64,000 nt of DNA, from the NCBI GenBank assembly GCA_963623485.1, contig CAVFLV010000014.1, forward strand, positions 6,461-70,460, written 5' to 3'. Of the stretch, positions 1-64,000 are shown piece by piece. This DNA is from a bacterium. GTDB taxonomy: Bacteria; Patescibacteriota; Saccharimonadia; Saccharimonadales; Saccharimonadaceae. Both the position numbers and the translations under genes were made by a program. The notes under the pieces were generated by a model. It did not search any database and was not told where the DNA came from. It was given only the letters and a program-made list of their open reading frames with translations. Every line of letters starts with the position of its first letter. Positions within the stretch are counted from its first letter, which is position 1.

Positions 1-113
1 TTTTTGGTCGCGACCACAATAATCGCCACAATCAAAATCAAAATTATCGCTATCGCAATCGTCGCCACCGCAATAATTTTCCGACGCTCCTTTTTATCCT
101 CTTGATAATACAT
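1..113 (-). CDS. hypothetical membrane protein, N-terminal fragment running off the left edge
   Basis: ATG at 113-111. Hand translation MYYQEDKKERRKIIAVATIAIAIILILIVAIIVVATK gives a basic patch plus one TM helix. Open to base 1. Confidence 0.4.
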   Translation of the reverse strand, partial: MYYQEDKKERRKIIAVATIAIAIILILIVAIIVVATK

Positions 114-186
114 AAAAACTCCTTATCTTCCCATTATAGCACACATTCGGAGTTTTGTCAATTTTTTAGGGGTATTATGGCGAAAA

Positions 187-2247
187 TCAGGCTCCGGCCA
201 CACAGCGCACGGAAAAACCGTATACTTTGGGGTAGCTAGAGAAGCCTGGACTGGTACTTGAGGTGCTGAGATACATAACGTACGCAGTGGACGAATAGAA
301 ATTTGTGTAGTATGCGGTAGACGACCAGTAGAGACCATATCTGTTCCGATATTCGCTTTTGCTAGAGTTCCACCGCCCAGCATAAAGGAAGTTATTCGGG
401 AATTGGCGGAGCCGTGCGGACATCGCCGTTCCGGTCGGGCTCGTATAAGAACCCATGTAAGAACTCAACCCGCCCATAGAGGTAGATAGTGTACCAAAAC
501 TGTAGTTCGTGGTAGAATTTCCACTCGGCAATCGCCAGTTGGTCGGGCATAACGAGGTAGCTACGCTATCCGAAGCCGTGGCGTCATCCATCGCGGTAGT
601 ATTCGCCTTAGCCGCCGCCCAAGTATAATAGTTCCCGTAGCCATACCACTGCACCGCGTTGCCGTCCGCGTTGTATGATGGAGTTAAGGCTGTACCAGAT
701 GCATTCGTGCCACCAATATTAGTGTTATTGTTATTAAACCGTGGCATAGTAAAACCACTTCCGGTATTATACAGACTGTTTGCTGTTGTACTATTCGCAA
801 AATTGGTATCCTCCGAGCTAGCCAGTTTCGTAAAATCTCCGCCCACCCCTTGCGAACCCGAGGCAATTTTTTCCGCCGAGGTCGAGTCATCTAGTCGTAA
901 GTTTTCTAGCATCCAACAGTTTCCATCCGTAAGCCTCGCCACGGCGTAGACGTTCCCGTCGCGACTGTCTTCAAGCGCGATAAACGAGTTTGCCGTCGCG
1001 GTAAAGACCGCGCTAGTAGAGTTATAAGTTACGGCCGTGAGTTTGGTAGAGCAAACGCTAGATGAGAAAGTTTGCATAGTGTATTCCGTGGATTTCGGGA
1101 GCCACACGGCGTAAAGATTTAGCCCTTCGCTAGCTAGCGCGCTAAAGGTGATGTCTTCCATCGGACCGTAAATCGTGTCAGTGCCGATTGTCGGGTTTGC
1201 TTTTGTGCTCCAACCGAGGAACGCATAGCCACTTCGCTTAAAGTTATATGCCTGAAGTGTTGCCGAAGTCGCAGAGGTGCCTACGCTTTGATTCGCCATG
1301 GCGCCTTCTGCCGCGCTCGCATTACTATTGTAGCAAATGTATCCCGCATCACAAGCGCTCACTACGCTCTCTGTCCATTGAGCGTAAAGTGTTAATGCGT
1401 TGCTTGTAGAAGTTTGGTCGAGGGCATAACTTCCGCCCGCGGCGTATTCCACTCCGTCCCCGCTTGCGGTGGTATTCCAGCCGGCAAAATCATAGCCACT
1501 TCGTGTCGGGGTATCGGAGCTAATAATCGCTGTTTCTGACGCTGAGCTAGCGCTAGCGTTGCTCGGCATACCAGAAACCGTGTCCGTTCCGGCGTTGGCG
1601 TTGTAGGTAATCGTGTACGGTGTCGGGTTGGCGGTTACGGTGAACACAAAGGTATTTGAATAACTACCTATTGCCGTGTTCATATCTGCCCGTGCGCCAA
1701 TAGAAACGGTGTAATCGTTGCTCGTTGCGCTCGTAGCCGAGTCTATGGTTTCGTCTTCTGTGTCGGGCCACGGCAGATAATTCGTGTTAGCTACGCTGTT
1801 TAATTTACTCGGTTTATAACCCCATTTACCATTGTAGGCGCTAGTATTGAATGTTTCTGCCGAAATTGCCGAGTCGATCGAGGTAAACCCGGTCGTGCCG
1901 GCAGCATTATTCAGCCCCGTCGCGCTACTGGCTTTAACTTTCAAGACATATCCTGCTGCATGGGTCGTAGAAACGCTAATGGTTTCGTCTCCAGAATCCG
2001 CAAATTTCCCTTCTACAGAGGGCGGTAAGTCAATCGAGGGGCTACCCGAAATCGTGAGCGTTAAAGACGACGTAGCGGCAAGGACTTTTTTGCCACCAAA
2101 AAGCGAGACGATCATTATGATTGCTAACGCAAGTACCGTCAAAACCATTAACGCCACTCGTTTCGTCGCGACCGTCAAGAAGCCTGCCCCCCCCCTAAAA
2201 GGACCGCTACTTAAAACTGGTAAAGCTAGATTTTTTATACTCCACAT
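187..2247 (-). CDS. large surface protein, paralog A (Listeria-Bacteroides-type repeats plus FISUMP-like C-terminal domain)
   Basis: Track ORF 187..2298. TM/signal anchor VALMVLTVLALAIIMIV. Two repeats of the type YTITYNANAGTD..GYDFAGWNT..LTLYAQW. C-terminal DSRDGNVYAVARLTDGNCWMLENLRL .. YGNYYTW .. CPTNWRLPS. Start moved to ATG 2247 because TTG 2298 lies upstream of the TGGTATAAT -10. Confidence 0.8.
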   Translation of the reverse strand: MWSIKNLALPVLSSGPFRGGAGFLTVATKRVALMVLTVLALAIIMIVSLFGGKKVLAATSSLTLTISGSPSIDLPPSVEGKFADSGDETISVSTTHAAGYVLKVKASSATGLNNAAGTTGFTSIDSAISAETFNTSAYNGKWGYKPSKLNSVANTNYLPWPDTEDETIDSATSATSNDYTVSIGARADMNTAIGSYSNTFVFTVTANPTPYTITYNANAGTDTVSGMPSNASASSASETAIISSDTPTRSGYDFAGWNTTASGDGVEYAAGGSYALDQTSTSNALTLYAQWTESVVSACDAGYICYNSNASAAEGAMANQSVGTSATSATLQAYNFKRSGYAFLGWSTKANPTIGTDTIYGPMEDITFSALASEGLNLYAVWLPKSTEYTMQTFSSSVCSTKLTAVTYNSTSAVFTATANSFIALEDSRDGNVYAVARLTDGNCWMLENLRLDDSTSAEKIASGSQGVGGDFTKLASSEDTNFANSTTANSLYNTGSGFTMPRFNNNNTNIGGTNASGTALTPSYNADGNAVQWYGYGNYYTWAAAKANTTAMDDATASDSVATSLCPTNWRLPSGNSTTNYSFGTLSTSMGGLSSYMGSYTSPTGTAMSARLRQFPNNFLYAGRWNSSKSEYRNRYGLYWSSTAYYTNFYSSTAYVMYLSTSSTSPGFSSYPKVYGFSVRCVAGA
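2187..2195 (-). repeat. homopolymer tract C9 on plus strand (G9 on coding strand) inside the N-terminal coding region of paralog A
   Basis: Plus strand reads ctg ccccccccc taaaa. It encodes ..PFRGGAG.. between ATG 2247 and the membrane anchor. Confidence 0.95.
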
Positions 2248-2268
2248 ACAATCCACGCTTATATCATA

Positions 2269-2298
2269 ATTATACCACTCGTGGTTATAGAAAAACAA
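2269..2298 (-). promoter_or_regulatory. putative sigma70-type promoter of paralog A
   Basis: Minus strand TTGTTT-N18-TATAAT with TGg extension. Homologous to the sequence upstream of paralog B. Confidence 0.45.
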
Positions 2299-2378
2299 GT
2301 TTTTTGGATGTTTAATTTAGTTTAATTTAATTTAATGGTCGGGAGATTTTAGTCAAAAATGGTGTAACGGCTTTAGAA

Positions 2379-4268
2379 TTATTCGCCGGCGAGGCAGCGG
2401 ACTGGTAGTCCGGCGCGTTTGTAATTGTTGTCGGATGTAGCTACTATAGATTCGACAATAGTAAAGGTTATTGCAAAATTAATATATTTTCCGTTCGACC
2501 AGCGTGTCCAGACCGATGAAGCTTTTGATTTGTTGTACGGTCCATAGTTGGTATATGTTCCAGAATATACAAAATTGTTTGGAAATTGACGAAGCCGAGC
2601 AGACATTACCGCTCCAGTCGGGGTTCCACTAGCATCAAATGTGTCGGTAGTATCGCCGCTCATTGAAGCAGTTAATTCACGGGTTTTGTATACTGAATCG
2701 CGGTAACTGCCCGGCAACTTCCAATTAGCCGGGCAGATATCGCCAGCTACTGAACTGGACGTACTATATTTTCCGTTCCCCGCCGTCGCCGAATACCAGT
2801 TATAGTAATTCCCATAAGCATACCAGTTTCCTTCGTAAGTTCCGTCCATTTTTAGGTTATCCGTGTTAAGCATGGATTGATCGATACATTCCGCAGTGTC
2901 CTCGCTGCACCACGAACTCGAACTCGCCGAAAGCACAAAACCTTCAGCCGGGTTGTGAGTATTTGCGCTCGTGATTGTCGCCGTGTTGTCTAGTCGCAAG
3001 TTCTCCAGCATCCAACAATTCCCGTCCGTTAGCCTCGCCACGGCGTAGACATCTCCGTCACGCTCGTCTTCTAGAGCGATGAGTGAATCCGCGGAGACTG
3101 TGAAGTTGGTAGAAGTAGTCACCGAGGTTGTGCCGGACAGGTTAGTAGTGGTAGTTGCGGTGCTACTGTAGACCGTTGCGGTAAGTTCAGCGGAACAAAC
3201 GCTGGCCGAGAAAGTCTGCATCGTGTACTCCGTAGATTTCGGCAGCCACACCGCGTAAAGTGTGATGCCATCATCAGAAAGATTGGAAAAAGTGATATCT
3301 TCCATCGGTCCATAAATCGTATCAGTCCCAATCACCGGGTTTTGTTTCGTGCTCCAGCCGATGAAAGCGTAGCCGCTGCGTTTAAAGTTATATGCCTGAA
3401 GCGTTGCCGAGGTCGCGTAGGTAATTTCCTGAGGTGCCATCGTCCCCTCCACCGTGTCCGTGCCGGCATTACTATTATAATAAATGTATTTTTTCTTTGT
3501 CCACTGCGCATAAAGCGTAAGCGTATTATCTGTAGAAGTTTGGTTGAGGGTAAACGTGCTACCTTTGGCATAACCCGTCCCGCTTCCGCTAGCGGTAGTA
3601 TTCCATCCGCTAAAATCATAACCGCTCCGCGTCGGGGAGTTGGAGCTAATCGTGACCGTTTCTGTCGCTGAGCTAGCGCTAACATTACTCGGCATCCCCG
3701 AAACCGTGTCCGTCCCCGCATTAGCATTATAGGTGATTTTATACGGCGTGGGGTTCGCGGTAACAGTAAAAACAAAAGTGTTAGAATAATCCCCAATCGC
3801 GGTATCAATATTCGCTCTTGCGCCGATCGAGACCGTATATTTATTATTGGTGGCACTAGAAACTGAATCCAAGGTACTACCACTAGTCGTCGGGGCGGGG
3901 AGATAATTTGTGTTCGCCGTGCTATTTAGCTTGCTTGGCTTGTAGCCCCACTTACCATTATACGCGCTGGTATCAAAAGTCTCCGCCGAAATCGCCGAGG
4001 AAATAGAGGTGAAACCCGTCGTGCCGGACGAGTTCTTGAGGTCCGTCGCGCTGCTAGCCTTGACTTTCAAAACATACCCCGCCGCATGAGTAGTAGAAAC
4101 ACTAATCGTCTCATCTCCCGAATCCGCAAACTTCCCCTCCGCCGACGGCGGCAGGTTAATCGTAGGATTACCCGAAACAGAAATCGTCAGCGACGACGCC
4201 GTGGCAAAAACTTTTCGCTCGCCAAAAATCATTGTTATTACCGGAACCAAAAATACCAGCGCGAGCAA
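2379..4268 (-). CDS. large surface protein, paralog B (same architecture as paralog A)
   Basis: 629-aa ORF from TTG 4268. The first ~240 aa are near-identical to paralog A (GKFADSGDETISVSTTHAAGYVLKVKASSAT..). Same repeat type. Divergent FISUMP-like C-terminus (DGNCWMLENLRL, CPANWKLPG). Confidence 0.8.
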   Translation of the reverse strand: MLALVFLVPVITMIFGERKVFATASSLTISVSGNPTINLPPSAEGKFADSGDETISVSTTHAAGYVLKVKASSATDLKNSSGTTGFTSISSAISAETFDTSAYNGKWGYKPSKLNSTANTNYLPAPTTSGSTLDSVSSATNNKYTVSIGARANIDTAIGDYSNTFVFTVTANPTPYKITYNANAGTDTVSGMPSNVSASSATETVTISSNSPTRSGYDFSGWNTTASGSGTGYAKGSTFTLNQTSTDNTLTLYAQWTKKKYIYYNSNAGTDTVEGTMAPQEITYATSATLQAYNFKRSGYAFIGWSTKQNPVIGTDTIYGPMEDITFSNLSDDGITLYAVWLPKSTEYTMQTFSASVCSAELTATVYSSTATTTTNLSGTTSVTTSTNFTVSADSLIALEDERDGDVYAVARLTDGNCWMLENLRLDNTATITSANTHNPAEGFVLSASSSSWCSEDTAECIDQSMLNTDNLKMDGTYEGNWYAYGNYYNWYSATAGNGKYSTSSSVAGDICPANWKLPGSYRDSVYKTRELTASMSGDTTDTFDASGTPTGAVMSARLRQFPNNFVYSGTYTNYGPYNKSKASSVWTRWSNGKYINFAITFTIVESIVATSDNNYKRAGLPVRCLAGE

Positions 4269-4296
4269 AATTAATATTTTTGCGTATTTTCTACGG

Positions 4297-4313
4297 CTCT
4301 CTCTCTCTCTCTC
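4297..4313 (-). repeat. dinucleotide repeat (CT)8.5 on plus strand, (GA)8.5 on coding strand, just upstream of the paralog B ORF
   Basis: ctctctctctctctctc read directly. It lies between an upstream ATG (4378) and the TTG-initiated ORF (4268). Confidence 0.95.
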
Positions 4314-4383
4314 GAGCGGAAATCACAAAAAACACAGGAAATTGGATTTCTAGTTTTTTGCGTACATGTCATATTCATATATT

Positions 4384-4412
4384 ATGATAGCATTTATGGT
4401 TATAAAAAACAA
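4384..4412 (-). promoter_or_regulatory. putative promoter of paralog B
   Basis: Minus strand TTGTTT-N17-TATCAT(AAT) preceded by TGC. Overlaps the tatD stop. Confidence 0.4.
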
Positions 4413-5323
4413 GCTTTCGCGTTTTTCGTCGTCTTTTGTGCAACTTCTGCTTTTGAGATTTCGAGCTTTAGCGCCAACCAATCGGCAATGTTGGAAATAA
4501 AGGCCGGCTCGTTCGTCCCGCCACGGTGTGGCACTGGCGCAAGAAATGGTGCGTCGGTTTCGAGCAAAATCCGCTCGAGCGGCGGCGTCGGCAAAGTCGA
4601 ATAAGTCGCGAGACCATTTACGCCAACATAAAAGTCCGTCTCCGTCAAAATGCGGCGCAAAACTTTTTTACTATCCGTAAACGAATGTACCACTCCGCGC
4701 ACCGTCGGAAAGTTCGCCACCACCGGAAAGAAATCATCAAACGCCTCCCGCACATGAAACGACACCGGCAAATCGTGGTCAGTCGCCAATTGTAGCATCT
4801 CCTCGAACAACCGAATTTGTTTTTTCCGGTCATAACCCTCATAATGATAATCCAACCCGACTTCACCGATAGCAATGGGTGAAGTGTTTATGTTCCGGCG
4901 CAGGGTATTCCGGAGCGCGGCAGCGCGAGGATTAGCGCGCTCTCCCCATGGCGATGGGCGAGAGCGACGCGACCCTGCGCGGAACATAAACGCTTCGTCG
5001 CCAGAACTTGCATTCTCCGGATGAATCCCGTAAGTCCAAAACACATTTTCGTGCCCTCGCGCAAACTCCCTCGCTGCCAAAGAATCCTCGTGCGATGTCC
5101 CGATGCAAATAATCTTTTTCACCCCAGCCCGAAAAGCCCGCTCAAGGCACATCTCTGCCTCTTCCTCTGAGAAAAACTCTCGATCATGGAGGTGACAATG
5201 GGCGTCCACCAGGAACGAAGAGCCTCTTTCGAGGACCGTAGGCTTGGCCGAACGGCCTTGAGTGTGTCCGAGAAAGACGGTTCTTCGTTCCTTGTTAGCA
5301 GAGCTTTTATCCACGATTTTCAC
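4400..5323 (-). CDS. tatD: TatD-family metal-dependent hydrolase/DNase
   Basis: VDAHCHLHD, GIHPE, GEVGLDYHY, HSF and ETDAPF motifs. Contains an Arg-rich insert of ~35 aa. Confidence 0.85.
   Translation of the reverse strand: MKIVDKSSANKERRTVFLGHTQGRSAKPTVLERGSSFLVDAHCHLHDREFFSEEEAEMCLERAFRAGVKKIICIGTSHEDSLAAREFARGHENVFWTYGIHPENASSGDEAFMFRAGSRRSRPSPWGERANPRAAALRNTLRRNINTSPIAIGEVGLDYHYEGYDRKKQIRLFEEMLQLATDHDLPVSFHVREAFDDFFPVVANFPTVRGVVHSFTDSKKVLRRILTETDFYVGVNGLATYSTLPTPPLERILLETDAPFLAPVPHRGGTNEPAFISNIADWLALKLEISKAEVAQKTTKNAKACFL
4886..4991. repeat. GC-rich palindromic element (~106 nt) embedded in frame in tatD
   Basis: Terminal inverted repeats gtttatgttccggcgcagggt (4886-4906) and accctgcgcggaacataaac (4972-4991), matching 20/21. 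Further internal palindromes include cccatggcgatggg. Confidence 0.6.
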
Positions 5324-7121
5324 GTTTCCGTTTAATCGGGTCGAGCTGACGCTTACGTAGCCGGAGCGACTTTGGCGTCACCTCGAGCAGTTCGTCATCA
5401 AGCAAAAAGTCCAAACATTGCTCGAGCGACAACTGCGTATACGGCGTCAGCTGAATCGCCCCGTCCGAAGCGTGTGTCCGCATATTCGTCAGTTGTTTTT
5501 CACGACAAACATTAATATCCAGGTCATCTTTTTTGTTCGACAGCCCCACAATCATCCCTTGATACACCGGCACCTGCGGCGGAATATACAAAATCCCCCG
5601 CGCCTGTGCATTGTCCAACGCGTAAGCTGTCGAAGTTCCACTCTCCGACGCAATCAGCGCACCATTGCGTTCCGGCTTATACTTCCCCTCGACCGGACGA
5701 TATCCACTTGGCAAGCTTGACATCAACACCGTGCCTTTGGTCGCAGTCAACAAGTTATTCCTTAACCCAATCAGTGCCGCTGTCGAAATTTCATACACAA
5801 ATCGCGTCGCTCCGCTCGTGGTCAGCTCCTGTGATTTTAATTCCGCTTTGCGAATCCCGAGTTCCTGCGACACTGCCCCCACAAACTCCGACTCCACTTC
5901 AATCGTCAAATTCTCAATCGGCTCCTGCTTTACGCCGTCGATTTCTTTATACACCACTTCCGGCCGCCCCGCCTCGAGTTCATAACCTTCGCGCCGCATT
6001 GTCTCGATTAATACCGAAAGATGTAGCTCGCCCCGTCCCGACACCTTGTAGCCCAGTCCGTCCGGCGTGATTTTCAGCGCAATATTCGTTTCCAGCTCTT
6101 TTTCGAGCCGTTCCGCAATCTGCCGCGAAGTCGTAAACTCGCCTTCACGCCCCTTTAGCGGCGAAGTATTTGGCCCGATATAAATCGACAGCGTCGGCGC
6201 CTCGAGCTCGATCGTCGGCAAAGCCTCTGGATTGTCACCCGTCGCAATCGTATCACCAATATTCGCCTCCGCCACCCCCGTCAGCGCCACAATGTCCCCC
6301 GCAATCGCCTCGGAAACTTCCTCTTTCCCGAGACCCTTATAAACGAAAACTTTGTCAATCTTGCCAGGGTGCGTAGAAGAACTACTTAAAATTTTTACAC
6401 TCTGACCTTTTTTAAGTTTACCTCTAAAAATCTTGCCAATACAATATTTTCCAAGATAATTATCCGACGCCAGCGCCGCAACCAAAAGTTGCGCCGACTC
6501 GGCGGTTTCGTCCACCGACGGCGCCGGAATATCGTTGATAATCGACTCGAAAATCACATGCAAATCATTGTCCAGCTTGGTCGTTTTCCCCGCTCTGCCC
6601 TCGCGCGCAATTGCATAATAAACCGGATAAAACAGTTGCGACTCGTCCGTCGCGAGCTCCAAAAACAGACTCTCGATCTCACTTTTCACCTCTTCAATTC
6701 GCGCCGCCGGCTTGTCGATTTTATTAATTATCACCACTGGCTTCAAATTCAGCTCCAATGCCTTTTGCAATACAAACTTCGTTTGTGGCATTGGCCCTTC
6801 TTGCGCATCTACAATCAAAAACACCCCGTCCGCCATATTCAGCGTCCGCTCGACCTCCCCCGAAAAGTCCGCGTGCCCCGGCGTATCGATAATATTAATC
6901 TTATACCCGTCATAATACACACAAGTCTGCTTTGCCGTAATCGTAATCCCGCGCTCATGCTCCTGATCCATCGAATCCATAATCAAGGTCTGCGACATCT
7001 CGGCCTGATTGTCGCGAAAAGTGTGCGACTGCTTTAACAGCCCGTCCACTAATGTAGTTTTGCCATGGTCAACGTGCGCAATAATCGCCACGTTGCGAAT
7101 TTTATCTTTATTCAAAGTCAT
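5307..7121 (-). CDS. typA: translational GTPase TypA/BipA
   Basis: AIIAHVDHGKTTLVD, DTPGHADF and NKIDK GTPase motifs. 604 aa. Confidence 0.95.
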   Translation of the reverse strand: MTLNKDKIRNVAIIAHVDHGKTTLVDGLLKQSHTFRDNQAEMSQTLIMDSMDQEHERGITITAKQTCVYYDGYKINIIDTPGHADFSGEVERTLNMADGVFLIVDAQEGPMPQTKFVLQKALELNLKPVVIINKIDKPAARIEEVKSEIESLFLELATDESQLFYPVYYAIAREGRAGKTTKLDNDLHVIFESIINDIPAPSVDETAESAQLLVAALASDNYLGKYCIGKIFRGKLKKGQSVKILSSSSTHPGKIDKVFVYKGLGKEEVSEAIAGDIVALTGVAEANIGDTIATGDNPEALPTIELEAPTLSIYIGPNTSPLKGREGEFTTSRQIAERLEKELETNIALKITPDGLGYKVSGRGELHLSVLIETMRREGYELEAGRPEVVYKEIDGVKQEPIENLTIEVESEFVGAVSQELGIRKAELKSQELTTSGATRFVYEISTAALIGLRNNLLTATKGTVLMSSLPSGYRPVEGKYKPERNGALIASESGTSTAYALDNAQARGILYIPPQVPVYQGMIVGLSNKKDDLDINVCREKQLTNMRTHASDGAIQLTPYTQLSLEQCLDFLLDDELLEVTPKSLRLRKRQLDPIKRKRENRG

Positions 7122-7166
7122 AACGATAATTTTATCACATTTTATTGCATTAGTCCAGAGTAAAAC

Positions 7167-7195
7167 TTGACTTTTTGTGCAATCTGTGCTATAAT
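7167..7195 (+). promoter_or_regulatory. promoter upstream of the dCMP deaminase gene
   Basis: TTGACT-N17-TATAAT with TGC extension. Confidence 0.55.
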
Positions 7196-7268
7196 CAAAA
7201 GATATCGCTACTACCTAGCCAAAATCTTGTAAATCCATGCTATAATTTAATAAAATTGGAGATTTTTT

Positions 7269-7835
7269 ATGGAGCAGAGTAGTCAAACAGACCAAAAACA
7301 GCGCGCGTGGGACGAATATTTTATGGAAATTGCCAAAGTCGTGGCAACCAAATCCAAGGACCCGTCGTCCAAAATGGGCTGCGTGATTGTCGACCCGAAA
7401 AAACGCGTGGTTTCGATGGGCTATAACGGTATGCTCCAAGGCGCGGACGAATCCAAAATGACCCTCCTTGAACGTCCGATGAAATATTATTTCGCCATTC
7501 ACTCCGAGATGAACGCCCTGATTTTTGCTCGCCAAGATTTAACCGGTTGCACCGTTTATAATCGCGTGGCGACGTGCGAAAATTGTCTTAAATACTGTCT
7601 GCAGGCGGGGATTAAGCGGTTCGTTTATAACGAACTGCGCGTCAAATCTCACTCCGTGGACCCCAAAAAATCCATGACCAACGTCGAAACCGACGAGGCG
7701 GTAATTCGGCTCCTCACTTCCATGCCCGACGTCGAGACTTTGAATCTCACAAATGGCAAAACCTACATTGAAGATATCCTTGACTCTTACGCCAAGGATT
7801 CTCCAGAATATGCTCGTCTAATTAAATGGTGCTAA
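7269..7835 (+). CDS. deoxycytidylate (dCMP) deaminase, ComEB-like
   Basis: HSEMNAL and TCENC zinc-binding deaminase motifs. Confidence 0.8.
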   Translation: MEQSSQTDQKQRAWDEYFMEIAKVVATKSKDPSSKMGCVIVDPKKRVVSMGYNGMLQGADESKMTLLERPMKYYFAIHSEMNALIFARQDLTGCTVYNRVATCENCLKYCLQAGIKRFVYNELRVKSHSVDPKKSMTNVETDEAVIRLLTSMPDVETLNLTNGKTYIEDILDSYAKDSPEYARLIKWC

Positions 7836-8107
7836 TGTTTACATTTGCATCCAAATCTCCAAATCATGATGCAAATCGCAATCGCCGAGATGATTACGCT
7901 TCCGGCCACGACGCCCGCCGCCGACATTGGCACTAGCCATTCGTTTTCGGAAGTCGTACTAGTCAGCGACATTTCTTCCGGCCGCTCCCCGCCCATCGGA
8001 CCGCCGCTCATCTCCGTCTCGTCCCCTTCCTCCGGTTTTTCCGGCGGAGTGTTTGTGAGCGTCTCCGTCGTATCCGTAGTGTCGGTAGTTTTAGTGGTGT
8101 CTTCCAT
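7832..8107 (-). CDS. hypothetical small acidic protein with C-terminal TM helix
   Basis: 91-aa ORF with a TTDTTDTTE / Pro-Glu-rich N-terminus and TM helix AGVVAGSVIISAIAICIMIW. No recognisable homology. Confidence 0.35.
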   Translation of the reverse strand: MEDTTKTTDTTDTTETLTNTPPEKPEEGDETEMSGGPMGGERPEEMSLTSTTSENEWLVPMSAAGVVAGSVIISAIAICIMIWRFGCKCKH

Positions 8108-8165
8108 AATTCTCCTTTGTTATTATAATTCTATTATATATTATTATGCTTAAAACGGGCTTAAT

Positions 8166-8813
8166 TCACCACTCAATTTCCGTAAGTTGTACTTTTCTTA
8201 AAAACTCGTTGCATTTCGAAAACGGGCGACTACCAAAAAATCCGTGATACGCCGAAAGTGGCGACGGGTGTGCCGACTCAACCACCAAGTGTTTACTCTC
8301 ATCAATTAGCGCTTTTTTCTTGCGCGCGTCCTGTCCCCACAAAATAAACACCACGTGCTCGCGATTTTCATTCAAATACTTTAGCACTTCCGTCGTAAAA
8401 ATCTCCCAGCCTTTGCCCGCATGCGATTTCGGCTGATGCGCCTCGACGGTCAGCACAGTATTCAAAAGTAGCACTCCTTGGCTTTGCCAATGCCTCAAAC
8501 TCCCACTTTTATCGCGGCACCGCCCTATGTCTCTCTCGATTTCTTTGTAGATATTTTTTAGAGACGGCGGCACCGGCTGTCCACTCGGCACCGAAAACGC
8601 CAACCCCTCCGCCGCTCCGGGCGTATGATACGGGTCTTGTCCTAAAATCACGACCTTAATCTCGTTCAAATCCGTCGTAAATGCCGAAAATACTAGTTGT
8701 TTTGGCGGAAAAATCGTCTTCGTAGCATAAGCTTGACACAAAAACTCCGCTAATTCTCTAAAATAGGGCTTTTCAAACTCGGAATTTAAAAACGGTCGCC
8801 AACTCTCATGCAT
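8166..8813 (-). CDS. ung: uracil-DNA glycosylase
   Basis: GQDPYH, LLLNTVLTV and HPSPLSA motifs. Confidence 0.95.
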   Translation of the reverse strand: MHESWRPFLNSEFEKPYFRELAEFLCQAYATKTIFPPKQLVFSAFTTDLNEIKVVILGQDPYHTPGAAEGLAFSVPSGQPVPPSLKNIYKEIERDIGRCRDKSGSLRHWQSQGVLLLNTVLTVEAHQPKSHAGKGWEIFTTEVLKYLNENREHVVFILWGQDARKKKALIDESKHLVVESAHPSPLSAYHGFFGSRPFSKCNEFLRKVQLTEIEW

Positions 8814-8847
8814 GATATAATAATTATAACACTTATTGGAGAATCAT

Positions 8848-9507
8848 ATGTATATCGTCATCGAAGGCCAAGACGGCACCGGCAAATCTACGCAGGCAAA
8901 ACTACTCAAAGAGCATTTTGAAACTGCGGGGCGCGAAGTTGTCATGCTCGAAGAACCCGACGGCGACCTGCCCCAGGCCCACGATTTACACGACATGATT
9001 TTAACTCGTGGCTACCAACTCGAGCCTTTGACTAACGTTTTATTATTCACCGCCGCCCGCGTGGAACTTTGGAAAAAGTTGGCCGAGCCGGTCTTAAAAC
9101 GTGGCGGCATTGTGATTTCTGCCCGCAATTATTGGTCGACTCTGGCTTACCAGGCCTACGGCGAGGGCGTTTCGAAGCACAAAATCATTCGTTTGACTAA
9201 AGACCTACTCCCCGAAAAATATTTCACGCCGGATTTTGGTTTTATTTTAGTGGTTTCGGACGAGGAACGCCTAAAACGTCAAACCGGTCGGGGCAAAGCC
9301 ACCGAAACTTTTGAAGCCAAAAACAACGATTTTCAAAATCGCGTCAATGCCGCCTACCCCAAAATCGCGAAAGACTTTCAACTCAAACTTATCGACGCCT
9401 CGCGGAGCATCGATGAAATCTTCGCCGAAATTTATTCCGTAGTATCCGCAAACTGCGAATTATGTAGTTCGGCAAAGAATCCGTCTAGCTTGAGTAGCTC
9501 GTCATAA
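8848..9507 (+). CDS. tmk: thymidylate kinase
   Basis: MYIVIEGQDGTGKST P-loop. GGAGAA SD precedes ATG 8848 (track ORF starts at 8836). Confidence 0.9.
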   Translation: MYIVIEGQDGTGKSTQAKLLKEHFETAGREVVMLEEPDGDLPQAHDLHDMILTRGYQLEPLTNVLLFTAARVELWKKLAEPVLKRGGIVISARNYWSTLAYQAYGEGVSKHKIIRLTKDLLPEKYFTPDFGFILVVSDEERLKRQTGRGKATETFEAKNNDFQNRVNAAYPKIAKDFQLKLIDASRSIDEIFAEIYSVVSANCELCSSAKNPSSLSSSS

Positions 9508-11228
9508 GTTCCCTGCTCGACAATATTCCCGTCGCGCATCACCAAAATCAAATCCGAATTGCGGATAGTCGACAGCCGGTGAGCAATCACAAACGACGTC
9601 CGTCCGGCGGTCAATTTTTCAAACGAATCTTGGATTAATTGTTCGGTTCGAGTGTCCACGTTCGAGGTCGCCTCGTCTAAAATCATCATCGGCGGATTTT
9701 TAATCATCGCCCGTGCAATCGTAATCAACTGTTTTTCGCCTGCCGACACGTTGTCCGAGTCCTCGCTAATCACGGTCTTATAACCTTTCGGCAGCGCCTC
9801 GATAATATGATGCACATTGCTCGCCTTCGCGGCCTTTTTGATTTCGTCTAGGCTCGCGTCCTGCCGACCGTAGCGCAGATTATCTTCAATCGTTCCGCTA
9901 AACAGCCAAGTGTCCTGCAAAACCATACCAAACATCCCGCGCACCTCGCTCCGTTTCATTTCGGTAGTCGGCACACCGTCAATCGTGATATATCCGGCAG
10001 TCGGGTCGTAAAAACGCATCAACAAATTAATCAAAGTAGTTTTTCCGGCGCCAGTCGGCCCAACAATCGCCACTTTCATCCCCAGCTTCACCTCGACCGA
10101 AAAGTCGCGAATCACCGGCGTTTCTGGGTTGTAGCCAAAGTTAACTTCATGAAATTCAACCTGCCCGCGCACTTTTTTGATTTTTTCCGCCAAATTTTTG
10201 TCCGAACTTTCTTCCGGCTCGTTCAAAAAATCAAAAATCCGCTCGCTCGCCGCCAGTAGCGATTGAATGGTCGAAGTCGTAGATGCAATTTCTGTAATCG
10301 GGCGGTGGAATCGCGACACATATTGCAAGAAAGCCTGAATGTTCCCGATATTGATTTTGCCTTCAATCACAAACAGCCCGCCGAGAATACACACCGCAAC
10401 ATAGCCGAGGTTAGTAAAAATCCCCGTCACCGGATACGACAGCGACGAAAAGATTTGTGCCTTCGCCGTCGCGGTGGTTAACTTTTTGTTGGTCTGCTCA
10501 AAATCTTCAATCGACGCTTCCTCGTGCGAGTTGGATTTTATAATCACTTGCCCCGCATAATTTTCCTCAATTTTACCGTTCAAAATCCCAAGCAGCGTGC
10601 GCTGTTCACGGAAATATTTTTGCGCAAACTTCATAATAATCCCCACCACCACAATCGATAGTGGCACCACCACAAACGACACAATCGATAGCGGAACACT
10701 AATCAGTAACATCATCACCATTACGCCAATCAGAGTCGTAAGGCTCAGCGACACGTCCGCAATTTCTTGCGACATGGAAGTCGCCAGCACGTCCACGTCG
10801 TTCGTCATTCGTGACAAAGTGTCGCCGTGTTTGTGCTTATCGAAATACGCAATCGGCAAGCGCGAAATTTTGTCGATAATTTTGAGCCGTAAATCTTGGG
10901 TGTATTTCGCCGTCGTCACCGCAAGAATATAAGCCTGCGCGTAATTCAGCCCCGACGAAATCAGAAACAGCGCCACCGCCAGCCCAGCTTTCTGACCGAT
11001 CGCTCCAAAATCAATTTCCGGATAAGTGTCCACCGCAATATTGGTCATATCGCCCAAAATTTTCGGCACAAACAGTCCAATCACCGCCGAGCCAATCGCG
11101 AGCAAAATCGAAATGACAATCTTCAGCCGATATTTTTTAATCGAACCGAAAAAATTATTCAACGCTTTTTTGCTATCCTTGGCTTTTTCTCCGCCGCCAC
11201 TATGCTCCATGTTTTCCTTCCTCCGCAA
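9432..11228 (-). CDS. ABC exporter, fused permease/ATPase
   Basis: Six-TM N-terminal domain. GPTGAGKTT Walker A, VSAGEKQ signature, MMILDEATS Walker B. Confidence 0.9.
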   Translation of the reverse strand: MRRKENMEHSGGGEKAKDSKKALNNFFGSIKKYRLKIVISILLAIGSAVIGLFVPKILGDMTNIAVDTYPEIDFGAIGQKAGLAVALFLISSGLNYAQAYILAVTTAKYTQDLRLKIIDKISRLPIAYFDKHKHGDTLSRMTNDVDVLATSMSQEIADVSLSLTTLIGVMVMMLLISVPLSIVSFVVVPLSIVVVGIIMKFAQKYFREQRTLLGILNGKIEENYAGQVIIKSNSHEEASIEDFEQTNKKLTTATAKAQIFSSLSYPVTGIFTNLGYVAVCILGGLFVIEGKINIGNIQAFLQYVSRFHRPITEIASTTSTIQSLLAASERIFDFLNEPEESSDKNLAEKIKKVRGQVEFHEVNFGYNPETPVIRDFSVEVKLGMKVAIVGPTGAGKTTLINLLMRFYDPTAGYITIDGVPTTEMKRSEVRGMFGMVLQDTWLFSGTIEDNLRYGRQDASLDEIKKAAKASNVHHIIEALPKGYKTVISEDSDNVSAGEKQLITIARAMIKNPPMMILDEATSNVDTRTEQLIQDSFEKLTAGRTSFVIAHRLSTIRNSDLILVMRDGNIVEQGTYDELLKLDGFFAELHNSQFADTTE

Positions 11229-12966
11229 GTTTTAACTCATTTTTAAATTCTTTTTCGGACATTTGCGACTTTACAATCGCACGATAAATCGGGCAATCGC
11301 GCACCAGTTCCAAATGTTTCCCTCGCCCCACTACTTTACCCTTGTCTAGCACTACAATTTGGTCCGCACTTCGAATCGTGCTAATCCTTTGCGCCACGAT
11401 TAAAATCACCGCGTCCTGCACTACGTCTTTCAAAGCTTCGCGTAGTTTTGCGTCAGTTTTCATGTCTAGCGCCGAGAACGCATCGTCAAACACATAAATA
11501 TCTGGTTTTTTACAAATCGCCCGCGCAATCGAAAGCCGCTGTTTTTGTCCACCCGAAACGTTCGTTCCGCCTTGCGAAATTTTGGTTTGATATCCGTTCG
11601 GGAACTTGGTGATAAACGAATCGGCTTGCGCGATTTTCGCTGCTTTTTGAATTTCTTTTTCGGTAGCGTCCGGCGCGCCGAATTTGATATTCGAAGCAAT
11701 CGTCCCCGCAAACAAAATTCCTTTTTGTGGCACCAGCCCAATCCGCTTCATCAAATCTTCTTTGTTATAATCTTTAATCGGCAATTCGTCAATCAAAATT
11801 TCGCCACTAGTCGCCTCATAAAATCTCGGCACCAAATTCACCAAAGTCGACTTACCCGAACCGGTCGAACCAATAAATGCGATTGTCTCGCCCGCTTCCG
11901 CCCGGAACGAAATATTCGACAACACTTTTTCCGCCGCACCCGGATAACTAAAGTCCACGTTTTTAAATTCCACCACCGCATGTTTGCTTGGCGTGCCTTT
12001 GGTCTTTTTGGACCAATGGATTTTTTCCGGCGTTTTCAAAACTTGGTTAATGCGCTCCGCCGACACGCTTGCTCGTGGCAACATAATAAATAGTATCGAC
12101 ATCATCAAAAACGACATCATCACGTGCGACACGTATTGCGCGAACGCCGACATGTTCCCAAGATACGCAAAATCTTTAGTGAGGAGCGAAATCCCAAACC
12201 ACGTACACAGCAAGGTTGTGCCGTTAAAAATTACGTTCACCAGCGGGTTTTCTAGCTCCATCAACTTGTCCACGAAAATAATCAACCGCGTCATCTCGTC
12301 GTTGGCTCGCGCAAATTTTTTGCGTTCCAACTTCTCATTATTGAACGCACGAATTACCCGTAGCCCCGTCAAATTTTCCCGGGTCAGCAAGGTGATTTTA
12401 TCAATCAACTTTTGGAACAACTTAAACTTCGGCATCACGGCGGACAAAATCACCACCATCGACAATATGATCGCCCCCACCCCCACCGCGATAATCCAAG
12501 TCATATCCGGCGCAGTTTGAAACGCCATCACGAGGCCAATAATACAAAATAGTGGCGCCCTTAACATCATCGATAGTATCATCGTCGCCGCTTGTTGCAC
12601 CTGCGAAATATCGTTCGTCGTGCGCGTAATCAAACTCGCCGTCGAAAAATCTTTCATGTCAATCAAATTAAAACTCAGAACTTTTTGAAACACCGACGAG
12701 CGTAAATCTCGCGAAAAATAGGCTCCGACTTTCGCCGAAAAATAACTCGACAAAAATGCCGCCACCGCCGAAAGCGCCGTTAGCCCCACCATGCGCCCGC
12801 CAGTCTGCCAAATGAAATCGATATTCCCTGGCACGATTCCGTCGTTAATAATTTCCGCCATCAAAAGAGGCAATTGCAAAGTTGTGTAAACTTGCAGTCC
12901 AGTCGCCGCGAGCAAAAGTAAAATTTGCCACCAATACGGCTTTAAAAATTTAGTTAGTTTAAGCAT
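11200..12966 (-). CDS. ABC exporter, fused permease/ATPase (probable heterodimer partner)
   Basis: GSTGSGKST, VSGGQKQR, IYVFDDAFSALD. Overlaps the downstream ABC gene. Confidence 0.9.
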   Translation of the reverse strand: MLKLTKFLKPYWWQILLLLAATGLQVYTTLQLPLLMAEIINDGIVPGNIDFIWQTGGRMVGLTALSAVAAFLSSYFSAKVGAYFSRDLRSSVFQKVLSFNLIDMKDFSTASLITRTTNDISQVQQAATMILSMMLRAPLFCIIGLVMAFQTAPDMTWIIAVGVGAIILSMVVILSAVMPKFKLFQKLIDKITLLTRENLTGLRVIRAFNNEKLERKKFARANDEMTRLIIFVDKLMELENPLVNVIFNGTTLLCTWFGISLLTKDFAYLGNMSAFAQYVSHVMMSFLMMSILFIMLPRASVSAERINQVLKTPEKIHWSKKTKGTPSKHAVVEFKNVDFSYPGAAEKVLSNISFRAEAGETIAFIGSTGSGKSTLVNLVPRFYEATSGEILIDELPIKDYNKEDLMKRIGLVPQKGILFAGTIASNIKFGAPDATEKEIQKAAKIAQADSFITKFPNGYQTKISQGGTNVSGGQKQRLSIARAICKKPDIYVFDDAFSALDMKTDAKLREALKDVVQDAVILIVAQRISTIRSADQIVVLDKGKVVGRGKHLELVRDCPIYRAIVKSQMSEKEFKNELKLAEEGKHGA

Positions 12967-12994
12967 AAAATGTTATATTATTGTAGCACCTTTT

Positions 12995-14074
12995 TTATTT
13001 TTTGACTAGTCTTTTTTCGTGATGCATTTTCAGATAAATTGCCGGCCCCATTATAATATATATATAATACGAGAAGAACCGCCACAACAGCATCGCCCAA
13101 AACACATAACCGCTAGACAACCCCGAAAACACTAGGAAAAATGTTCCCTCCGCAGCGCCGGAATTGCCGGGCGTCGGCACAAAATACACTGCCGCCGTCA
13201 CCGCCACCGTCGTGGCAAGGCACACCATAAAGTCCACTTCCCCGCCAAACGCCGCTAGCACAAAAAACGGAATTACCGCCGTCAGTAAATTAAAAATCAC
13301 CGACAGTAGAATCGTCGCGAGTAGCAGCCCTTTAGTTTTTAAAATCGTTTTCATACATCCGGCATATTCGTTTACGCCTTTTTTCACTTTGGCGATAGTC
13401 GCAGTTTTATTTTTGACGAGATGTAGTCTCGCAAACAATCTTACACCGAGCGAAATTAGTTCCGAAGTGGTTTTTGGCAAAAACGTCGCAATCAGCACCG
13501 CCACCGGCCAAAAAGCATAAAAGAGTAGCCCGAGACACGCCGTCGCGGTCAAAGTCGAATTGTTAATCAAGAATCCGCCGCCAAAAATCGCAATTACGGC
13601 AATGATTAAAAACCCGAGCTGATTCGAAATCATCCCCACAATCGGAATCGTCGTCGCCATGCCGGCCGACAACTTGCCATTTTTGTGCATATAATAAATC
13701 TGAAATGGTTGCCCGCCAATCGCCGCCGGCGTAATATTGTCATAATATTTGCCGAGTAGCACCGTTCGCCTCGCAATTTTCCAGTCTTTCCGATTTTTGC
13801 GCGTCCCGCTGGTGTGGCGCATCATCAGTACATATTTATAAATCTCCGCCACAATACCAACCAAAAAACACAACGCCGCTGGAATGAGCAGCCAAAAATT
13901 AATTTTCACTTTCCCTAGTTCTGTCGCCGAATTCGAACCACCAAATTCCGACGCCGCCGTCGCTGCAATCACCGCAATATTAATCAAAACAAACAGAAAT
14001 ACAAGTAGTGGCTTGCGCTTAGATTTTTTGGGCGCAAAACTGTCAGGCGTAATTTCGGGAGTCGGCTTACTCAT
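12995..14074 (-). CDS. polytopic membrane protein, lysylphosphatidylglycerol-synthase-TM / flippase-like family
   Basis: About 8 TM helices. PTPGNSGAAEG motif typical of the UPF0104/LPG_synthase_TM family. Confidence 0.5.
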   Translation of the reverse strand: MSKPTPEITPDSFAPKKSKRKPLLVFLFVLINIAVIAATAASEFGGSNSATELGKVKINFWLLIPAALCFLVGIVAEIYKYVLMMRHTSGTRKNRKDWKIARRTVLLGKYYDNITPAAIGGQPFQIYYMHKNGKLSAGMATTIPIVGMISNQLGFLIIAVIAIFGGGFLINNSTLTATACLGLLFYAFWPVAVLIATFLPKTTSELISLGVRLFARLHLVKNKTATIAKVKKGVNEYAGCMKTILKTKGLLLATILLSVIFNLLTAVIPFFVLAAFGGEVDFMVCLATTVAVTAAVYFVPTPGNSGAAEGTFFLVFSGLSSGYVFWAMLLWRFFSYYIYIIMGPAIYLKMHHEKRLVKK

Positions 14075-14086
14075 TTTGCCCTGCGC

Positions 14087-15193
14087 TTACTCCTGCGCCG
14101 CCCTTAAATTCGGGTATTCATCTAGTAACACCCTGATACAGCCCGCAATCGGAATCGCAATAATCGCCCCCGCAAGCCCCAGCATATAAGTTCCAATCAC
14201 GATCGCCACCAAAATCACCACAGCCTTTAAATTCAGCGCATCGCCTTGGATTTTTGGCGAAATCAAATTATTTTCAATTTGCGCATAGATAATATAAATC
14301 ACCGCAAACGCCGCCGCCGCTACCGGATTAGAGAAAAACAGCAAAATCGTCACCGACGTCCCTCCGATAAACTGCCCAAACATCGGAATCATATAGAAGA
14401 TCATCGTAATCATCCCCATCGGCAAGGCTAGACTCGGCGAAAAGTTAAGCACTAGTGCTAGTACAAACACGATAATCGTCGTCGCCAGCCCGTCTAGCAT
14501 CGCGACTAACATCTGCCGAGACACGTAGGTCGAAATCACACCCGCCATTCGGCTCAGCGTCCGGCGCACGACCTTAATCGTTTTATGATTTCCGCGCTTG
14601 TCATCCAGTCGCTCCCACATATTATTGATCATCTCCGGTCCTTCCAGTAAGAACAACAGCGTCAAAACTAACACCATCACAATTTTCATCGTTACGTCTG
14701 CAATATTGCTTACGCTCGTCACCAAATTATTTCCTAATACGCCGAGCAGACTATCCGAAACATTACTGACGGCTTTAGAAACTTCGCCTTGTAAATCCGC
14801 AATCCCTAGCGTCTGCCCAAAATTATTAACCCCGCTCCATCCCCCGAATGTCGTTTCGAAAGTCTCCGGGAAATTTTGCACAAATCGCGCCGTCTCGTTC
14901 ACGATCACCGGCCCGACGACAATTAAAATCGCCCCAATCACCGCCACAACAATCAAATACGCAAAAATCGCCGACACATTGCGGTGTTTTTTGTCTTCGC
15001 CAAACATTTTAGCAAACAGTCCGTCAACTTTTCGCACCAAAGGCCGAAGTGCCAAGGCCAAGAAAATCGACGCCCCAACAATAATCAACCCCGTCAGCGC
15101 TTTAAACAACAAAAATCCGACCACTACCACCCCAATCGGCACCAACCAAAACTTAATAAATGTCATTAAATCCGTCTCGATCCGCTTTGACAT
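14087..15193 (-). CDS. AI-2E family (PerM-like) transporter
   Basis: Polytopic membrane protein with a ..MIPMFGQFIGG.. region. Start set at ATG 15193, preceded by AAGGAGG. The track start 15223 would include the TGGTATAAT -10. Confidence 0.6.
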   Translation of the reverse strand: MSKRIETDLMTFIKFWLVPIGVVVVGFLLFKALTGLIIVGASIFLALALRPLVRKVDGLFAKMFGEDKKHRNVSAIFAYLIVVAVIGAILIVVGPVIVNETARFVQNFPETFETTFGGWSGVNNFGQTLGIADLQGEVSKAVSNVSDSLLGVLGNNLVTSVSNIADVTMKIVMVLVLTLLFLLEGPEMINNMWERLDDKRGNHKTIKVVRRTLSRMAGVISTYVSRQMLVAMLDGLATTIIVFVLALVLNFSPSLALPMGMITMIFYMIPMFGQFIGGTSVTILLFFSNPVAAAAFAVIYIIYAQIENNLISPKIQGDALNLKAVVILVAIVIGTYMLGLAGAIIAIPIAGCIRVLLDEYPNLRAAQE

Positions 15194-15222
15194 AAACCTC
15201 CTTATGGTTTGATTATACCACA

Positions 15223-17305
<2,083 letters not shown>

Positions 17306-17312
<7 letters not shown>

Positions 17313-17863
17313 CTTCCCGAATCCCTTTCAATTTGTTTTTGGTAGCGTTCTTCTTCCGAAAAAATACATCCACAATACTTTTGCATATATAGTCCCGCCT
17401 CGCGCGCTTTTTGTTGTCCTTCGCGAAACCCCACTCGAAAATCCCGATATAAAAACTCCACACCATATTCCTCCGCCAACATTTCCGCCACTCGTTTTAA
17501 TTCCTCGTGTTTTTGATACGGCGAAACCAGCAAAGTCGTTGTAAAAGCATCAAATCCATGCTCGGCGGCATATCGCGCAGTTTTCGCCAGCCGTTTTGGA
17601 TAGCAATAATTCACACACCGATTTTTAATATCACCCACCACGTTTTTACAAAACTCATCCAACCCATATTCTTCCACAAAAATCGCCTCCGCGTCCACCG
17701 TTTTAGCATACTCTTTCAAACAATCTCGCCGAGTTTTATACTCAATATACGGATGAATATTCGGATTATACCAAAAAATCGTCGGCTCGATATTTTCCGC
17801 GCGCAAACTTTCAATACAATAAACACTACACGGCGCACAACAAGTATGCATCAACAACTTCAT
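17306..17863 (-). CDS. queH: epoxyqueuosine reductase QueH (DUF208)
   Basis: LLMHTCCAPCS N-terminal Cys motif and C-terminal CGC. 185 aa. Confidence 0.8.
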
Positions 17864-17891
17864 TACTATATTATATCATAAAGTTGACAAA

Positions 17892-19304
17892 CTAAGCCAA
17901 ATATTCCCAAACCGAACCGTTCGGCGTGTCCTTGACGCCAATTCCCCGCTCGGTAAGTAATCCGCGCAGCCGGTCGGCTTCCGCCCAATCTTTGCGCGCG
18001 CGAGCAGTTTCTCGTTCAAAAATGATACGTCGAGCGCCGTCGTCGATATCAGGTGTGTCCGCGATTAAGTTTAACCCAAAAAGTTCATCGACTTTTTGCC
18101 AATCCGAAAATGTTAGCTTGGACTCGTCAATTACCGCAAACGCTTCCGGCGAATTTAAATTATTATTCACCGTCTCGAGGATTTTTGCAAACGCACTACT
18201 AGTCGCCACAACATCTTCTTTTCCGCAAGTCATCTCGTCAGCCTTGCAAACTCTAGTTCTTTCGCTCTGAAAATCATCACCCCGTTGATAACACTCCGCA
18301 ATCCGATTCCGCCAATGTAGCCTCCGCGCTTTTGCTGCCGCGAGCGATTCGAACGTGAAATTCCGTTCGCCGCGAAAATGTCCCGACAAAACCCACATCT
18401 TGAAATCGAGTGGCGAAAATCCGCGCTCGCCTAAATCGTCCAAAGTGTAAATATTCCCGAGCGATTTCGAAACTTTTTCCCCGTCAATGGTAATAAAATT
18501 ACAATGCAACCAATACCGCGACAATTCCCGCCCAGTCATGGCAAAAGTTTGTGCGATTTCATTAGTGTGATGCACTGGGATATGGTCAATACCGCCCGTA
18601 TGAATATCGATCGGCTCGCCGAGCTCTTCGTGAATAATGGTCGAACACTCGAGGTGCCACCCTGGATACCCCGGCCGCCCGTGATAATCCCACCGCATAG
18701 CATGTTTTTCGCCCGGCTGAATAAGCTTCCACACCGCAAAATCCGAGGCATTTCGCTTTTCGTTCGAAAATCCGACTCGCGCCCCCGCTTGTAGCCCCGC
18801 TAAATCCAATTTTGCAAATTTCGCATAATCTTTAAACTTTGCCGTATCAAAATAAACTCCGTCCGTCGTTTCGTAGGTAAAACCGTTCGCCGTCATCGCG
18901 TCTACCGCCCGCATATCCTCCTCAACATAATCTGTCGCGTGCGCCAAAACATCCGGCTCGGTCAGGCGCAGATTTCGAAAATTCCGCAAAAAATCATCAC
19001 CATAAAATTTCGCAATATCGTAAACACTTTTCCCCTCGCGTTCCGCACCTTTTTCTAGCTTATCTTCCCCTTCGTCACCGTCTGAAGTTAAATGCCCCAC
19101 ATCAGTAAAATTCAACACTCGGCGGACTTTCAAACCGTCCGTTTTCAAAGTCCGAATTAATAAATCCCAATAAATATACGCCGCAAAATTCCCGATATGC
19201 GGAAAACTATAAACCGTCGGCCCACAAGTATAAATCTTCACCACGTCCCCGAGTGGCGTAAACGGCTCGATTTTGCGACTAGCGGTATTATAAAGTTTAA
19301 GCAT
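17892..19304 (-). CDS. cysS: cysteine--tRNA ligase
   Basis: MLKLYNT.. start, PHIGN (HIGH) and KVSKS (KMSKS) motifs. ATG 19304 overlaps the end of the upstream gene by 8 nt. Confidence 0.93.
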   Translation of the reverse strand: MLKLYNTASRKIEPFTPLGDVVKIYTCGPTVYSFPHIGNFAAYIYWDLLIRTLKTDGLKVRRVLNFTDVGHLTSDGDEGEDKLEKGAEREGKSVYDIAKFYGDDFLRNFRNLRLTEPDVLAHATDYVEEDMRAVDAMTANGFTYETTDGVYFDTAKFKDYAKFAKLDLAGLQAGARVGFSNEKRNASDFAVWKLIQPGEKHAMRWDYHGRPGYPGWHLECSTIIHEELGEPIDIHTGGIDHIPVHHTNEIAQTFAMTGRELSRYWLHCNFITIDGEKVSKSLGNIYTLDDLGERGFSPLDFKMWVLSGHFRGERNFTFESLAAAKARRLHWRNRIAECYQRGDDFQSERTRVCKADEMTCGKEDVVATSSAFAKILETVNNNLNSPEAFAVIDESKLTFSDWQKVDELFGLNLIADTPDIDDGARRIIFERETARARKDWAEADRLRGLLTERGIGVKDTPNGSVWEYLA

Positions 19305-20013
19305 GCAAAATTTTCTCCAAGGTTTTTTCAATTTCAACATATTTGTCGCGGGTTACGCCGTGTCGACCATGAGTTTTAATGGCGTTAATCAGCGGATTTT
19401 TGGTCAAAAGTTCCGGAATATTGTACGAAGCAATAATTTGGTCCTCGTTGCCATAAATCAAAGTGGTCGGTATTTTAGTTCCAACCAGCGTATTATAATT
19501 ATCTTTATCTAGCACAATTTTTGCCATCGAATTTTGGAACGCTTTTTCAGTCAGAATTGCAGGATTGGTCGCGCTCAAAATTTTCTCAAAAGTCTTGACC
19601 CCGATTTCAAAAGCCGGATTTTTAAAATCCTCCGCAGTGTAAATCGGCGGCGAAACCAAAATCAAATTCGCCACTTCCGGATAATATTTTTTCGCATATC
19701 GCGTCACGATTAAAGTCCCCATCGAATGTCCAACCATTACCACCGGCGTGGTTAAATTTAGATCAGCTAAAGCCTCATGCAGGGCGGTAAGTTGGTCGTT
19801 ATAATCATAGTTTAGCTCGTCGCTGGTATAAGATTTTCCCGAGCCGAGTAAATCAAAAGTAATAAATCTTACATCTTTCATTTTTTCGGACTCGCCGAGG
19901 TATTTCAAGGCATGGTCAAACGACGACGACTCCGCCGCGATGCCGTGAATCAATATCGCCGTCAGTTTTGGCGTTTTACTTTTGCAAAAATCATTAGTTT
20001 TCGTGAGTTTCAT
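19297..20013 (-). CDS. alpha/beta-fold hydrolase
   Basis: GHSMG nucleophile elbow. HG oxyanion region ILIHG. Confidence 0.7.
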   Translation of the reverse strand: MKLTKTNDFCKSKTPKLTAILIHGIAAESSSFDHALKYLGESEKMKDVRFITFDLLGSGKSYTSDELNYDYNDQLTALHEALADLNLTTPVVMVGHSMGTLIVTRYAKKYYPEVANLILVSPPIYTAEDFKNPAFEIGVKTFEKILSATNPAILTEKAFQNSMAKIVLDKDNYNTLVGTKIPTTLIYGNEDQIIASYNIPELLTKNPLINAIKTHGRHGVTRDKYVEIEKTLEKILHA

Positions 20014-20983
20014 CTAAAATCTCCGGTAAAATTTTAATTAAATCATTGACCACTTCTTCGTAGTTCGTGTCGTAGGTCCGAAAACCCGCCGCCATCGGAT
20101 GCCCACCGCCGCCAAAATACCCGGCTACTTTATCTGCTACCGGCGCGTCGGTACTACAACGAATTTTGCCCGTCACCTTGCCGTCCGGATAAGTTTTAAT
20201 CGCCACCGCGACCCGCACACCCTCAACCAATCTCAATTCTTCCAAAATCAACACGTTCGGATTGTATTCATCAGAATATTCACGAATATCCGCCCACGGA
20301 ATATGTACGGTCGCGAGTGCGCCATCAAGAGCATATTCCACGCGGTGAATTAAGTCGGCTTTGTAGTCCAAAATCCGAGGCGACTTTTTCATGAATTCGC
20401 GTCGTTTTTCTTCCAAATCCGCCATTATCGCTCCGAGCCGAGCTAGTTCCGCCGCAGTTTCAAAAGTTTCAGCCGTCACGCTAGCGCTAGTCAGCCCCAA
20501 AGTGTCCGACAGTAGTCCTTGCATCATCGCTTCCGCTGCCGGTTTGGGGATTTCTATTTTGTTCGCCTTGGCAGCCTTAAAAATCACTTCTGTACAGGAC
20601 GGCCGGGTTTCGATAATCGCCTCGTGCGGAAAGTCCAAATTGTCCGGCGTCTCGTGATGGTCGATCACTAGTACCGGCGCTGTGTACAACCGATTTTTAA
20701 TCGCCGCGTCGTCCAATAATTTCGACAGCAGCACAGTCGCCGCCGTATCTACAATAATATAGCCATCCGCCCTAAAATCAAATTCGTTCGAAACCCTAGC
20801 CCAATCGTCAAAATAATGCAGATATTTAGGAATATCCACTGGGCAATATAACGCAACCTCTTTGTCGGCGAGTAAATAGTCTAACGCCACGGCGCTGCCG
20901 AGCGAATCGCCGTCCGGATTCTCCGCCTGAATAATCGTGATTTTTTGCTTCCCAGCTAAAAATTGGCTTAAAATTTCGTACAT
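19994..20983 (-). CDS. nrnA: DHH-family phosphoesterase (NrnA-like oligoribonuclease/pAp phosphatase)
   Basis: DGDSLGS, DHH and GGGH motifs. Confidence 0.8.
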   Translation of the reverse strand: MYEILSQFLAGKQKITIIQAENPDGDSLGSAVALDYLLADKEVALYCPVDIPKYLHYFDDWARVSNEFDFRADGYIIVDTAATVLLSKLLDDAAIKNRLYTAPVLVIDHHETPDNLDFPHEAIIETRPSCTEVIFKAAKANKIEIPKPAAEAMMQGLLSDTLGLTSASVTAETFETAAELARLGAIMADLEEKRREFMKKSPRILDYKADLIHRVEYALDGALATVHIPWADIREYSDEYNPNVLILEELRLVEGVRVAVAIKTYPDGKVTGKIRCSTDAPVADKVAGYFGGGGHPMAAGFRTYDTNYEEVVNDLIKILPEILDETHEN

Positions 20984-21022
20984 ATATTATATTATACCAC
21001 AGGCATATGTTATAATAAATGC

Positions 21023-21454
21023 ATGAACTTTTTTCGAGCAGATAAGAAATTTGAGCGTTTTGAAGACGTAAAACCAGAATTTTTACAACAAAATCACGTT
21101 AAGTTGTTGTTATGCGACCTCGACAACACGCTTCGGCTTCATTCTGAAAAAGAGCCGACCGACGAATTGGTCGAGTGGATTAAGGCTTGTAAACAAGCTG
21201 GCATTAAAATCGTCATTATTTCCAATAATGGTCGCAAAAAAATGATGCAAAAGTTTTGCGAACCAATCAAAATCGATTGCGTTTGGTGGGCTAAAAAGCC
21301 ACTCAGCACTAAACTCACCGAGGCGATGAAAAACTACAATGTCGCCCCTAAATACACCGTGATGCTTGGCGACAGGTGGTCTACGGACGTGCTTGCGGCG
21401 CGGTTCGCCGGTGTACGAGCTTGGCAAGTCCGGCCCAGAAAGCGAGTTGCATGA
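21023..21454 (+). CDS. YqeG-family HAD-IIIA phosphatase
   Basis: CDLDNTL motif I and SNN motif. TATAAT lies 6 nt upstream of the ATG, so the gene is probably leaderless. Confidence 0.7.
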   Translation: MNFFRADKKFERFEDVKPEFLQQNHVKLLLCDLDNTLRLHSEKEPTDELVEWIKACKQAGIKIVIISNNGRKKMMQKFCEPIKIDCVWWAKKPLSTKLTEAMKNYNVAPKYTVMLGDRWSTDVLAARFAGVRAWQVRPRKRVA

Positions 21455-22050
21455 CCGCTTCAGCCAAAAAAGCACATTCCGCCTCGGTTCAAAACCGTTT
21501 GACCGGCTCGTCTCTAACCGGCCCGACTTACCTCACTATCGCACGCATGATTTTAGCGGTATTATTCATGCTCTTCGCCCTCCTTCCCGACACTTGGTGT
21601 AAGGTCCTAGCTTTTATTATTTTTATTATCGCGTCCTTAACTGACCTAATCGACGGCAAGTGGGCCCGCCAGAAAAAAATCGTCACCGACCTTGGCGCTT
21701 TTCTCGATCCGCTCGCGGACAAAATGCTGACCGGCCTCGCCTTTTTGGTCCTGGTGTATCTAGGCATCGTCCCGATTTGGGTTTTTGCAATTATTCTGGT
21801 GCGTGACTTTGCGGTAGACGGCATGCGCATGATGGCGGCCAGAAACGGCAGAACTATCGCCGCCTCGATTTATGGCAAATGGAAAACCACTTTCCAAATG
21901 ATCGCTTTGTCGATTATTCTACTCAACCTCACCACAAACCTCGTCCTATTTACCATTCTCGGCAACTTTTTCCTCTATCTTTCGCTAATGCTCACGATTT
22001 TCTCCGGCGTCGACTATTTGATCAAAGGCTACCGCGAAGTTATTAAATAA
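21451..22050 (+). CDS. pgsA: CDP-diacylglycerol--glycerol-3-phosphate 3-phosphatidyltransferase
   Basis: DLIDGKWARQ..G..LDPLADK CDP-alcohol transferase motif. ATGA overlap with the upstream stop. Confidence 0.85.
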   Translation: MTASAKKAHSASVQNRLTGSSLTGPTYLTIARMILAVLFMLFALLPDTWCKVLAFIIFIIASLTDLIDGKWARQKKIVTDLGAFLDPLADKMLTGLAFLVLVYLGIVPIWVFAIILVRDFAVDGMRMMAARNGRTIAASIYGKWKTTFQMIALSIILLNLTTNLVLFTILGNFFLYLSLMLTIFSGVDYLIKGYREVIK

Positions 22051-22729
22051 ACAGCATTATCACAGACAGCACCGAAGTCGTAAACGCGGTCGAGTCAATC
22101 CGGTCGAGGAAGCCGCCATGCCCTTCCGAGCCCCCGACCAGCATTTCTAATTTCTCAAACACCGGGTCTTTGATTAAAATCTCGTTCGAATCTTTGACCT
22201 TGAACTTGCGTTTCAAAAAACTTTCAAACAAATCCCCCGCCAGTGCCAACGGACCACAGAGCAAAAACATCCAATCCGTCGCAAAACTTCCGCGCGACGC
22301 CATCAAAATTGCGACCAGCCCCATCGCAATAATCAGCCCCAAAATCGTTCCCTCCCAAGTTTTATTTTTGGAAACTTTCGGAAACGGCCGCGACTTTTTG
22401 AAAATTTTTCCGCCACACAACTTGCCCGACAAATACGCAAAAATATCATACCCTGGCACACCGAGCAAAACATACCAAAACTGCGCTACTTCGACCTGCG
22501 CCACAAAAATCGTGCTATAAACCAAAAATGCGAGTTCTAAAATCGCCAAAATGATATTTTCAAATTCTTTTTTGCGCCGGAAGAAACTAAACAGTTCTAC
22601 CGCTGCCACCAACGCGAAAATCCCGTAGATAATCTTAAACGGCACGCCGCCAAAAGTTAATAATGACACGAGCGCTATAATGAACATCCCCGCCCCGACG
22701 GTCACCCTAACCTGAAAGTTTTTGTCCAT
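22043..22729 (-). CDS. cdsA: phosphatidate cytidylyltransferase
   Basis: SFLKRKFKVKD ... GHGGFLDRIDS signature, with about 15 extra residues inside it. Confidence 0.8.
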   Translation of the reverse strand: MDKNFQVRVTVGAGMFIIALVSLLTFGGVPFKIIYGIFALVAAVELFSFFRRKKEFENIILAILELAFLVYSTIFVAQVEVAQFWYVLLGVPGYDIFAYLSGKLCGGKIFKKSRPFPKVSKNKTWEGTILGLIIAMGLVAILMASRGSFATDWMFLLCGPLALAGDLFESFLKRKFKVKDSNEILIKDPVFEKLEMLVGGSEGHGGFLDRIDSTAFTTSVLSVIMLFI

Positions 22730-22764
22730 GTTTTAATTATATCATATTATGGTAAAATAATAAT

Positions 22765-24498
22765 ATGCCTTTAGAATTCATTTACCACAAGATTAAAAAC
22801 ACTTTGCGCAAAATCGACATCAAGCTCGAGGGCGCAAAATACAAATATATTGAAAAAATGCCAAAAGATATCGAATATTTTGACGGCGGGCTTTATGATG
22901 CGATTTATGAAGCGAGCTGTAAATATCCGCTCAACACGGCAATCAAATATTTTGACACCGAAATATCTTATCGGGATATGGTCAAAAAAATCAACAAAGT
23001 CGCGGCGGCCTTAAAAGCCATTGGCGCAGAAAAAGGCGAAAAAATCACCGTCTGTATGCCAAACACCCCCGAAGCGGTCTATATGTTCTACGCAATCAAT
23101 GAAATCGGCGCCGTGGCGAACATGGTCCACCCGCTTTCAAGCGAAAAAGAAATCGAGAATTATTTGAACAAGGCGCATTCTAAAATCATGCTCTGTATCG
23201 ACATTTCCTATCCGAAAGTCGAGGCGATTATCAAAAACACCGACCTCGAACAGGTCATTGTGGTTTCGCCGTCGCGTTCGATGGATATGATTGTGCGTGC
23301 AATCTATAAACTCACCAAGGGACGCAAAAACCACATCAAAAAATCTCAGCACGTCATCACTTGGGACCGGTTCTTGATGCGCGCTAGCCGGTTCGTTGGT
23401 AATCCCCATGCCCGGGTCAACTCTACCGACGACGCCGTGATTATGTATTCCGGCGGCACCACCGGTCGCCCGAAAGGAATTATCCTTTCGAATTTAAACT
23501 TCAACGCCCAGGCACTCGGCGCCAAATATCTTGTGCCGGAATTATTCAAAACCGACTATTCGTTTATGTCCTTCTTGCCGAACTTTCACGCTTTCGGATT
23601 GGGCTGTTGTATTCATATGCCCCTTTATTTCGGCGCAACCATCGTATTAATTCCGCAGTTTTCCGCTAAAAAGTTCAAAAGTTATATCAAAAAGTATAAA
23701 CTTAACGTATTAGTGGGCGTGCCGACCGTGTTTGAATACATGACCAAAATCAAATTTGGCAAAACCGACTTAAGACACGTTAAATACGTAGTTTCCGGCG
23801 GCGACACGGTCAGCATGACTAGCAAAGAAAACATCAACGAATTTTTAAAGGCACACGGTTCGAAGGCCGTTATCGAAAATGGCTACGGATTGACCGAGGC
23901 TTCGGGCGGTTTCATTTTCTCTCCGCGCTCTATCGCCGAGGAACCCGATTCTATCGGCTATCCAATTCCCGATAACGAAGTTTTGATTTTGGATTTAAAA
24001 ACCGGCCAACCAGTTCCGCTTGGTAAAGACGGCGAAATTGTGGTGCGCGGGCTTTCAGTTATGAAAGGCTATCTCGGCAACCCCGAGGACACCGCCGCGG
24101 CATTCACTAAAGTCGGCACCAAAAAATATCTCCGTACCGGCGATATCGGTTACCTCGACGAGCGAGGCGTGGTTCATTTCCGCTCGCGCCTAAAACGCAT
24201 GATCGTCTCAAACGGCTACAACATTTACCCCGCCAACATCGAAGATATCACTTTGAAATGTAAATTAGTGGCGAGTTGTGCCGTGGTCGGACACGAAGAT
24301 AAACTACGTGGCGAAAAGGTGGTAGTATTCGTGGTTGCCAAACCCGACGCGTCCGAACGCGCTATCCGCAAAGAGTTAGCTAGTATCTATCGCAAAAACT
24401 TAGCCAAATACGAAATCCCGCGCGAAATCAAATTCATCGCCGAACTCCCCAAAACCAAAATGGCCAAAGTCGACTTCCGCGCTTTGGAAAAAATGTAG
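22765..24498 (+). CDS. AMP-dependent synthetase/ligase (long-chain acyl-CoA ligase-like)
   Basis: YSGGTTGRPKG AMP-binding motif and GYGLTE. 577 aa. TAAAAT lies 6 nt before the ATG. Confidence 0.85.
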   Translation: MPLEFIYHKIKNTLRKIDIKLEGAKYKYIEKMPKDIEYFDGGLYDAIYEASCKYPLNTAIKYFDTEISYRDMVKKINKVAAALKAIGAEKGEKITVCMPNTPEAVYMFYAINEIGAVANMVHPLSSEKEIENYLNKAHSKIMLCIDISYPKVEAIIKNTDLEQVIVVSPSRSMDMIVRAIYKLTKGRKNHIKKSQHVITWDRFLMRASRFVGNPHARVNSTDDAVIMYSGGTTGRPKGIILSNLNFNAQALGAKYLVPELFKTDYSFMSFLPNFHAFGLGCCIHMPLYFGATIVLIPQFSAKKFKSYIKKYKLNVLVGVPTVFEYMTKIKFGKTDLRHVKYVVSGGDTVSMTSKENINEFLKAHGSKAVIENGYGLTEASGGFIFSPRSIAEEPDSIGYPIPDNEVLILDLKTGQPVPLGKDGEIVVRGLSVMKGYLGNPEDTAAAFTKVGTKKYLRTGDIGYLDERGVVHFRSRLKRMIVSNGYNIYPANIEDITLKCKLVASCAVVGHEDKLRGEKVVVFVVAKPDASERAIRKELASIYRKNLAKYEIPREIKFIAELPKTKMAKVDFRALEKM

Positions 24499-24518
24499 GT
24501 TTCATACAGTATGAGATA

Positions 24519-25051
24519 TTAAAAATAGACCGTAGCGATATCGTCGTATTCGAACGCCGCCAATTCTCTAGCCGCCTCAGCAATCAGTTTTTTCACTCCA
24601 CTTATTTGTAAAATCTGATGATAATGCAAATGCCCAGGCTCGTCATCCCAAATTCTCATTTTTGAACACTTCTCAACTTTCAGCGATGTGCTATTAAACA
24701 TTTTTCTAAGTGCTTTTTCGGTATAAGTACTATGCGCAAATGCATCAGAACAATCAAACGTGTGAACAAAAAACTTGCCGCCATTTTTTAAATTTTTTTC
24801 TATGGTCTCAATAAGTTTCTCGGGGGTTTTAACTTCTGAATTACATAATTAGAGTAAACAAAATCGTAGGGACCGCTATTAGAAATATACAATTTATTTA
24901 AGTCTACACCATAAAGAATATCTACACCATCACATCTACACCCGAGATCTTCTAGGCCTTTAATATCAACCCTGCTTCCACATCCTAAATCTAGGGCCTT
25001 TCCGGGCTTCTCGAACTCTTGCATGATATATTCTTTTAGTTCTGGATTCAT
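24519..25051 (-). pseudogene. class I SAM-dependent methyltransferase, interrupted by a frameshift in a C5 run
   Basis: The 83-aa fragment has motif I LDLGCGS and ends ..QKLKPPRNLLRP*. Shifting frame at the ccccc run (plus-strand ggggg at 24822-24826) continues PEKLIETIEKNLKNGGKFFVHTF.. into the 60-aa ORF 24519..24701. A C6 run would restore one ORF of ~175 aa. Confidence 0.7.
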
Positions 25052-25065
25052 GTATTCATTGTATC

Positions 25066-25097
25066 ATAAAAAGACCCCGAATTTTGAATTCGGGGTC
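25066..25097 (-). terminator. intrinsic terminator after the radical SAM gene
   Basis: Perfect 11-bp stem gaccccgaatt/aattcggggtc with a 3-nt loop, followed on the minus strand by TTTTT. Confidence 0.8.
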
Positions 25098-25104
25098 GTG
25101 TTTA

Positions 25105-26190
25105 TCATATCCAACATTCCGGATCTTCGCCCATAATGTCGCCACTAAACGCAAGTGCTCTCGCGCGACAACCGCAACACGAATATTTTTTCGAACAATC
25201 AGAACACTTACCATGAAGACTCATATCGAGGAACATCTTCGTTATCTTATTTTGCCGATATCTATCCGCGATTTCTTCGATTGTGAGATCGAAAACGTTC
25301 ATCATTGGGACTTCAAGAAGCGAACATGGAGTCATAACGCCATCGGAATTCACGTTAAAAGAGACAGTGCCGGCATGACAACCGTCCATGACAATTTCCG
25401 ACTCAGACGTCGGCTCATCACTCGCTCCTCTCACCAAACATTTTAATGGGTCGTTTGTAGTGACATTTATGTGTGGATACTTTTTCTTGAGATAATAAAT
25501 ATTTTCTAAAAATTGCTTTTTTTGACTACTCGTCATCCACATGTGATTATTATCTTTTGCTTTTCCGGAATAAATTACGGATGTGAAACTTATTCTTTTA
25601 CATTCTAATTCATCAGCTAAAGCAACACGTTCTACCATTTCGTCTATCACATCCGGCATAACGACGGTTTTCATAGAAGGAACGAGTTTTTCGCTCTTCC
25701 TGTTTGCAATCATCGTTAATGCAGAGGTTGCCTTATCAAAAGCTCCTTTATATCCACGAAAAGCATCGTGTGCTGCCGAATTCACAGAGTCAATACTAAC
25801 CGACAGCATGAGTCTTTCGAATGCCAATGATTCGAAAAAATCAAGCAGACCCTCTGTTATTAGTGAGCCATTCGTGGTTATAGTCAAGTAATCAGCGCCG
25901 TTGCTTCTGAGAATTTTTACGACTTCGCGAAAATTTTCATGCAACAACGGCTCTCCACCAGAAATGGTCACTTCTTTATAATCTGGACTATATTTTCTCG
26001 CAAACTTCATAATTTTCAAGATTTCGCTTAATGGCATGTCTTTTCTTGGCATGTTACTTGCCCTACAATGCGCACAGCTCATATTACAACGCCCCGTAAT
26101 TTCTATCTGTATAGGCCCAAGCTCGATATCATATATAGCTGACTCAGTTTCCACTTCAAGATATTTATAACTCTCATTACAGCAATGCAT
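25105..26190 (-). CDS. radical SAM enzyme with C-terminal SPASM domain (peptide-maturase-like)
   Basis: GRCNMSCAHC (CX3CX2C) at residues 34-43. GGEPLL. C-terminal GCHAGTVSFNVNSDGVMTPC and KCSDCSKKYSCCGC ... DPEC Cys array. AGGAGGG SD before the ATG. Confidence 0.85.
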   Translation of the reverse strand: MHCCNESYKYLEVETESAIYDIELGPIQIEITGRCNMSCAHCRASNMPRKDMPLSEILKIMKFARKYSPDYKEVTISGGEPLLHENFREVVKILRSNGADYLTITTNGSLITEGLLDFFESLAFERLMLSVSIDSVNSAAHDAFRGYKGAFDKATSALTMIANRKSEKLVPSMKTVVMPDVIDEMVERVALADELECKRISFTSVIYSGKAKDNNHMWMTSSQKKQFLENIYYLKKKYPHINVTTNDPLKCLVRGASDEPTSESEIVMDGCHAGTVSFNVNSDGVMTPCSLLEVPMMNVFDLTIEEIADRYRQNKITKMFLDMSLHGKCSDCSKKYSCCGCRARALAFSGDIMGEDPECWI

Positions 26191-26211
26191 ATTCGTCCCT
26201 CCTTTAAAAGT

Positions 26212-26242
26212 GATGGGGCGGTGTAAAAAACATCACCCCATC
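26212..26242 (-). promoter_or_regulatory. hairpin (putative attenuator/leaky terminator) between the mini-ORF and the radical SAM gene
   Basis: 12-position stem gatggggcggtg/catcaccccatc with 1 mismatch and 1 wobble. Loop is U-rich. Followed on the minus strand by CUUUUAAAGGAGGG. Confidence 0.55.
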
Positions 26243-26259
26243 TGGTTGTCTATTGATTT

Positions 26260-26319
26260 TTATTCACAACGACAACAGCTACCTTTTCCGATCCTTACAC
26301 GAAAACGACGTTTCTTCAT
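26260..26319 (-). CDS. 19-aa Cys-rich basic peptide MKKRRFRVRIGKGSCCRCE (candidate radical-SAM substrate/precursor); not in the supplied ORF track
   Basis: Hand translation of the minus strand: atg aag aaa cgt cgt ttt cgt gta agg atc gga aaa ggt agc tgt tgt cgt tgt gaa taa. Preceded by AGGAGGTG and 6 nt. 69 nt upstream of the rSAM start on the same strand. Confidence 0.6.
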   Translation of the reverse strand: MKKRRFRVRIGKGSCCRCE

Positions 26320-26381
26320 ATTTATCACCTCCTTTCTTCTTAAAGTACTGACCCGTCTGCTATATAAACGAACCTATTTTT

Positions 26382-26410
26382 ATGATAGCATACTTTTGCT
26401 ATTTTTGCAA
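26382..26410 (-). promoter_or_regulatory. putative promoter of the mini-ORF/radical SAM operon
   Basis: Minus strand TTGCAA-N17-TATCAT, about 60 nt upstream of the mini-ORF. Confidence 0.5.
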
Positions 26411-26575
26411 ATATTCCGTATTATCTCACAACCTTTGCAATATAAAATGACAACCTCTTGCCATCAAAATAGGTGGGCCCTATACTTATATCAATATCAC
26501 CTAATAAAAGGAGGACCTGTCTATGTTATATCGAAAATGTTAACTATAAAAAAGCGGTTATGAGAGTTGTATGAG

Positions 26576-27181
26576 CTATAACTGCGTCCGATTTTCGAGC
26601 GCCGCGCTCAAAGTAATTTGGTCAGCATAGGACAAATCCACCCCGAGCGGCAATCCTCGCGCTAGCCGAGTTAGCTTTAAATTCGGATTTTGCTCGTGGA
26701 GCATTTTTTCGAGTAATAAGGCCGTCGATTCCCCCTCTACCGACGGGTTTGTTGCGATAATCACTTCTTTCACGTTGTCGTTATTGACGCGCTTAATCAG
26801 CTCGCCAATATGCAGTTGCTCCGGCGTGATGCCGTCAATCGGCGACACCGCCCCACCTAGCACATGATAAGTTCCTTTAAAATTATGCGTCTGCTCTATC
26901 GCGTAAATATCTAACGGCTCCTCCACGACCAGCACCGTCGACTTGTCGCGCGTCGGGTCGGCATAAAACGGCGATACCTCGTCCTCCGCGTCAATCAACG
27001 CGAAAGTTACTGGGCAAGATTTTAGCCCTGCGTGTAGCCCCGAAATCGCCTCCGCGATATTCTCCGCGATTTTCGGATTAGAGCGAAACAAAAAGTAGGC
27101 ATACCGTTCCGCCGTTTTCGGACCTACTCCAGGTAGCCGCCCCAGCGCCTCAATTACCTCCGCCAACGCTTGTGGTAACAT
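26576..27181 (-). CDS. recR: recombination protein RecR
   Basis: LGRLPGVGPKTAERYAYFL HhH motif and Toprim region VIIATNPSVEGE. The usual C4 zinc finger is absent. Confidence 0.9.
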   Translation of the reverse strand: MLPQALAEVIEALGRLPGVGPKTAERYAYFLFRSNPKIAENIAEAISGLHAGLKSCPVTFALIDAEDEVSPFYADPTRDKSTVLVVEEPLDIYAIEQTHNFKGTYHVLGGAVSPIDGITPEQLHIGELIKRVNNDNVKEVIIATNPSVEGESTALLLEKMLHEQNPNLKLTRLARGLPLGVDLSYADQITLSAALENRTQL

Positions 27182-27183
27182 AA

Positions 27184-27492
27184 CTACATTCCGGCGCCAA
27201 ATCCGCCGAGCCCAAGTCCGCCCATTAGTGGCTTCATCTTATCTGTTGCGATTTCCTGCGCTTTTGCAAAACCGTCACGCATACAATTTTCGATCCAGCG
27301 CTCTAGTTCGTGAATATCATCCAAATCAACTTTTTCCGGGTCGATTTTAACTTTTTTGACTTTTAATTCCCCATTAATTTGCACCACCACCGCGCCGTCG
27401 CCCGCCTCGACTTCTACGATTTCGTTTTTCAGCTCTTTTTGTGCTTTACGTAGTTGGTTAACTAACTTCATTTGGTCCATTGCTTGGCCCAT
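27184..27492 (-). CDS. ybaB: YbaB/EbfC nucleoid-associated protein
   Basis: Typical ..QLRKAQKELKNEIVEVEAGDGAVVVQINGELKV.. sequence. Start at ATG 27492 after AAGGAGAG. Confidence 0.85.
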   Translation of the reverse strand: MGQAMDQMKLVNQLRKAQKELKNEIVEVEAGDGAVVVQINGELKVKKVKIDPEKVDLDDIHELERWIENCMRDGFAKAQEIATDKMKPLMGGLGLGGFGAGM

Positions 27493-27493
27493 C

Positions 27494-28939
27494 TTACTCT
27501 CCTTCTTTCTCTGCAAGTTGATATATGTATATTATATCAGAATTTTCACGCATCGGCGAGGTGATAATTTGTTTTAGCGCGTAATTTTTGGACACCGTAT
27601 CGGGCTTATTCAAAAACGCTAGCTCACTCACACTTTCGTCCGCCTGATTTACCACCATAATGTCGGTCGAAGCCTCCAAAATTTTATAAAAATCATAATT
27701 TTTATTCACTACCAAGGTCCCGCTGTCTAGATTTTTTTGAATCACCTCGAGCTCATAACTAAACTCGTCGGTAATGTTTGGATTATAATGATAACCGTAA
27801 ATATATTGCAAAAGCCCTGGGATTAAAATAATCGCAAACAGCAATCCTAACGGAAAAATCGCCGAAATTCGCGCATAAGGATTTTCCGGAAACAGCCCGT
27901 ACCACTTTTCGAGTAAATATTTTAGCCCGTGCGCCACTAAAATCGACAGCGGCAGAACGAAAAATATCACCGCTTTTTGGTCAAAACCCGTAATCGCAAG
28001 ACAAAACACAAGTAAAATCGTAGCAATCGAATTGCGCGAAGCAAAAAAGCCCTTAGTCGTCGAACATAGCCCAATTAGTGACAGTGCAAAAATCGGCAAA
28101 CTAATCAGCGGCGACAAAAACACGCTTTCTACGGTATTGTGCCACGAGAAAACTGGCGCCAGTCCCGCCGTAATGTTGCTGAAAAACTCGCCATTTTTAA
28201 AACTATCCCCCAAAAACAGCTCTTTGATTGTTTCTGGATGATTACAAACGCTGATTCCGAGCAGCACAAATCCCGCGATAATAAACGCACCAATCGCCAC
28301 CAGAATCAGTTTTGGCAAATTTTTGATAATAAAACGCAAATGTGGCTGACATAATACAAAAATGACGCAAAAAATCGTAAAATAAATCATGAACGGCGTG
28401 AATACAGACAGCAGCATGATAATTGCAAACAAAAAACTATACACCGGCTTGGGGCGTTTTACGCCCTGGATTTTAGAGCCGAGCCAGAGCATTAGCGTCG
28501 GCCAAAACACCAACATAATGAGTGGCGTGCCTGAGCCGGCGAGAAACAAAAACGGCGTCGAAAGAATAATTAAACACGACGCGAGCAGGGAGACGTTATT
28601 TTTAAACCACCGACCGAGTAACAGTACTAACAGTAGCCCCAAAAACAACCCCACAATAATACTCGGCAGCTTGATCGCATACGGAGTTAGCCCGAACGCC
28701 ATAATTGAAACTTTTTGCAGTAATCGGTATGGCAAATCCACTAAATCGCCGTGTAAAATCCGTTCCATATTTAGATAATATGACCCAGTCGCCGAGTTAA
28801 TTTCGGCTTCCGACAGCCCGGTTTGGGCTACCGCCGGCATCAAAAATAGCAGCGTTACAAAAGCCAGAGTTAAAAGGGTATAACCAATCGCAAAACGATG
28901 CTTATATAAAAAAAGTTTAGAAATAATAATTTTCTTCAC
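27494..28939 (-). CDS. polytopic membrane protein, possible GT-C (family 39-like) glycosyltransferase
   Basis: 481 aa with about 11-12 TM helices plus a C-terminal soluble domain. Resemblance to the ArnT/PMT layout is by topology only. Confidence 0.4.
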   Translation of the reverse strand: MKKIIISKLFLYKHRFAIGYTLLTLAFVTLLFLMPAVAQTGLSEAEINSATGSYYLNMERILHGDLVDLPYRLLQKVSIMAFGLTPYAIKLPSIIVGLFLGLLLVLLLGRWFKNNVSLLASCLIILSTPFLFLAGSGTPLIMLVFWPTLMLWLGSKIQGVKRPKPVYSFLFAIIMLLSVFTPFMIYFTIFCVIFVLCQPHLRFIIKNLPKLILVAIGAFIIAGFVLLGISVCNHPETIKELFLGDSFKNGEFFSNITAGLAPVFSWHNTVESVFLSPLISLPIFALSLIGLCSTTKGFFASRNSIATILLVFCLAITGFDQKAVIFFVLPLSILVAHGLKYLLEKWYGLFPENPYARISAIFPLGLLFAIILIPGLLQYIYGYHYNPNITDEFSYELEVIQKNLDSGTLVVNKNYDFYKILEASTDIMVVNQADESVSELAFLNKPDTVSKNYALKQIITSPMRENSDIIYIYQLAEKEGE

Positions 28940-28954
28940 TATTTAATTATACAT

Positions 28955-30307
28955 TTATTCATGAGTTTTATCAAGCGACATAAATCGCGACTTCTCGCCA
29001 TCGAAGAATAGTTCAATCACGCCAATCGCGCCGTGCCGGTGTTTGCGAATCAAAAGTTCAGTTATGTTGGTGGGCTCTTCTTCCGGTTTTTTGTAATAAT
29101 CCGGACGGTGTAAAAACATGACAAGGTCCGCGTCCTGTTCGATGGACCCCGATTCCCTCAAATCCGATAGCACCGGTCGTGGGTCGTCCCGCCCAGTCAC
29201 GTTACGTGATAGCTGCGCCAAAGCCACTACTGGAATTTCGAGTTCTCGCGCCAGAACTTTTAGCCCACGCGAAATCTCCGTCACTTCCTGCACCCGGTTG
29301 CCCGCATATCGGTCCGAGCCCGCCATCAACTGCAAATAGTCCACAATCACCACGCCAATACCGTGGTCGTGCATCGCCCGGCGCGCCTTGTTACGCAGTT
29401 CCGCAATTGTCATCGAGCTAGTATCATCAATATAAATCGGCAGTTCATCAATGTCACCCAGCGCATCGCCAATTCGCGAAAACTCCTCGTCCGATAAATT
29501 CCCCGTCCGCATTCGCCAGTTATCCACGTCGGCAATATCCGAAATCATCCGGTCCACGATTTCGTTTGCCGCCATCTCCATCGAGAAAAACAACACGCCT
29601 TTTTTATTAATATTGGCAATGTTATACGCCAAATTTTGCGCAAAAGTTGTTTTACCCATGGCCGGGCGCGCACCAATAATCACTAAATCGCCTTTCTGCA
29701 GCCCCGCGGTCTTTTTATCTAAGTCCGTAAAACCGGTCTTTAAGCCTCTCAGCACGCCCTTATTACGTTGAAGTTCTGCAATCCGCTCGAGCGCATCCGC
29801 AAGCAGCTGATCCATCGCCACATAATCACTTTTGACGATTTTATCAGAAACCGCAAATAACTCTTTCTCGGCCTCGCCGACCAAATCATTCACGTTGACG
29901 TCTTCGGCGTAGGCTTTGTCTGCGATATTATTTCCGGCTTTTATTAGTCGTCGCCTAGTCGAAGCCTTTTCGATAATCTCGGCATAAGCCTTCGCATGAG
30001 AAGCTGCCGGCACGAAATTCGATAGTTCGGTCAAATACGGCGCCCCGCCAACATCTTTTAACTTTTTTTGCGTTTTAAGTTCTGCGGTTACGGTCAGTAG
30101 GTCAATCGGTTTATGCTGATCATAAAGCTCGGACATCGCTTTGAAAATAATTTGATGCCGGAGCTCATAAAAATCGTCCGGGCGCAAAATCGTCAAAATC
30201 TCCGCCATCGCGCCATCCGCGAGCATCATCGCGCCGAGTAATGATTTTTCCGCCTCAGTATCTTGCGGCGGAATTCTCCCGGCTTCAGAATGGGTCGTTT
30301 CCTCCAT
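28955..30307 (-). CDS. dnaB: replicative DNA helicase
   Basis: PPQDTEAEKSLLGAMM N-terminus, GARPAMGKTT Walker A, IVDYLQLM. Confidence 0.95.
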   Translation of the reverse strand: MEETTHSEAGRIPPQDTEAEKSLLGAMMLADGAMAEILTILRPDDFYELRHQIIFKAMSELYDQHKPIDLLTVTAELKTQKKLKDVGGAPYLTELSNFVPAASHAKAYAEIIEKASTRRRLIKAGNNIADKAYAEDVNVNDLVGEAEKELFAVSDKIVKSDYVAMDQLLADALERIAELQRNKGVLRGLKTGFTDLDKKTAGLQKGDLVIIGARPAMGKTTFAQNLAYNIANINKKGVLFFSMEMAANEIVDRMISDIADVDNWRMRTGNLSDEEFSRIGDALGDIDELPIYIDDTSSMTIAELRNKARRAMHDHGIGVVIVDYLQLMAGSDRYAGNRVQEVTEISRGLKVLARELEIPVVALAQLSRNVTGRDDPRPVLSDLRESGSIEQDADLVMFLHRPDYYKKPEEEPTNITELLIRKHRHGAIGVIELFFDGEKSRFMSLDKTHE

Positions 30308-31820
30308 TGTCGTTTATTACCTCTCCTCCCATTATATCAGAAATTTTCTCAATCATCGCGTCTTTTTTTGCCGAAGCTGGATGCTCACCCTCGTTGTGAA
30401 TTTCGATTTTTAATCCCGCCCCGATTTCAGCCAAAACATTTTTATTGTTTTTACTAGATAAAATACTTTTGTTAATTTTGGTGCGCGGATAAATATTTAG
30501 TGTCGTACCATTTTTTTCGTATTCGCACCGCTCGAGTTGCGCCCCTACTGCTTCGTTTCTTTGACGTACCTGTTCTTTAAATGCGTTCCAATCAAAATTC
30601 AAATCAATATTAGGGCTAATTTCTGCAGCTGGCTTAGGTTTGGCGGTGGGATTGGCAATATCTTCGGTAATATTTTCGGTAATAGGTTTGGCGATATCTT
30701 CAGCAATAGTCTTGGTAGCATTTTCAGATTTTTTAACCACGCTCGCCGGCGAAGCCACTTCTTTTTTCTGCTCGGCTACCACTTCCTTTTTCTGTCCAGC
30801 GATTGTTTCCTTTTTCTGTCCAGCTACCACTTCCTTTTTCTGCCCAACAACTCCTTCACTTTTTTGTTCAGCTACCACTTCTTTCATCACGGTTTTAGCC
30901 CCACTAGCCAAAGCAACTAACAGTTTCGCTTCCGCAAACGGCTCTTTAACCGCCGGTAATTTTTCGAGCAGCGACAGTAGCTCCGCTCGAGGCTGCTCCA
31001 AAATCGCCTCAATCATTTCCTCAGCCAAAGTTTCGGGTTTTATCCCACTCGAAAGCAGTTCCTTTAATACTTCTGCCGTCTTCGCAATATCTCCAGCTAA
31101 ATATTTTTCCAGTAATTGAGCAATCTTCTCATCTTCCGGTAGCCCCATTGCCGAAACCAGTAGTTCCTTAGTAATTTTCTGCTCGGACAAAGTCGAAACC
31201 TGGTCTAATAAACTCAGCGAATCCCGAAACGACCCACCGCCTTTTTTCACAATAATCTCGAGTGCCGCATCATCAATTTTAATTTTTTCCTTGTCGCAAA
31301 CACTCCGCAAAAACTCCAGCATGGTTTTCTTATCGGCGAGTTTAAAAGTATAGGCTTGCGCCCGCGAAGTAATCGTTACTGGCACTTTGTACGCATCGGT
31401 CGTTGCCATGATGAAAATCGCGTGCTCCGGTGGCTCTTCCAAAGTTTTTAGCAGCGCATTAAACGCCTCCCGAGTCAGCATATGTACCTCGTCAATAATA
31501 TAAACTTTATACTTGCCTTTTGTCGGTGCGATCAGTACTTTCTCGCGCAGCTCCCGAATGTTGTCGATCCCGCGGTTACTCGCGCCATCGATTTCGATAA
31601 TATCTACATAATCATCCTCGAGTTTATACTCAAAACCATTTACCGCGTGCGCCAAAATTCGCGCCACGCTGGTTTTACCGCATCCGCGCGGGCCAATAAA
31701 AAGATATGCGTGCGAAACCTTGCCCTGCACAAGCGCCGTCGATAGCGCTTGGGTCACCTGTTCCTGCCCGACCACTTCCTCCAATTTTAACGGCCGATAT
31801 CGTCTATACAGATTCAACAT
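30285..31820 (-). CDS. dnaX: DNA polymerase III subunit gamma/tau
   Basis: YRPLKLEEVVGQ, GPRGCGKTS, DEVHML, TTD..KV..TI.SR. Contains an internal 8-aa tandem repeat. Confidence 0.93.
   Translation of the reverse strand: MLNLYRRYRPLKLEEVVGQEQVTQALSTALVQGKVSHAYLFIGPRGCGKTSVARILAHAVNGFEYKLEDDYVDIIEIDGASNRGIDNIRELREKVLIAPTKGKYKVYIIDEVHMLTREAFNALLKTLEEPPEHAIFIMATTDAYKVPVTITSRAQAYTFKLADKKTMLEFLRSVCDKEKIKIDDAALEIIVKKGGGSFRDSLSLLDQVSTLSEQKITKELLVSAMGLPEDEKIAQLLEKYLAGDIAKTAEVLKELLSSGIKPETLAEEMIEAILEQPRAELLSLLEKLPAVKEPFAEAKLLVALASGAKTVMKEVVAEQKSEGVVGQKKEVVAGQKKETIAGQKKEVVAEQKKEVASPASVVKKSENATKTIAEDIAKPITENITEDIANPTAKPKPAAEISPNIDLNFDWNAFKEQVRQRNEAVGAQLERCEYEKNGTTLNIYPRTKINKSILSSKNNKNVLAEIGAGLKIEIHNEGEHPASAKKDAMIEKISDIMGGEVINDNGGNDPF
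30755..30874. repeat. 5 x 24-nt tandem repeat inside dnaX (encodes (V/I)(V/A)(A/G)(E/G)QKKE units)
   Basis: Units ccacttcttttttctgctcggcta, ccacttcctttttctgtccagcga, ttgtttcctttttctgtccagcta, ccacttcctttttctgcccaacaa and ctccttcacttttttgttcagcta. Confidence 0.85.
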
Positions 31821-31821
31821 T

Positions 31822-32343
31822 TTATAGCGCCGCTTTTACCGCCGCCCAAGTCGCGTCCGGGTTATCCGCCGGAATTGCCACCGAAACCTGCGTCCCCTCG
31901 CGCAAATGGAAATAAGTCACCGAAGCATACAAAATCTGATACTCGCGCCCCGCCACCTCGACAAAATATTTATCGTCGTGATGGGTTAAAGTCCCAATCA
32001 TGTCTTTACGTTCCACCGGCCCGATTTGTTTATACAAAAACTTGCCGTCTTCGGTAATCGTCAGCTTCATAATGTCGCCTTCGACCAATTTTGATTTCGA
32101 CGCATAGTTCGCCGGCACCGGGTAGTTTTTGCCGTCCGGTCCAATCATAATTTGACCGTCAAAAACGCCCTCGATAATTTTACCTTCTGGCCCAGTCACT
32201 ACCGCGTCGCGTGGCGCAGTAATAGCTTCGCCATCGCCCAAAATGGAAATCAGCATTTCCTTTGCTGCTGCAACGCTCGTTTCTGCCTCCGAAAGAAGGC
32301 TTCTGAGTCTTTTTATTTGTTTTTCTGGTATTTCAGACATCAC
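31822..32343 (-). CDS. hypothetical protein
   Basis: 173-aa ORF directly upstream of dnaX on the same strand, with an SD-like GAGGTG. No family recognised. Confidence 0.5.
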   Translation of the reverse strand: MMSEIPEKQIKRLRSLLSEAETSVAAAKEMLISILGDGEAITAPRDAVVTGPEGKIIEGVFDGQIMIGPDGKNYPVPANYASKSKLVEGDIMKLTITEDGKFLYKQIGPVERKDMIGTLTHHDDKYFVEVAGREYQILYASVTYFHLREGTQVSVAIPADNPDATWAAVKAAL

Positions 32344-32465
32344 CTCGCATCCTGTCTAAACATAGTATTATTATTATAATATACCCTCACGTCCTTAAAG
32401 TCAAGTAGAAAACTTACGAGTTTTCCACCATAAAAACAGTAGTTAGGCACAAAATGTTGTAATTT

Positions 32466-33590
32466 TTACATTTTCCATAAACCCGTATGACGCGCTCCGT
32501 CATAAATCATGGTCGGAATCCCCTTGACCTTAATCTGATTCTCGACAATTTCCCGATTTTTCTGCATTTTGGCGGTTATTTCTTCCGATATCGCCGTCTC
32601 TCCGATTTTCTCTCGCTCCGCCGAATGAACTCCCGCCTCTCGTAGCCACTCATTCACCGCCTGGACCGCCTCCTCGCGCGAAAAATCTTCGTTCATCAAA
32701 TCCTGGTAAGCAATCCCGTCTTCGTTTTTGTCGTAAAACACATGTTCCAAAATGATAATACCTAGCCCCTGGCGATATTCCTCCGCCGCCAAAATATAGC
32801 GCACCAAAATCTCCGAATTCTTAAACTTATACGTGTCGTCCGCCCCCTGAATCGCAAACGGTACAATCCTTAAAGTATAATTTTTAGCAAATCCGGCAGT
32901 TTTTTGCGCTTTGTAAGATTTTGCGCAAACAATACACCCTGGGTCCAAAATCTCCACCGCTATCGGCCCATCAGCATCGTCGTCAGTTTTTTCACTACCG
33001 CCGCTGCCATTATTACCGTCCTCATTGCTACCCCCATCGCTATCACTAGTATCGTCACTATCCTCTCCAACAATATAACTAAAATCATAATCCTCACCTC
33101 GGTATTCACGGAATTTATCCGGAATCGCCTCGAAAATCTCTCCCCATTCTGTAAACCAACGCCCAATCCCCTCGAAAAACCCGTCTGGCTCGCTCTCATC
33201 AATCGAACACACCTCCGCTCCCAACGCACAAGATTCCGCCTTGGTTACGTTGCAAGTCCCCAGCACCGCCAGCGCGAGTAAAGATTTAATCGCCGTCACG
33301 ACCGCCCACACAAACACCACCACTATCACCACTGCCAGCACTTCGATCGCTACCGACAACGGTTTTAGCCATTTCGGATGCTGAATTACCACCCGCGACA
33401 ATAATGTATTTTTTACGTCATCTTTAAATCCGGTTTCACATTTTTGCAACCGCACTTTTTTGCCGAGACACCCAGCCGACTTTTTAAGCAGTTTTAAATA
33501 CGCCTTGCCGACCCTGGGTCGAAAAATCGAAATCGCCGCCACAAACACCCCAATAATCGCCAAAATAATAAACGCCGCAATACACACCAT
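32466..33590 (-). CDS. membrane-anchored thioredoxin-fold (DsbA-like) thiol-disulfide oxidoreductase
   Basis: Two N-terminal TM helices, an acidic low-complexity linker, CIVC (CxxC) and a cis-Pro loop VKGIPTMIYDG. Confidence 0.55.
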   Translation of the reverse strand: MVCIAAFIILAIIGVFVAAISIFRPRVGKAYLKLLKKSAGCLGKKVRLQKCETGFKDDVKNTLLSRVVIQHPKWLKPLSVAIEVLAVVIVVVFVWAVVTAIKSLLALAVLGTCNVTKAESCALGAEVCSIDESEPDGFFEGIGRWFTEWGEIFEAIPDKFREYRGEDYDFSYIVGEDSDDTSDSDGGSNEDGNNGSGGSEKTDDDADGPIAVEILDPGCIVCAKSYKAQKTAGFAKNYTLRIVPFAIQGADDTYKFKNSEILVRYILAAEEYRQGLGIIILEHVFYDKNEDGIAYQDLMNEDFSREEAVQAVNEWLREAGVHSAEREKIGETAISEEITAKMQKNREIVENQIKVKGIPTMIYDGARHTGLWKM

Positions 33591-33627
33591 AATATAAATA
33601 TTTTACCACAAGCGGTGCAAAAAACAA

Positions 33628-34818
33628 CTATTTTAACAATTTGCTTAACGTTTTTTCGACTTTTTCGATATCTTCCGACCGATTATGTAGCCCTAGCGAA
33701 AAACGTACTAGTGGCGGCAATCCCAAAACGTGGTCCAAATAATAATGTGCACAAAAATACCCCGTCCGCGCCATAATATTTTCTCGCGACAATGCCGTGC
33801 CGAGCAGATGCGAATCCACCCCCTCAACATAAAACGACATTGTCGGATTCGGCTCGACATTCACTAAATGCACCTTGTCGGAACTATTCAAAAAGTTAAA
33901 CAATTCCGTATAATTCTTTTCAAATTCTCGCCAAGCCGATTTCGGCACTTTCTCGAGCCACTTTAAGCCCGCCTCGAACCCCACAATCTCGCCCCACGCC
34001 TGCAGCCCAGCCTCAAATCGTGTATAACGATGCTCTTTGTTATCTGCCGACAACTGAAAATCATCGGCAAATACATCGTCCACCATCCCCCCACCCAGCC
34101 ACTGCGGTTCGAGATGTGCCAATAAATCGTCTCGCCACACCAGCACCCCGAGCGACGGTCCATACATTTTGTGCGCCGAAGTCGCAATCGCGTCCGCCTC
34201 CACTCCTCGCACCACTTCCACCGAATGAGCTAGCGTCTGCGCCGCATCAATAATCACGATCCCGCCCGCCTGATGCACTTTTCGTACCAATTCCTTCGCG
34301 TTCAACAGTTTTCGCCCATCAAAATTCGACGCGCTATTTACTACCACCACCGCTTTTTCAAAATCGTATTTTTCTAGCGGAATCGTCCCGTCTGTATTCC
34401 GCTCCATCACTTCTCGTGGGAGCTGATGCTTTCTTTGAAACGCAATTGACGCAAGAAACGGCGAATTATGCTCAATCTCGCTAGTCATGATTTTCTTAAA
34501 TTCCCCGCACTTAATTTGCGCCAGTACTAGGTTAATCCCATAAGTCGTGTTTAAAGTAAACGAAGTGTTATATTTTTTCTTCGGCAGTTTCAGATATTTT
34601 AACATTTCATCGCGTGCCGCCTCGACTTTTTCGTCCGTCTCGATTCCCCACTTATACTTCACCCGCTCCCCGCAAGAGTTGTGCGTCGTATAATAATTAT
34701 TCACCGCTTCAATCACCGCCCGCGGCCGCAAACTCTGGCACGCCGAGTCCAAATAAACTTCCCCCGCTCCCAAATAATCAAAATCATCCATAGACTTATT
34801 ATACACCAAAAACTTCAA
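33628..34818 (-). CDS. class V aminotransferase / cysteine desulfurase-like PLP enzyme
   Basis: YLDSACQS and SAHKMYGP (PLP lysine) motifs. 396 aa. Confidence 0.75.
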   Translation of the reverse strand: MKFLVYNKSMDDFDYLGAGEVYLDSACQSLRPRAVIEAVNNYYTTHNSCGERVKYKWGIETDEKVEAARDEMLKYLKLPKKKYNTSFTLNTTYGINLVLAQIKCGEFKKIMTSEIEHNSPFLASIAFQRKHQLPREVMERNTDGTIPLEKYDFEKAVVVVNSASNFDGRKLLNAKELVRKVHQAGGIVIIDAAQTLAHSVEVVRGVEADAIATSAHKMYGPSLGVLVWRDDLLAHLEPQWLGGGMVDDVFADDFQLSADNKEHRYTRFEAGLQAWGEIVGFEAGLKWLEKVPKSAWREFEKNYTELFNFLNSSDKVHLVNVEPNPTMSFYVEGVDSHLLGTALSRENIMARTGYFCAHYYLDHVLGLPPLVRFSLGLHNRSEDIEKVEKTLSKLLK

Positions 34819-34963
34819 AAACTTTTTAAAGCCAAGGTTATCACTACTAAAACCCCAAAAACAAAAAACCGTGCAACCAAAAACCCTTTCGTGCCGAGCC
34901 TGAGGAAAATCTTAGACTCGCCCGAAAGGGTTTGGTTTAAACTAGCTAACCTATCATTGTGTC

Positions 34964-35335
34964 TTACGCGAGTTCGACCGTCGCACCAGCTTCTTCGAGC
35001 GCTTTCTTCATCGCTTCGGCTTCGTCTTTTGCGACTTTCTCTTTCACTGTTGCCGGCGCACCGTCGACAATTGCTTTGGCTTCGCCAAGACCCAGTCCAG
35101 TCGCTTCCTTCACAGCTTTGATCACTGCAATCTTCTGCGCACCAGCGTCTTTCAAGACGACATCATATTCGCTCTTGCCTTCATCTCCCCCAGCTTCACC
35201 CCCTGCCGCTACTGCAGCTACCGCCACAGCTGGCTCAATTCCATACTCATCTTTGAGCAAGGTTTTCAATTCGTTTACCTCGAGCACGGTCATATTGACC
35301 AACTCTTCGGCTAACTTTTTAATATCAGTTGCCAT
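34964..35335 (-). CDS. rplL: 50S ribosomal protein L7/L12
   Basis: ..[43 protein letters not shown]. Confidence 0.97.
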
Positions 35336-35353
35336 ATTTTCTCCTTAATTTAA

Positions 35354-35851
35354 TTATTGGTTGCTTTCGGCATGTTTTTCCAAACCAGAAACAATGCCAT
35401 TGACGCCAGAAAGTAGCGTATCGACGACCTGAGCGATAAGTTCGTTCTTGGTCGGCAAATTACCGAGAGTGTTGACTTCTTCGCCCGAAAGATTTTCGCC
35501 TTCGCCGTTAAAGCCACCAATCAGCTCCATTTTAGTGTGCGTTTTTGCAAACTTCGCCAAAACTTTCGCTGCATCAAAGTCCTCGTCCGTACCCATTGCA
35601 TATAGCAATTGTCCGGCTAAATCGCCAGTTTCGGTGTTTTTGAAAGTTGCGATTTCTTTCATCGCCACCTTCACCAAGCGGTTCTTGACGACCTTGATTT
35701 TAATATTCGCCTCTCGCGCCAACTTTCGCAGCTCTTGCAATTCCGCCACGGTCAAGCCTTCGTATTTGGCATACACGACCATTTTGGAATCGTCGAGCAG
35801 TTCAGTTAATTCAGCAACCAACGTGTTCTTTTTATCCTTTGAAATTGCCAT
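35354..35851 (-). CDS. rplJ: 50S ribosomal protein L10
   Basis: Typical L10 N-terminus and position upstream of rplL. Confidence 0.93.
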   Translation of the reverse strand: MAISKDKKNTLVAELTELLDDSKMVVYAKYEGLTVAELQELRKLAREANIKIKVVKNRLVKVAMKEIATFKNTETGDLAGQLLYAMGTDEDFDAAKVLAKFAKTHTKMELIGGFNGEGENLSGEEVNTLGNLPTKNELIAQVVDTLLSGVNGIVSGLEKHAESNQ

Positions 35852-35985
35852 AAAAAGTTCCTTTGGTTTTAGTTAATATTGGGTTAGCTAGTTGTTAAAT
35901 AGCGTCACCAAATATCTAAGAATTTCCTCGGTGGCATAATTAAGAATAAGCTCCGCCACTGTCTTTGGTAACTCTTTCCATTATA
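35852..35985 (-). promoter_or_regulatory. rplJL promoter (TGTGATATAAT) plus ~120-nt leader (possible L10 autoregulatory leader)
   Basis: Extended -10 at 35980-35985 on the minus strand. Long untranslated leader with GTGGCGG/GCCACCG pairing potential. Confidence 0.4.
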
Positions 35986-36004
35986 TCACAGATTGTCTAA
36001 AAAA

Positions 36005-36568
36005 TCAAGACTCGTGTTTAGTGGTCAAAAATTGAAAAATTGCCCCGACCGCGGTAATGCCGATTAGTAGTGGCCAATAATAGGTCTGAAAAGCCAGTTC
36101 GGTCGCCAGCCCCAAAATCGCAACCGTCATCGCGTACCCGCCCGCGCCAGCCGTAACGAGAATGGTCGCCGGCTTCATCAGCATTACCGCCGCCCCAGCA
36201 ATTACCACCCCAACTATTGCCGCAATAGCAATGGTCGACATCTCGGTCCCAAACGCCTGCACCGCGACCAAAATCGTCAGCGCAAAGCAAATTCCACCCA
36301 CACACAATTTTTCAATCGAAAATCCAAGCAAAGCCAGTAACAACCCGCCCGCAACCGGAATTAAAAATTGATACAATTCCGTCGCCATGATTTCCGGCCA
36401 CATTTGATTTAAGGTCGGCATCAAATATTGCATCCCATGATACCCCAGTAAAAACCAAATCACAAAAAAGGCAATTTTTTTCAGCCGGTAGCCAAACAAC
36501 ACAACCGCGAGACCTATCCCCAGCGTAATAATAAGCTCCGGCACGTCAAAACTTTGAATAATATCCAT
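36005..36568 (-). CDS. hypothetical polytopic membrane protein
   Basis: About 6 TM helices. ATG 36568 lies 6 nt downstream of TGTGTTATAAT, so the gene is probably leaderless. Confidence 0.6.
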   Translation of the reverse strand: MDIIQSFDVPELIITLGIGLAVVLFGYRLKKIAFFVIWFLLGYHGMQYLMPTLNQMWPEIMATELYQFLIPVAGGLLLALLGFSIEKLCVGGICFALTILVAVQAFGTEMSTIAIAAIVGVVIAGAAVMLMKPATILVTAGAGGYAMTVAILGLATELAFQTYYWPLLIGITAVGAIFQFLTTKHES

Positions 36569-36667
36569 AACCCTATTATAACACAAAAACCTCCGCCCCA
36601 GCTTTTTCTAAAATCTGCCAGAGCGGACGTTTGTTTGGTCTATCAAAACCTTAGTTTGGGTCAGCGA

Positions 36668-37618
36668 CTAGTTATAAAGATTTTCGATTTGAATCGACGG
36701 CCCCATCGTAGTAGTAATGAACACCGACTTGACGTACGAACCTTTCAAGGTGTTTGGCTTTTGCGCCTTCAACGAGTCAAAGAACGCGTTGGCGTTTTCG
36801 GTCAATTTCTCGACGCCAAACGAGGTTTTGCCTACGCCGATATGTACAATTGCTTGCTTATCGACTCGATATTCAACCTTCCCTGCCTTGGCTTCTTTCA
36901 CGGCCTTCTCGACATCCATGGTCACCGTCCCAGCTTTCGGGTTTGGCATCAAACCTTTTGGCCCGAGCAACCGCGCAAATTTACCAAGTTTTGGCATATA
37001 TTGCGGAGTCGCAATCAAAACGTCAAAGTTAATCGTGCCTTTTTCGAGCTGTTTCAAAAATTCTTCATCCTCGGCGATATCCGCTCCGGCAGCTTTCGCA
37101 GCCTTGCAAACATCGAGCGGCGCAAACACGGCCACGCGCACGGTTTTACCGTTTCCATTTGGCAGCACCAAAGTCGTGCGGATGTTTTGGTCGGCTTGGC
37201 GTGGATCCACCCCGAGCTTAGCGTGGATTTCAACCGACGCGTCGAACTTCACCGGGCTGGTCTTGAGCGCCAACTCAAGCGCCTCGCTAAGAGTATAAAC
37301 TTTGTTTTTCTCTACGAGCTTAGCCGCTTCTTGATATTTTTTGCCTCGGCGTTCAATGCGCGGACGAGTCACCGGCGTAGCCCCCTTTGGCTTGACCGCC
37401 GCCTCTTCGGCCTTGCGCTCTTCTTTGCGAGCCTGGCGTTCTTCCTCGGCTTTCACCTCTTCGATATGTTTTTTAGATTTTTTGCCAGATTTCGCAAAAG
37501 TTTCAGCCTCAGCGTTTGTTTCAGCAGCAGCCTCAACCTTCGCATCAGCCACGACTTCCGTCGTGTTCTCTGCGACCGCCTCGGTAGTTTCTAGTTTTTT
37601 AGCCTCATCTTCGGCCAT
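36668..37618 (-). CDS. rplA: 50S ribosomal protein L1 with an N-terminal Glu/Lys/Ala-rich extension of ~90 aa
   Basis: KFDASVEIHAKLGVDPRQADQNIR..LPNGNGK core. Start at ATG 37618 after GAAAGGAG. Confidence 0.93.
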   Translation of the reverse strand: MAEDEAKKLETTEAVAENTTEVVADAKVEAAAETNAEAETFAKSGKKSKKHIEEVKAEEERQARKEERKAEEAAVKPKGATPVTRPRIERRGKKYQEAAKLVEKNKVYTLSEALELALKTSPVKFDASVEIHAKLGVDPRQADQNIRTTLVLPNGNGKTVRVAVFAPLDVCKAAKAAGADIAEDEEFLKQLEKGTINFDVLIATPQYMPKLGKFARLLGPKGLMPNPKAGTVTMDVEKAVKEAKAGKVEYRVDKQAIVHIGVGKTSFGVEKLTENANAFFDSLKAQKPNTLKGSYVKSVFITTTMGPSIQIENLYN

Positions 37619-37694
37619 AATTCTCCTTTCGTGGTCCAAACGATAACATCTCCCACGTTAATTAATAACTCCTTCTATTATATCACAAATCTCA

Positions 37695-37728
37695 AGAAAA
37701 GAAAAGGCGGGACCGTCATTAGTCCCGC
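37695..37728 (-). terminator. intrinsic terminator of the orphan 143-aa gene
   Basis: Stem GCGGGAC/GTCCCGC followed on the minus strand by CTTTTCTTTTCTT. Confidence 0.7.
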
Positions 37729-37747
37729 TAAAAGTAAGGTGCCAACG

Positions 37748-38179
37748 CTAATCATCATACATTCCGTATCTGACAGGACCACAGTAGCTACTGTGGCGAC
37801 AGTCCGGATTGACCGACAGCGTTGTCTTTGGGCAATAAAAGCGACGAATTTCATATTTAAAATCAGTAATTCGTGCCTTCATTGTTTTGTAGATATAACT
37901 ATGTCTAAACGTAGTTATATCTATTATTAATTCCTCCAGCTCCTCGCCAGTTAAATCGACGAGGTAGTCTTCCACTTCCTCTTCGGACGTCATATCCAAC
38001 AGAGGAATAGTGGGCCATTCCTCCAACATGCTTTGCCGTATGGCGTGCACTGGTCGGAGTCCGAGTGAGCGTTTTTCTATTAATAGACACTCGTACTCTA
38101 CCGGAAGTTGCTGGTAGTCATTATGGGTTTTTGCCCACAGCGACATAACTGAATCGATGAGTTCATACGCTTGTCTCAT
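37748..38179 (-). CDS. hypothetical protein (orphan cassette inserted between rplK and rplA)
   Basis: 143-aa ORF with its own consensus promoter, an AAAGGGGGA SD and its own terminator. No family recognised. Confidence 0.6.
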   Translation of the reverse strand: MRQAYELIDSVMSLWAKTHNDYQQLPVEYECLLIEKRSLGLRPVHAIRQSMLEEWPTIPLLDMTSEEEVEDYLVDLTGEELEELIIDITTFRHSYIYKTMKARITDFKYEIRRFYCPKTTLSVNPDCRHSSYCGPVRYGMYDD

Positions 38180-38226
38180 CTTTTTTGTCCCCCTTTCGTC
38201 GTGTATAGGATAATTCCTATGCCCTC

Positions 38227-38255
38227 ATTATAGCACAAAAACTTTAAAATGTCAA
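38227..38255 (-). promoter_or_regulatory. consensus promoter of the orphan 143-aa gene
   Basis: Minus strand TTGACA-N17-TATAAT with TGC extension. Confidence 0.7.
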
Positions 38256-38297
38256 TGCTTTTATGCTTTTTTGACCTGAAGCCCACCCAAAAAATAC

Positions 38298-38371
38298 CCA
38301 CAAAATATCCCCCAAATGCCCCCCTAGGGGTATCAAGAAACATCCACAAAATAGCCCCAAATGCCCCCCCC
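38298..38371. repeat. two ~28-nt direct repeats (ccacaaaata(t/g)cccc(c)aaatgcccccc), period ~45 nt
   Basis: Copies at 38298-38325 and 38343-38371, upstream of the orphan-gene promoter. Confidence 0.8.
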
Positions 38372-38432
38372 GAAACTACTAGCAACCAAAAAAAGAACGC
38401 CAGTTCTCTGTCGTCCTTTTTTGCCTTAGCGA

Positions 38433-38858
38433 CTATTCAGTCACTTCTACGCCCATCGAGCGCGCCGTGCCGGCCACAATTTTAATCGCGCCTTCGATAT
38501 CGACCGCGTTAAGCTGGTCCATCTTCTTCTCGGCGATTTCTTGTAGCTGAGCCTTCGTAATCGTCCCGACTTTCTCGGTGTTTGGCTTACCCGAACCTTT
38601 TTGGATTTTAATCGCTTCGCGGATTAAGTCATCCACTGGTTGCCCGAGACATTTCCAGTCAAAAGTCCGATCATCGAACACCCTGAGGTGCACAATCACG
38701 TTCTTCCCCATAAATTCTTTGGTTGCTTCGTTAAATGGATTGATAAAATCCATCATATTTAGCCCCCACTGACCCAACGTCGAGCCAACTGGAGGTCCAG
38801 CCGTAGCTTTACCGCCTGGAATTCGGAGTTTCAAATTCCCGATAACTTTCTTTGCCAT
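38433..38858 (-). CDS. rplK: 50S ribosomal protein L11
   Basis: MAKKVIGNLKLRIPGGKATAGPPVGSTLGQWGLNMMDF. Confidence 0.97.
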   Translation of the reverse strand: MAKKVIGNLKLRIPGGKATAGPPVGSTLGQWGLNMMDFINPFNEATKEFMGKNVIVHLRVFDDRTFDWKCLGQPVDDLIREAIKIQKGSGKPNTEKVGTITKAQLQEIAEKKMDQLNAVDIEGAIKIVAGTARSMGVEVTE

Positions 38859-38922
38859 AAAAATACCTTTCTAGTGCGTAACTCCCCCAATTATATCATA
38901 AATCCTAAACGCAGTAAATAGT

Positions 38923-39468
38923 TTAAATTTGCTTGACTTGCAGAGCGTCAAGTTCGACCGGTGTTTCGCGCCCAAACATCGACACCATCACCTTAATCTT
39001 ACCCTTCGCCGCGTCGATTTCTGAAATCGCCCCGTCAAAGCCCTTGAACGGTCCGTCCGTGATCGATACCACTTCGCCGACTTCGTATTTCACCGAGAAC
39101 TTCGGGTCTTCCACGCCCATTCGCTTCTTGATTTTGGTGATTTCTTTTTCCGAGACCGGCGTCGGCTGGGTTCCCGTCCCAACAAATCCCGTCACCCCTG
39201 GGGTGTTGCGGATAATATACCACGTCTCATCCGATAATTTCATATCCACCAGTACGTAATTTTGCAAAATTTTTCGGTCCACAATTTTGCGCTTGCCGTT
39301 TCGGATTTCGATTTGTTTTTCCTTCGGCACAATCGCCTCAAAGATTTTCCCCGACATTTCAATCGAACCCACACGTTGGTTAATCGAATCCGCCACCTTG
39401 TCCTCGTATCCGCTATAGGTCGAAATCGCGTACCACGCTCGCGCCCCGTCGTATCTGTTTACTGCCAT
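38923..39468 (-). CDS. nusG: transcription termination/antitermination factor NusG
   Basis: WYAISTYSGYE NGN domain and KOW motif GEVVSITDGPFKGFDG. Confidence 0.95.
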   Translation of the reverse strand: MAVNRYDGARAWYAISTYSGYEDKVADSINQRVGSIEMSGKIFEAIVPKEKQIEIRNGKRKIVDRKILQNYVLVDMKLSDETWYIIRNTPGVTGFVGTGTQPTPVSEKEITKIKKRMGVEDPKFSVKYEVGEVVSITDGPFKGFDGAISEIDAAKGKIKVMVSMFGRETPVELDALQVKQI

Positions 39469-39479
39469 AAAACTCCTTT

Positions 39480-39878
39480 CTAATTATTTCCTAATATTAA
39501 ACTAAACAGCCACGTGAATAATAAATCCAGCAAAGTGATCAAAATCATGAAAAATGCTGAATAAATCACGATAGCTAGCACCATTTTCCAGGTCGCTTTG
39601 CGATTGGGCCAGCGCACCTGCCGTAGTTCTAACCACGAATCTCGCACATATCGCCAGAGATACACGAACGGTCGGAACAAAACAAACGGCTTTTTCCCTG
39701 ATTTTTGTTTTTTCTCATCACTCGCCAGCTGTTTTTTAGCTATTTTTTTCTCTGCACGCTTGGCTTTTTCGGTTTTTTTGTCTTTCACGACAACTTTTTT
39801 ACGAGTAATCGTCGGCGCGTCCGACTCAGCCTCTTTTTTAGGGCTATCCGACGCTTTAATCTTAGTGACTTTTGCCAT
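39480..39878 (-). CDS. secE: preprotein translocase subunit SecE with a Lys-rich N-terminal extension
   Basis: VRWPNRKATWKMVLAIVIYSAFFMILI C-terminal TM. Position upstream of nusG. Confidence 0.85.
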   Translation of the reverse strand: MAKVTKIKASDSPKKEAESDAPTITRKKVVVKDKKTEKAKRAEKKIAKKQLASDEKKQKSGKKPFVLFRPFVYLWRYVRDSWLELRQVRWPNRKATWKMVLAIVIYSAFFMILITLLDLLFTWLFSLILGNN

Positions 39879-39932
39879 CTTACTCCTTTTTTAGTATCAA
39901 AAAAGTCTGATACCAGACTTGTCAATAGTATA

Positions 39933-41678
39933 CTACACCGGGAACAAATAGTCAAGATAATCCTGCATCATTCGCGCGCCGGAAATTGTCGGCAAAAACT
40001 CCGCCAGTTCGGTTTTAATCTCAAACTCCAAATCAAAATCATTTTCCCAAATTGCCGCCGCTTCACTCATCCGTTGATATAGCGCATCCAGCTCTTCGTC
40101 TTCGTTTAAACCCGAGACATTAAGATACGCCTTGCTCGAGCCGTCCGCCACCCCGCCGTCATGTGTCGAAATCAGCAAATTTAAATTCGCAATGTCTTTC
40201 ATCCACGACGTCCCGCACGCCTCTAGCCCGACAATCGGAATATTAATCGCCGCGTTACAACCACAAGACAATCCAAAAGCCAATTTTTCGTCATAATCCG
40301 CAATATAATGCACATGCTCGCGCAGATAATCGTCCCCCGCCACCGCTTCGAGCAAGTTTTTTAGTTTTTCCGACATATTTTCATCGCCCGCATGTACTCG
40401 TCCAGCCAAAATATAATGCGCTCCTGCCGGTTCCAAAACTTTGCGCAATTTCTTTGGGTCGCGAAACGGCATTTCTGGCCGCTTATAATCAACAAACCTC
40501 CGTCGAAAACCGAAAATAAAGTCGTTATCTTCAAGATGCAGGATTTTTCCGTTTTGATCCGGGCGGTTTTCCAAGGCTTGGTTGAGCACTTCACGCCCCT
40601 TTTTCTTAAAATCTCGAATTTCCGATGCTGTGATTGTGTCAATTTTTTCAATAAAGTTTTCAGTCGGTCGCCCCACAGGGTCAATAATCTCACTTTTTTC
40701 ATAAAAATCTCGAATTTCCGGCAGCACCCACTTGTCCAGGTCAATTCCGTTCGTAATCGCCTTAAATTTCACTTTATTTCCCGCCACGTCGTGATAATTC
40801 GCTACCCGCGCGTGCAATTTCGACACTCCGCTTCTTAGTTCGGCGATTTCAATCGTCACGCTCGAGAGTTTAATCCGCCCATTTTCAAACTTATCCGCCA
40901 GCCATTTTTTCACTGCCAGCGATTTTAGATTCGGAAACACAAACCGCTCGAATTGTTCAAACGAAAAATCCGCCTCGGCCGCCTGGACTAAAGTATGGTT
41001 CGTGTATAAAGTATGCTTCCTGGTGTAAACCACCGCCTCGTAAAAATCCATGCCATTACGCACCAGTTCGTCCAGCCGCGCAAGCGCCGCAAAAAAGGTC
41101 GCCACTTCGTTTAACTGCATAATCGCCGGCTTTAGCCCAAGTAATTTTAGCGCCGCATAACCACCAAAACCGAGCGACACTTCTTGGTAAAGTCGGTGGT
41201 CCGAACCGCTCATGCCCGAATATAATTCGCCAAAATTCGGCTCGGTGATCGAAATAATCCGCGTGTTTTTGAACGCTTTTTCGATTACATCTAAACCGCA
41301 CAGCATTCCGCAACATTTAATATGCACTTTGTCGATAAATCGAAATCCGAACTTTTTGTAATCCACCGGTTTATGCTCGTCTATTATTCGCCCGTCGACT
41401 AACTTTTGCTCGACCTCGTAGGGATAAAACGGCGTAATTAGCGCCAGCGGCACCCCCATTTTTTCCGCCACTCGGCGCGTATCGGCGGCCAAAATCCCGA
41501 GTCCGCCCCCGCCACGAATCCCGTTTTCTTGGTCATAAAGCTCAATCGTCCAATAAGTATACGGTCGCTCCTTCGACACCGCCTTGGTTAGCCGTCCGCG
41601 CTCGACCGCCTCGTAAAAAATATCCACGTCTTCAATATTTTCTAGTGGATGAAAAGCATACTGCCCATCGTCGTTCAT
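39933..41678 (-). CDS. glgP: alpha-glucan (glycogen/maltodextrin) phosphorylase, short GT35 type
   Basis: GGGGLGILAADT, YTNHTLV, EACGTSWMK (PLP lysine region). Confidence 0.8.
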   Translation of the reverse strand: MNDDGQYAFHPLENIEDVDIFYEAVERGRLTKAVSKERPYTYWTIELYDQENGIRGGGGLGILAADTRRVAEKMGVPLALITPFYPYEVEQKLVDGRIIDEHKPVDYKKFGFRFIDKVHIKCCGMLCGLDVIEKAFKNTRIISITEPNFGELYSGMSGSDHRLYQEVSLGFGGYAALKLLGLKPAIMQLNEVATFFAALARLDELVRNGMDFYEAVVYTRKHTLYTNHTLVQAAEADFSFEQFERFVFPNLKSLAVKKWLADKFENGRIKLSSVTIEIAELRSGVSKLHARVANYHDVAGNKVKFKAITNGIDLDKWVLPEIRDFYEKSEIIDPVGRPTENFIEKIDTITASEIRDFKKKGREVLNQALENRPDQNGKILHLEDNDFIFGFRRRFVDYKRPEMPFRDPKKLRKVLEPAGAHYILAGRVHAGDENMSEKLKNLLEAVAGDDYLREHVHYIADYDEKLAFGLSCGCNAAINIPIVGLEACGTSWMKDIANLNLLISTHDGGVADGSSKAYLNVSGLNEDEELDALYQRMSEAAAIWENDFDLEFEIKTELAEFLPTISGARMMQDYLDYLFPV

Positions 41679-41771
41679 GCTTATGATTATATCATAAAAT
41701 TAGCCGAAATATAATCGTTTTGCAAAAAACCGCTAGTCGTCAAAATTGGTATTTAAATCAAGCTAGCGACT

Positions 41772-42731
41772 TTAGTACCAAAACTTTTTCGGCAGCTCAT
41801 CCGCAATCCGTTGATGAAATTCACGGTCAAACCCCTCGAGCCGTTTCGGATTTTTAGTTTTGAAATATTTTTCACGAATATATTTTGCGGTCATAATTTT
41901 GCCCGGAATTAACCGATATTTTTTATAGAAATTCAGCCCCGATTTATAATCTTCCGGCGGCAGCACTGCCATCGGCAGAAAATCACAGTTCACTTCTGGG
42001 TCGGAAAGCAATTTTATCGCGAGTAGCGCCATGGTCGGAATAATTTCCTCCGTGCCTTTATAGGCTTCCTCGGACTTAAACACGGTCGCCTGGCGAGTTG
42101 CCGACGGCGCCACAAAAATCACACCACCTTTTTTCACGGCTTCGTGCGACAAATTCGTATAAATATCGCGAAATTCACGCTTCAGCCGGTTTGCCACTTC
42201 GTATTTTTTTGTGCCTTCGTTAAGCCCCATTTTTTGCCATGTCGACGGCGTAATCGTCGGGGTAATGATAATCCCGAGCCGGCGAATGCGGTCAAAATTC
42301 GGCGCGAGCGCCTCGTACCACGGCAAATTCACCGGAAAATACATCGGTTTTTCGCCCATAATATCAATTTTCATTGTCAAGATTCGCGCGATTTCGCCTA
42401 GGCTCGGATGATTGTAGCCGATCACCAGCCCGTTTTTCGTGTCTTTTGGCATTCCGCGATAACTCCCCGGCGTAATTTTTGACAAAACTTTCACCAGTTT
42501 GCGCCGCGCAGCCTGATTATGTTTCTCGACATCATATTTCGGCCCGGTCGTGCGGAAAAAATAGTTAATCGCCGTATTGCAGGCCTTCCCCACTGGTACC
42601 ATTTCTTTACGCAAATCTTCCGACCCTAGCGTCGTCAGCAGAGAATAATTTTCGTATTTAATTTTTTCAATCACCTCTTCCGCTGTCATATTTTCCAGCT
42701 CAGAGATCGTAAAAGTTTTCTTTTTTGCCAT
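41772..42731 (-). CDS. hypothetical protein, possible acyltransferase (H-x4-E)
   Basis: GYNHPSLGE resembles the HX4D/E acyltransferase motif and FVAPSATR resembles the FPEGTR block. Weak call. Confidence 0.35.
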   Translation of the reverse strand: MAKKKTFTISELENMTAEEVIEKIKYENYSLLTTLGSEDLRKEMVPVGKACNTAINYFFRTTGPKYDVEKHNQAARRKLVKVLSKITPGSYRGMPKDTKNGLVIGYNHPSLGEIARILTMKIDIMGEKPMYFPVNLPWYEALAPNFDRIRRLGIIITPTITPSTWQKMGLNEGTKKYEVANRLKREFRDIYTNLSHEAVKKGGVIFVAPSATRQATVFKSEEAYKGTEEIIPTMALLAIKLLSDPEVNCDFLPMAVLPPEDYKSGLNFYKKYRLIPGKIMTAKYIREKYFKTKNPKRLEGFDREFHQRIADELPKKFWY

Positions 42732-42779
42732 AAACTAATTATAGCATTTTTCCGCAAAATATGATAAAATATAAACCAT

Positions 42780-42854
42780 TGGAGCGTCGCCAAGTGGTAA
42801 GGCAGCGGGTTCTGGTCCCGCCATTCGGGGGTTCGAGTCCCTCCGCTCCAGCCA
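42780..42854 (+). tRNA. tRNA-Gln (anticodon CTG)
   Basis: Hand-folded cloverleaf. Acceptor TGGAGCG/CGCTCCA (U1-A72), anticodon loop TTCTGGT, T arm GGGGG TTCGAGT CCCTC, encoded GCCA end. Confidence 0.88.
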
Positions 42855-42855
42855 T

Positions 42856-42888
42856 AAAAATTCCAGAGCATTTGCTCTGGAATTTTTA
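42856..42888 (+). terminator. intrinsic terminator after tRNA-Gln
   Basis: aaaaattccagagca / tgctctggaattttt stem followed by a T-run. Confidence 0.8.
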
Positions 42889-42898
42889 TGATTAGAAC

Positions 42899-43021
42899 AG
42901 GAGGGACGAGAACCCGTAGGGTTCGGACGCCGTAGGAGCCGAGCAAAAAGAAAACTTGTTTTCTTTTTAGAGGCGACGCCCGGCGTCTCATTTTTGCGTA
43001 GCAAAAATGAGTGTCCCTCCG
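42899..43021. other. structured intergenic element (multi-hairpin closed by an 8-bp helix); candidate ncRNA or compound terminator
   Basis: GGAGGGAC (42900-07) pairs with GTCCCTCC (43013-20). It encloses the hairpins gaaccc-gta-gggttc, aaaaagaaaa/ttttcttttt and tcatttttgc-gta-gcaaaaatga, plus gacgcc/ggcgtc. Confidence 0.3.
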
Positions 43022-43057
43022 CTTCGATCACTAGAAAAACTCGTTTTTCTAGATTTC

Positions 43058-43921
43058 CTAAAGTACTAACTTGGATTTCTTTTTCTTGTGCTTCGCGATA
43101 ACACCAATGATTCCAGCCACTATTGCCCCAAAAGTCGCAAATATTAAAATCAAAAACCAAATCGGGCAAATTAATACATTTACCGCCTCGACCGACGACA
43201 GCCCCAGGTAATACACGGTTTGCTCGATATGTACCATCCCAAACAGCGGCAAATTGTCCACCTCGCGCGAAATATACCGCTCTGAATTCGGCATCACGAC
43301 CTCGGTGTAGCGCCCCGCGTTATCCTCGGTCGGCAAAATCGTCTCGCCGGTAAACATATTCGTTGCTTTGATCGTAATCGTCGCCTCTTCGTGCACATTA
43401 CCCTCGTTCGAGAGTCTCGCCGTTACCTTGACCGGCGCCGTCGCTGAAAATGCCGGCACGGTGTTTTCAGCGATTGTCCCAACGTGATTAATCTCGCCGT
43501 CCACCGAGGCGTAAATAATGCTCGCCATCTCAAACACGTTTTCGATCGCCACGCTCCCGTCCGTGGTCGGCACGCTATTCGACCCCACCGTAATCGTCGC
43601 ATATTGCCCACCACCGGCCGCGTCCTCCGGCACAGTAATTTTAAAGTTCACCTTTGCCGAAGAGTTCGGCGCCAGCGTCCCTGTCGGGTTCTCGATCGTA
43701 ATCCAGTCCACAATCGCCGACATATTCGACCGCGTCGCAAGGTCCGCCGCATATTCCTCACCAATCACACTATACGGCGTCACCGACACCTTATACGAAA
43801 AATCCGTTTTCGCGTCCGCCGGATTAACTACCGTAATCGAACCCTCGTATTCCTCCCCCGGCGTTAGGTAAAACTTCTGATTCATCGGCATCACCGTGAA
43901 CATATTCCCAAAATCTTCCAT
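43058..43921 (-). CDS. hypothetical cell-surface protein with C-terminal TM anchor (DUF916/DUF3324-like layout)
   Basis: Beta-rich ectodomain (..FYLTPGEEYEGSITVVNPADA..). C-terminal TM followed by the KHKKKKSK stop-transfer. Confidence 0.4.
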   Translation of the reverse strand: MEDFGNMFTVMPMNQKFYLTPGEEYEGSITVVNPADAKTDFSYKVSVTPYSVIGEEYAADLATRSNMSAIVDWITIENPTGTLAPNSSAKVNFKITVPEDAAGGGQYATITVGSNSVPTTDGSVAIENVFEMASIIYASVDGEINHVGTIAENTVPAFSATAPVKVTARLSNEGNVHEEATITIKATNMFTGETILPTEDNAGRYTEVVMPNSERYISREVDNLPLFGMVHIEQTVYYLGLSSVEAVNVLICPIWFLILIFATFGAIVAGIIGVIAKHKKKKSKLVL

Positions 43922-44023
43922 AGTCCTCCACTTTACTTAACTTTATTATACCACACTTGTTTTTAGTTTACCTTTTGGCTTTTGTGCTGACTTAAGCCGC
44001 GCCCCCGCCCGTGGGGCGGGCCG

Positions 44024-45217
44024 TCAAACCTCGCCGATCAGCTTAACCGACTCGCCTTCCGGTAGCTCCTCCACGTCTTTTAGTTTTCGCTCTATCTGGC
44101 GCGAAGTGGTTTTGGCACTCTCTATCTTATTTGCGGATTCTTGGAGCTTTTTCTGTACCCCGTCCAGCAAGTCGCCAAATTTCCCAAACTGCGTTTTAAT
44201 CGCCCCGAGAGTTTGCCAGACTTCCGCCGAGCGTTTTTCGATCGCCACCGTGCGAAAGCCCATTAAAAGCCCCGAGAGCATCACCGGCAAAGTCGACGGC
44301 GAGGCGATGGTAATGTTAAATTTCTGCCGAATTTCATCCGACAGCCCTGGAATCCGAATAATTTCCGCATACAAACTTTCCGTCGGCACAAACATAATCC
44401 CAAAATCCGTAGTTTTCGGCGGATCGATATATTTCGTCGAAATCTTTTTTGCCTGCTCCTTTACGTCCGCGCCGAGCGCCTTCTGATAAAGCGCAATTTC
44501 CGCCTTGTCACCGTTATCATACGCCGCAATCAAGCGTGAATAATTCTCAACCGGAAACTTCGAGTCAATCGGCAGATAAACGTCCGTCTCCTTCCCTGGC
44601 ATTTTCACCGCAAATTCCACCCGATCGCTCGACCCCTGTTTCGTAATCACATTTTCCTCGTATTGCGACTTGTTTAGGCTATCTTCAATAATCGCGCCGA
44701 GTTGCACCTCACCATAAATCCCCCGCGTCTTCACCCCCTCCATCACTTTTTTCAAGTCTCCCACCCCTGTCGCCAAAGTTTTCATCTCGCCAAGCCCCTG
44801 ATAAACCTGCGTCAACTGGTTCGAAATCGCCTTAAAACTCTCATTAAACCGTTTTTCGACCGATGCCCGCAGTTTTTCGTCCACCGTTTCGCGCATTTCC
44901 TCGAGTTTTTTCTCGTTGCCAGCGCGGAGCTCCTCGATGCTTTTGGCGTTGCTACTCTGCATCCGTTCGATACTTTTGGCACTACTATTTTGCATCCGCT
45001 CCAGGCTTTCCGCAATTTCCTTCCGATTTTCCCGAAAATTTCGGTCAATTGCCGGACTAATCTTCGAAATTTCCCCGTCAATCCGGATTAATTTCTCCTC
45101 CAATTGCTTTAATTCTGCCTTTTCGGCATTATTTTCCGTCCCCGGCTTCTTAAAAATCGCCACTAAGAGAAGCCCAATAATCACCACCCCCATCACACCT
45201 AAAACTATACTATCCAT
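44024..45217 (-). CDS. rmuC: DNA recombination protein RmuC
   Basis: N-terminal TM, coiled coil and a conserved C-terminal RmuC region (..FGIMFVPTESLYAE.. AIEKRSAEVWQTLGAIK..). ATG 45217 lies 6 nt after TGGTATAAT. Confidence 0.8.
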   Translation of the reverse strand: MDSIVLGVMGVVIIGLLLVAIFKKPGTENNAEKAELKQLEEKLIRIDGEISKISPAIDRNFRENRKEIAESLERMQNSSAKSIERMQSSNAKSIEELRAGNEKKLEEMRETVDEKLRASVEKRFNESFKAISNQLTQVYQGLGEMKTLATGVGDLKKVMEGVKTRGIYGEVQLGAIIEDSLNKSQYEENVITKQGSSDRVEFAVKMPGKETDVYLPIDSKFPVENYSRLIAAYDNGDKAEIALYQKALGADVKEQAKKISTKYIDPPKTTDFGIMFVPTESLYAEIIRIPGLSDEIRQKFNITIASPSTLPVMLSGLLMGFRTVAIEKRSAEVWQTLGAIKTQFGKFGDLLDGVQKKLQESANKIESAKTTSRQIERKLKDVEELPEGESVKLIGEV

Positions 45218-45254
45218 AACCTCATTATACCACAAAAGACGATACTACAAAAAA

Positions 45255-45339
45255 TGGAGCCGTTTACGAAGTTCCGGTCTCCATTTTTTACGCAGTAAAA
45301 ATTTTTGGAGCCGTTTACGAAGTTCCGGTCTCCATTTTT
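45255..45339 (-). repeat. two copies of a 34-nt hairpin/terminator module (period 51 nt) downstream of tRNA-Thr
   Basis: tggagccgtttacgaagttccggtctccattttt at 45255-45288 and 45306-45339. The first 8 nt (tggagccg) are identical to the plus-strand image of the tRNA-Thr 3' end. Confidence 0.85.
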
Positions 45340-45351
45340 ATGAAATAAAAA

Positions 45352-45427
45352 TGGAGCCGACTGTCGGGATCGAACCGACGACCTACGGTTTACAAAACCG
45401 TTGCTCTGCCAGCTGAGCTAAGTCGGC
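45352..45427 (-). tRNA. tRNA-Thr (anticodon TGT)
   Basis: Reverse complement GCCGACTTAGCTCAGCTGGCAGAGCAACGGTTTTGTAAACCGTAGGTCGTCGGTTCGATCCCGACAGTCGGCTCCA folds as a cloverleaf. Confidence 0.93.
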
Positions 45428-45451
45428 AACCACTTTTATTATACCACAATT

Positions 45452-45991
45452 TTAATAATTGCTAGCCTTAATTTCGAAATACGCCTGCGGATGCGCGCAC
45501 ACCGGACAAATTTCCGGCGCATCCTTGCCGACCACAATATGCCCACAATTTCGGCACACCCAAATCGCCTCACCGTCGCGCGAAAAAACCTTTTTCGTCT
45601 CGACGTTCTCTAGCAACTTCAAAAACCGCTCTTCGTGCGACTTTTCAATCGCTGCCACCCCTTCAAACTTTTCCGCAAGCTCATTAAAGCCTTCTTCGCG
45701 CGCAGTCTCGGCAAAACCCTTGTACATATCGGTATATTCGTAATTTTCGCCCGCCGCTGCCGACTTTAAGTTTTCCGCCGTCCCGGCGATTTCTCCGCCA
45801 CAAAGTTCCTTAAACCACATTTTGGCGTGCTCTTTTTCGTTGTTTGCCGTCTCCTCAAACAGCGCTGCAATCTGCTCAAACCCCTCTTTTTTCGCCTTTG
45901 ACGCAAAATATGAGTATTTATTACGCGCTTCGCTCTCCCCAGCAAACGCCTTTTTCAAATTTTCATAGGTTTTTGAACCTTCTAATTTCAT
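45452..45991 (-). CDS. rbr: rubrerythrin
   Basis: Ferritin-like diiron EE..H motifs plus a C-terminal rubredoxin CRNCGH..CPVC. Confidence 0.92.
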
Positions 45992-46074
45992 ATTTCCTCC
46001 TTGCTTTCATTATATTATAATCTATGGCAAATTCCAACCGAAATACACCGAAATTGTGCTAAAATGAGGGTAAC

Positions 46075-46803
46075 ATGACGAAAAAATCATCAAAACGCCA
46101 GTTTGTATCCCAAAAATCTAATCCGACCGGGCCTTCAAAAACCGTTCCGGCCGTTCGTAGCCGCACGGTGGTCTATTCTGGTGCATTGTTTATTGCCGTA
46201 AATTTTTTGCTCGCGATATTTAACTTCTTTGCTGGAATTTTGTCGAACTCTCTCGCGATTATCTCTGACGCGGCGCACAGCCTGATCGACTCCGCCTCTG
46301 GTTTTATCATCATCATTAGCGAAAAACTCGCCAACTCTACTAAATTCAGCCCTCATCGCGCCAAAATCGAGCGCATCGCCACCATTTTTGTAGCTTTAAT
46401 TATTGTTGCCGTTGGCGCGCATCTTGTCATCGAGGCTGTCGAGAAGATTTTTACCCCCGAGCCGGTCGATTACCCTCCGCTCACGCTCGCGATTTTGGTG
46501 GTCGGGCTAATTATGAAATATGCCCTCGCGATATATCTAAAACGCACCGGGCAGAAACTCAATTCCAGCGTTCTCACTGCCTCTGGCGCCGAGACGATGA
46601 ACGACGCCTGGATTTCGGTCGCTGTGCTGGCTTCGGCACTAATTTATCTGATTTTCAATATCGACCTCGAGGCTTACCTTACCCTTGCGATTGCTGTTGT
46701 AATTATCAAAATCGGCGCCGAATTCATTTTTCCGCATCTTTCCGCCCATCACCACCATCCCTTCGAGTCCAATCCCGACCACGACCATTGTGAAAAACCC
46801 TAA
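46075..46803 (+). CDS. cation diffusion facilitator (CDF) family transporter, short form with His-rich tail
   Basis: AIISDAAHSLIDS motif in TM2, six TM helices, C-terminal SAHHHHPFESNPDHDHC. Confidence 0.75.
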   Translation: MTKKSSKRQFVSQKSNPTGPSKTVPAVRSRTVVYSGALFIAVNFLLAIFNFFAGILSNSLAIISDAAHSLIDSASGFIIIISEKLANSTKFSPHRAKIERIATIFVALIIVAVGAHLVIEAVEKIFTPEPVDYPPLTLAILVVGLIMKYALAIYLKRTGQKLNSSVLTASGAETMNDAWISVAVLASALIYLIFNIDLEAYLTLAIAVVIIKIGAEFIFPHLSAHHHHPFESNPDHDHCEKP

Positions 46804-46857
46804 ATTTTAACAAAATCCTTGGCAGCAAACATAATTTTTGATATAATAAACCTAGTT

Positions 46858-46943
46858 GCTGGAGTCGTCTAGTGGCAATGACAAGAGACTGTAAATCTCT
46901 CGCGCTTCGCGCTTCGTAGGTTCGAGTCCTACCTCCAGCACCA
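46858..46943 (+). tRNA. tRNA-Tyr (anticodon GTA), long variable arm
   Basis: Acceptor GCTGGAG/CTCCAGC, anticodon loop CTGTAAA, variable arm CGCGCTTCGCGC, T arm GTAGG TTCGAGT CCTAC, encoded ACCA. Confidence 0.93.
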
Positions 46944-46998
46944 CGTCCTATCGGACGCACATCAAAAATCAGGACGTCGGATTTCGCTTCGCTCAATG

Positions 46999-47019
46999 CG
47001 AGTCCTACCTCCAGCACCA
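46999..47019 (+). repeat. perfect 21-nt duplicate of the tRNA-Tyr 3' end (att-like scar)
   Basis: cgagtcctacctccagcacca occurs at 46923-46943 (inside the tRNA) and again at 46999-47019. The preceding ~20 nt resemble a degenerate variable arm. Confidence 0.9.
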
Positions 47020-47087
47020 CATTTTAAAAAACTACAACTCCTTCAGGGGTCTTTTTTATTTTTACCAGATATGCTACAATAAAAGCC

Positions 47088-47483
47088 ATGAAAATTGGAA
47101 AAATCATACCAAACGGGGTAAGTTTAGAAAAACACGAGAATGAAACGATAGTATTTTTCACTAACCTTGGGCGTAATATTGAGCTAATCCCACCTTCGAA
47201 TATTCCAAAGACTAAAACTCCCGATTTTACAATGGATGGCAAGTCCTGGGAGATGAAAAGCCCACAAGGCAAAAGCCGCGTCACCGTAGAACATGCTTCT
47301 AAACGCGCGGCGAAATAATCCGAGAACATCGTAATAGACCTAAGGCGCACTCAAATCCCCACAATCCAAGCAAGCCTTTCTTTAGAAAAATTATTTAAAG
47401 CCTCGCGTCGTGTGCGCCGTCTCAAGATTATCACTAGAGAACAGGAATTACTTGACTTTAAAAAAATGAGCATGCTACAATAA
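47088..47483 (+). pseudogene. small PD-(D/E)xK nuclease-like (toxin-domain-like) gene interrupted by an in-frame TAA
   Basis: TPDFTMDGKSWEMKSP gives PD..ExK. The 76-aa ORF stops at TAA 47316-18. The same frame then continues SENIVIDLRRTQ...LLDFKKMSMLQ* to 47483. TGCTACAAT lies 7 nt before the ATG. Confidence 0.6.
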
Positions 47484-47489
47484 AAATAC

Positions 47490-47537
47490 TGAGGGCGACC
47501 TTTTGTCGAAGAGCAAAAGGCCAAGCCCTCATTTTTT
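47490..47537 (+). terminator. intrinsic terminator
   Basis: tgagggc..ccttttg...caaaagg..gccctca followed by tttttt. Confidence 0.75.
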
Positions 47538-47615
47538 GGCGGCAAGCAAAACTACAAAACTGTTTATTTTTTTATCTTTTCTACAAAAATATGTGATATA
47601 ATAGGAAAAGAACAC

Positions 47616-47691
47616 GCCGCGATAGCTCAGTTGGTAGAGCGCATCCATGGTAAGGATGAGGTCACCGGTTCAAACCCGGTTCGCGGCTCCA
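47616..47691 (+). tRNA. tRNA-Thr (anticodon GGT)
   Basis: Acceptor GCCGCGA/TCGCGGC, anticodon stem-loop CATCC ATGGTAA GGATG, T arm ACCGG TTCAAAC CCGGT, encoded TCCA. Confidence 0.93.
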
Positions 47692-47708
47692 GGATACGTC
47701 CCACCTCA

Positions 47709-47739
47709 AGCTCATGAGCCAAAAGTTCATGAGCTTTTT
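47709..47739 (+). terminator. intrinsic terminator after tRNA-Thr
   Basis: agctcatga / tcatgagct stem followed by tttt. Confidence 0.75.
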
Positions 47740-47826
47740 GTCATATCATAGTTCACATAAAAATCCACCGACATCGTCGGGGGCACAGGAGTTCTTTTAA
47801 TCAATGTCAATAGTTTTTACATAATC

Positions 47827-47855
47827 TTGACTATTCAGAGAAAATGTGCTACAAT
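47827..47855 (+). promoter_or_regulatory. consensus promoter of the 61-aa/16-aa micro-operon
   Basis: TTGACT-N17-TACAAT with TGC extension. Confidence 0.65.
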
Positions 47856-47917
47856 GAAAGCATATTTCTGTGGGCAAAATAGCACGTTCCAAAAAATCTC
47901 ATATAGGAGGGGAAGAT

Positions 47918-48103
47918 ATGCAAGTAGATTTTAATGGCAACCTGATTAATTTTGAACTCAGCCGAGCTAACTTTGCCAAAAAATATGGCACAGACAGCCT
48001 CGTCTGGTTCAGCACCAGAGAGACAGACAAAGTCACCGTCGATGAGCAGGCTAGCGATTTATACGCTAAATATGCCTCGATCCATGGCTCACAAGATACT
48101 TAA
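47918..48103 (+). CDS. hypothetical 61-aa protein
   Basis: ATG 47918 preceded by TAGGAGGGG (track ORF starts at GTG 47870). Sequence MQVDFNGNLINFELSRANFAKKYG... Confidence 0.5.
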   Translation: MQVDFNGNLINFELSRANFAKKYGTDSLVWFSTRETDKVTVDEQASDLYAKYASIHGSQDT

Positions 48104-48127
48104 ATCATATGAAAGGGGGTGATGATT

Positions 48128-48178
48128 ATGGTGAGAGATGAAGCTCTAGGCAAGACAAGAGTCTTTTTTTTGCCATAG
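48128..48178 (+). CDS. possible 16-aa mini-ORF MVRDEALGKTRVFFLP
   Basis: AAAGGGGG SD 8 nt upstream. Lies between the 61-aa gene and the terminator. Not in the ORF track. Confidence 0.2.
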   Translation: MVRDEALGKTRVFFLP

Positions 48179-48182
48179 CCGA

Positions 48183-48211
48183 AACCGCCCCTGCCTGGGG
48201 CGGTTATTTTT
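48183..48211 (+). terminator. intrinsic terminator
   Basis: aaccgcccc / ggggcggtt stem followed by attttt. Confidence 0.8.
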
Positions 48212-48291
48212 ATACGGATTCGTTCCATCAAGTAAACTAGACACACCAAAGGGCATCCACCCAGGAGCGTTTTTAGCAAGGGTTAATCCTA

Positions 48292-48320
48292 TTGACTTTT
48301 TGCGCCATTTATGCTACAAT
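48292..48320 (+). promoter_or_regulatory. consensus promoter of the 251-aa orphan gene
   Basis: TTGACT-N17-TACAAT with TGC extension. Confidence 0.65.
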
Positions 48321-48400
48321 AATATCAATGAGGTTGCCACAATCTATTGTCGCCCCTCAAATATAGAGCCGGCGGGCCTAAAACGTAGGAGATATAAACC

Positions 48401-49156
48401 GTGAGTTTATACAGAAATTTTACACTAAAAGAATGGTTATCTATCAACTGCAATACGAAAGATGTCAACGAGCTCTTCAGTAAAGCCCTGAGGGACAACG
48501 ATGAACCCATGGCGGTGCTTGCGCTCGCTGAGCTCATCAAGCGTGGTGATATCGATCTTGTCACATGCGCCATTCAGGAAGCCACAGATGCTGGGTGTTT
48601 CGCGCTCGGTTCGCACTTCTCAGTCGTTTTTGCAAACGCTTTGACACAGTGTGGCAACCGCGATCCAATCCTAAGGCGTATCGGCAAAAATGTCCGCAAA
48701 AAAGGCTTTTGGCCTAAAACGGCGACGGAGTTGCTCGATGGCGCCGATTCGGCGAGTTCTGGATGCCCTGCGGCGCAAGCCAACGTACGAAACCTCGATA
48801 ATCGACTCGGTCGATTTCTGGAGAGTTTCGCACAGGCCGGATGGTTCTCTATAGAATTCGGATTCTTCGTGCCAGGCACCGAGTGGGACCAGCATTGCAA
48901 AGAGTATGTCTCTGTCAACGTTGGTGAGCATTACGGTCTTGTGGTTAAGAACGGATTCGTCCTCAATCGAGAAGAGATTCCGAACGTCTTAGGCATCCTT
49001 GACGCAGCAGGCATCACGGAGACTCTTCCGGCGTTCAAGGAGGAACATCTCGGTGGAAGCATGGGCATGTACACTCTCAATGGTGATAACTGGGTTAGCG
49101 CCGAAGAAACAGAGAAAGACGGTTTCTTCTATATGACTTGTTACTCCATTGAATAA
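48401..49156 (+). CDS. hypothetical protein (251 aa)
   Basis: GTG start preceded by TAGGAGA. Own promoter and terminator. No family recognised. Confidence 0.6.
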   Translation: MSLYRNFTLKEWLSINCNTKDVNELFSKALRDNDEPMAVLALAELIKRGDIDLVTCAIQEATDAGCFALGSHFSVVFANALTQCGNRDPILRRIGKNVRKKGFWPKTATELLDGADSASSGCPAAQANVRNLDNRLGRFLESFAQAGWFSIEFGFFVPGTEWDQHCKEYVSVNVGEHYGLVVKNGFVLNREEIPNVLGILDAAGITETLPAFKEEHLGGSMGMYTLNGDNWVSAEETEKDGFFYMTCYSIE

Positions 49157-49192
49157 TAACCATCTCTAAAGGTGTCGCACCTTGCAAAATGT

Positions 49193-49219
49193 CCCCGGCA
49201 AACCAGTCGGGGCTTTTTT
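49193..49219 (+). terminator. intrinsic terminator
   Basis: ccccg..cgggg stem followed by cttttttg. Confidence 0.7.
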
Positions 49220-49266
49220 GTGTAATAAATAGCAGACAATAAATCCGCAAAAATTCAAGCAAAATC

Positions 49267-49295
49267 TTGACAAATTAAAGCACTTGTGCTATAAT
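49267..49295 (+). promoter_or_regulatory. consensus promoter of the sigma4/alphaCTD gene
   Basis: TTGACA-N17-TATAAT with TGC extension. Confidence 0.7.
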
Positions 49296-49302
49296 GTAGT
49301 TA

Positions 49303-49319
49303 TTGAGCAATTTGCTCAA
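49303..49319. promoter_or_regulatory. 17-bp perfect palindrome (putative operator) just downstream of the -10
   Basis: TTGAGCAA-T-TTGCTCAA, starting 8 nt after TATAAT. Confidence 0.5.
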
Positions 49320-49531
49320 GCTTAGCACCAAGGAGGTGAGTACATTGAAAATTTTAAGAAAGGAGATTTTTCTATTCACGGGCTTCTGCCCATTATTCCC
49401 TATCTCGTTTTAGGTTTTACCTAAAATTTTATATATAGACACAGTGAACATAGATCATGGAGGACGAACACTTGAAAAATACGAACGACGAAAGAAATAG
49501 CATACACGACACTACTACGGAGGTAGAAATT

Positions 49532-50494
49532 ATGGTAAGAAAAGCAGAAACCCTAAAATCTCTTGACGAGCTTAATCTCTCAGCTAGAACCAAAGCTTAT
49601 TTGAACAATAACTTTGATTCTCTCGAAGAGATCATCATAGAAGGCAGAATAGATGCCTATATACATTCTCTGGACGCTCGAAAAAGTTCAATGCCTAAGT
49701 GGAAAACGGAATTAATTTCCGCGCTTACGGATGCTGGTTTTATCCGCCCTGTGAGCCATTTTCGCATGACTTTTTCCGTCAACGCGCTCTATAGTATCGT
49801 CTATTTGGAGTGGAAAGATTGTTTTTACACCAGCATTGGACAGCTTTCTAACGAGCAGTACGAAGAGTTCGAAAGCTTATCTAGCGAAGTTATAGAGGAA
49901 GTAAAGGACTCACTACGGAATAGACTGACCGAAAGAGAATATGAAATATTTTGTCTTAGGTTCGGTCTGGATCGTACCGGCACACTCAAGGACCTTGAAA
50001 CCGTGGGCAAGTATTTTGGCATTACGAGAGAGCGAGTTCGCCAACACGAGGCGAAAGCTCTGAAGAAGTTAAGACACCACATAACTACGCTTCCAGCAAT
50101 TTTCGATGCCCCAAGCAATTTGGAAGAAACCGCTGAAACTCTGCATGCTGAGCTTGAGGAACTTTACGAGAATCCGGCATTCAAGAGAGCAAACGAGATC
50201 ACGCGGGAGTTAGAACACATGAAAAAGTCGCCGTTCAAGTATGATTGCAAATGCCTCAAGACAGAAGCGTTAGACGATCCTTTTATCGACGATTTGAATC
50301 TGAGTGTTCGTGCGTTTTGCTGCTTAAAGCGCGCCGGAATCAACACCGTATCCGATATTATCGAGCTACCGAAAGATGATTGGTTTAAGATTAGAAATCT
50401 TGGCCGCAAGACCCTGAAAGAGGTGGTAGAAAAAATGCACGCTGCGGGATACAATGAGTTTTATGTCGATATTCCGCCTTTTATGCCACGTTAA
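49532..50494 (+). CDS. composite DNA-binding protein: alphaCTD-like, sigma-70 region 4, alphaCTD-like
   Basis: N-terminal LDELNLSARTKAYL. Middle LTEREYEIFCLRFGL..TLKDLETVGKYFGITRERVRQHEAKALKKLR (sigma region 4 HTH). C-terminal IDDLNLSVRAFCCLKRAGINTVSDII..IRNLGRKTLKEVVEKM (RpoA alphaCTD-like HhH). ATG 49532 follows GGAGG. The track ORF starts at 49457. Confidence 0.65.
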   Translation: MVRKAETLKSLDELNLSARTKAYLNNNFDSLEEIIIEGRIDAYIHSLDARKSSMPKWKTELISALTDAGFIRPVSHFRMTFSVNALYSIVYLEWKDCFYTSIGQLSNEQYEEFESLSSEVIEEVKDSLRNRLTEREYEIFCLRFGLDRTGTLKDLETVGKYFGITRERVRQHEAKALKKLRHHITTLPAIFDAPSNLEETAETLHAELEELYENPAFKRANEITRELEHMKKSPFKYDCKCLKTEALDDPFIDDLNLSVRAFCCLKRAGINTVSDIIELPKDDWFKIRNLGRKTLKEVVEKMHAAGYNEFYVDIPPFMPR

Positions 50495-50537
50495 TTCCTT
50501 TCTTAAAATAATCGCTCTTATTTTAAGAGCAAGAAGT

Positions 50538-50563
50538 CCTCGACAAACCAGTCGGGGCTTTTT
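50538..50563 (+). terminator. intrinsic terminator
   Basis: cctcgac / gtcgggg stem followed by cttttt. Confidence 0.7.
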
Positions 50564-50649
50564 GCTTTTTGTTGACAGCTACTAAAACAAAAAGAGCATT
50601 AAGTATTTATGACCAATAAAAAAGGCCCACTTTTCAAGCGAGCCTTAAG

Positions 50650-51396
50650 TTATTCCGCTGTGTCCCATTCACCGATTTCATCGGCGTCATCGTCGGCATA
50701 TTCGTCGGCGTCGTCCTCGAGGTCTAAATCGAAGAACTCGCTTGAGCTTTCCAAGCCTTCTGAGCCGTCAGATTCATCGAAATCTTTCGAATCGTCGAAA
50801 TCCTCAGGTTCATCCATTCCCATTGCTGGTTTTTCGCGGACCGTCACGAGCGGAACGAGCTCTGGCGTATCCATAGGAGAACACCAGCCGATCTCGCGCG
50901 ACATGTAACGAGGCTTGATAACCTTCATTTCCGGCCCCTCGATTTCCTCTTCGGGATAGACGTAATATCCATCCTCTACCCTGAGAACTTCGAGAGCCCT
51001 AAGCAAGTCAAGGACATCGCCCAGTCGTCCGCCGAATCCTCCGTTTCTGCCGAACATTGATTCATGTAGAATAAATCTTCTATTCGGGAAGCCGTCCTCT
51101 ACATCTTCTTCGATGTAGTAATCACGGCATCCTGAGACGCCATCATGGTAGCAGAGACGATAATAATGTCGCCTCTCAACAACTGACATCTTCTCGCCGG
51201 TTTCTTTCTCATATTCGATCAGGAATCGACCGAGCGCCGCGTATAACTCGTACATAGTCATATCCCGACCGCCTTTCTTTTTGACGGTAAGTCTATCGTC
51301 AAATTCGTCGTAGTCTACGACGAAGCGTGTTATTGTAGCATCACTCCAATCTGCTACGTCTCCGTCTACTACAAATAATCTTCTAAAATCTTTCAT
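50650..51396 (-). CDS. hypothetical protein with strongly acidic C-terminal tail
   Basis: ATG 51396 preceded by GGAAAGGGG (track start 51432). The last ~55 aa are about 50 % Asp/Glu (DEPEDFDDSKDFDESDGSEG..DDADEYADDDADE). Confidence 0.6.
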   Translation of the reverse strand: MKDFRRLFVVDGDVADWSDATITRFVVDYDEFDDRLTVKKKGGRDMTMYELYAALGRFLIEYEKETGEKMSVVERRHYYRLCYHDGVSGCRDYYIEEDVEDGFPNRRFILHESMFGRNGGFGGRLGDVLDLLRALEVLRVEDGYYVYPEEEIEGPEMKVIKPRYMSREIGWCSPMDTPELVPLVTVREKPAMGMDEPEDFDDSKDFDESDGSEGLESSSEFFDLDLEDDADEYADDDADEIGEWDTAE

Positions 51397-51465
51397 GGTT
51401 ACCCCTTTCCGCGCCCCCCTTGGGCACAACAAAATTAAACTACTATGTTTTTAACATCTTTTTCC

Positions 51466-51494
51466 ATTATAACACGAACAGTCCAAAAAGTCAA
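51466..51494 (-). promoter_or_regulatory. consensus promoter of the acidic-tail gene
   Basis: Minus strand TTGACT-N17-TATAAT with TGT extension. Confidence 0.65.
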
Positions 51495-51544
51495 TAGTTC
51501 CTCTGAATTTGGTTGAGCTATTTTCGCGAAAATAAATAATCCAA

Positions 51545-51572
51545 TTAAAATGCCCGAACTTTTCGTTCGGGC
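51545..51572 (-). terminator. intrinsic terminator of the 125-aa gene
   Basis: GCCCGAAC / GTTCGGGC stem followed on the minus strand by ATTTTAATT. Confidence 0.7.
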
Positions 51573-51591
51573 AAGATGAAAAATGGATTGG

Positions 51592-51969
51592 TTATTCCCC
51601 AGGGAATAACATGATTTCGCCCGTACGGCGCTTAGTGTCGTAAAACGCCCTAAACCTGTACAGGTGAAATACTTTCGACGAGCTATTGTCGAAAGCGTTT
51701 AGGTCTGCGCGGCAATAACCATGCAGGTTGAATTTATTTCCAGAGCCGTCCTCATATTCGAGGCCGGTTATCCTGACATCATCAACCGGCAGTGGTATGT
51801 ATCCGCTACACAGTCGGTCTTGCGGATATGTATATCCAGCTGCGACGTTGAAGTCGACCCGGATATCACAATTGTCACTATACGCGTATTTACACGCGTC
51901 AAACAACAAGTCCTTGCTAGGCCCAAGGACTATCCGATAAACCTTCTGCTCTCCATTTTTGGTATTCAT
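51592..51969 (-). CDS. hypothetical protein (125 aa)
   Basis: AAAGGAGG SD. Own promoter and terminator. No family recognised. Confidence 0.6.
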   Translation of the reverse strand: MNTKNGEQKVYRIVLGPSKDLLFDACKYAYSDNCDIRVDFNVAAGYTYPQDRLCSGYIPLPVDDVRITGLEYEDGSGNKFNLHGYCRADLNAFDNSSSKVFHLYRFRAFYDTKRRTGEIMLFPGE

Positions 51970-52054
51970 ACGAATACCTCCTTTCTAATGTGCTACCAGC
52001 CACATACATGGTCTGGCAAAAAGATTTTAGCCCTAAGCGCAGGCTAATACTTCC

Positions 52055-52083
52055 ATTGTATCACATTTTGTCCAAAATGTCAA
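52055..52083 (-). promoter_or_regulatory. consensus promoter of the 125-aa gene
   Basis: Minus strand TTGACA-N17-TACAAT with TGA extension. Confidence 0.65.
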
Positions 52084-52173
52084 TATATTATATGTTTCCC
52101 ATAGTGCAATCAACTATTTTAACGAATCCCTCTCCTCGACGCAATAGCTGATGATTCCAGAGGCGGATTTGAC

Positions 52174-52938
52174 CTAAATTCGCTTCCTGCCAGCATGGGA
52201 TTTGACGACTTTTGGAGTGGTGGACTTGTGCTCTGCTGGTGTTCGTGTGGCTGCCCGAGCCTTGACTTTTGCTTGCGCCCGCGCCCTCGCCTGCTCTCTA
52301 GCCCGCTGATGCTTAGCCTCGGTTTCTTTTACGATTCTCGCCTCAATTCGCGCCGCCGTCGCCGTCGCTGCCTCGGTGTCGCCCGCATTCTCGTAAATCG
52401 CCAAAATCTGGCGCAGAGTCGAGACTTTCGGGTCTAATTCGTAGGCATTTTCGAGCGCCTCGATGGCTTTTTTGTTGCTTCCGAGCTGTTCCTCGGCCTT
52501 GGCCAGGGCAATATATCGCGCCGGCACGTCGCCCTCGAGCTTAATCGCCTGCAAAAACGCCATTTCCGCCTTTTCGTACGCCCCCGTTTCGAGATAAATC
52601 AGCCCCACGTTATGAATCGACGCCGGATTATTATCGAGCGACTGCGCAATTTCAAAACATTCCACCGCCTCGTCAAACTTCTGTTCCTTGGCATACAAAA
52701 TCCCCAACCGGTTATACGCCGCTGCATTTTTTTCGTCAAACTTCAAAATCGTGAGCAATGCCTTTTCCGCCCGAAACGGCTTGCGCTCCTTCATCGAAAC
52801 CTGCGCAATTTGCCATAATTTTTTCATCTGCGCCGTGTATTTTGGCGACTTTTCCTCGACTTTTTTCTGACGCGGTTCCAGCGGAAAGAAAAACGCCAAA
52901 TAAATCACAAAAATCAGTATTATAAAGACCGCAACCAT
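52174..52938 (-). CDS. membrane-anchored TPR-repeat protein with basic C-terminal tail
   Basis: N-terminal TM and about 4 TPR-like repeats (AAYNRLGILYAKEQKFDEAVECFEIAQ..). Confidence 0.7.
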   Translation of the reverse strand: MVAVFIILIFVIYLAFFFPLEPRQKKVEEKSPKYTAQMKKLWQIAQVSMKERKPFRAEKALLTILKFDEKNAAAYNRLGILYAKEQKFDEAVECFEIAQSLDNNPASIHNVGLIYLETGAYEKAEMAFLQAIKLEGDVPARYIALAKAEEQLGSNKKAIEALENAYELDPKVSTLRQILAIYENAGDTEAATATAARIEARIVKETEAKHQRAREQARARAQAKVKARAATRTPAEHKSTTPKVVKSHAGRKRI

Positions 52939-52947
52939 ACTCTTATT

Positions 52948-53616
52948 TTAGCATAAATCCGCCACAATATGCAATTTTATATGACCATTTTGTGTGATAT
53001 TCTCGTATGCCGTCAAAAATTTCGGCAATTTCTCGATAAATATCGGCTTGCCGGTGATAAAATACGACTTATACAACATTTCAATCGCAAGCGCCAGAGT
53101 CTTTAGCGCTTCTTCCCTCTGTAATTGCGTTGTTTTTTTCTTTTTAAAACTCTCGCCAATCTCCGCAAGGTCCGCTGGTTTCGCCGCAATTAAACGCTTG
53201 GCGAGCTGTTTTTGTTGTTCGTCGGCCTGAATTTCTAGACTAAAACCAGTTTTCGGTTTCAAAAAATAAATTCGCGCCCGCGACAAAATTGTCGAGAGAA
53301 GTTGCGACGGACTAGCAGTAATCAGCACGAAATGCACTTTTTCGCCCGGTTCCTCGAGGTTTTTTAGCAGCGCGTTCGCCGCCTCTAGACCCAGTTTTTC
53401 CGCCGGCCGAAAAACGATAAACTGGTCGGTAAACTGTTTTCGACCCAAAATCCCTAGCGTTTCGCGCACCTGTTCAATCGTAATTGTGGTTTTTTCCTCT
53501 GGTTTTAGGACGATTGCCTGCGGAATTTCCACTTTTTCCTCGTCCGGCACCACAAAAATCGTCGTTCCGCTCTTTTTTGCAATTTCCGGGATTTGTTTTG
53601 TATCATCAAACCACAT
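52948..53616 (-). CDS. holB: DNA polymerase III delta-prime-like subunit (short form)
   Basis: ANALLKNLEEPGEKVHFVLIT..LLSTILSRA clamp-loader sensor region. No P-loop. Confidence 0.6.
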   Translation of the reverse strand: MWFDDTKQIPEIAKKSGTTIFVVPDEEKVEIPQAIVLKPEEKTTITIEQVRETLGILGRKQFTDQFIVFRPAEKLGLEAANALLKNLEEPGEKVHFVLITASPSQLLSTILSRARIYFLKPKTGFSLEIQADEQQKQLAKRLIAAKPADLAEIGESFKKKKTTQLQREEALKTLALAIEMLYKSYFITGKPIFIEKLPKFLTAYENITQNGHIKLHIVADLC

Positions 53617-53666
53617 TGCATACCCCTACCGCTTCCATAAACCGCACTCCGCACCCCATCAAAATC

Positions 53667-54545
53667 CTAAACCACATCGTCAAATTCCCGCGGGATTTCC
53701 GACCGAAACACGCGCCTCTCGCCCCCAGGCAGCGTAATCTCAAGTTCCTTGGCGTGCAAATACAACCGTTTCCCTGGCGCGCCCTCGTACACCGGGTCGC
53801 CCACAATCGGATGTCCCAGATATTTCATATGTACCCGCAGTTGGTGCGTTCGCCCCGACGTCGGCTTCAGCTCCACTAGCGAAAATCCCTCGTTTTCGCG
53901 CAAAACTTGGTAGAAAGTCTCGGCCTCCTTGCCGTTCGGGTCGACCCGAAACGTCGTCGGGCGATTTTTGTCGCGCATCATTGGCAAATCAATCCGCGCC
54001 GCCGGCAGTTTCAAATGCCCGCTCACCACCGCCACATAAGTTTTATGCACTTTGCGGTCTTGGAACTGTTTTTTGAGAAATTTTTGCGTTTCCTCGTTTT
54101 TCGCCAGAATCATCACCCCGCTTGTATCGCGGTCCAGCCGATGACAAATCAGCCCAAAATCCGCCAACGTCCGCTCTGGGCAATATTCGCCCTTTGCCTC
54201 GGACAACAGCCCCGCCGGTTTCTCGACTACCAGCACATTTTCGTCTTCATACAGCGTTTTTGGCACCAAATCGGCATTTTTCAGCTTTTCCGGCACATTT
54301 AATTCGATTTTTACCCCTTCCGGGAACTTTTGGTTCGGTTTTTTGACCACTTCGCCGTCCACTTTCACAAACCCATCCTCGATAAATTTCTGCAGGGTCG
54401 AACGGTTATAACTCTTAAAAATCCCCACCATCAAGTGGTCCAAACGTATTTTTTCCTCTTTTTCGGGCGCCTCCGTCAAAATCCGGTCGCCGTTCACTAC
54501 ACGCGACATCTCTGGCTTGCTAAACTTTTTTCCCGTTCGGATCAT
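53667..54545 (-). CDS. rluD: RluA-family 23S rRNA pseudouridine synthase (RluD-like)
   Basis: S4-like N-terminus, HRLDRDTSGVMILAK, GRTHQLRVH. Confidence 0.9.
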   Translation of the reverse strand: MIRTGKKFSKPEMSRVVNGDRILTEAPEKEEKIRLDHLMVGIFKSYNRSTLQKFIEDGFVKVDGEVVKKPNQKFPEGVKIELNVPEKLKNADLVPKTLYEDENVLVVEKPAGLLSEAKGEYCPERTLADFGLICHRLDRDTSGVMILAKNEETQKFLKKQFQDRKVHKTYVAVVSGHLKLPAARIDLPMMRDKNRPTTFRVDPNGKEAETFYQVLRENEGFSLVELKPTSGRTHQLRVHMKYLGHPIVGDPVYEGAPGKRLYLHAKELEITLPGGERRVFRSEIPREFDDVV

Positions 54546-55558
54546 CTCAGTCCAACCGCTTTCTGAACCTCTAATAATTTCGCTTTCGCGATATCATTAG
54601 CATATTTTTCGCCTCTAGAAAGCAAATCCAATACTTCCGCATCCGAAACTTTCGCAAGCTTCGCCTGAAAATCGGTCAGCATCGCCGATACGCTTCCCGC
54701 CACCTGCTTTTTTAACTCCCCATAGCGAGTTTCTCCCGCCCAAGCCGTGATTACTTCCTGCAAAAGCACCCCCGTGGTCAGTGACTCAATCGTCAGTAAA
54801 TTCGAAATCCCCGGCTGGCTCCACATATCAAACTTCACCTTACCGAGTGAATCCGTCGTCGCCGACATAATCTTTTTCGCGGCCTTTTCTGGCGTGTCGT
54901 CGAGCATAATTTTCGAATTCTCCGCCTTGTTGGATTTACTCATTTTCTTCTCTGGGTTTAGCAAATCCCGAATCCGCACCCCGTCATCCGTCCCCATAAA
55001 CTTCACCTGCTCGGCAGTTTTGACCGGCACGGTAAAAATTTCGCCAAATTTGTGATTAAAACGCATCGCCAGGTTGCGCGTCAGCTCAATATGTTGGAAT
55101 TGGTCCTCGCCAATCGGCACATAATCCGCCGAATACAGCAAAATATCCGCCGCCATCAAAATCGGATAGTCAAAAATCGCTACATTACACGACTCTCTAC
55201 CCTCAGATTTTTCCTTATATTGCGTCATCCGCGAAGTTTCGCCCATCGTCGCTACACAATTCAAAATCCAACACAGCTCCGAATGTGCCGGCACGTGGCT
55301 TTGACGATAAATATGCACATTTTCGTTAATTTTTAGCCCCGCCGCAAGGTAATATTTCAGCGACCTTAGGGTGTTTTCTTGTAAATTGCCATCTACCTCA
55401 GAAATAATCGAATGCAAATCCGGCACAAAAATATTCACCTGAAATTCGCCCGTCTCCGAATATTTATTCGCTAGGCGCACCATCGGCAGCAGCGCCCCGA
55501 GGTAATTCCCAAGCGTCGGCACCGAATTTACTCTAATTCCCGTCAAAATCGTTTTCAT
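54542..55558 (-). CDS. trpS: tryptophan--tRNA ligase
   Basis: Class I fold with KMSKS. N-terminal GIRVNSVPTLGNYLG sits in place of the HIGH motif. Confidence 0.88.
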   Translation of the reverse strand: MKTILTGIRVNSVPTLGNYLGALLPMVRLANKYSETGEFQVNIFVPDLHSIISEVDGNLQENTLRSLKYYLAAGLKINENVHIYRQSHVPAHSELCWILNCVATMGETSRMTQYKEKSEGRESCNVAIFDYPILMAADILLYSADYVPIGEDQFQHIELTRNLAMRFNHKFGEIFTVPVKTAEQVKFMGTDDGVRIRDLLNPEKKMSKSNKAENSKIMLDDTPEKAAKKIMSATTDSLGKVKFDMWSQPGISNLLTIESLTTGVLLQEVITAWAGETRYGELKKQVAGSVSAMLTDFQAKLAKVSDAEVLDLLSRGEKYANDIAKAKLLEVQKAVGLR

Positions 55559-55662
55559 ACTTCTATTTTAGCACATTTTGTGTTAGAATAAAATACGAGG
55601 GAAGGCTCCCTTTCTGCCCGCCCTCACCCAGTGTCATTATATTCGCACATATGACAAAGTTT

Positions 55663-55738
55663 GGGGTGTTAGCTCATCCGGTAGAGCGCAGCTATGGCAT
55701 AGCTGAGGTGGCGAGTTCGAGCCTCGCACACTCCACCA
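55663..55738 (+). tRNA. tRNA-Ala (anticodon GGC)
   Basis: Acceptor GGGGTGT/ACACTCC with G3:U70, anticodon loop ATGGCAT, encoded ACCA. Confidence 0.9.
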
Positions 55739-55771
55739 TTTTTCAAAAACCGCCTCTCGGCGAGTTTTTTT

Positions 55772-57070
55772 CTACACCACCCTCACCGGCAAAACCCACC
55801 CCTTGCCATAAGTTTTCTCCATAAAGCGATACCGCGCCCCGACCCAATTTAACAGATACTCCACTTCTTCGTCAAAATCACGCCTGCCCCACTTTTCGCC
55901 GTCTTTTATCGCCGCCTCACGAATTAAGTTCGCCGTCTCGCCAATCGAATATACCAGCTCTGCCCAGCGCCCCGACATCCGCTCCCGCCACACCCGCTCG
56001 ACCTCTGCCCTAAACTCCGGAATATCCACTAACAGATATAGTAGTTTCGAAATATGACTCCCGTTTTCCGACCAAGCCCTCTCTCGCTGCGCTTGGTCCA
56101 CCTCTGGACTATGAAAATTCACCAAACCGTCCGTCCACCACCAATCCAAATTCCCCAGCGCAAAATCAAAATCCCACGCCGGCCCGGCATGAATTTTATC
56201 CTCCGCGCCGTCCTTATAGAAATAAAAACTCGACGCAAACGCATCTGGGTTGTTCGTAAACTCCGAAATCAAAAAATATTGCGCCAACGACTCCACGTCC
56301 GCCACTTTCGCTACGCTCGCAAAATCACCCGCCTCCGCCGCCTGTTCCAAAAGGTCAAAATTCGCCATAAACGCTTCCATCGCCGCCACCTCTGTTTCCT
56401 CGTCCTCCACTACCGCCTCCACTAACTTCATGCAACTTCCCAAATAACTAAAATAACACCCCCCTTCAGCCTGATGCAAACTATCCAGCTCCACCAGCAC
56501 CCCAAGTTCATCTCTTAAATCCACTCGCTCCTTGCCGATTTCGATTTTATCCATCAAATAATACAGCCCCTCGTAGTCGCCGTCCAGATACAGCTCCACA
56601 AACTTACCCCTGTTTGTATATTTTTCGCCGAGCATCTCCGCAATCGTCATCGCCGTGTCGTCCCTTAAATAACTCATATCCAGCGAATTACTCCTTAACA
56701 CCCACTTTTTAGCCTCGCCCAGCCCAAAAACATCTATTTTTTTCGCAAATTTCAGCTGAAATGGCTTTTTCTCTTGCAAAAACGTCGAATTCCCGCGCAG
56801 TTTAATCTCCAGATTTTGCGCCACGGTGATTTTGCCTTGCTCATCCGTCAAAATCCCCACATTATTACTAAATTTTTCCGTTTTGTCCGCCATTTTCAGC
56901 TCGTCCGCCGTGATATTCAAAAGCTCAATCTCAATTTTCGCAATTTTTGGCGTTTTTCCAGCTTCCACCGCTGTTTTTTGATACCAAAAAATCCCCAAAA
57001 CCGCCAACAACACTACCAATGCGCCGCCCAAAATCAGCCCAATTTTGCGCAAAAGCCTGTGTTTTTCCAT
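55772..57070 (-). CDS. CotH-family protein (atypical kinase fold), membrane-anchored
   Basis: N-terminal TM. ..GKFVELYLDGDYEGLYYLMDKIE.. and ..NPDAFASSFYFYKD..PAWDFDFALG.. match CotH blocks. Confidence 0.65.
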   Translation of the reverse strand: MEKHRLLRKIGLILGGALVVLLAVLGIFWYQKTAVEAGKTPKIAKIEIELLNITADELKMADKTEKFSNNVGILTDEQGKITVAQNLEIKLRGNSTFLQEKKPFQLKFAKKIDVFGLGEAKKWVLRSNSLDMSYLRDDTAMTIAEMLGEKYTNRGKFVELYLDGDYEGLYYLMDKIEIGKERVDLRDELGVLVELDSLHQAEGGCYFSYLGSCMKLVEAVVEDEETEVAAMEAFMANFDLLEQAAEAGDFASVAKVADVESLAQYFLISEFTNNPDAFASSFYFYKDGAEDKIHAGPAWDFDFALGNLDWWWTDGLVNFHSPEVDQAQRERAWSENGSHISKLLYLLVDIPEFRAEVERVWRERMSGRWAELVYSIGETANLIREAAIKDGEKWGRRDFDEEVEYLLNWVGARYRFMEKTYGKGWVLPVRVV

Positions 57071-57088
57071 TTTTTTATTATAACAGAC

Positions 57089-57748
57089 TTACACCGCGTC
57101 CGCAAACACCACCAGCCGGTGCGACGCCCCGCCCTTGCCGTCCGGCGTTCCCGCGCAGGTCATCAGCGCCACGTCATGCCCGAGCGCCGTCCGTGCAATT
57201 TTATTCATCAACATTGGCGTGCCGTTCAGTCGCCCGTCCGCCGTCTTTTCGTATAATTGAACGTCTGCCACGCGGTAAGTTTTAGCCACGCCTGCCTCTG
57301 TTATAGTGATTGTCTCACCCACATATCGCGCGCTCAAATTCCCGAGCAACCTCGCCGAGTTATGCCCATAAACCAATTTTTGGTACCGATAAATATCACT
57401 ATAACTCAAATTGCTCGCGAGCGCCACGTATTCGTCCTGCGAATTCACAATTTTCGTAATCGTATAATTCACCTGCGCCGGAGTCGTTGCGGTCGTGGTC
57501 GCGGGCTGACTAGCCGCCCCAGTCGATACACCAGTTCCAGCCGCAGGCGCCTCGGAAGAGTTCTCGCCCTCCCCATTCAAAACCACGCACACCCTATCAT
57601 CACCAGATTTCAGCCCGTTCGTACACGTCTCCACTCCTTGAAAATCCACCGCCGACACCATGAAAGTATCCGCTTGTGCCAAAGTTTCAGGTACAAAAGT
57701 AATCCCTAAAATCGCCGAAAATAGCATTAAAAAAAGGCGCTTCGCCAT
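57089..57748 (-). CDS. sortase-family transpeptidase (class E/F-like)
   Basis: Signal peptide, VYGHNS (His), ALMTCAG (catalytic Cys), HRLVVFA (Arg). Confidence 0.65.
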   Translation of the reverse strand: MAKRLFLMLFSAILGITFVPETLAQADTFMVSAVDFQGVETCTNGLKSGDDRVCVVLNGEGENSSEAPAAGTGVSTGAASQPATTTATTPAQVNYTITKIVNSQDEYVALASNLSYSDIYRYQKLVYGHNSARLLGNLSARYVGETITITEAGVAKTYRVADVQLYEKTADGRLNGTPMLMNKIARTALGHDVALMTCAGTPDGKGGASHRLVVFADAV

Positions 57749-57906
57749 GTTAACTCCTCTATGACCAATTTATCCTTCTATTATAGCACACTTTGCCAAA
57801 AAAGTCAACCGGCACGCTGATGCATATTATCGCAGAATAATAACAACTCAACCCCCGTCTTGTAAAAAGACCCAACCAGTGCTAAAATTAAGAAAAAGGA
57901 GGTTTT

Positions 57907-58872
57907 GTGAGCCGTTTTGATGACCAATACATTGATTTATGTCGCCGAATTTTGTCTTCGGGCGAGAAAATCACCAATTACGCGGGGCAGGACCACCGTT
58001 CGGCCGGCTCGGCTTTTGCCATCCCCGACCACACCTCTCAGCGCAGTTCCGGCGCTAAGACTCTCCGCCTTCCGCACGAAATCCTCAAATTCGACCTCTC
58101 TGAAGAATTTCCGATTTTAGTTTCGAAAAAAGTCGGCTTCAAATCCGCAGTTTTAGAGCTCCTTTGGATTTATCAAGCCGCCTCGAACGATGTTCGCTGG
58201 CTGACCGAGCGCGGAGTTCATATCTGGGACGAATGGGAAGTTTCCGCCACCGGTGAATATCAGGGGCGGAATTTAAACGCGATCTTCGCTTCGCGCCACC
58301 CCGACCTGCTGCCCGAAGATTTTGCGCACACTATCGGCACGGCCTATGGCTGGATCGTAAATAAATATCATCTAATTGACAATCTTATCGAAACATTGCG
58401 TAGCAACCCGGGCAACCGCCGAATGGTGCTTTCTCTCTGGCAAAACGAGTGGCTCGAAACCGCCGCTCTGCCGTCTTGCGTCTGGAATTCGCAGTGGAAC
58501 TTGATCGACGGGCGCCTTAACGTCCTCGTCACTTCCCGCTCCACCGATGTTCCGCTAGGTCTCCCCTTTAATATTGTTCAATATGCCGTATTGTGCCATC
58601 TTATCGCCCAAGTTGTCGGCGCTCAGCCGGGGCAATTCACTTTTATCACGAACGACGCGCATATCTACGAAAACCAAATTCCAGGGATAAAAGAGCAAAT
58701 CGAGCGTTATGACAAGGCGGTGAAAACCGGCACGCTCCCGCCCGCCCCTGTTCTCAAACTAAATCCCGAAATTACCGAATTTGCCGATTTTGATAATTCC
58801 CGTGAGCTAAAAGACATAAAATTGGAGGGTTACGAGCATCTTGGCGTCATCAAAATGCCCGTAACAGAGTAA
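57907..58872 (+). CDS. thyA: thymidylate synthase (ThyA type)
   Basis: RRMVLSLWQ, LPSC, SRSTDVPLGLPFNI, DAHIYENQ. GTG start after AAGGAGG. Confidence 0.92.
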   Translation: MSRFDDQYIDLCRRILSSGEKITNYAGQDHRSAGSAFAIPDHTSQRSSGAKTLRLPHEILKFDLSEEFPILVSKKVGFKSAVLELLWIYQAASNDVRWLTERGVHIWDEWEVSATGEYQGRNLNAIFASRHPDLLPEDFAHTIGTAYGWIVNKYHLIDNLIETLRSNPGNRRMVLSLWQNEWLETAALPSCVWNSQWNLIDGRLNVLVTSRSTDVPLGLPFNIVQYAVLCHLIAQVVGAQPGQFTFITNDAHIYENQIPGIKEQIERYDKAVKTGTLPPAPVLKLNPEITEFADFDNSRELKDIKLEGYEHLGVIKMPVTE

Positions 58873-58873
58873 A

Positions 58874-59350
58874 ATGTTTAGTTTAATCGCTTGTATCGGC
58901 AAAAATCGCGAAATCGGCCATAGGGGTCAGCTGATTTTCCATATCAAAGACGATATGCGCTTTTTCCGCGAAACCACCTCTGGGCACCCGATTTTGATGG
59001 GGCGAAAAACTTGGGAAAGTTTGCCCGGAAAATTACCGGAACGCGAAAATATCGTGGTTTCGAGCGAGACTGTCTCCGGCGCCGACCGCACAATTTCAGA
59101 TTTATCGGCTTTTATCTCTGAAAATGCCGACTCCGACCCAGAAATTTTCGTCATCGGCGGCGGTATGATTTACAAAAAATTGCTGCCCTTCGCAAAAACC
59201 CTCTATTTAACCGAAGTCGAGGCTTCCGCCCCTGATGCCGATACCTTTTTTCCTGATTTTAATCCCGAAAATTATACCAAAACTTTAATCAAGAAAGGCA
59301 TCGAAAATGATTTAGCGTTTTCTATCTACCGATACGATATCAAAGGGTAA
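58874..59350 (+). CDS. folA: dihydrofolate reductase
   Basis: IGKNREIG..MRFFRETTSGHPILMGRKTWESLP, VIGGG. Confidence 0.92.
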   Translation: MFSLIACIGKNREIGHRGQLIFHIKDDMRFFRETTSGHPILMGRKTWESLPGKLPERENIVVSSETVSGADRTISDLSAFISENADSDPEIFVIGGGMIYKKLLPFAKTLYLTEVEASAPDADTFFPDFNPENYTKTLIKKGIENDLAFSIYRYDIKG

Positions 59351-59364
59351 AATAAGGAGTAAAA

Positions 59365-60729
59365 ATGAAAGATTTAGTATTCAATTTGATAGAAAACGAA
59401 AAAACTCGCCAAAGCGAGGGGCTAGAGCTCATTCCGAGCGAAAATTACGTCTCGGGCGCGGTTCTTGAGGCTATGGGGTCAGTCTTGACCAATAAATATT
59501 CCGAGGGCTACCCCTGTTTTGACGGCACCGGTGTCGAGGACAGCTTGGCGGAAGAAAAAATCGCCGATGAAATCCTGCCCAATTTCCGCTATTACGGGGG
59601 TCAGGACAATGTCGACCGTATCGAGCGCCTCTGTATCAACCGCGCCTGTCGTCTGTTCCATGCAGATCACGCCAATGTTCAGCCTCACTCTGGCGCCAAC
59701 GCCAACGAAGCGGTCTATTTCGCTTGGTGTGACCCAGGGGACAAAATCCTCGCCATGTCTCTGCCTGCCGGCGGGCATCTAACCCACGGCTCCCCTGTTA
59801 CCCGCTCGGCCAAGATTTACAACTTTATCAGCTACGGCGTCACCGCTGACGGCGATATCGACTACGACGAATTAGAGAAAAAAGCCCTAGCCGAACAGCC
59901 CAAAATCGTGCTTGTCGGCTACTCCGCGTTCATGAAAATCCCCGATTTCGCACGTATTGCCGCCTTGCAGGCGCAGTTACCCCAAACCTTGTTCATGGCC
60001 GATATGGCGCACGTCGCAGGCCTTATCGCCGGCGGAGCGCATCCGAACCCCTTGGACTTCGGTTTTCACGTCATGACCACAACTACGCACAAAACTCTGC
60101 GCGGACCACGCGGCGGACTGATTTTATCCAAGGGTAATGTCGACACCCCCTTAAGAAAACCCGAAAAAACGCTTGAAAACATCCCGATTTTAATCGATCG
60201 CGCAGTTTTCCCTGGCACTCAGGGCGGGCCCCTAGAGCACGTCATCGCGGCCAAAGCCGTCGCCTTCGGCGAAGCCTTGAAACCAGAATTTAAAGATTAC
60301 GCTGTCAAAATCGTCGAAAATGCCAAGATTTTAGCGACGGAACTTAAAAACCATGGGTTTATTTTACAGGGAGACGGCACCGAAAATCACCTGATTTTGA
60401 TCAATATTAAAGACAGTTTCGGCATCGACGGCAAAACTTACGAAAAAGCCCTCGATATGGTCGGCTTAAATCTAAATGCCAACGCCCTACCTTCGGACAA
60501 GGGTGGCGCTTTTCGCCCCTCGGGCGTACGCCTCGGCACTCCGGCGATTACCACCCGTGGTCTTGGCGCGGCAGAAATGAAACTTCTGGCCGGCTGGATG
60601 AAACAGGTTGCCGACATCTGTAAAAAAGCCGAAACCGACGAAAATCTCGCAAATTTCGCCTCGGAACTCAGCAATATCCGCGCTGGGGTTCGCGAAACTG
60701 CGCTGAAATTCCCCGTGCCAGGCATTTAA
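59365..60729 (+). CDS. glyA: serine hydroxymethyltransferase
   Basis: LELIPSENY, TTTTHKTLRGPRGG (PLP Lys). About 20 aa inserted before RYYGG. Confidence 0.95.
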   Translation: MKDLVFNLIENEKTRQSEGLELIPSENYVSGAVLEAMGSVLTNKYSEGYPCFDGTGVEDSLAEEKIADEILPNFRYYGGQDNVDRIERLCINRACRLFHADHANVQPHSGANANEAVYFAWCDPGDKILAMSLPAGGHLTHGSPVTRSAKIYNFISYGVTADGDIDYDELEKKALAEQPKIVLVGYSAFMKIPDFARIAALQAQLPQTLFMADMAHVAGLIAGGAHPNPLDFGFHVMTTTTHKTLRGPRGGLILSKGNVDTPLRKPEKTLENIPILIDRAVFPGTQGGPLEHVIAAKAVAFGEALKPEFKDYAVKIVENAKILATELKNHGFILQGDGTENHLILINIKDSFGIDGKTYEKALDMVGLNLNANALPSDKGGAFRPSGVRLGTPAITTRGLGAAEMKLLAGWMKQVADICKKAETDENLANFASELSNIRAGVRETALKFPVPGI

Positions 60730-60874
60730 AGTTAAAAATCGGCATTCTAAACCATGCCAAATCTTCTCGTTCATTTCCGCCACCCTCGGGCAAAGGCAGG
60801 ATTTTCCTGGCATTTCAGTTCGCGCCAATTTTTGCCTATGCTAAACGGCAAAAGTGTGCTATAATATAAGTAGT

Positions 60875-60950
60875 GGGGCGTTAGCTCAGCTGATAGAGCG
60901 CTGCATTCGCATTGCAGAGGTCAGGAGTTTGAATCTCCTACGCTCCACCA
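60875..60950 (+). tRNA. tRNA-Ala (anticodon CGC)
   Basis: Acceptor GGGGCGT/ACGCTCC with G3:U70, anticodon loop TTCGCAT, encoded ACCA. TGTGCTATAAT promoter 10 nt upstream. Confidence 0.9.
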
Positions 60951-60956
60951 CTTTTT

Positions 60957-60976
60957 AGCTCTAACAGAGCTTTTTT
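60957..60976 (+). terminator. intrinsic terminator after tRNA-Ala
   Basis: agctct / agagct stem followed by tttttt. Confidence 0.65.
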
Positions 60977-60994
60977 GATGACAAAATTTCCGTT

Positions 60995-61356
60995 CCGGCC
61001 GTGGAACAACCGATAGGATTTTCTTCATTTTGGCTGTGGGACAACCGCTTTTGCTCGCAAACAGACATCTGTTATCTGAATGCTAAAGTTTTCGCTTTTC
61101 GAAGCATGTAAAATTTCCCAGAGAAAAAATCCAACTCCCCGGACTGAGAACTGGATAGTCCCAGTTCGAAGTCCGACGGGAGTTGGATTTTTGAACTTGG
61201 CGAAATTTTATCGCTGAGAAAAGCAAAACTTTAACATTTTCTCTAACTTTCGTCGCGCCGGCCGTGGAACAACCATAAAAACCTTCCTACTTTCCGTTTC
61301 TGCTGTGGGAGAACCGCAAAAACCTTTCCACTTTTCGAACCGGCTGTGGGAGAACC
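60995..61356 (+). repeat. five dispersed copies of a 15-17-nt motif GGC(C/T)GTGG(A/G)A(C/G)AACC in a non-coding region
   Basis: Copies: ccggccgtggaacaacc at 60995-61011 and, identically, at 61258-61274. tggctgtgggacaacc at 61031-46. tgctgtgggagaacc at 61301-15. cggctgtgggagaacc at 61341-56. The last three sit in ~41-nt tandem units. Confidence 0.8.
61125..61192. other. 28-bp imperfect hairpin flanked by A-run and T-run (candidate small RNA or bidirectional terminator)
   Basis: aaaaatccaactccc/gggagttggattttt (15 bp), cggact/agtccg (6 bp) and gaactgg/ccagttc (7 bp) with a 6-nt loop. TGTAAAAT extended -10 at 61107-14. Confidence 0.3.
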
Positions 61357-61360
61357 AAAA

Positions 61361-61385
61361 AAATAAACCCCATAGGGGTTTATTT
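61361..61385. terminator. bidirectional terminator downstream of rpsI
   Basis: aaataaacccc-ata-ggggtttattt, an 11-bp perfect stem with T-runs on both strands. Confidence 0.8.
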
Positions 61386-61403
61386 TCTGAGAAAAGCGAG
61401 AAT

Positions 61404-61805
61404 TTAACGCTTCGAGAACTGCTCGCGTCGTCGTGCTGAGCGCAAACCGTATTTTTTGCGTTCCTTTTCGCGAGGATCGCGCTTCATCATGCCTGCCTTC
61501 TTGAGCACAGGGCGAAGATCCGGCGCTTCCACGGTTAGAGCCTTCGAAATCGCGAGTTTAATCGCATCGACTTGTCCAGCTAAACCGCCGCCTTTTACCA
61601 CGACAGTAATATCATACTCTTTTTGCTTTTCAGCTAGAGCTAGCGGATCGGTGATTTCCGCGAGATAAGTTTTGTTTCCCGACAGATAATCTAACGCCGG
61701 CTTACCGTTGATGGTTAGCTCGCCCTTACCGCTGTAAAGTCGCGCCGTCGCCGTCGCGCTCTTGCGTCGACCAAGGCCATAGGTGTATTTCTTCGTCGCA
61801 ACCAT
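61404..61805 (-). CDS. rpsI: 30S ribosomal protein S9
   Basis: Ends ..RREQFSKR. GGG..GQ motif. Confidence 0.97.
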   Translation of the reverse strand: MVATKKYTYGLGRRKSATATARLYSGKGELTINGKPALDYLSGNKTYLAEITDPLALAEKQKEYDITVVVKGGGLAGQVDAIKLAISKALTVEAPDLRPVLKKAGMMKRDPREKERKKYGLRSARRREQFSKR

Positions 61806-62230
61806 TATTTAATCTCCTTTGGGCATTGCGCCATGTGCGTGTGCTCCGCGCCGTCAAACACGCGTAGCCGCTTCAGGCGTTCCGCCGCCAATTTATTTTT
61901 CGGAAGCATACCCTTGACCGCTGCTTCAATCGCGCACTCCGGATATTTTTCAATCATTTCCTCGAGCTTTAACTCTTTCAAACCACCCGGGAAACCGCTA
62001 TGTCGATAGTATTTTTTCTGAACCATCTTGTCGCCGGTCACCGTGATTTGCTTGGCATTAATCACGACCACGTAATCACCGTTGTCGATATGTGGGGTGT
62101 AGGTCACTTTCGACTTCCCCATCAACTTGTCGGCAATCACTACCGCGAGCTTACCAAGAGGCATGCTCGAAGCGTCGACAATCCACCATTCGCGATTAAT
62201 TTCGCTTGCTTTTTGAGAATAAGTTTTCAT
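61805..62230 (-). CDS. rplM: 50S ribosomal protein L13
   Basis: REWWIVDA.., YYRHSGFPGG. Confidence 0.97.
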   Translation of the reverse strand: MKTYSQKASEINREWWIVDASSMPLGKLAVVIADKLMGKSKVTYTPHIDNGDYVVVINAKQITVTGDKMVQKKYYRHSGFPGGLKELKLEEMIEKYPECAIEAAVKGMLPKNKLAAERLKRLRVFDGAEHTHMAQCPKEIK

Positions 62231-62712
62231 TACTTGTCCTCCTTCTCAACTTTTTGCGCGGACGCAGGAGCTTTTTCGGTAGCTTTTTCAACGACCTTTT
62301 TGGCAACTTTTTTGTCAGTTTTGACTTCTTTTGCTGGTTTTTCAACCGTCAAATCGATGTCATCAACAAAACTAATCGTTCCCATCTCCGCGTTGTCGCC
62401 TCGGCGGAAACCCGCGTGTTCGATTCGTAAATATCCACTGTCGTGTTTAACTTGCGGAGCAATTACGTCGAACAACAGCCCTGCAATTTCTACGCTGCCA
62501 AGCCGAGCGATCGCCAGCCGGCGGTTATGTAAGCCACCTTTTTTCGCCAGCGTAATCATCTTCTCAGTTTCGCGTCGAATTTCTTTGCACCGAGCCAAAG
62601 TTGTAGTTATCATTTGATATTCAATGAGTGAGCACATCAACCCTTGTCGGAGTGCCCGCCTCTGATCTGTTTCGCGGCCGAATTTTCGACCTCTGTATCC
62701 ATGACGATGCAT
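62230..62712 (-). CDS. rplQ: 50S ribosomal protein L17 with Lys/Glu/Ala-rich C-terminal extension
   Basis: MHRHGYRGRKFGRETDQRRAL.. N-terminus. About 40 extra C-terminal residues. Confidence 0.95.
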   Translation of the reverse strand: MHRHGYRGRKFGRETDQRRALRQGLMCSLIEYQMITTTLARCKEIRRETEKMITLAKKGGLHNRRLAIARLGSVEIAGLLFDVIAPQVKHDSGYLRIEHAGFRRGDNAEMGTISFVDDIDLTVEKPAKEVKTDKKVAKKVVEKATEKAPASAQKVEKEDK

Positions 62713-62713
62713 T

Positions 62714-63664
62714 TTAAATATTTAACTCCGTTAACTTTTCTTTTACTTCATCCAGGGCTTTCTGACCAAAACCTTTCAAATCCTTCAAATCGGTCTCTGA
62801 TAAGGTTACGAGGTCGCGAATTGTGCGAATGTCGTTATTGAGAAGTGCATTGGCGGTACGTGCCGACAAATCCAATTCCTCAATTGGCAACATCAAGCCA
62901 GAATCATCTTCCGCTTCATTCGCCCCAGGGGTTGGCGCCGATTCGACCTTCGTCCCACCGGCCAGCGCCGTATATTGATTGACCAAAATCGCCGCCGCTT
63001 CTTCGAAAGCATCTTTTGGCGTGATGGTTCCATCGGTGTCGATAGTTAGAGTCAGTTGTTGCAAGTTAGTATCTTGCCCGACCCGCGTGTTCTCTACTTT
63101 GTAGCGCACGCGCAAAACCGGTGTAAATACTGCGTCAATCGCAATCATATCCGAATGAACGCGGTCTTCGCTCGCTTGGTCAATCGTTAAGTAGCCTCGC
63201 CCACTTTCTACCACAAAATGCATCTTTAGTACAGTTTTCGGGTCGTCAATATGACAAATCACTTGGTTTGGATTCGCAATTTCGACTTCTGCCGGCAATT
63301 TAATATCACCAGCAATCACCCGCTTGTCACCGTCTTTTTCGGATTGCTTGTCGCCCTTCATCTCGAGAGAAAGTTCAACTGGCGCATCCGTGTGCATTTT
63401 AAAGCGAATGTTTTTGAGGTTCAACATGATATCCATCATATCTTCCCGTACCCCAGGAATTGTGGTGAATTCATGAGTTACGCCCTCAACCGAAAAGGCC
63501 GTAATCGCTGCACCCTTCACGCTCGAAAGGAGCACCCGACGTAGAGAGTTGCCCAAAGTATTGCCATAGCCATAATAAAGTGGCTTAATCACAAACTCTG
63601 CGCTAGTCTCGCTCAGTTCCTTAACGCTGTCGAGCTTTGCTTCGTGAATATTTTTTGTAGTCAT
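62714..63664 (-). CDS. rpoA: DNA-directed RNA polymerase subunit alpha
   Basis: GYGNTLGNSLRRVLLSS NTD. CTD ELDLSARTANALLNNDIRTIRDLV..LKGFGQKALDEVKEKL. Confidence 0.97.
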   Translation of the reverse strand: MTTKNIHEAKLDSVKELSETSAEFVIKPLYYGYGNTLGNSLRRVLLSSVKGAAITAFSVEGVTHEFTTIPGVREDMMDIMLNLKNIRFKMHTDAPVELSLEMKGDKQSEKDGDKRVIAGDIKLPAEVEIANPNQVICHIDDPKTVLKMHFVVESGRGYLTIDQASEDRVHSDMIAIDAVFTPVLRVRYKVENTRVGQDTNLQQLTLTIDTDGTITPKDAFEEAAAILVNQYTALAGGTKVESAPTPGANEAEDDSGLMLPIEELDLSARTANALLNNDIRTIRDLVTLSETDLKDLKGFGQKALDEVKEKLTELNI

Positions 63665-63676
63665 ACCCTTTTCTCC

Positions 63677-64000
63677 TTAACGTGAGTAATACTCAACAAT
63701 TAATTGTTCGTTAATGCCCGGTTCTGCCTCTTCACGTTTTGGCAAGCCCGTAATTTCAATTTTCATTTTCTTCGCATCGACCTTCATCCACGACAACGTC
63801 ACTGGGTTCGCTGCCCCGATTACATTCGGAAGATTCTTGAAATATTCAGTTTTTCCAGAGTGCGCTCTAACTTCTAATACGTCGCCAGGTTTCAACCGGA
63901 TGGACGGCACATCAATTTTGCGTCCATTCAAGGTGAAATGTCCGTGCGAAACCAGTTGGCGTGCTTGGCGCCTGGTCAATGCAAATCCCGCGCGATATAC
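63677..64000 (-). CDS. rpsD: 30S ribosomal protein S4, C-terminal part (runs off the right edge)
   Basis: ARQLVSHGHFTLNGRKIDVPS S4 domain. Frame open to base 64000. Confidence 0.93.
   Translation of the reverse strand, partial: VYRAGFALTRRQARQLVSHGHFTLNGRKIDVPSIRLKPGDVLEVRAHSGKTEYFKNLPNVIGAANPVTLSWMKVDAKKMKIEITGLPKREEAEPGINEQLIVEYYSR

Follow-up and report, generated by a model that had tools for sequence, protein, structure and literature searches.

A GA dinucleotide repeat in the leader of a Saccharibacteria surface-protein gene as a probable slipped-strand contingency locus

The genome of a gut Saccharibacterium (TM7) carries two tandem paralogous surface-protein genes, A and B, both on the minus strand of the analysed window (the whole stretch of DNA, 64 kb in length). 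The paralog B locus is probably a slipped-strand contingency locus, i.e., a site of simple-sequence phase variation, and it was assembled in the OFF phase. When the repeat tract, the reading frames around it, the tract lengths in relatives, the alleles of paralog A, and the enrichment of repeats in the leaders of the family are taken together, this is the most likely explanation. The elements of the locus are as follows.

Positions 187 to 2298, minus strand: paralog A, with the promoter at 2298-2269, ATG 2247, and a G9 tract at 2195-2187 in frame (ON); the ORF runs to 187.
Positions 2379 to 4322, minus strand: open frame of paralog B, encoding a multidomain beta-rich surface protein.
Positions 4197 to 4277, minus strand: hydrophobic core and cleavage region; the core ILILLALVFLVPVITMIFG (4277-4221) is followed by ERKVFATA and then by SSLTISVSG.
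Positions 4230 to 4268, minus strand: two fallback starts, both within the hydrophobic core: TTG 4268-4266 (629 aa) and ATG 4232-4230 (617 aa).
Positions 4271 to 4378, minus strand: upstream ORF as assembled, 35 codons, reading MNMTCTQKTRNPISCVFCDFRSRERERAVENTQKY (MNMT...NTQKY*), with the stop TAA at 4273-4271.
Positions 4272 to 4298, minus strand: basic patch SRRKYAK(IL), the n-region of the signal/anchor, in the long-ORF frame.
Positions 4313-4297, minus strand: (GA)8.5 simple sequence repeat, a putative slipped-strand switch, with the sequence GAGAGAGAGAGAGAGAG, perfect over 17 nt.
Positions 4323 to 4335, minus strand: GTG 4335-4333, a T6 run, and GTG 4326-4324; the GTGs are candidate starts alternative to the ATGs, and TGA 4325-4323 marks the upstream limit of the long-ORF frame.
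Positions 4354 to 4359, minus strand: A6 tract, a second run of variable length, located 3' of the ATGs and 5' of the GTGs.
Positions 4378-4376 and 4372-4370, minus strand: two in-frame ATGs, candidate leaderless or near-leaderless starts.
Positions 4384 to 4412, minus strand: putative promoter of paralog B, with -35 TTGTTT (4412-4407), a 17-nt spacer, and an extended -10 TGcTATCAT (-10 at 4389-4384).

The (GA)8.5 repeat is the longest simple repeat within the window, where the next-longest dinucleotide repeats have 4-5 units. The number of 13-nt GA runs expected by chance is 0.00 (100 dinucleotide-preserving shuffles of the window). The tract lies between the promoter with the ATGs 4378 and 4372 and the 629-codon surface-protein ORF, and it leaves this ORF out of frame. 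A perfect 17-nt tract in which changes in the number of units alter the frame is the kind of repeat that characterizes contingency loci based on simple sequence repeats (SSRs). The GA run was also considered as a Shine–Dalgarno (SD) sequence of a downstream start, but there is no start codon 5-12 nt 3' of the run, and this role was rejected.

According to the initial annotation, the frame starting at ATG 4378 is open through the repeat and is offset from the long ORF, so that losing one GA unit or gaining two would bring the two together. Both the coordinates and the frame arithmetic hold: the offset 4378-4268 is 110 nt, which is 2 mod 3, and in-silico editing of the tract demonstrated that -1 or +2 units fuse the ATG to a 665/667-codon ORF, while other lengths do not. 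Loss of one unit indeed joins the ATG; however, it is not the only route to fusion, since gain of one unit joins GTG 4335 (and GTG 4326, which shares its frame). The GTG frame reaches the long ORF at (GA)6.5, 9.5, or 12.5, i.e., at +1 or -2 units. With the ATG joined at -1/+2 and the GTG joined at +1/-2, (GA)8.5 is thus the sole phase that leaves the ORF out of reach of both starts. The 35-codon upstream ORF is the truncated product of this OFF phase, and its TAA is located 2 nt before TTG 4268. The long-ORF frame of paralog B is open from 4322, behind TGA 4325-4323, and its first canonical start is TTG 4268, which gives 629 aa. The length proposed for the fused N-terminus, about 30 residues before the repeat, has to be corrected to about 22.

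The promoter hexamers, the 17-nt spacing, and the TGc are the same in the related loci L005, L086, and L091-93. From this conservation, we infer that TTGTTT-17-TGcTATCAT acts as the promoter of paralog B. It is paralogous to the promoter of paralog A and overlaps the TatD stop codon (4402-4400). With just 3/6 positions of TTGACA matched by TTGTTT, it was missed by a generic consensus promoter scan. The TATCAT at 4389-4384 with 5 nt to ATG 4378, which had been annotated earlier, can be read directly in the sequence; in L005, TATCAT is 11 nt away from the ATG, and a TAAAAT that overlaps this box is 6 nt away. The arrangement TAnAAT, 6-7 nt, and ATG was found in about a third of the window's long ORFs, which indicates that leaderless architecture is probably common in the source genome. 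As for the start at ATG 4378, the frame had been chosen correctly, but the ATG conserved in relatives is 4372, which aligns with the sole upstream ATG of L005 (11016), while ATG 4378 is ATA in L005. Since both ATGs share a frame, the frame arithmetic is unaffected by which one is conserved.

When comparing the region between the ATGs and the GA tract, differences in the length of the A tract can be noted: it is A5 in L086, A6 in the window, and A7 in L091-93, with flanks that are otherwise near-identical. These changes shift the phase of the ATG and not that of the GTG; the distance to the GA tract is a constant 22 nt from the GTG and 58/59/60 nt from the ATG. Neither GTG (4335, 4326) has an SD, and a leaderless GTG start is unlikely, there being no TAnnnT box ahead of the GTG. 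In the 20-residue leader, 4/9 amino acid identities were counted in the ATG frame and 4/8 in the GTG frame; conservation does not separate the frames.

The hydrophobic core is followed by a likely A-x-A signal-peptidase site before SSLTISVSG, with predicted cleavage FATA/SS. In 41 family members, the FATASS junction marks the border between hypervariable leaders and the conserved mature protein, and K/R precedes the hydrophobic core in every family leader. The 19-mer at 4290-4272 in the basic-patch region is identical across all lineages; its comparison with IMG/VR gave chance matches only. In the paralog B protein, Pfam detected two Flg_new domains (46.1 bits against a gathering threshold of 27) and Fib_succ_major (35.4 bits against one of 33.9), and in paralog A, Flg_new (58.5 bits). 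Distant relatives at 31-50% identity are named "InlB B-repeat-containing protein" by their sources. The AlphaFold2 model of paralog B has a mean pLDDT of 89.7, and for its N-terminal domain, weak structural similarity was found to YwfG and SraP, which are cell-surface proteins, and to Ig folds of the pilin-like kind. The dN/dS of the paralog B body versus its orthologs is 0.11-0.22; on these values, the body is under purifying selection. No frameshift or stop was found within the more than 600 codons of the body in about 10 alleles.

Close relatives of paralog B were retrieved by full-length protein search. The comparison included the contigs/loci L005, L086, L091-L100, L101/L102, L018, L061, and L077 and the proteins P0128, P0249, P0246, P0252/P0253, and P0262. 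Comparison of the locus in related genomes, which had been suggested as a check, revealed that the position of the tract is shared and its length differs. In L005, the tract is located at the same position and is (GA)11.5. The P0128 (697 aa) and P0249 (695 aa) proteins are identical except for one Arg-Glu pair, which equals 3 GA units, i.e., (GA)11.5 versus (GA)8.5. The homologous GTG/TTG (L005 11054), located 38 nt 3' of the ATG, heads an open ORF in L005 (697 codons) and in P0128/P0249. In L086 and L091-93, which represent one sister lineage, the tract has decayed to GAGAGAGAG+CAAG, i.e., (GA)4.5+CAAG, and the leader carries a TGA. Judging by these changes, the L086-type B switch is dead, not just OFF.

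The state of the B alleles is, therefore, OFF in the window, open from the GTG in the L005 type, and dead in the L086 type. Eight assemblies yielded five distinct B-type 5' alleles, none of which has the ATG in an open frame with the long ORF. All L005-type alleles of known phase are in the GTG phase, and their two lengths are exactly 3 units apart; this could be in-frame length variation of a gene that is always ON in that lineage and not ON/OFF switching. Differences in tract length with unchanged flanks among close strains are represented by P0128/P0249 for the B-type tract and by G8/G9 for paralog A. Since the L086-type leader is dead yet the body is intact, intactness of the body alone is no proof of reversible switching.

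Further copies of the locus were sought as well. Exact-protein look-ups of B (TTG start), A (ATG 2247), and TatD (two starts) gave no match, and the window's own B allele has no second copy in the databases (cluster of 1). A metagenome scan yielded four homologs, 42-45% identical, whose 5' ends are without the repeat. The contigs with the ON form of A' begin inside B' and gave no additional GA-tract allele. The TatD homologs P0009, P0010, P0012, and P0021, tried as a route to the locus, have a different gene downstream.

The longest homopolymer of the window is C9 at 2187-2195, located in the leader of paralog A (G9 on the minus strand). G9, which is in frame, was found in the window, L101, L102, and P0262, and G8, which is out of frame, in L005, L086, and L091-L100 (11 L086-type loci plus L005). 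Comparison of L005 with L101/L102 over 2193 aligned nt revealed 0 mismatches and 1 gap, G8 versus G9, which toggles MWSIKNL...RGGAGYLTV versus a stop. Both ON and OFF alleles of paralog A occur in nature. The proposal that the G9 tract is a switch is strongly supported by this one-G difference between independent assemblies. The broader proposal of independent ON/OFF switching of both paralogs is borne out in part: A and B are in different states within one genome, which argues for independent switching; however, the ATG-in-frame allele of B is missing from the comparison. The public gene call of paralog A begins inside its hydrophobic core.

In 1.40 Mb of related DNA, 7 of the 16 long SSRs are in 4 kb of family leader windows (binomial P = 1.7e-14; 3.7e-10 with orthologous pairs collapsed). 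The leader tract of L061 is in frame (ON), and those of L018 and L077 are out of frame (OFF). The OFF genes whose contigs reach far enough (L018 and A' of L005) have intact bodies of 665-667 codons, and the L077 contig stops 0.4 kb past the tract.

In the contingency-locus model, transcription would begin at the conserved promoter, at or a few nt from the ATGs 4378/4372, and (GA)n would separate these candidate starts from the codons of the basic patch and the hydrophobic core of the signal/anchor peptide. Replication slippage would alter n by whole units and move the 629-codon body among three phases. Slippage is probably frequent because MutS/MutL were reported as not found in Saccharibacteria (Jaffe et al. 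2021, PMC8406219). At (GA)8.5, neither start would reach the body, only the 35-residue peptide would be made, and the gene would be OFF or at most leaky; loss of one unit would join the ATG and gain of one unit would join GTG 4335. In the ON phases, the tract would encode a variable (Arg-Glu)n in the leader, and differences in leader length would be tolerated because the leader is probably cleaved at FATA/SS. The neighbouring paralog A would be switched independently by its G8/G9 tract. The transcription start, the start codon used, the cleavage of the leader, the selective agent, and the reversibility of switching in a population are elements of the model that we infer.

A more elaborate form of this model is offered tentatively. 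Possibly, the GA tract is a three-position selector: one position would give leaderless initiation at the ATG, another would give initiation at the internal GTG, which has no SD and where the leader and probably also the expression level would differ, and the last would be a null state. Such a selector would be layered on leader-cassette exchange and gene conversion between the tandem paralogs. If true, it would represent a multi-layer surface-variation system in an ultra-small epibiont devoid of mismatch repair; attachment to host bacteria or escape from phages or from mammalian immunity could be under its control.

The absence of an ATG-in-frame allele also fits an unlikely alternative, in which the locus is a relic switch or a silent cassette: paralog B's own 5' end would no longer give rise to expression, the repeat would be decaying, and the body would be a recombination donor or recipient like pilS-type cassettes, with the signal of selection imported by gene conversion. 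The decayed tract, the TGA, and the A5/A7 drift in the leader of the L086 type agree with it. The L086-type B bodies also differ at dS 0.15-0.26 despite an identical B 5' region and paralog A protein, they bear A-like segments, e.g., TDCQAGYICYKSNAG in P0252/P0253, and the mature B' protein recurs behind a wholly different leader in P0246. However, the tract of the window is perfect and one unit from either start, the promoter hexamers and their spacing are conserved, the L005-type ORF is open through the tract at two tract lengths, and the bodies have kept more than 600 codons free of frameshifts and stops. No more probable is a constitutive downstream start, either TTG 4268 (perhaps by termination-reinitiation) or ATG 4232, with the upstream ORF and the repeat as an incidental or regulatory 5' leader. 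The adjoining TAA 4273-4271 and TTG 4268 speak for this start, as does the retention of the TTG in the L086-type lineage, where the leader is dead and the body is under purifying selection; moreover, MLALVFLVPVITMIFGERKVFATA could still act as a minimal signal peptide. The initial annotation held that the long ORF can only start at TTG 4268, without an SD. An SD was indeed absent before both TTG 4268 and ATG 4232, but the TTG is TTA in L005, and the public gene call for paralog B is ATG 4232 (617 aa, P0126), a start that would delete the signal peptide. Initiation at the TTG would also cut off the conserved basic n-region, and the codons of this region change in the manner of coding sequence. 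Between the tract and TTG 4268, three substitutions set the window apart from L005; in the long frame, they amount to R>K, I>V, and one silent change at an L codon. Since these substitutions are conservative or synonymous and the TTG is not conserved, RRKYAK appears to be translated, which is consistent with a native start upstream of TTG 4268. The K/R ahead of the hydrophobic core in all family leaders also argues against the downstream start, and the position of the upstream-ORF stop relative to the TTG is not kept in L086 or L091.

An assembly or sequencing artefact, in which the true tract is in frame and the consensus miscounted the repeat, is very improbable. Dinucleotide runs are prone to stutter, and the consensus of a mixed population yields a single length; however, the neighbouring genes are intact, and BipA near the locus is 100% identical to an independent 2.3-kb Logan contig, which ends before the paralog locus. 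In addition, out-of-frame states recur at homologous tracts in many independent assemblies, and a mixed population would itself be phase variation. The lowest probability of all was assigned to recoding, in which the DNA stays unchanged and either the ribosome makes a programmed shift of -1 (or +2) or the polymerase slips on the repeat (transcriptional slippage). In the window as in L005, a -1 shift would be required, and a +2 shift on AGA-GAG should re-pair perfectly. Against this, there is no conserved slippery heptamer in 4322-4273 (A_AAA_AAT in L005 versus A_GAA_AAT in the window), Rfam finds no element in 1-8000, and transcriptional slippage is, to our knowledge, established for A/T homopolymers and not for GA repeats. 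UGA recoding is unlikely as well; the housekeeping genes are intact under code 11.

If paralog B is a slipped-strand contingency locus, it would be part of the first such system described in Saccharibacteria or the Candidate Phyla Radiation (CPR), as no description was found in the literature searched. Saccharibacteria are obligate epibionts whose surface proteins must mediate contact with the host bacterium and exposure to phages and, in animals, to immunity. The results suggest that Saccharibacteria share the contingency-locus strategy of Helicobacter, Neisseria, Campylobacter, and Mycoplasma, which fits the reported absence of MutS/MutL. Tract lengths are cheap markers of population heterogeneity in metagenomes, and gene callers systematically mis-start or truncate such genes. 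Genetic tools have become available for the phylum (PMC10633639), and the paralogs can be nominated as candidate adhesins to which they could be applied.

Among the known systems, the oipA gene of H. pylori contains a CT repeat in which unit changes frameshift the gene ON/OFF by slipped-strand mispairing (PMC10564699). Paralog B is similar to the Hop genes (oipA/hopH, sabA, sabB, hopZ, babB) in that a dinucleotide CT/GA duplex is located in the leader-coding 5' end. The Hop genes are paralogs among which gene conversion takes place, and H. pylori is not known to have canonical MutS/MutL repair. Unlike the Hop genes, paralog B belongs to another phylum (CPR) and encodes an unrelated protein (Pfam Flg_new/Fib_succ_major only, not Hop porins). 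The purine strand is coding here, giving a charged (Arg-Glu)n in the n-region, whereas the Hop repeat encodes Leu-Ser in the hydrophobic core. In addition, the paralog B mRNA is probably leaderless and has two candidate starts in different frames.

The opa genes of Neisseria have CTCTT repeats in the leader peptide, their paralogs switch independently, and recombination yields mosaics. Likewise, the states of A and B differ within one genome, and the family studied here includes mosaic bodies and exchanged leaders; however, opa has a pentamer in about 11 dispersed copies, and the locus described has a dinucleotide and a homopolymer in at least two tandem copies. The G8/G9 tract of paralog A toggles the frame from within the ORF, like the poly-G/C loci of Campylobacter jejuni, Neisseria, and Haemophilus, but the organism is a monoderm-like epibiont, and the tract lies in the leader of a protein that it secretes. 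In lic1 of H. influenzae, the phase of the (CAAT)n repeat picks among initiation codons, leading to strong, weak, or no expression. The three phases of paralog B (ATG, GTG, or neither) are similar, and two starts may be used here as well, although the Haemophilus repeat is a tetranucleotide. Finally, the Vlp, Vsa, and Vaa systems of Mycoplasma also occur in tiny host-dependent bacteria with reduced repair, where simple repeats and recombination between paralogs diversify the surface proteins. The protein families are different, and the repeats there are often promoter poly-A or in-frame tandem repeats.

The (GA)8.5 repeat at the 5' end of paralog B, a surface-protein gene, is a real feature of the window. 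It parts an upstream ATG from the long open reading frame, as the initial annotation had observed, and the coordinates, frames and in-silico unit edits agree with that observation. On the minus strand, this end reads TGcTATCAT-aatat-ATGaatATG...cgcAAAAAActag...GTGTTTTTTGTGatttccgctc-(GA)8G-ccgtagaaaatacgcaaaaatattaattTTGctc, and contains the following frames:

Upstream frame of B: ATG 4378, with an in-frame ATG 4372, to TAA 4273-4271, minus strand; 35 codons, reads across the repeat at 4313-4297
Long frame of B: open from 4322, minus strand; 647 codons, encodes FPLERERESRRKYAKILILLALVFLVPVITMIFGERKVFATASS...
First canonical starts of the long frame: TTG 4268 (within the hydrophobic core), next ATG 4232, minus strand

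When the repeat was edited in silico, the loss of one GA unit or the gain of two joined the ATG to the B body. The number of 13-nt GA runs expected from shuffles is 0.00, and this tract and the C9/G9 tract of the tandem neighbour, paralog A, exceed all other simple repeats of the window in length.

The related locus L005 is syntenic with the window (TatD, then B', then A', the last two being orthologs of B and A). At the 5' end of B', promoter hexamers, spacing and TGc match those of the window and are followed by ATG, (GA)11.5 at 11076-11098 and, right after the repeat, a 47-nt purine-rich insertion. Two database proteins of this lineage, P0128 (697 aa) and P0249 (695 aa), differ solely by one Arg-Glu pair (two residues), which corresponds to three GA units. 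In L086 and L091-L093, the 5' region is ~95% identical to that of the window; the tract is GAGAGAGAG+CAAG, and a C>T change makes a TGA. From these comparisons, the tract measures 8.5, 11.5, 8.5 and a decayed 4.5 units by lineage, so that the proposed check of the locus in related genomes revealed an orthologous tract whose position is conserved and whose length varies. The window's B allele is unique, since no second copy was found in the databases searched. Many independent assemblies (the contig starts of L094-L102) break inside paralog B, probably due to the near-repeat N-terminal domains of A and B, so that the locus would often be fragmented or missing in MAGs.

As to the start codon gated by the tract, two observations favour the ATG. 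An ATG follows the conserved extended -10 by 5 nt in the window or by 11 nt (window 4372, L005 11016), and leaderless initiation seems very common in this genome, since roughly one in three long ORFs of the window begins with ATG 6-7 nt after TAnAAT. In ~18 window promoters, an extended -10 (TGnTAnAAT) precedes ATG by 6-7 nt, e.g., at ORFs 8168-8843, 17308-17875, 19996-20986, 22045-22732, 41774-42734 and 54544-55567; among the other long ORFs, some have SDs of the GGAGG type and the rest show neither feature. In favour of the GTG, phase bookkeeping of the B-type alleles revealed none in which an open frame links the ATG to the body. The open frame of L005, P0128 and P0249 begins at GTG 11054; alleles of the L086 type share this phase, with TGA blocking the frame. 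All lineages have 22 nt from the GTG to the tract, and 58, 59 or 60 nt from the conserved ATG to the tract. As this pattern comes from three or four independent alleles and has a probability of about 0.1 by chance, both codons are candidate starts. A poly-A run in the B leader (window 4354-4359), A6 in the window and A5 or A7 in the near-identical L086 and L091-L093 regions, is a second indel-prone site, whose length moves the ATG frame and not the GTG frame. For the window sequence, the ATG is joined at (GA)7.5, GTG 4335 at (GA)9.5, and neither of them at (GA)8.5. The assembled allele is predicted to be a null phase whichever codon is the start, and one slip either way would reconnect a start to the B body. 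The proposed phase switch is supported in substance by the variable tract and the null assembled phase; however, its ON form with the ATG in frame was not seen, and the L005-type relatives are open from GTG.

Slipped-strand mispairing at a contingency locus is the simplest reading of the tract, with the promoter and leader cleavage site of B being predicted ones. Constitutive expression from TTG 4268 is unlikely, because this codon is TTA in L005, is preceded by no SD (as the initial annotation had noted), and would as a start drop the basic n-region present in every family leader. Additionally, from the tract to TTG 4268, the window and L005 differ at three positions, whose effects in the long frame are R>K, I>V and one synonymous Leu change; this speaks for translation of RRKYAK. 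Reinitiation after TAA 4273 may yield a leaky product.

The B 5' end might also be a relic or silent cassette with a defunct switch, a reading that the dead leader of L086-type alleles and the mosaic B bodies support. Against it speak the perfect tract and conserved promoter of the window and the open L005-type ORF. An error in the assembled tract length is at odds with the intact neighbouring genes and with the same states being seen again across assemblies. As for recoding that would carry ribosomes into the long frame, neither a conserved slippery site (4322 to 4273) nor an Rfam match (window 1-8000) was found.

Upstream of B lies TatD, itself preceded by BipA. B contains two Flg_new repeats and one Fib_succ_major domain, and A contains Flg_new. 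AlphaFold2 models B with confidence (mean pLDDT 89.7). Matches to this fold are weak: YwfG and SraP, which are cell-surface proteins, and pilin-like Ig folds for the N-terminal ~170 residues. A surface, adhesin-like role is therefore only plausible. Public gene calls start B (P0126) from MIFGERK (window 4230-4232) and A (P0259) from MVLTVLAL (2148-2150), both within the hydrophobic core; they omit the signal/anchor and conceal the repeat-bearing leaders. The TatD-anchored relatives are all Saccharibacteria of animal guts, many labelled Ca. Nanosyncoccus, and TatD identity to the nearest GTDB genome is 85%.

Paralog A is, at the level of sequence, a classic case of poly-G switching:

Poly-G tract of paralog A: window 2187-2195 (minus-strand G9); L005 13341-13348; L086 9455-9462

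The window G9 stays in frame (MWSIKNLALPVLSSGPFRGGAGFLTVATKR...). In L005, G8 leads to a stop (MWSIKNLALPVFDSGPFRGGQAT*), but the 665-codon body downstream is intact. Two independent assemblies from this lineage, L101 and L102, carry G9 and encode the complete 688-aa protein; when L005 was aligned to them by blastn, the 2193-nt match had no mismatch and a single gap, that G. All of L086 and L091-L100 have the out-of-frame G8, a look-up biased toward OFF alleles by its short 653-aa query; the ON form of the L086-type lineage is represented by P0262 (686 aa). The A promoter has a (TTTAA)3 repeat (window 2321-2335) ~25 nt ahead of its -35; this repeat is degenerate in L086. Directly downstream of A, L091 (6693-7082), L092, L093, L096-L098 and L100 carry small ORFs whose products have a CdiA_C toxin domain; the window stops short of the corresponding position.

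An HMM of the N-terminal domain revealed 21 family ORFs in the window and fetched loci. In an unbiased set (the window and 80 TatD-anchored loci, 1.40 Mb), 7 of 16 long simple sequence repeats fall in the leader windows of 16 family genes, which total 4 kb (P = 1.7e-14; 3.7e-10 with orthologs collapsed). Tract states are mixed: G9 is in frame in L061, and G11 in L018 and G9 in L077 are out of frame. In close homologs, the mature protein is conserved from ..VFATASSLTISVSG onward, and the leaders in front of it fall into at least six unrelated types; GGG(G) occurs in several of these leaders, and some variants begin just past it. The mature B' protein (cf. P0128) stands behind a different leader in P0246. 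B bodies have dN/dS of 0.11-0.22. Their dS of 0.15-0.26 among L086-type strains with identical B 5' regions and paralog A proteins indicates mosaic recombination, and P0250-P0254 are mosaics with A-like segments. Together with the unrelated leaders, this suggests cassette-like recombination among paralogs.

Other repeats were noted outside this family. In L053, another Saccharibacterium, G9 within a promoter spacer (5484-5492, TTGACA...G9...TATAAT) and (CT)13 between a promoter and SD+ATG (1505-1530) lie ahead of the genes for two secreted proteins, paralogs from a different family, and may represent promoter/UTR-type phase variation. In L054 (Ca. Nanosyncoccus alces), a mid-ORF G9 (19075-19083) splits a long ORF into two frames. 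A G8 run in the spacer downstream of rplK (window 38300-38380, minus strand) belongs to a ~50-nt imperfect direct repeat (GGGGGGCATTTGGGGNTATTTTGTGG...). This repeat precedes a hypothetical gene of 143 aa that stands as an insertion between rplK and rplA.

A full-text literature search revealed no phase-variable, slipped-strand, contingency or homopolymeric-tract loci described for Saccharibacteria, Patescibacteria or CPR; the nearest case is an in-frame repeat array of a Gracilibacterium. Repeat instability is raised without MutS and MutL, as in H. pylori and C. jejuni. Jaffe et al. did not find these proteins in Saccharibacteria (PMC8406219), and their absence would raise instability here as well. 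The B locus is supported in substance as a putative switch of a known type, its ON configuration being a candidate only. Its best-known analogue is oipA of H. pylori, which carries a CT repeat in its 5' region (PMC10564699).

Follow-up and report, generated by a model that had tools for sequence, protein, structure and literature searches.

A probable peptide-maturation cassette with a 19-amino-acid precursor and an RRE-less radical SAM/SPASM enzyme exchanged among bacteria of the candidate phyla radiation

The 64,000-nucleotide stretch of DNA analyzed here (hereafter, the window) contains genes for a 19-aa precursor peptide, a radical SAM/SPASM enzyme and a small SAM-dependent methyltransferase, which probably constitute a self-contained, horizontally exchanged three-gene cassette. 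The best reading of this arrangement, and one that we consider fairly probable, is an undescribed, RRE-less peptide-maturation system that moves horizontally and yields a modified peptide. The cassette recurs across the candidate phyla radiation (CPR), in Saccharibacteria, Paceibacterota and their relatives, and we found no description of the peptide, the enzyme family or the cassette in the openly searchable full-text literature. All the features described in the initial annotation of this region, namely a promoter, a mini-ORF, a hairpin, the enzyme, a terminator and the methyltransferase, were recovered on the minus strand (Table 1).

Table 1. Predicted features of the cassette (positions in the window)
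Feature	Positions	Strand	Basis or details
Promoter P1 (peptide-enzyme transcript)	26410-26382	minus	Consensus scan: -35 TTGCAA 26410-26405, N17, TG-extended -10 TATCAT 26387-26382
Shine-Dalgarno (SD) GGAGG and precursor-peptide gene, MKKRRFRVRIGKGSCCRCE	SD 26332-26328; ORF 26319-26260 including stop	minus	Sequence, homolog conservation
Intercistronic stem-loop, 12 bp (9+3), then CUUUU	26242-26212	minus	-19.8 kcal/mol, z = -3.15
Enzyme SD, AAAGGAGGG	26206-26198	minus	Sequence, 3' of stem-loop and CUUUU
Radical SAM/SPASM enzyme, 361 aa	26190-25105	minus	Pfam Radical_SAM, Fer4_12, SPASM; invariant Cys
Intrinsic terminator after the enzyme gene, 11-bp G+C-rich stem, then UUUUU	25097-25073	minus	z = -5.15
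Promoter P2 (methyltransferase)	25066-25049	minus	TG 25066-25065, -10 TACAAT 25063-25058, ATG 25051-25049
Class I SAM-dependent methyltransferase, about 155 aa in relatives	25051-24519	minus	Pfam Methyltransf_23 on N-terminal fragment

The peptide encoded in the window carries a net charge of +7, and its SD sequence is located 8 nt ahead of the ORF. A basic mini-ORF of this kind lies just 5' of the enzyme gene in 60 of the 61 assessable non-redundant homologs, which are 41-80% identical to the window enzyme, and also next to three sampled relatives with 33-38% identity. The sole assessable locus in which no peptide was found (L084) encompasses three tandem radical-SAM paralogs and has a G+C content of 28%. 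The peptides share an 11-residue C-terminal core, [RK][IV]GKGSCxxC[DE]; pairwise comparison of its fixed positions yielded 2748 synonymous vs 328 non-synonymous codon differences, indicative of strong purifying selection. Given that the same core recurs in these homologs and that every synonymous codon family is in use at its fixed residues, the mini-ORF does not appear by chance and, judging from this pattern of substitutions, is a real gene. The core is almost invariant down to approximately 50% enzyme identity, and the N-terminal part differs in length and sequence, with peptides of 19-22 aa in Saccharibacteria and longer ones (up to about 37 aa) elsewhere. The peptide had been described as very short, basic and lacking an obvious leader; these properties hold, with the correction that a variable basic N-terminal part is present.

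Promoters of the P1 type (TTGCA-N16/17-TGnTATnAT) were found 5' of the peptide gene in Saccharibacteria relatives. Stable structures within 70 nt of the peptide stop codon were detected in 50 of 58 non-redundant loci (median -24 kcal/mol, median z = -3.6), so that the hairpin which the initial annotation had taken for an attenuator corresponds to a conserved stem-loop. Its role as an attenuator, however, is conjectural because intrinsic-terminator scoring made no call for the stem-loop of the window; across the loci, these structures show no sequence conservation and mostly lack a U-tract. An Rfam search of the leader, stem-loop and intergenic regions produced nothing above the gathering threshold. 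The layout, in which two or three Cys codons near the end of the ORF precede a stable hairpin and the enzyme gene lies beyond it, superficially resembles an attenuator, as would be the case if the mini-ORF served solely as a cis-regulatory leader peptide whose Cys codons, on being translated, controlled the hairpin, and the enzyme acted on another substrate. We regard this as very improbable: at least 11 residues are conserved as amino acids over phylum-scale divergence and synonymous change is free, a pattern not expected of leader peptides, in which nothing but the regulatory codons counts. Furthermore, apart from the general lack of a U-tract, the hairpin is located at variable distances from the peptide stop codon and is missing where the intergenic gap is short, and in the nine groups in which the methyltransferase gene lies 5' of the peptide gene, the peptide gene is still directly joined to that of the enzyme.

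The enzyme possesses the signatures of the radical SAM/SPASM superfamily: Pfam matches above the gathering thresholds (Radical_SAM, 73 bits; SPASM, 24.9 bits), the CX3CX2C motif of the radical-SAM cluster (C35-X3-C39-X2-C42) and the 7-Cys SPASM motif (C271-X12-G284-X4-C289, C329-X2-C332-X5-C338-X2-C341, C359), which is invariant in 18 diverse members. With C251, an additional conserved Cys, there are eight invariant cysteines besides the radical-SAM motif. In agreement with the initial annotation, an N-terminal RRE/PqqD-like domain is absent (the Radical_SAM domain starts at residue 29, the Fe-S motif at residue 35, and SPASM extends to residue 359 of the 361), and no PqqD-like gene recurs nearby; the N-terminal region does include a conserved acidic beta-hairpin (residues about 11-34). 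A Foldseek search with the AlphaFold2 model (pLDDT 81.8) retrieved SkfB, SuiB, PqqE, CteB and anSME, each with a peptide or protein substrate, as the top matches; among solved structures, those closest in sequence are SkfB (1.2e-16) and CteB (6e-12, full length), and PqqE is likewise among the top matches in both sequence and structure. The enzyme thus most resembles peptide-modifying SPASM enzymes.

For the enzyme and the methyltransferase, the profile searches yielded superfamily-level matches only, in NCBIfam, Pfam, PADLOC and PHROGs alike, and none of the curated NCBIfam cut-offs was reached. The best NCBIfam scores are those for NirJ2 (132 bits) and AhbD (130 bits), with cut-offs of 500 each, and neither an anSME nor a SCIFF maturase model is among the 25 best matches. 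No sulfatase or haem gene recurs around the enzyme homologs. The enzyme thus falls outside the non-peptide SPASM families, and the mini-ORF is conserved next to its orthologs; the precursor-maturase reading proposed in the initial annotation is supported on both counts. The short peptide gene is co-conserved and co-oriented with the adjacent maturase gene, as generally expected of a RiPP pair.

The closest analogy for the chemistry comes from the PapB/PapA (freyrasin) and CteB/SCIFF ranthipeptide systems, in which a SPASM enzyme gene also lies beside that of a short Cys-containing precursor; CteB, as noted, is one of the best matches of the enzyme in sequence and structure. In thioether formation by CteB, an open iron site of auxiliary cluster I binds the substrate Cys. 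PapB crosslinks Cys-X3-Asp/Glu motifs, as in freyrasin, tolerates spacings of 0-6 residues (PMC9413430) and can join Cys to a C-terminal residue at the carboxylate (PMC12373016). The spacing of the PapB motif (PMC9413430) is matched by 44 of the 60 peptides, in which C-x-x-C-[D/E] equals Cys-X3-Asp/Glu counted from the invariant first Cys, and three more contain Cys-X4-Asp. By analogy, a thioether like that made by PapB is our leading guess for the chemistry. Against it, 10 of the 60 peptides end in S, N or R rather than D/E, two distant variants have a single Cys, and the eight invariant cysteines, compared with seven in ranthipeptide maturases, would permit full ligation of two auxiliary clusters, as in anSME and SuiB. 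The cassette also departs from the ranthipeptide systems in that the enzyme has no RRE, the precursor (19-37 aa) contains one motif instead of six and is conserved in the core rather than in the leader, and a methyltransferase is linked; the score of the enzyme with the PapB model NF047865 is 67.2 bits vs a cut-off of 340.

The sactipeptide maturases SkfB, AlbA and StsB similarly form a thioether from a Cys of a short peptide, and SkfB is the best match of the enzyme among solved structures by sequence as well as by structure. Unlike the cassette enzyme, however, these maturases begin with an RRE about 100 residues long (the enzyme aligns from residue 112 of SkfB and from residue 101 of CteB onward), and SkfB has a twitch domain instead of a full SPASM domain. 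Moreover, AhbD/NirJ-type models (130 bits) outscore PapB (67 bits) and the sactipeptide maturases (61-75 bits), a ranking that counts against our preferred reading, although all these scores are far below the respective cut-offs.

The same scores bear on the alternative that the enzyme modifies the peptide without a crosslink, by oxidizing the invariant Cys to formylglycine or a thioaldehyde in the anSME manner, by C-terminal oxidative decarboxylation in the manner of AhbD/MftC, or by epimerization. Consistent with such chemistry, the top NCBIfam scores are those of two decarboxylases, AhbD and NirJ2, the peptide retains a C-terminal residue with a carboxylate, and the enzyme is built like anSME: it is about 360-370 aa long, lacks an RRE and has eight cysteines, enough to ligate two auxiliary clusters fully; anSME itself has about 370 aa, two auxiliary clusters and a Cys-containing substrate, and matches the enzyme with a TM-score of 0.60-0.65. 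We nevertheless consider this alternative unlikely, all the sequence similarities being at the superfamily level. The substrate here is a dedicated mini-peptide with a GSCxxC[DE] core that lacks the sulfatase motif C/S-x-P/A-x-R, there is no sulfatase nearby, and the 25 best NCBIfam matches include no anSME model. In several family members the Asp is followed by an extension, so that the acidic residue of the core is not always C-terminal. The AhbD/NirJ/GeoRSP/TIGR04053 families share with the enzyme its length and the RRE-less SPASM architecture and give its highest NCBIfam scores (124-132 bits), but these amount to only about a quarter to a third of the cut-offs (395-500 bits); in contrast to the haem enzymes AhbD and NirJ, the cassette has no tetrapyrrole genes in its vicinity and includes a dedicated peptide conserved 5' of the enzyme.

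A core that is conserved and an N-terminal part that varies are the reverse of what is typical of RiPPs. This pattern is characteristic of the cofactor precursors PqqA and MftA rather than of antibiotic RiPPs, and it raises the alternative that the peptide gives rise to a small cofactor or to a metal- or redox-active molecule that acts inside the cell, made in the manner of PqqA/PqqE or MftA/MftC. The enzyme would modify the invariant C-terminal residues, and housekeeping peptidases may trim the product. The PqqA/PqqE and MftA/MftC systems likewise combine a SPASM enzyme with a very short precursor whose invariant residues are C-terminal, and a stem-loop is located 3' of pqqA, too; in addition, PqqE is among the top matches and CxxC is a classic redox and metal-binding motif. 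As claimed in the initial annotation, no protease, exporter or immunity gene is associated with the cassette: all-against-all clustering of the neighboring ORFs showed that only the enzyme, the methyltransferase and overlapping shadow frames recur, and revealed no third partner among proteases, exporters, immunity proteins or RRE/PqqD-like proteins, a gap that weighs against a typical RiPP system and fits a cofactor. Still, we regard the cofactor alternative as rather unlikely, given that the PqqD/MftB-type chaperone, the further pathway enzymes (PqqB/C, MftD/E/F) and the peptidase of those pathways are lacking here, no candidate cofactor-dependent enzyme is linked, and the scores are low (PqqE, 81 bits vs a cut-off of 381; MftC, 71 bits vs 265). 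Furthermore, the cassette is patchy in occurrence, mobile, compositionally foreign and disrupted in some loci, features more in line with an accessory trait than with a core cofactor.

Nonetheless, the stronger conservation of the core than of the N-terminus, together with the lack of a conserved exporter, protease or immunity gene, makes a cofactor-like product possible. We attach a low but appreciable probability to the broader proposal that the cassette, rather than specifying one more thioether RiPP, is a minimal pathway of two or three genes leading to a new Cys-derived peptide product (a thiol or a redox-active or metal-binding, cofactor-like compound) or to new radical Cys chemistry, in which the polycationic peptide would dock, independently of an RRE, on the acidic N-terminal hairpin of the enzyme. 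If so, such a product would be conserved across the CPR and passed horizontally among ultra-small symbionts, perhaps to assist in host interaction or to make up for a metabolic function that they lack.

The methyltransferase gene adjoins the enzyme gene in 44 of the 51 assessable groups, in three arrangements, and is absent in the remaining 7, an inconstancy that does not favor the peptide-maturation reading. Its intact relative is a class I enzyme with a Rossmann-type fold (Methyltransf_23, 61 bits; residues D21, G23 and G25 of the glycine-rich motif I loop xDxGCG invariant) that reached no specific subfamily cut-off. With the AlphaFold2 model (pLDDT 96), Foldseek ranked TehB, BioC, Ecm18 and generic small-molecule methyltransferases highest, a set that does not diagnose the substrate. 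The terminator that precedes the gene has counterparts in 13 of the 13 sequences compared, and the order of terminator, TGnTAnAAT, 6-7 nt and ATG is kept in Saccharibacteria and other candidate-phyla loci. In the window, the -10 element of P2 is only 6 nt ahead of the ATG and there is no SD sequence, so a leaderless mRNA is predicted. The gene had been described as separately promoted, frameshifted and decayed. The first two points stand: a 1-nt deletion in the A-run at 24827-24830 (A4 vs A5 in an intact ortholog) shifts the frame, and a second 1-nt A-run difference near 24587 (A6 vs A6G) replaces the normal stop with a 22-aa tail. The third does not, these two single-base differences being the only lesions relative to the intact ortholog, which is 92.9% identical at the nucleotide level. 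The repaired frame is collinear with intact relatives, dN/dS is 0.13, and the syntenic relative L178 has A5 at the deletion site and an intact gene. From the sequence comparisons, the methyltransferase is an integral cassette member, predicted to be transcribed independently, and not a decayed bystander.

The initial annotation had called the region an AT-rich insert, a claim borne out by three lines of evidence. First, the G+C content of positions 24519-26575 is 38.3% vs 46.9% for the whole window, the cassette is the lowest-GC 2-kb stretch within the 64 kb, and GC3 is 0.38 in the enzyme gene, 0.60 in recR and 0.57 in the ligase gene. Second, the flanking genes vary from genome to genome and are unrelated housekeeping genes. 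Third, dS is 0.22 in the cassette vs 0.84 and 1.33 in the flanking genes, and because this divergence is 4-6 times lower than that of the flanks, the cassette appears to have been exchanged horizontally. No convincing direct or inverted terminal repeats were found at the cassette borders; the best candidate for transposon-like borders, 24508-24528 and 26374-26394, is 81% complementary in AT-rich DNA, probably by chance. Phage or plasmid carriage was likewise rejected, the best relatives being at most 26% identical on viral contigs and at most 28% on plasmids (TIGR04053-type).

A small, mobile, low-G+C cassette in variable contexts might also be an anti-phage or other conflict system, in which the radical-SAM enzyme would make a toxic or signaling product, as prokaryotic viperins do. 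At locus L003, the cassette adjoins a gene that, from inspection of the ORF by eye, we take to be of the DUF262 type, which would suit such a role, and PADLOC reported pVip matches (72 bits). These matches, however, are confined to the generic radical-SAM core (residues 27-230) and score lower than those to the SPASM families; viperins have no SPASM domain, whereas the enzyme has a full one. With no family member found in viral contigs or plasmids and no known defense gene recurring nearby, a conflict system seems highly improbable.

Under the favored peptide-maturation reading, P1 would drive one transcript encoding the precursor and then the enzyme, the intervening stem-loop providing for an excess of precursor message over enzyme message. 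Because the enzyme has no RRE, it would bind the peptide directly, and the basic, beta-strand-like (K/R)x(V/I)(R/K)(I/V)GKG segment of the peptide may dock on the acidic N-terminal beta-hairpin. The 5'-deoxyadenosyl radical would then initiate modification of the invariant GSC-x-x-C-[D/E] core, an intramolecular thioether being the favored chemistry, with the first Cys joined to the carbon adjoining the carboxylate of the residue four positions downstream, an acceptor Asp/Glu that here is mostly the C-terminal residue as well. Such a crosslink would close a small macrocycle at the C-terminus, carried on a cationic tail. The methyltransferase, made from the separate P2 transcript, may then methylate this product, the remaining thiol and a carboxylate being possible sites.

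CPR bacteria have tiny genomes and are thought to be nearly devoid of biosynthetic capacity. That they keep and repeatedly exchange a cassette whose 11-residue core is near-invariant suggests that its product has a target or fulfills a role that is conserved in their life as symbionts. As a putative natural RiPP system of very small size, with a 19-aa substrate, a 361-aa RRE-less SPASM enzyme and an optional 155-aa methyltransferase, the cassette would be a tractable model of leader-independent substrate recognition and possibly a compact tool for peptide macrocyclization. The peptide has no family match in NCBIfam, Pfam, PADLOC or PHROGs. In exact look-ups in public protein sets, the short forms of the peptide are missing and the longer ones are present but unnamed; precursors of less than 30 aa are wholly overlooked by gene callers, and hence the system is invisible to standard annotation.

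The peptide, the enzyme family and the cassette that they form with a small methyltransferase match no curated model, and we found no description of them in the searchable full-text literature. The known framework here is radical SAM/SPASM peptide maturation, against which the cassette is unusual in several respects: the enzyme lacks a PqqD-like leader-binding domain (RRE), the core rather than the leader is conserved in a precursor of 19-37 aa, the accessory methyltransferase is carried on a predicted leaderless mRNA, and the cassette has been swapped horizontally among candidate-phyla-radiation bacteria. The case built on genomics is solid and the cassette lends itself to experiment, but its chemistry is only proposed. 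The promoter, Shine-Dalgarno (SD) sequence, 19-codon ORF, hairpin, enzyme gene, terminator and frameshifted methyltransferase listed in the initial annotation were each found on the minus strand. The region 24519-26575 has a G+C content of 38.3% compared to 46.9% for the window and is the lowest-GC 2-kb segment of all 64 kb; the enzyme gene has a GC3 of 0.38, compared with 0.60 for recR and 0.57 for the ligase gene.

Features of the cassette and its borders in the window
Feature	Coordinates	Strand	Remarks
recR	26576-27181		borders cassette on one side
Promoter TTGCAA-N17-TATCAT with TG extension	26410-26382	minus	consensus scan
GGAGG SD		minus	8 nt 5' of mini-ORF
19-codon ORF	26319-26260	minus	product MKKRRFRVRIGKGSCCRCE, net charge +7
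12-bp stem-loop, then CUUUU and next SD	26242-26212	minus	-19.8 kcal/mol, z = -3.15
Radical SAM/SPASM ORF	26190-25105	minus	361 aa
11-bp terminator	25097-25073	minus	z = -5.15
Methyltransferase promoter	TG 25066-25065, TACAAT 25063-25058	minus	ATG at 25051
Methyltransferase frame	25051-24519	minus	frameshift-broken
Acyl-CoA ligase gene	22765-24498		convergent; borders cassette on other side

The sampled loci (5 from genomes, 7 obtained via exact protein look-up, 80 from metagenomes, and the window) reduce to 66 groups that are non-redundant at the enzyme level (identity below 92%), 61 of which include upstream DNA sufficient for judgement. In 60 of these 61 groups, a co-oriented basic mini-ORF is located upstream of the enzyme gene and ends 7-200 nt before it, and three distant sampled relatives of the enzyme (33-38% identity) also have mini-ORFs (..VTIEKNACCTCGSFK, ..KLRAGKRACSTCFN, ..VTLSRCRCFTCDTN). 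The net charge of the peptides ranges from +5 to +11, and their conserved C-terminal core has the consensus [RK][IV]GKGSCxxC[DE], with recognisably related variants including IGKNSCGICS, RIGLGCCIECD (at the end of the peptide of locus L085), GRNNCRTCDSNGP.. and VGKNTCSTSGSYK. The canonical core occurs in 39 distinct nucleotide versions, among which every synonymous codon family is in use at the fixed residues, and pairwise codon differences at these positions amount to 2748 synonymous vs 328 non-synonymous; given that the versions were picked for the canonical core, this ratio is partly built in, and what is informative is how freely synonymous codons are used. Judging from this conservation, the previously unannotated 19-codon ORF is a real gene tied to the enzyme, and a precursor-maturase relationship between the two products is strongly supported by the comparison of loci. 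With a stem-loop behind the mini-ORF on the one hand and a fixed amino acid core spelled in freely varying codons on the other, we consider it highly improbable that the mini-ORF is a purely regulatory leader peptide.

The sole assessable locus in which no peptide was found is L084, where three radical-SAM paralogues are clustered (28% G+C). Both L084 (2977-6652) and L085 (446-2547) are very AT-rich (28-30% G+C) and contain two or three tandem radical-SAM paralogues. A distant peptide subtype, ending in ..GKN[AT]C[ST]TSGSYK or ..EKNACCTCGSFK, precedes the enzyme gene in L089, L092 and L173; the first two of these loci encode single-Cys peptides and have no methyltransferase nearby, and the neighbours of the L173 cassette are Amidohydro_2, APH-like and acetyltransferase genes. 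The peptide of L178 carries a C-terminal Lys in place of Glu (MKKRRFRVRIGKGSCCRCK). By exact look-up, peptide forms shorter than 30 aa are absent from public protein sets, and the longer forms appear there without a name or as 'hypothetical protein'.

The enzyme contains the radical-SAM motif C35-X3-C39-X2-C42 and a full SPASM cysteine set (C271, C289, C329, C332, C338, C341, C359, plus C251), and all cysteines of both regions are invariant in an alignment of 18 diverse members. Relatives show 70-80% identity in Saccharibacteria and approximately 50-55% in Paceibacterota, Moranbacteria, Magasanikbacteria and other Patescibacteria. When 1.84 billion cluster representatives were searched exhaustively, only two had at least 50% identity to the enzyme, and about 50 further clusters with 30-42% identity aligned from its N-terminal hairpin onward; matches below about 135 bits are generic SPASM proteins. 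No curated NCBIfam model reached its cut-off (NirJ2, 132 bits, cut-off 500; AhbD, 130, cut-off 500; GeoRSP, 128, cut-off 400; TIGR04053, 124, cut-off 395; PqqE, 81, cut-off 381; MftC, 71, cut-off 265; PapB, 67, cut-off 340). A profile search of solved structures retrieved SkfB as the top hit (1.2e-16) followed by CteB (6e-12, full-length), and the best structural matches of the AlphaFold2 model (pLDDT 81.8) are SkfB, SuiB, PqqE, CteB and anSME (TM-scores 0.6-0.7), the substrates of which are peptides or proteins. With a radical-SAM domain that starts at residue 29 and a final SPASM cysteine at position 359 of 361, the protein leaves no space for an RRE, whose absence the initial annotation had noted. 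Residues 1-34 are strongly conserved and acidic (7 acidic, 2 basic) and form a beta-hairpin in the model; we suggest that this hairpin might substitute for the RRE as a docking site for the polycationic peptide. In L178, an indel in a T-run splits the radical-SAM gene into ORFs of 119 and 246 aa.

Only the first Cys is shared by every peptide variant. An Asp or Glu, usually the C-terminal residue, is found four positions after it in 44 of the 60 peptides and five positions downstream in three more. The former spacing is that of the Cys-X3-Asp/Glu crosslink motif of PapB, which forms a thioether to the carbon adjoining the carboxylate, tolerates spacings of 0-6 residues (PMC9413430) and is able to use a C-terminal residue (PMC12373016). 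Based on this spacing and on the tolerance of PapB for spacing and C-terminal placement, we favour, by analogy, a small C-terminal thioether macrocycle: the enzyme would link the first Cys to the carbon next to the Asp/Glu carboxylate, the product would be a macrocycle on a cationic tail, and methylation would come after its formation. Counted against a thioether are the sequence scores to AhbD/NirJ, which exceed that to PapB, the eight conserved cysteines, which are enough for full ligation of both auxiliary clusters, the ten of 60 peptides with S, N or R at the end, and the conserved core with a variable N-terminus, which is the pattern of PqqA and MftA. Among rival explanations, we regard conversion of the peptide to a cofactor-like product as unlikely, and modification of the Cys or the C-terminus without a crosslink as unlikely too.

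The small methyltransferase proposed for the final step of the favoured macrocycle pathway (about 155 aa, Pfam Methyltransf_23) adjoins the peptide-enzyme pair in 44 of 51 assessable groups. Of these, 33 have it downstream of the enzyme gene and 9 upstream of the peptide, and in the remaining 2 it is encoded on the opposite strand. It is missing in the other 7 groups. As judged by this association, the methyltransferase is part of the peptide-enzyme system. All 13 enzyme-methyltransferase intergenic regions compared (the window and L001, L003, L004, L006, L009, L011, L013, L015, L016, L020, L026 and L028) contain a strong terminator after the enzyme gene and then an extended -10 box (TGnTAnAAT) at a distance of 6-7 nt from the methyltransferase ATG, which is not preceded by an SD in any of them. 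The earlier proposal of separate promotion is thus borne out, and the conserved arrangement predicts that the methyltransferase mRNA is leaderless in Saccharibacteria as well as in further candidate-phyla lineages. The description of the gene as decayed finds no support: insertion of one A into the A4C5 run (24830-24822) renders the frame collinear with intact relatives, L178 has A5 at the same site and an intact gene, and comparison of the window with L178 gives a dN/dS of 0.13 for the methyltransferase, as it does for the enzyme. All five indels between these two loci, including the one that splits the L178 enzyme gene, lie within A or T homopolymers and reflect either sequencing error or recent slippage. 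The best matches of the methyltransferase model (pLDDT 96) are TehB and generic small-molecule methyltransferases, which do not point to a substrate. A near-invariant D..GHxHxH motif on the last beta-strands, close to the C-terminus (alignment A2, positions 136-145 of the homologue P0121; WDDEPGHLHYHQILQ in the window, about 24600-24640, minus strand), might bind a metal or the substrate. The homologues P0164, P0169, P0178 and P0179 are truncated ORFs of 99-120 aa on long contigs (30-168 kb), which shows the gene to be disrupted in further genomes or assemblies as well. In a single instance, L011 (5654-6730; Paceibacterota), a convergent gene for the SAM synthetase MetK directly follows the cassette methyltransferase.

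L178 (Logan SRR19415656, locus 1-4973) is a close and syntenic relative of the window, with 88% identity over 4.9 kb and the gene order ybaB, recR, peptide, enzyme, methyltransferase, convergent ligase. Across window positions 22765-27181, dS between the two is 0.84 for recR and 1.33 for the ligase gene vs 0.22-0.24 for the cassette, a synonymous divergence 4-6 times below that of the flanks, and at the nucleotide level the two cassettes are 93-95% identical and the flanks 84-86%. This lower divergence indicates that the cassette was exchanged recently, at a chromosomal site that is itself conserved, after the split of the two host lineages. Among genomes, the flanking genes vary even around cassettes that are 78-80% identical, and no further gene recurs beside the cassette: clustering of all neighbouring ORFs recovered only shadow frames in addition to the enzyme and the methyltransferase. 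Neither terminal repeats at the cassette nor phage or plasmid copies of it were found. We see very little likelihood that the cassette is a defence system. A 21-nt imperfect inverted repeat (24508-24528 / 26374-26394, 81% complementary) spans the methyltransferase end and the -10 box of the peptide-enzyme promoter and is probably due to chance because the surrounding DNA is AT-rich.

Of 58 non-redundant loci, 50 have a stable structure no more than 70 nt from the peptide stop (median -24 kcal/mol, median z = -3.6); its sequence is not conserved among loci, and those lacking it have very short peptide-enzyme gaps. The hairpin in the window, initially annotated as an attenuator, is indeed stable and followed by CUUUU, but it received no score in a terminator scan, and most of the relatives' hairpins that were folded have no U-run 3' of the stem. 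Intercistronic stem-loops are common behind RiPP and pqqA precursor genes, where they increase precursor message relative to enzyme message, and we read the peptide-enzyme stem-loop, by analogy, as probably of this type and not as an established attenuator. Rfam yielded no match above the gathering score on the cassette and none to the 5' leader of the peptide mRNA. Comparison of this short leader (26320-26381, minus strand) with the equivalent leaders of L001, L002, L004 and L006 revealed a small hairpin and, 3' of it, a conserved CACTTTTACAGAAAGGAGGTGAT block of which the SD is part.

What the first reader, a model, noticed from the sequence alone, without database searches (positions are those of the whole stretch)
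26260..26319. Unannotated 19-codon ORF with strong SD encoding MKKRRFRVRIGKGSCCRCE
This ORF is too short for the supplied ORF track. It has AGGAGGTG 6 nt upstream of the ATG, lies 69 nt upstream of and on the same strand as the rSAM gene, and sits downstream of a good promoter. The composition is striking: 7 of the first 12 residues are Lys/Arg, and the C-terminal hexapeptide SCCRCE holds 3 Cys. These are candidate donor/acceptor residues for sactionine- or ranthionine-type thioethers, or for metal binding. I do not recognise the sequence as any known precursor family, but I cannot search databases here.
Basis: seen in the sequence. Interest (0 to 1): 0.8.

Follow-up and report, generated by a model that had tools for sequence, protein, structure and literature searches.

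The report
Conserved mini-peptide substrate of radical-SAM enzyme
The 19-codon ORF is a real, strongly conserved but unannotated gene whose peptide is almost certainly the substrate of the radical-SAM enzyme encoded next to it, and the pair belongs to a large family in ultra-small symbiotic bacteria and archaea that no searched library or paper describes.

Summary
ATG 26319 to TAA 26260 encodes MKKRRFRVRIGKGSCCRCE. AGGAGGTG lies 6 nt upstream, a TTGCAA-17-TG-TATCAT promoter lies further upstream, and the radical-SAM/SPASM (rSAM/SPASM) gene starts 69 nt downstream.

It is not a chance ORF. In about 55 of 57 genomic loci found through the enzyme, a small ORF sits 7-213 nt (mostly 40-110 nt) upstream of it. 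These ORFs end in ...[KR]V[KR]IGKGSCxxC[DE] or, in a more distant clade, ...KN[ST]CxT[SC]GS[YFW]K. A search of metagenomes with the peptide motif alone found the enzyme directly downstream in 47 of 49 usable contigs.

Only one residue besides Met1 is invariant: the first Cys (C15). A GC-rich hairpin with compensatory changes separates the peptide gene from the enzyme gene.

The enzyme reaches no curated NCBIfam cutoff. It has no RiPP recognition element (RRE, the leader-binding domain of many peptide maturases). Its fold is closest to SkfB, SuiB, anSME, PqqE and CteB.

The peptide matches no Pfam or NCBIfam family. Public gene calls miss it, and I found no paper describing it.

Best reading: a precursor peptide for a new, minimal, RRE-less rSAM-modified peptide system. 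A thioether from Cys15 is the favoured chemistry (a Cys-X3-Glu motif is present) but is unproven. Interest is high.

The parts
26382..26410 (-). Sigma-70-type promoter TTGCAA-17-TATCAT with a TG extension, driving the peptide-rSAM operon
   Evidence: Consensus scan. The position and hexamers are conserved in L001-L004 and L059 while the flanks diverge.
26326..26333 (-). Shine-Dalgarno AGGAGGTG, 6 nt before the ATG
   Evidence: Read directly. In 57 related loci the best-scoring candidate start usually has a 5-6/6 match to AGGAGG upstream; the score helped choose that start, so it is not independent evidence. Scores are weak in loci labelled DPANN archaea.
26260..26319 (-). 19-codon gene plus stop: MKKRRFRVRIGKGSCCRCE. 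A basic N-terminal part, a conserved recognition strand RVRIGKGS, the invariant Cys15, and a C-terminal CxxCE (Cys15-X3-Glu19).
   Evidence: Translation. Family-wide conservation. Third-position-only variation among six close relatives. Codon-family switches across the family.
26212..26242 (-). GC-rich hairpin GAUGGGGUG...CCGCCCCAUC followed by ACUUUU. Likely a leaky terminator or transcript-stabilising hairpin between the peptide gene and the enzyme gene.
   Evidence: MFE -19.8 kcal/mol, z = -3.15. 7 of 11 pairs show compensatory changes in six relatives. 77% of family intergenic regions fold with z < -2, and several of those read are followed by a T-run. No alternative antiterminator is predicted. 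No Rfam match.
26197..26204 (-). Shine-Dalgarno AAGGAGGG of the rSAM gene
   Evidence: Read directly.
25105..26190 (-). Radical-SAM/SPASM enzyme, 361 aa. CX3CX2C at C34/C38/C41. Eight conserved SPASM-region Cys (C250, C270, C288, C328, C331, C337, C340, C358). An acidic N-terminal beta-hairpin. No RRE domain.
   Evidence: Pfam Radical_SAM + SPASM. All NCBIfam equivalogs far below cutoff. Invariant columns. AF2 model with pLDDT 86. Foldseek neighbours SkfB, SuiB, anSMEcpe, PqqE, CteB.
25073..25097 (-). Strong bidirectional intrinsic terminator after the rSAM gene
   Evidence: 11-bp stem, 6 GC pairs, T-run.
24519..25051 (-). Small class-I SAM methyltransferase, the usual partner of this peptide/rSAM clade. 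In this window it is split by a 1-nt frameshift at the A4C5 run (24822-24830).
   Evidence: Pfam Methyltransf_23. An intact 155-178 aa orthologue lies next to the rSAM in 22 of 72 genomic loci, upstream or downstream, and in many metagenome loci. Two-frame tblastn match. DNA read.

Best explanation
The ORF is a genuine translated gene. Its 19-aa product is the substrate (precursor peptide) of the rSAM/SPASM enzyme encoded 69 nt downstream. Together they form a minimal, RRE-less rSAM-peptide module, which in relatives also includes a small methyltransferase.

Shown here:
- The peptide gene has its own conserved promoter, Shine-Dalgarno sequence, start and stop.
- Its amino-acid sequence is under purifying selection.
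- Gene-for-gene linkage with this enzyme family holds in both search directions.
- A conserved hairpin separates the two genes.
- The accessory enzymes change when the peptide's C-terminus changes.

Inferred:
- Transcription from the promoter gives abundant peptide mRNA. The hairpin lets only part of the transcripts continue into the enzyme gene, the usual stoichiometry device of RiPP operons.
- The enzyme binds the alternating basic/hydrophobic strand R-V-R-I-G-K by beta-strand pairing with its conserved acidic N-terminal beta-hairpin (LEVETE..IYDIE..IQIEITG). This hairpin would replace an RRE.
- The 5'-deoxyadenosyl radical then acts at or next to the single invariant residue, Cys15.

The chemistry I favour is one intramolecular thioether from Cys15 sulfur to a carbon of the C-terminal residue. 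The peptide has Cys-X3-Glu here and Cys-X3-Asp in most relatives, which is the motif crosslinked by PapB-type ranthipeptide synthases. The methyltransferase would then add a methyl group, but in this window it is frameshifted.

The product would be a short cationic peptide with a small C-terminal macrocycle. No dedicated protease or exporter is encoded nearby, so the site of action (inside the cell or on a host) is open.
For: Anatomy:
- ORF, Shine-Dalgarno sequence and spacing.
- Promoter, conserved in relatives.

Linkage, starting from the enzyme:
- A homologous small ORF lies 7-213 nt (mostly 40-110 nt) upstream, on the same strand, in about 55 of 57 loci.

Linkage, starting from the peptide motif:
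- 55 metagenome hits. In 47 of 49 with enough downstream DNA, the rSAM starts within 400 nt.

Selection:
- All 11 variable columns among six relatives are third codon positions and synonymous, while the flanks are only 10-23% invariant.
- Family-wide, Arg is encoded by both CGN and AGR, and Ser by both AGY and TCC.
- Cys15 is the only invariant residue after Met1.

Hairpin:
- Covariation and fold stability.
- Family-wide z-scores.

Enzyme:
- Radical_SAM + SPASM.
- The nearest solved folds include peptide- or protein-modifying SPASM/twitch enzymes: SkfB, SuiB, anSMEcpe, PqqE, CteB.
- The catalytic core starts at residue ~28, so there is no room for an RRE.
- The enzyme's N-terminal 30 residues carry a mean net charge of -3.5, against +6.7 for the peptides.

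Co-variation of peptide type and accessory genes:
- ...GKGSCxxC[DE] peptides go with a Methyltransf_23 gene (22 loci, either side of the rSAM).
- ...CxT[SC]GS[YFW]K peptides go with Amidohydro_2 + APH-like kinase + GNAT, or with ThrRS.

Other:
- One locus (L064) has the core duplicated in tandem within one ORF, as in multi-core RiPP precursors.
Against: - No expression, mass-spectrometry or biochemical data exist, so the chemistry is an inference.
- The Cys-X3-Asp/Glu motif is absent from the distant clade, where +4 is Gly. If the whole family shares one reaction, the acceptor cannot be an acidic side chain.
- All eight SPASM-region Cys are conserved. By analogy with anSME this implies fully ligated auxiliary clusters. 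CteB-type thioether synthases instead leave a site open for the substrate thiolate.
- The PapB, SCIFF and sactipeptide models all score far below their cutoffs.
- No protease, transporter or immunity gene is nearby, which is unusual for an exported RiPP.
- The third-position-only variation among close relatives is also synonymous in the antisense register. That test alone therefore does not fix the strand; the family-wide data do.
Confidence: 0.75

Rival explanations
1. Same substrate relationship, different chemistry. The enzyme oxidises the invariant Cys in the manner of an anaerobic sulfatase-maturating enzyme (Cys to thioaldehyde to formylglycine), or carries out another non-crosslinking reaction such as epimerisation or C-methylation. 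The result would be a reactive aldehyde or an altered residue, not a ring.
For: - anSMEcpe is the solved structure that matches over the full length of both proteins (TM 0.68/0.68), and it too lacks an RRE.
- Eight conserved SPASM-region Cys with anSME-like spacing (CX2CX5CX2C...C plus an upstream Cys).
- Exactly one Cys is invariant, and the +3 position alternates Cys/Ser.
Against: - The sulfatase motif C/S-x-P/A-x-R is absent from the peptides.
- The anSME model is not among the top 25 NCBIfam hits shown, which include thioether-forming peptide maturases alongside heme-pathway enzymes.
- The sequence neighbours with structures are SkfB and CteB, both thioether formers.
Confidence: 0.15
2. 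The peptide is not an end product. It is a scaffold or precursor for a small molecule or cofactor, as in mycofactocin, PQQ or pearlin-type pathways. The rSAM would modify the C-terminal residues, and other enzymes (amidohydrolase, kinase, GNAT or methyltransferase, depending on clade) would trim and tailor the released fragment.
For: - The module is retained in very small genomes across Patescibacteria, archaea labelled DPANN, Mollicutes-like Bacilli and MAGs labelled Rickettsiales or Bdellovibrionales.
- It has no exporter or immunity genes.
- The distant clade consistently carries Amidohydro_2, a kinase and a GNAT.
- All conserved positions sit at the extreme C-terminus, as in MftA and PqqA.
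Against: - The system is dispensable in some strains. The rSAM is split by mobile elements in several Saccharibacteria, and the methyltransferase is frameshifted here.
- In the window's clade the only partner is a methyltransferase, with no peptidase or amidohydrolase.
- MftC and PqqE models score far below cutoff.
Confidence: 0.15
3. The ORF is a regulatory leader peptide. Ribosome stalling at its Cys codons would control the downstream hairpin (attenuation) and thereby expression of the rSAM gene.
For: The layout resembles an attenuator: a short ORF with three Cys codons near its end, then a terminator-like hairpin 17 nt later, then the gene.
Against: - The conserved part is RVRIGKGS plus one Cys, not a run of regulatory codons. 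Many relatives have a single Cys.
- No alternative (antiterminator) pairing is predicted between the ORF and the hairpin arm.
- Copies in loci labelled archaeal keep the peptide but lack the hairpin.
- The peptide's C-terminus co-varies with the accessory enzymes.
Confidence: 0.03
4. The peptide is an unmodified CxxC micro-protein that binds a metal or an Fe-S cluster. It would act, for example, as a helper for the rSAM's clusters or as a small nucleic-acid-binding zinc knuckle related to ribosomal protein L36.
For: - A CxxC pair and a very basic sequence.
- A superficial resemblance to the N-terminus of L36 (KVR...C..C), from my own knowledge.
Against: - The second Cys is Ser in many family members, so CxxC is not conserved.
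- The searches at E <= 10 listed no match to L36 or any zinc-ribbon family; Pfam at E <= 0.01 gave none either.
- Two Cys cannot complete a tetrahedral site without dimerisation.
Confidence: 0.04
5. The ORF is a chance ORF, or the real gene is the 117-aa antisense ORF at 26210..26563 (+).
For: - The antisense ORF is open in the window.
- Substitutions among close relatives are synonymous in the antisense register as well.
Against: - The antisense open stretch varies from 21 to 232 codons and is closed in all three frames in 10 of 55 loci.
- It runs through the conserved promoter and the hairpin.
- The sense peptide keeps its start, Shine-Dalgarno sequence, stop and sequence across phyla.
Confidence: 0.01

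Closest known systems
Ranthipeptides made by PapB-type rSAM/SPASM enzymes (freyrasin), and SCIFF peptides made by CteB/Tte1186
   Same: - A short Cys-containing precursor is encoded directly upstream of an rSAM/SPASM maturase.
- A Cys-X3-Asp/Glu motif is present (CCRCE here, CxxCD in most relatives). This is the motif PapB crosslinks (my own knowledge of PapB).
- CteB is among the nearest solved relatives.
   Different: - PapB model 67 bits against a cutoff of 340; the SCIFF-maturase model is not among the 25 best hits shown.
- The enzyme has no RRE or leader-binding domain.
- There is one motif copy instead of several.
- Only one Cys is invariant.
- The acidic acceptor is missing in the distant clade.
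- Eight SPASM-region Cys are conserved, suggesting fully ligated auxiliary clusters.
Sactipeptide synthases (SkfB, AlbA, StsB)
   Same: SkfB is the best match by sequence and by fold among solved structures. Cys acts as the thioether donor, and the precursor gene lies upstream.
   Different: - All models are far below cutoff: SkfB 61/300, AlbA 68/850, StsB 75/625.
- Those enzymes carry an N-terminal RRE and act on 40-60 aa precursors that have leaders and export or immunity genes.
Anaerobic sulfatase-maturating enzyme (anSMEcpe, AtsB)
   Same: Same size and domain layout: an rSAM core plus a SPASM domain with two fully Cys-ligated auxiliary clusters, and no RRE. Best full-length structural superposition. 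It acts on a single Cys or Ser.
   Different: The substrate is a folded sulfatase bearing CxPxR, not a free 19-aa peptide encoded next door. That motif is absent here.
Mycofactocin (MftA/MftC) and PQQ (PqqA/PqqE) systems
   Same: A very short peptide, conserved only at its C-terminus, is processed by an rSAM/SPASM enzyme. These are physiological rather than antibiotic roles. PqqE is a close structural neighbour.
   Different: - MftC 71/265 and PqqE 81/381 bits.
- No PqqD/MftB chaperone, no peptidase, and no GVY or E-x3-Y motif.
- The module is dispensable in some strains.
Streptococcal RaS-RiPPs (for example WgkB / tryglysin)
   Same: Very short precursors, a single rSAM/SPASM enzyme, and a small C-terminal modified motif. 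WgkB is among the better NCBIfam hits (93 bits).
   Different: - Cutoff 650, not met.
- Those operons are controlled by Rgg/SHP quorum sensing and include exporters.
- Their crosslinks are C-C, not Cys-centred.

Membership tests
Radical-SAM/SPASM peptide-modifying enzymes (broad class) | CX3CX2C radical-SAM motif plus a C-terminal SPASM domain with the seven-Cys motif | tested here: met
   Pfam Radical_SAM 73 bits and SPASM 24.9 bits, both above gathering. C34/C38/C41 and C250, C270-x12-G-x4-C288, C328-x2-C331-x5-C337-x2-C340, C358 are invariant in 24 homologues.
Radical-SAM/SPASM peptide-modifying enzymes (broad class) | A small substrate peptide is encoded next to the enzyme and co-inherited with it | tested here: met
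   About 55 of 57 enzyme-anchored loci and 47 of 49 peptide-anchored loci.
Radical-SAM/SPASM peptide-modifying enzymes (broad class) | The peptide is actually modified by the enzyme | not testable with these tools
   Needs co-expression and mass spectrometry.
Ranthipeptide (PapB family) | The enzyme scores above the NCBIfam NF047865 cutoff | tested here: not met
   67 bits against a cutoff of 340.
Ranthipeptide (PapB family) | Cys-X3-Asp/Glu motif(s) in the core peptide | tested here: inconclusive
   One copy is present here (C15-C-R-C-E19) and in most relatives with the ...GKGSCxxC[DE] ending. It is replaced by C-x-T-[SC]-G in the distant clade.
Ranthipeptide (PapB family) | An N-terminal RRE (PqqD-like) domain for leader binding | tested here: not met
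   The radical-SAM core starts at residue ~28. Only a short beta-hairpin precedes it in the AF2 model.
SCIFF / CteB | A roughly 45-aa precursor with six Cys; the maturase reaches the curated cutoff of its NCBIfam model | tested here: not met
   The peptide is 19 aa with 3 Cys. The SCIFF maturase is not among the top 25 NCBIfam hits shown. CteB is only a distant PDB hit, E = 4e-12.
Sactipeptide synthases (SkfB/AlbA/StsB) | The enzyme reaches the curated cutoff of one of these models | tested here: not met
   SkfB 61/300, AlbA 68/850, StsB 75/625 bits.
Anaerobic sulfatase-maturating enzymes | Substrate motif C/S-x-P/A-x-R | tested here: not met
   No Pro or Arg at +2/+4 of the invariant Cys in any of the 46 aligned peptides.
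Mycofactocin / PQQ | The enzyme is above the MftC or PqqE cutoff, and the peptide ends in GVY or carries E-x3-Y | tested here: not met
   MftC 71/265 and PqqE 81/381 bits. The peptide motifs are absent.
Heme-pathway rSAM enzymes NirJ2 / AhbD (the best NCBIfam hits) | The enzyme is above the equivalog cutoff | tested here: not met
   132 and 130 bits against cutoffs of 500. No other heme-pathway gene was seen among the neighbours annotated.

The most novel reading that the evidence does not exclude
This peptide-rSAM pair may be the signature of a previously unrecognised, ancient and horizontally mobile system specific to reduced-genome symbionts: Patescibacteria, plus lineages whose MAG labels I did not check (DPANN archaea, Mollicutes-like Bacilli, Rickettsiales and Bdellovibrionales). 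Its product would be a new Cys-derived chemistry with no RRE, protease or exporter. It would act on translation or on the host. In the distant clade the module is repeatedly linked to threonyl-tRNA synthetase genes of two non-orthologous types, together with a GNAT, an amidohydrolase and a kinase. That fits a ThrRS-directed (microcin-C-like) toxin/immunity system or a tRNA-dependent tailoring step.
Probability: 0.15. Interest if true: 0.9.

Novelty: new variant of a known kind. Interest (0 to 1): 0.72.

Why it matters
Patescibacteria and DPANN archaea are regarded as almost devoid of secondary metabolism, and most of their small proteins are never annotated. Here a 19-aa gene that gene callers miss turns out to be one half of a conserved module shared between these bacteria and loci labelled archaeal.

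- It offers a tractable two- or three-gene system. The peptide can be synthesised chemically and the enzyme is 361 aa. Either new radical-SAM peptide chemistry or a minimal, RRE-independent mode of substrate recognition could be found this way.
- It provides a candidate effector or cofactor for the epibiotic lifestyle of Saccharibacteria in animal and human microbiomes.
- It shows that short-ORF-aware annotation is needed next to orphan rSAM/SPASM genes.

Tried and rejected
- Known peptide families: Pfam and NCBIfam scans of six family peptides (22-33 aa, including a 22-aa close variant of the window peptide) gave no relevant hit.
- Known RNA element: Rfam at E <= 1 on 25900-26700 gave nothing.
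- Literature: seven full-text searches (taxa with 'radical SAM', RiPP, SPASM or ranthipeptide; the motif strings RIGKGSC, TSGSYK and CTCGSFK; ThrRS with 'radical SAM') found no description. Subscription journals are not covered.
- Mobile-element origin: no tblastn match to the enzyme in the phage or plasmid collections at E <= 1e-20.
- A second copy in the window: none.
- Codon-position test among six close relatives: 11 of 11 changes are third-position and synonymous. I then found they are also synonymous in the antisense register, so I do not use this test to assign the strand.
- Antisense 117-aa ORF: rejected.
- Attenuator model: no alternative pairing.
- Resemblance to ribosomal protein L36: recalled from memory and not supported by any profile hit.
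- Profile search of the 5.8-billion-protein database with the peptide alignment: only 15 hits, at most named 'hypothetical protein'.

Full report
**1. The observation**

The ORF lies on the minus strand. ATG is at 26319-26317 and TAA at 26262-26260, and the product is MKKRRFRVRIGKGSCCRCE. AGGAGGTG (26333-26326) is followed by a 6-nt spacer. The next gene on the same strand starts 69 nt downstream (ATG 26190) and encodes a 361-aa protein with Radical_SAM and SPASM domains.

A TTGCAA-17-TATCAT promoter with a TG extension lies at 26410-26382. Upstream on the same strand are recR and ybaB. Downstream there is a strong terminator (25097-25073) and then a small methyltransferase gene.

**2. Is it a real gene?**

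I fetched 72 genomic loci that encode relatives of the enzyme and read the DNA upstream of each.

- Nearly every locus with usable upstream sequence (about 55 of 57) has a small ORF on the same strand, ending 7-213 nt (mostly 40-110 nt) before the enzyme gene. The best candidate start usually has a 5-6/6 match to AGGAGG upstream.
- In enzymes at least ~45% identical to the window's, the peptides end in ...[KR]V[KR]IGKGSC-x-x-C-[DE]. These come from Saccharibacteria, Paceibacteria, Moranbacteria, Falkowbacteria and Campbellbacteria, and from MAGs labelled Woesearchaeota and Nanoarchaeota.
- In a more distant clade (35-42% identity) the peptides end in ...KN[ST]C-x-T-[SC]-G-S-[YFW]-K. These come from gut Bacilli with small genomes and from MAGs labelled Rickettsiales, Bdellovibrionales and others.
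- In an alignment of 46 peptides, the only invariant residue after Met1 is the first Cys, C15 in the window.

As a reciprocal test I scanned metagenome contigs with a DNA pattern for VRIGKGSCxxC[DE]-stop only. This gave 55 hits. Of the 49 with at least 300 nt downstream, 47 have the enzyme gene starting within 400 nt on the same strand.

Among six close Saccharibacteria relatives the peptide sequence from K3 to the stop is identical, and all 11 variable nucleotide columns are third codon positions. The flanking intergenic DNA is only 10-23% invariant. I then noticed that these changes are also silent in the antisense register, so this test does not by itself fix the strand. The family-wide data do.

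- Arg is encoded by both CGN and AGR, and Ser by both AGY and TCC.
- The start, Shine-Dalgarno sequence and stop are conserved on the sense strand.
- The antisense open stretch varies from 21 to 232 codons and is closed in 10 of 55 loci.

**3. Anatomy of the operon**

Between the peptide stop and the enzyme's ribosome-binding site lies a GC-rich hairpin (26242-26212).

- Its energy is -19.8 kcal/mol, z = -3.15.
- In six relatives, 7 of 11 pairs keep pairing through compensatory changes.
- Across the family, 77% of these intergenic regions fold much better than shuffles, and several of those read are followed by a T-run.
- Folding the whole leader shows no competing antiterminator, and Rfam has no match.

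This is the layout typical of RiPP operons, where a leaky terminator after the structural gene gives more precursor than enzyme (established knowledge; inference here). Copies labelled archaeal keep the peptide but lack both a Shine-Dalgarno sequence and the hairpin. This fits genuine archaeal hosts and argues against a purely RNA-level or attenuation role.

**4. The enzyme**

- No curated NCBIfam model is reached. The best hits are NirJ2/AhbD at about 130 bits against cutoffs of 500. PapB scores 67/340, SkfB 61/300, MftC 71/265 and PqqE 81/381.
- A database search returned 2,260 proteins at E <= 1e-10, which will include other rSAM/SPASM families. The 120 best are 50-93% identical, and the few that carry a source name are mostly Patescibacteria.
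- Invariant residues include the CX3CX2C motif and eight Cys in the SPASM region, with the canonical spacing plus one upstream Cys. By analogy with anSME this suggests two fully ligated auxiliary clusters (inference).
- The AlphaFold model (pLDDT 86) is closest to SkfB, SuiB, anSMEcpe, PqqE and CteB (sequence level). The best matches include peptide- or protein-modifying enzymes.
- The catalytic core starts at about residue 28, so there is no RRE. What precedes it is a conserved beta-hairpin rich in alternating Glu (LEVETE..IY[DE]IE..IQIEITG).
- Across 50 loci the enzyme's N-terminal 30 residues average a net charge of -3.5, and the peptides average +6.7. I infer that this hairpin captures the R-V-R-I-G-K strand by beta-pairing. 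This is a hypothesis, not a result.

**5. Partners**

- In 22 genomic loci, and in many metagenome loci, a 155-178-aa class-I methyltransferase (Methyltransf_23) lies next to the rSAM. It can be downstream, upstream or on the opposite strand, which indicates a functional link.
- In the window this gene is split by a 1-nt frameshift in an A4C5 run. This is either a sequencing error or a real inactivation.
- The distant clade instead carries Amidohydro_2, an APH-like or P-loop kinase, and a GNAT.
- In 12 loci a threonyl-tRNA synthetase gene is adjacent. These genes are of two non-orthologous types (about 26% identity) and occur in at least five arrangements.
- The accessory set changes together with the peptide's C-terminus. 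This is what one expects if the C-terminus is what gets tailored.

**6. Mechanism and rivals**

The best-supported statement (about 0.75) is that the peptide is the enzyme's substrate.

- **Thioether (favoured, about 0.4).** I favour a single thioether from the invariant Cys15, for three reasons. The clade has a Cys-X3-Glu/Asp motif. The nearest sequence relatives with structures are thioether formers. Cys is the only invariant residue. Against this, the distant clade lacks the acidic acceptor and the auxiliary clusters look fully ligated.
- **anSME-like oxidation of Cys (0.15).**
- **Scaffold or cofactor route (0.15).**
- **Regulatory leader peptide (0.03), CxxC metal-binding micro-protein (0.04) and chance or antisense ORF (0.01).** All three are disfavoured by the conservation pattern.

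The module is dispensable in some strains. In several Saccharibacteria contigs the rSAM gene is split after residue ~108 by an integrative mobilisable element carrying a large serine recombinase, a MobA/MobL relaxase and IS110, while the peptide ORF is intact. This favours an accessory role over an essential cofactor.

**7. Novelty**

- The peptide matches no Pfam or NCBIfam family.
- A profile search of 5.8 billion proteins found only 15 called copies, at most named 'hypothetical protein'.
- The public assembly that carries the identical enzyme and the same neighbouring genes does not call the ORF.
- Seven literature searches found nothing. The searched corpus excludes most subscription journals.
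- No phage or plasmid copy was found.

I therefore rate this a new variant of a known kind: an rSAM/SPASM-modified ribosomal peptide. It has an unusually minimal, RRE-less architecture, a new precursor family, and a striking distribution in reduced-genome symbionts that, by MAG label, spans two domains.

**8. Verdict**

The chemistry is open. Interest is 0.72.

Noticed in passing
window 24822-24830 (-), within the gene at 25051-24519: The methyltransferase that normally accompanies this peptide/rSAM clade is split into an 83-aa and a 60-aa ORF by a 1-nt deletion in an AAAACCCCC run. Relatives read ...QKLK-TPE... through an intact frame. This is either a homopolymer sequencing error or a real pseudogene.
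   Followed up: partly
L059 (same contig as L123), L091, L094, L087: inside the rSAM gene after residue ~108: In several Saccharibacteria contigs the rSAM gene is interrupted at the same site by a 2.5-3.3 kb or larger insertion, while the peptide ORF upstream stays intact. The insertion carries a large serine recombinase, a MobA/MobL relaxase, SnoaL-like and SAP-domain genes, or an IS110 transposase. The rSAM gene seems to be an attachment site for an integrative mobilisable element. Whether excision restores the gene is unknown.
   Followed up: partly
L028, L030, L035, L037-L040, L042, L047, L056, L058, L070: A threonyl-tRNA synthetase gene lies directly next to the peptide/rSAM pair in 12 loci of the distant clade. 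The genes are of two non-orthologous types (about 26% identity; some lack the editing domain) and occur in at least five gene orders and orientations. In L037 the order is thrS, amidohydrolase, P-loop kinase, peptide, rSAM, GNAT, with abutting genes. This points to a functional link, either resistance to a ThrRS-directed product or tRNA-dependent chemistry.
   Followed up: partly
L064, about 150 nt upstream of the rSAM match at 3001: One ORF carries the core twice in tandem (...VVRVDSGKVCRTCDYFGESNRNGKRVVRVNSGETVCRTCDFSKKSA), like a multi-core RiPP precursor.
   Followed up: no
L005, L019, L020, L029, L036, L047 (MAGs labelled Woesearchaeota or Nanoarchaeota): Copies labelled archaeal share 50-55% enzyme identity and the identical VRIGKGSCxICD peptide with Patescibacteria. 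Most have only a weak Shine-Dalgarno match, and L019, L029 and L036 also lack the intergenic hairpin. This suggests real inter-domain transfer between CPR and DPANN and not mis-binning. The MAG labels were not checked independently.
   Followed up: partly
window 26210-26563 (+): A 117-aa ORF runs antisense to the peptide gene, its promoter and the hairpin. It is a shadow ORF in the register where third codon positions coincide. Its length is not conserved in relatives (21-232 codons, and closed in 10 of 55 loci).
   Followed up: yes
rSAM protein residues 2-4 (window 26187-26179, -): In enzymes paired with ...GKGSCxxC[DE] peptides, the extreme N-terminus nearly always carries a Cys at position 3 (MEC, MDC or HCC), ahead of the acidic beta-hairpin. 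Its role (an extra ligand, or a thiol partner for the substrate) is unknown.
   Followed up: no
window 25073-25097: A perfect 11-bp palindromic terminator with T-runs on both strands separates the rSAM gene from the methyltransferase gene. The methyltransferase is therefore probably transcribed separately or by read-through only.
   Followed up: no
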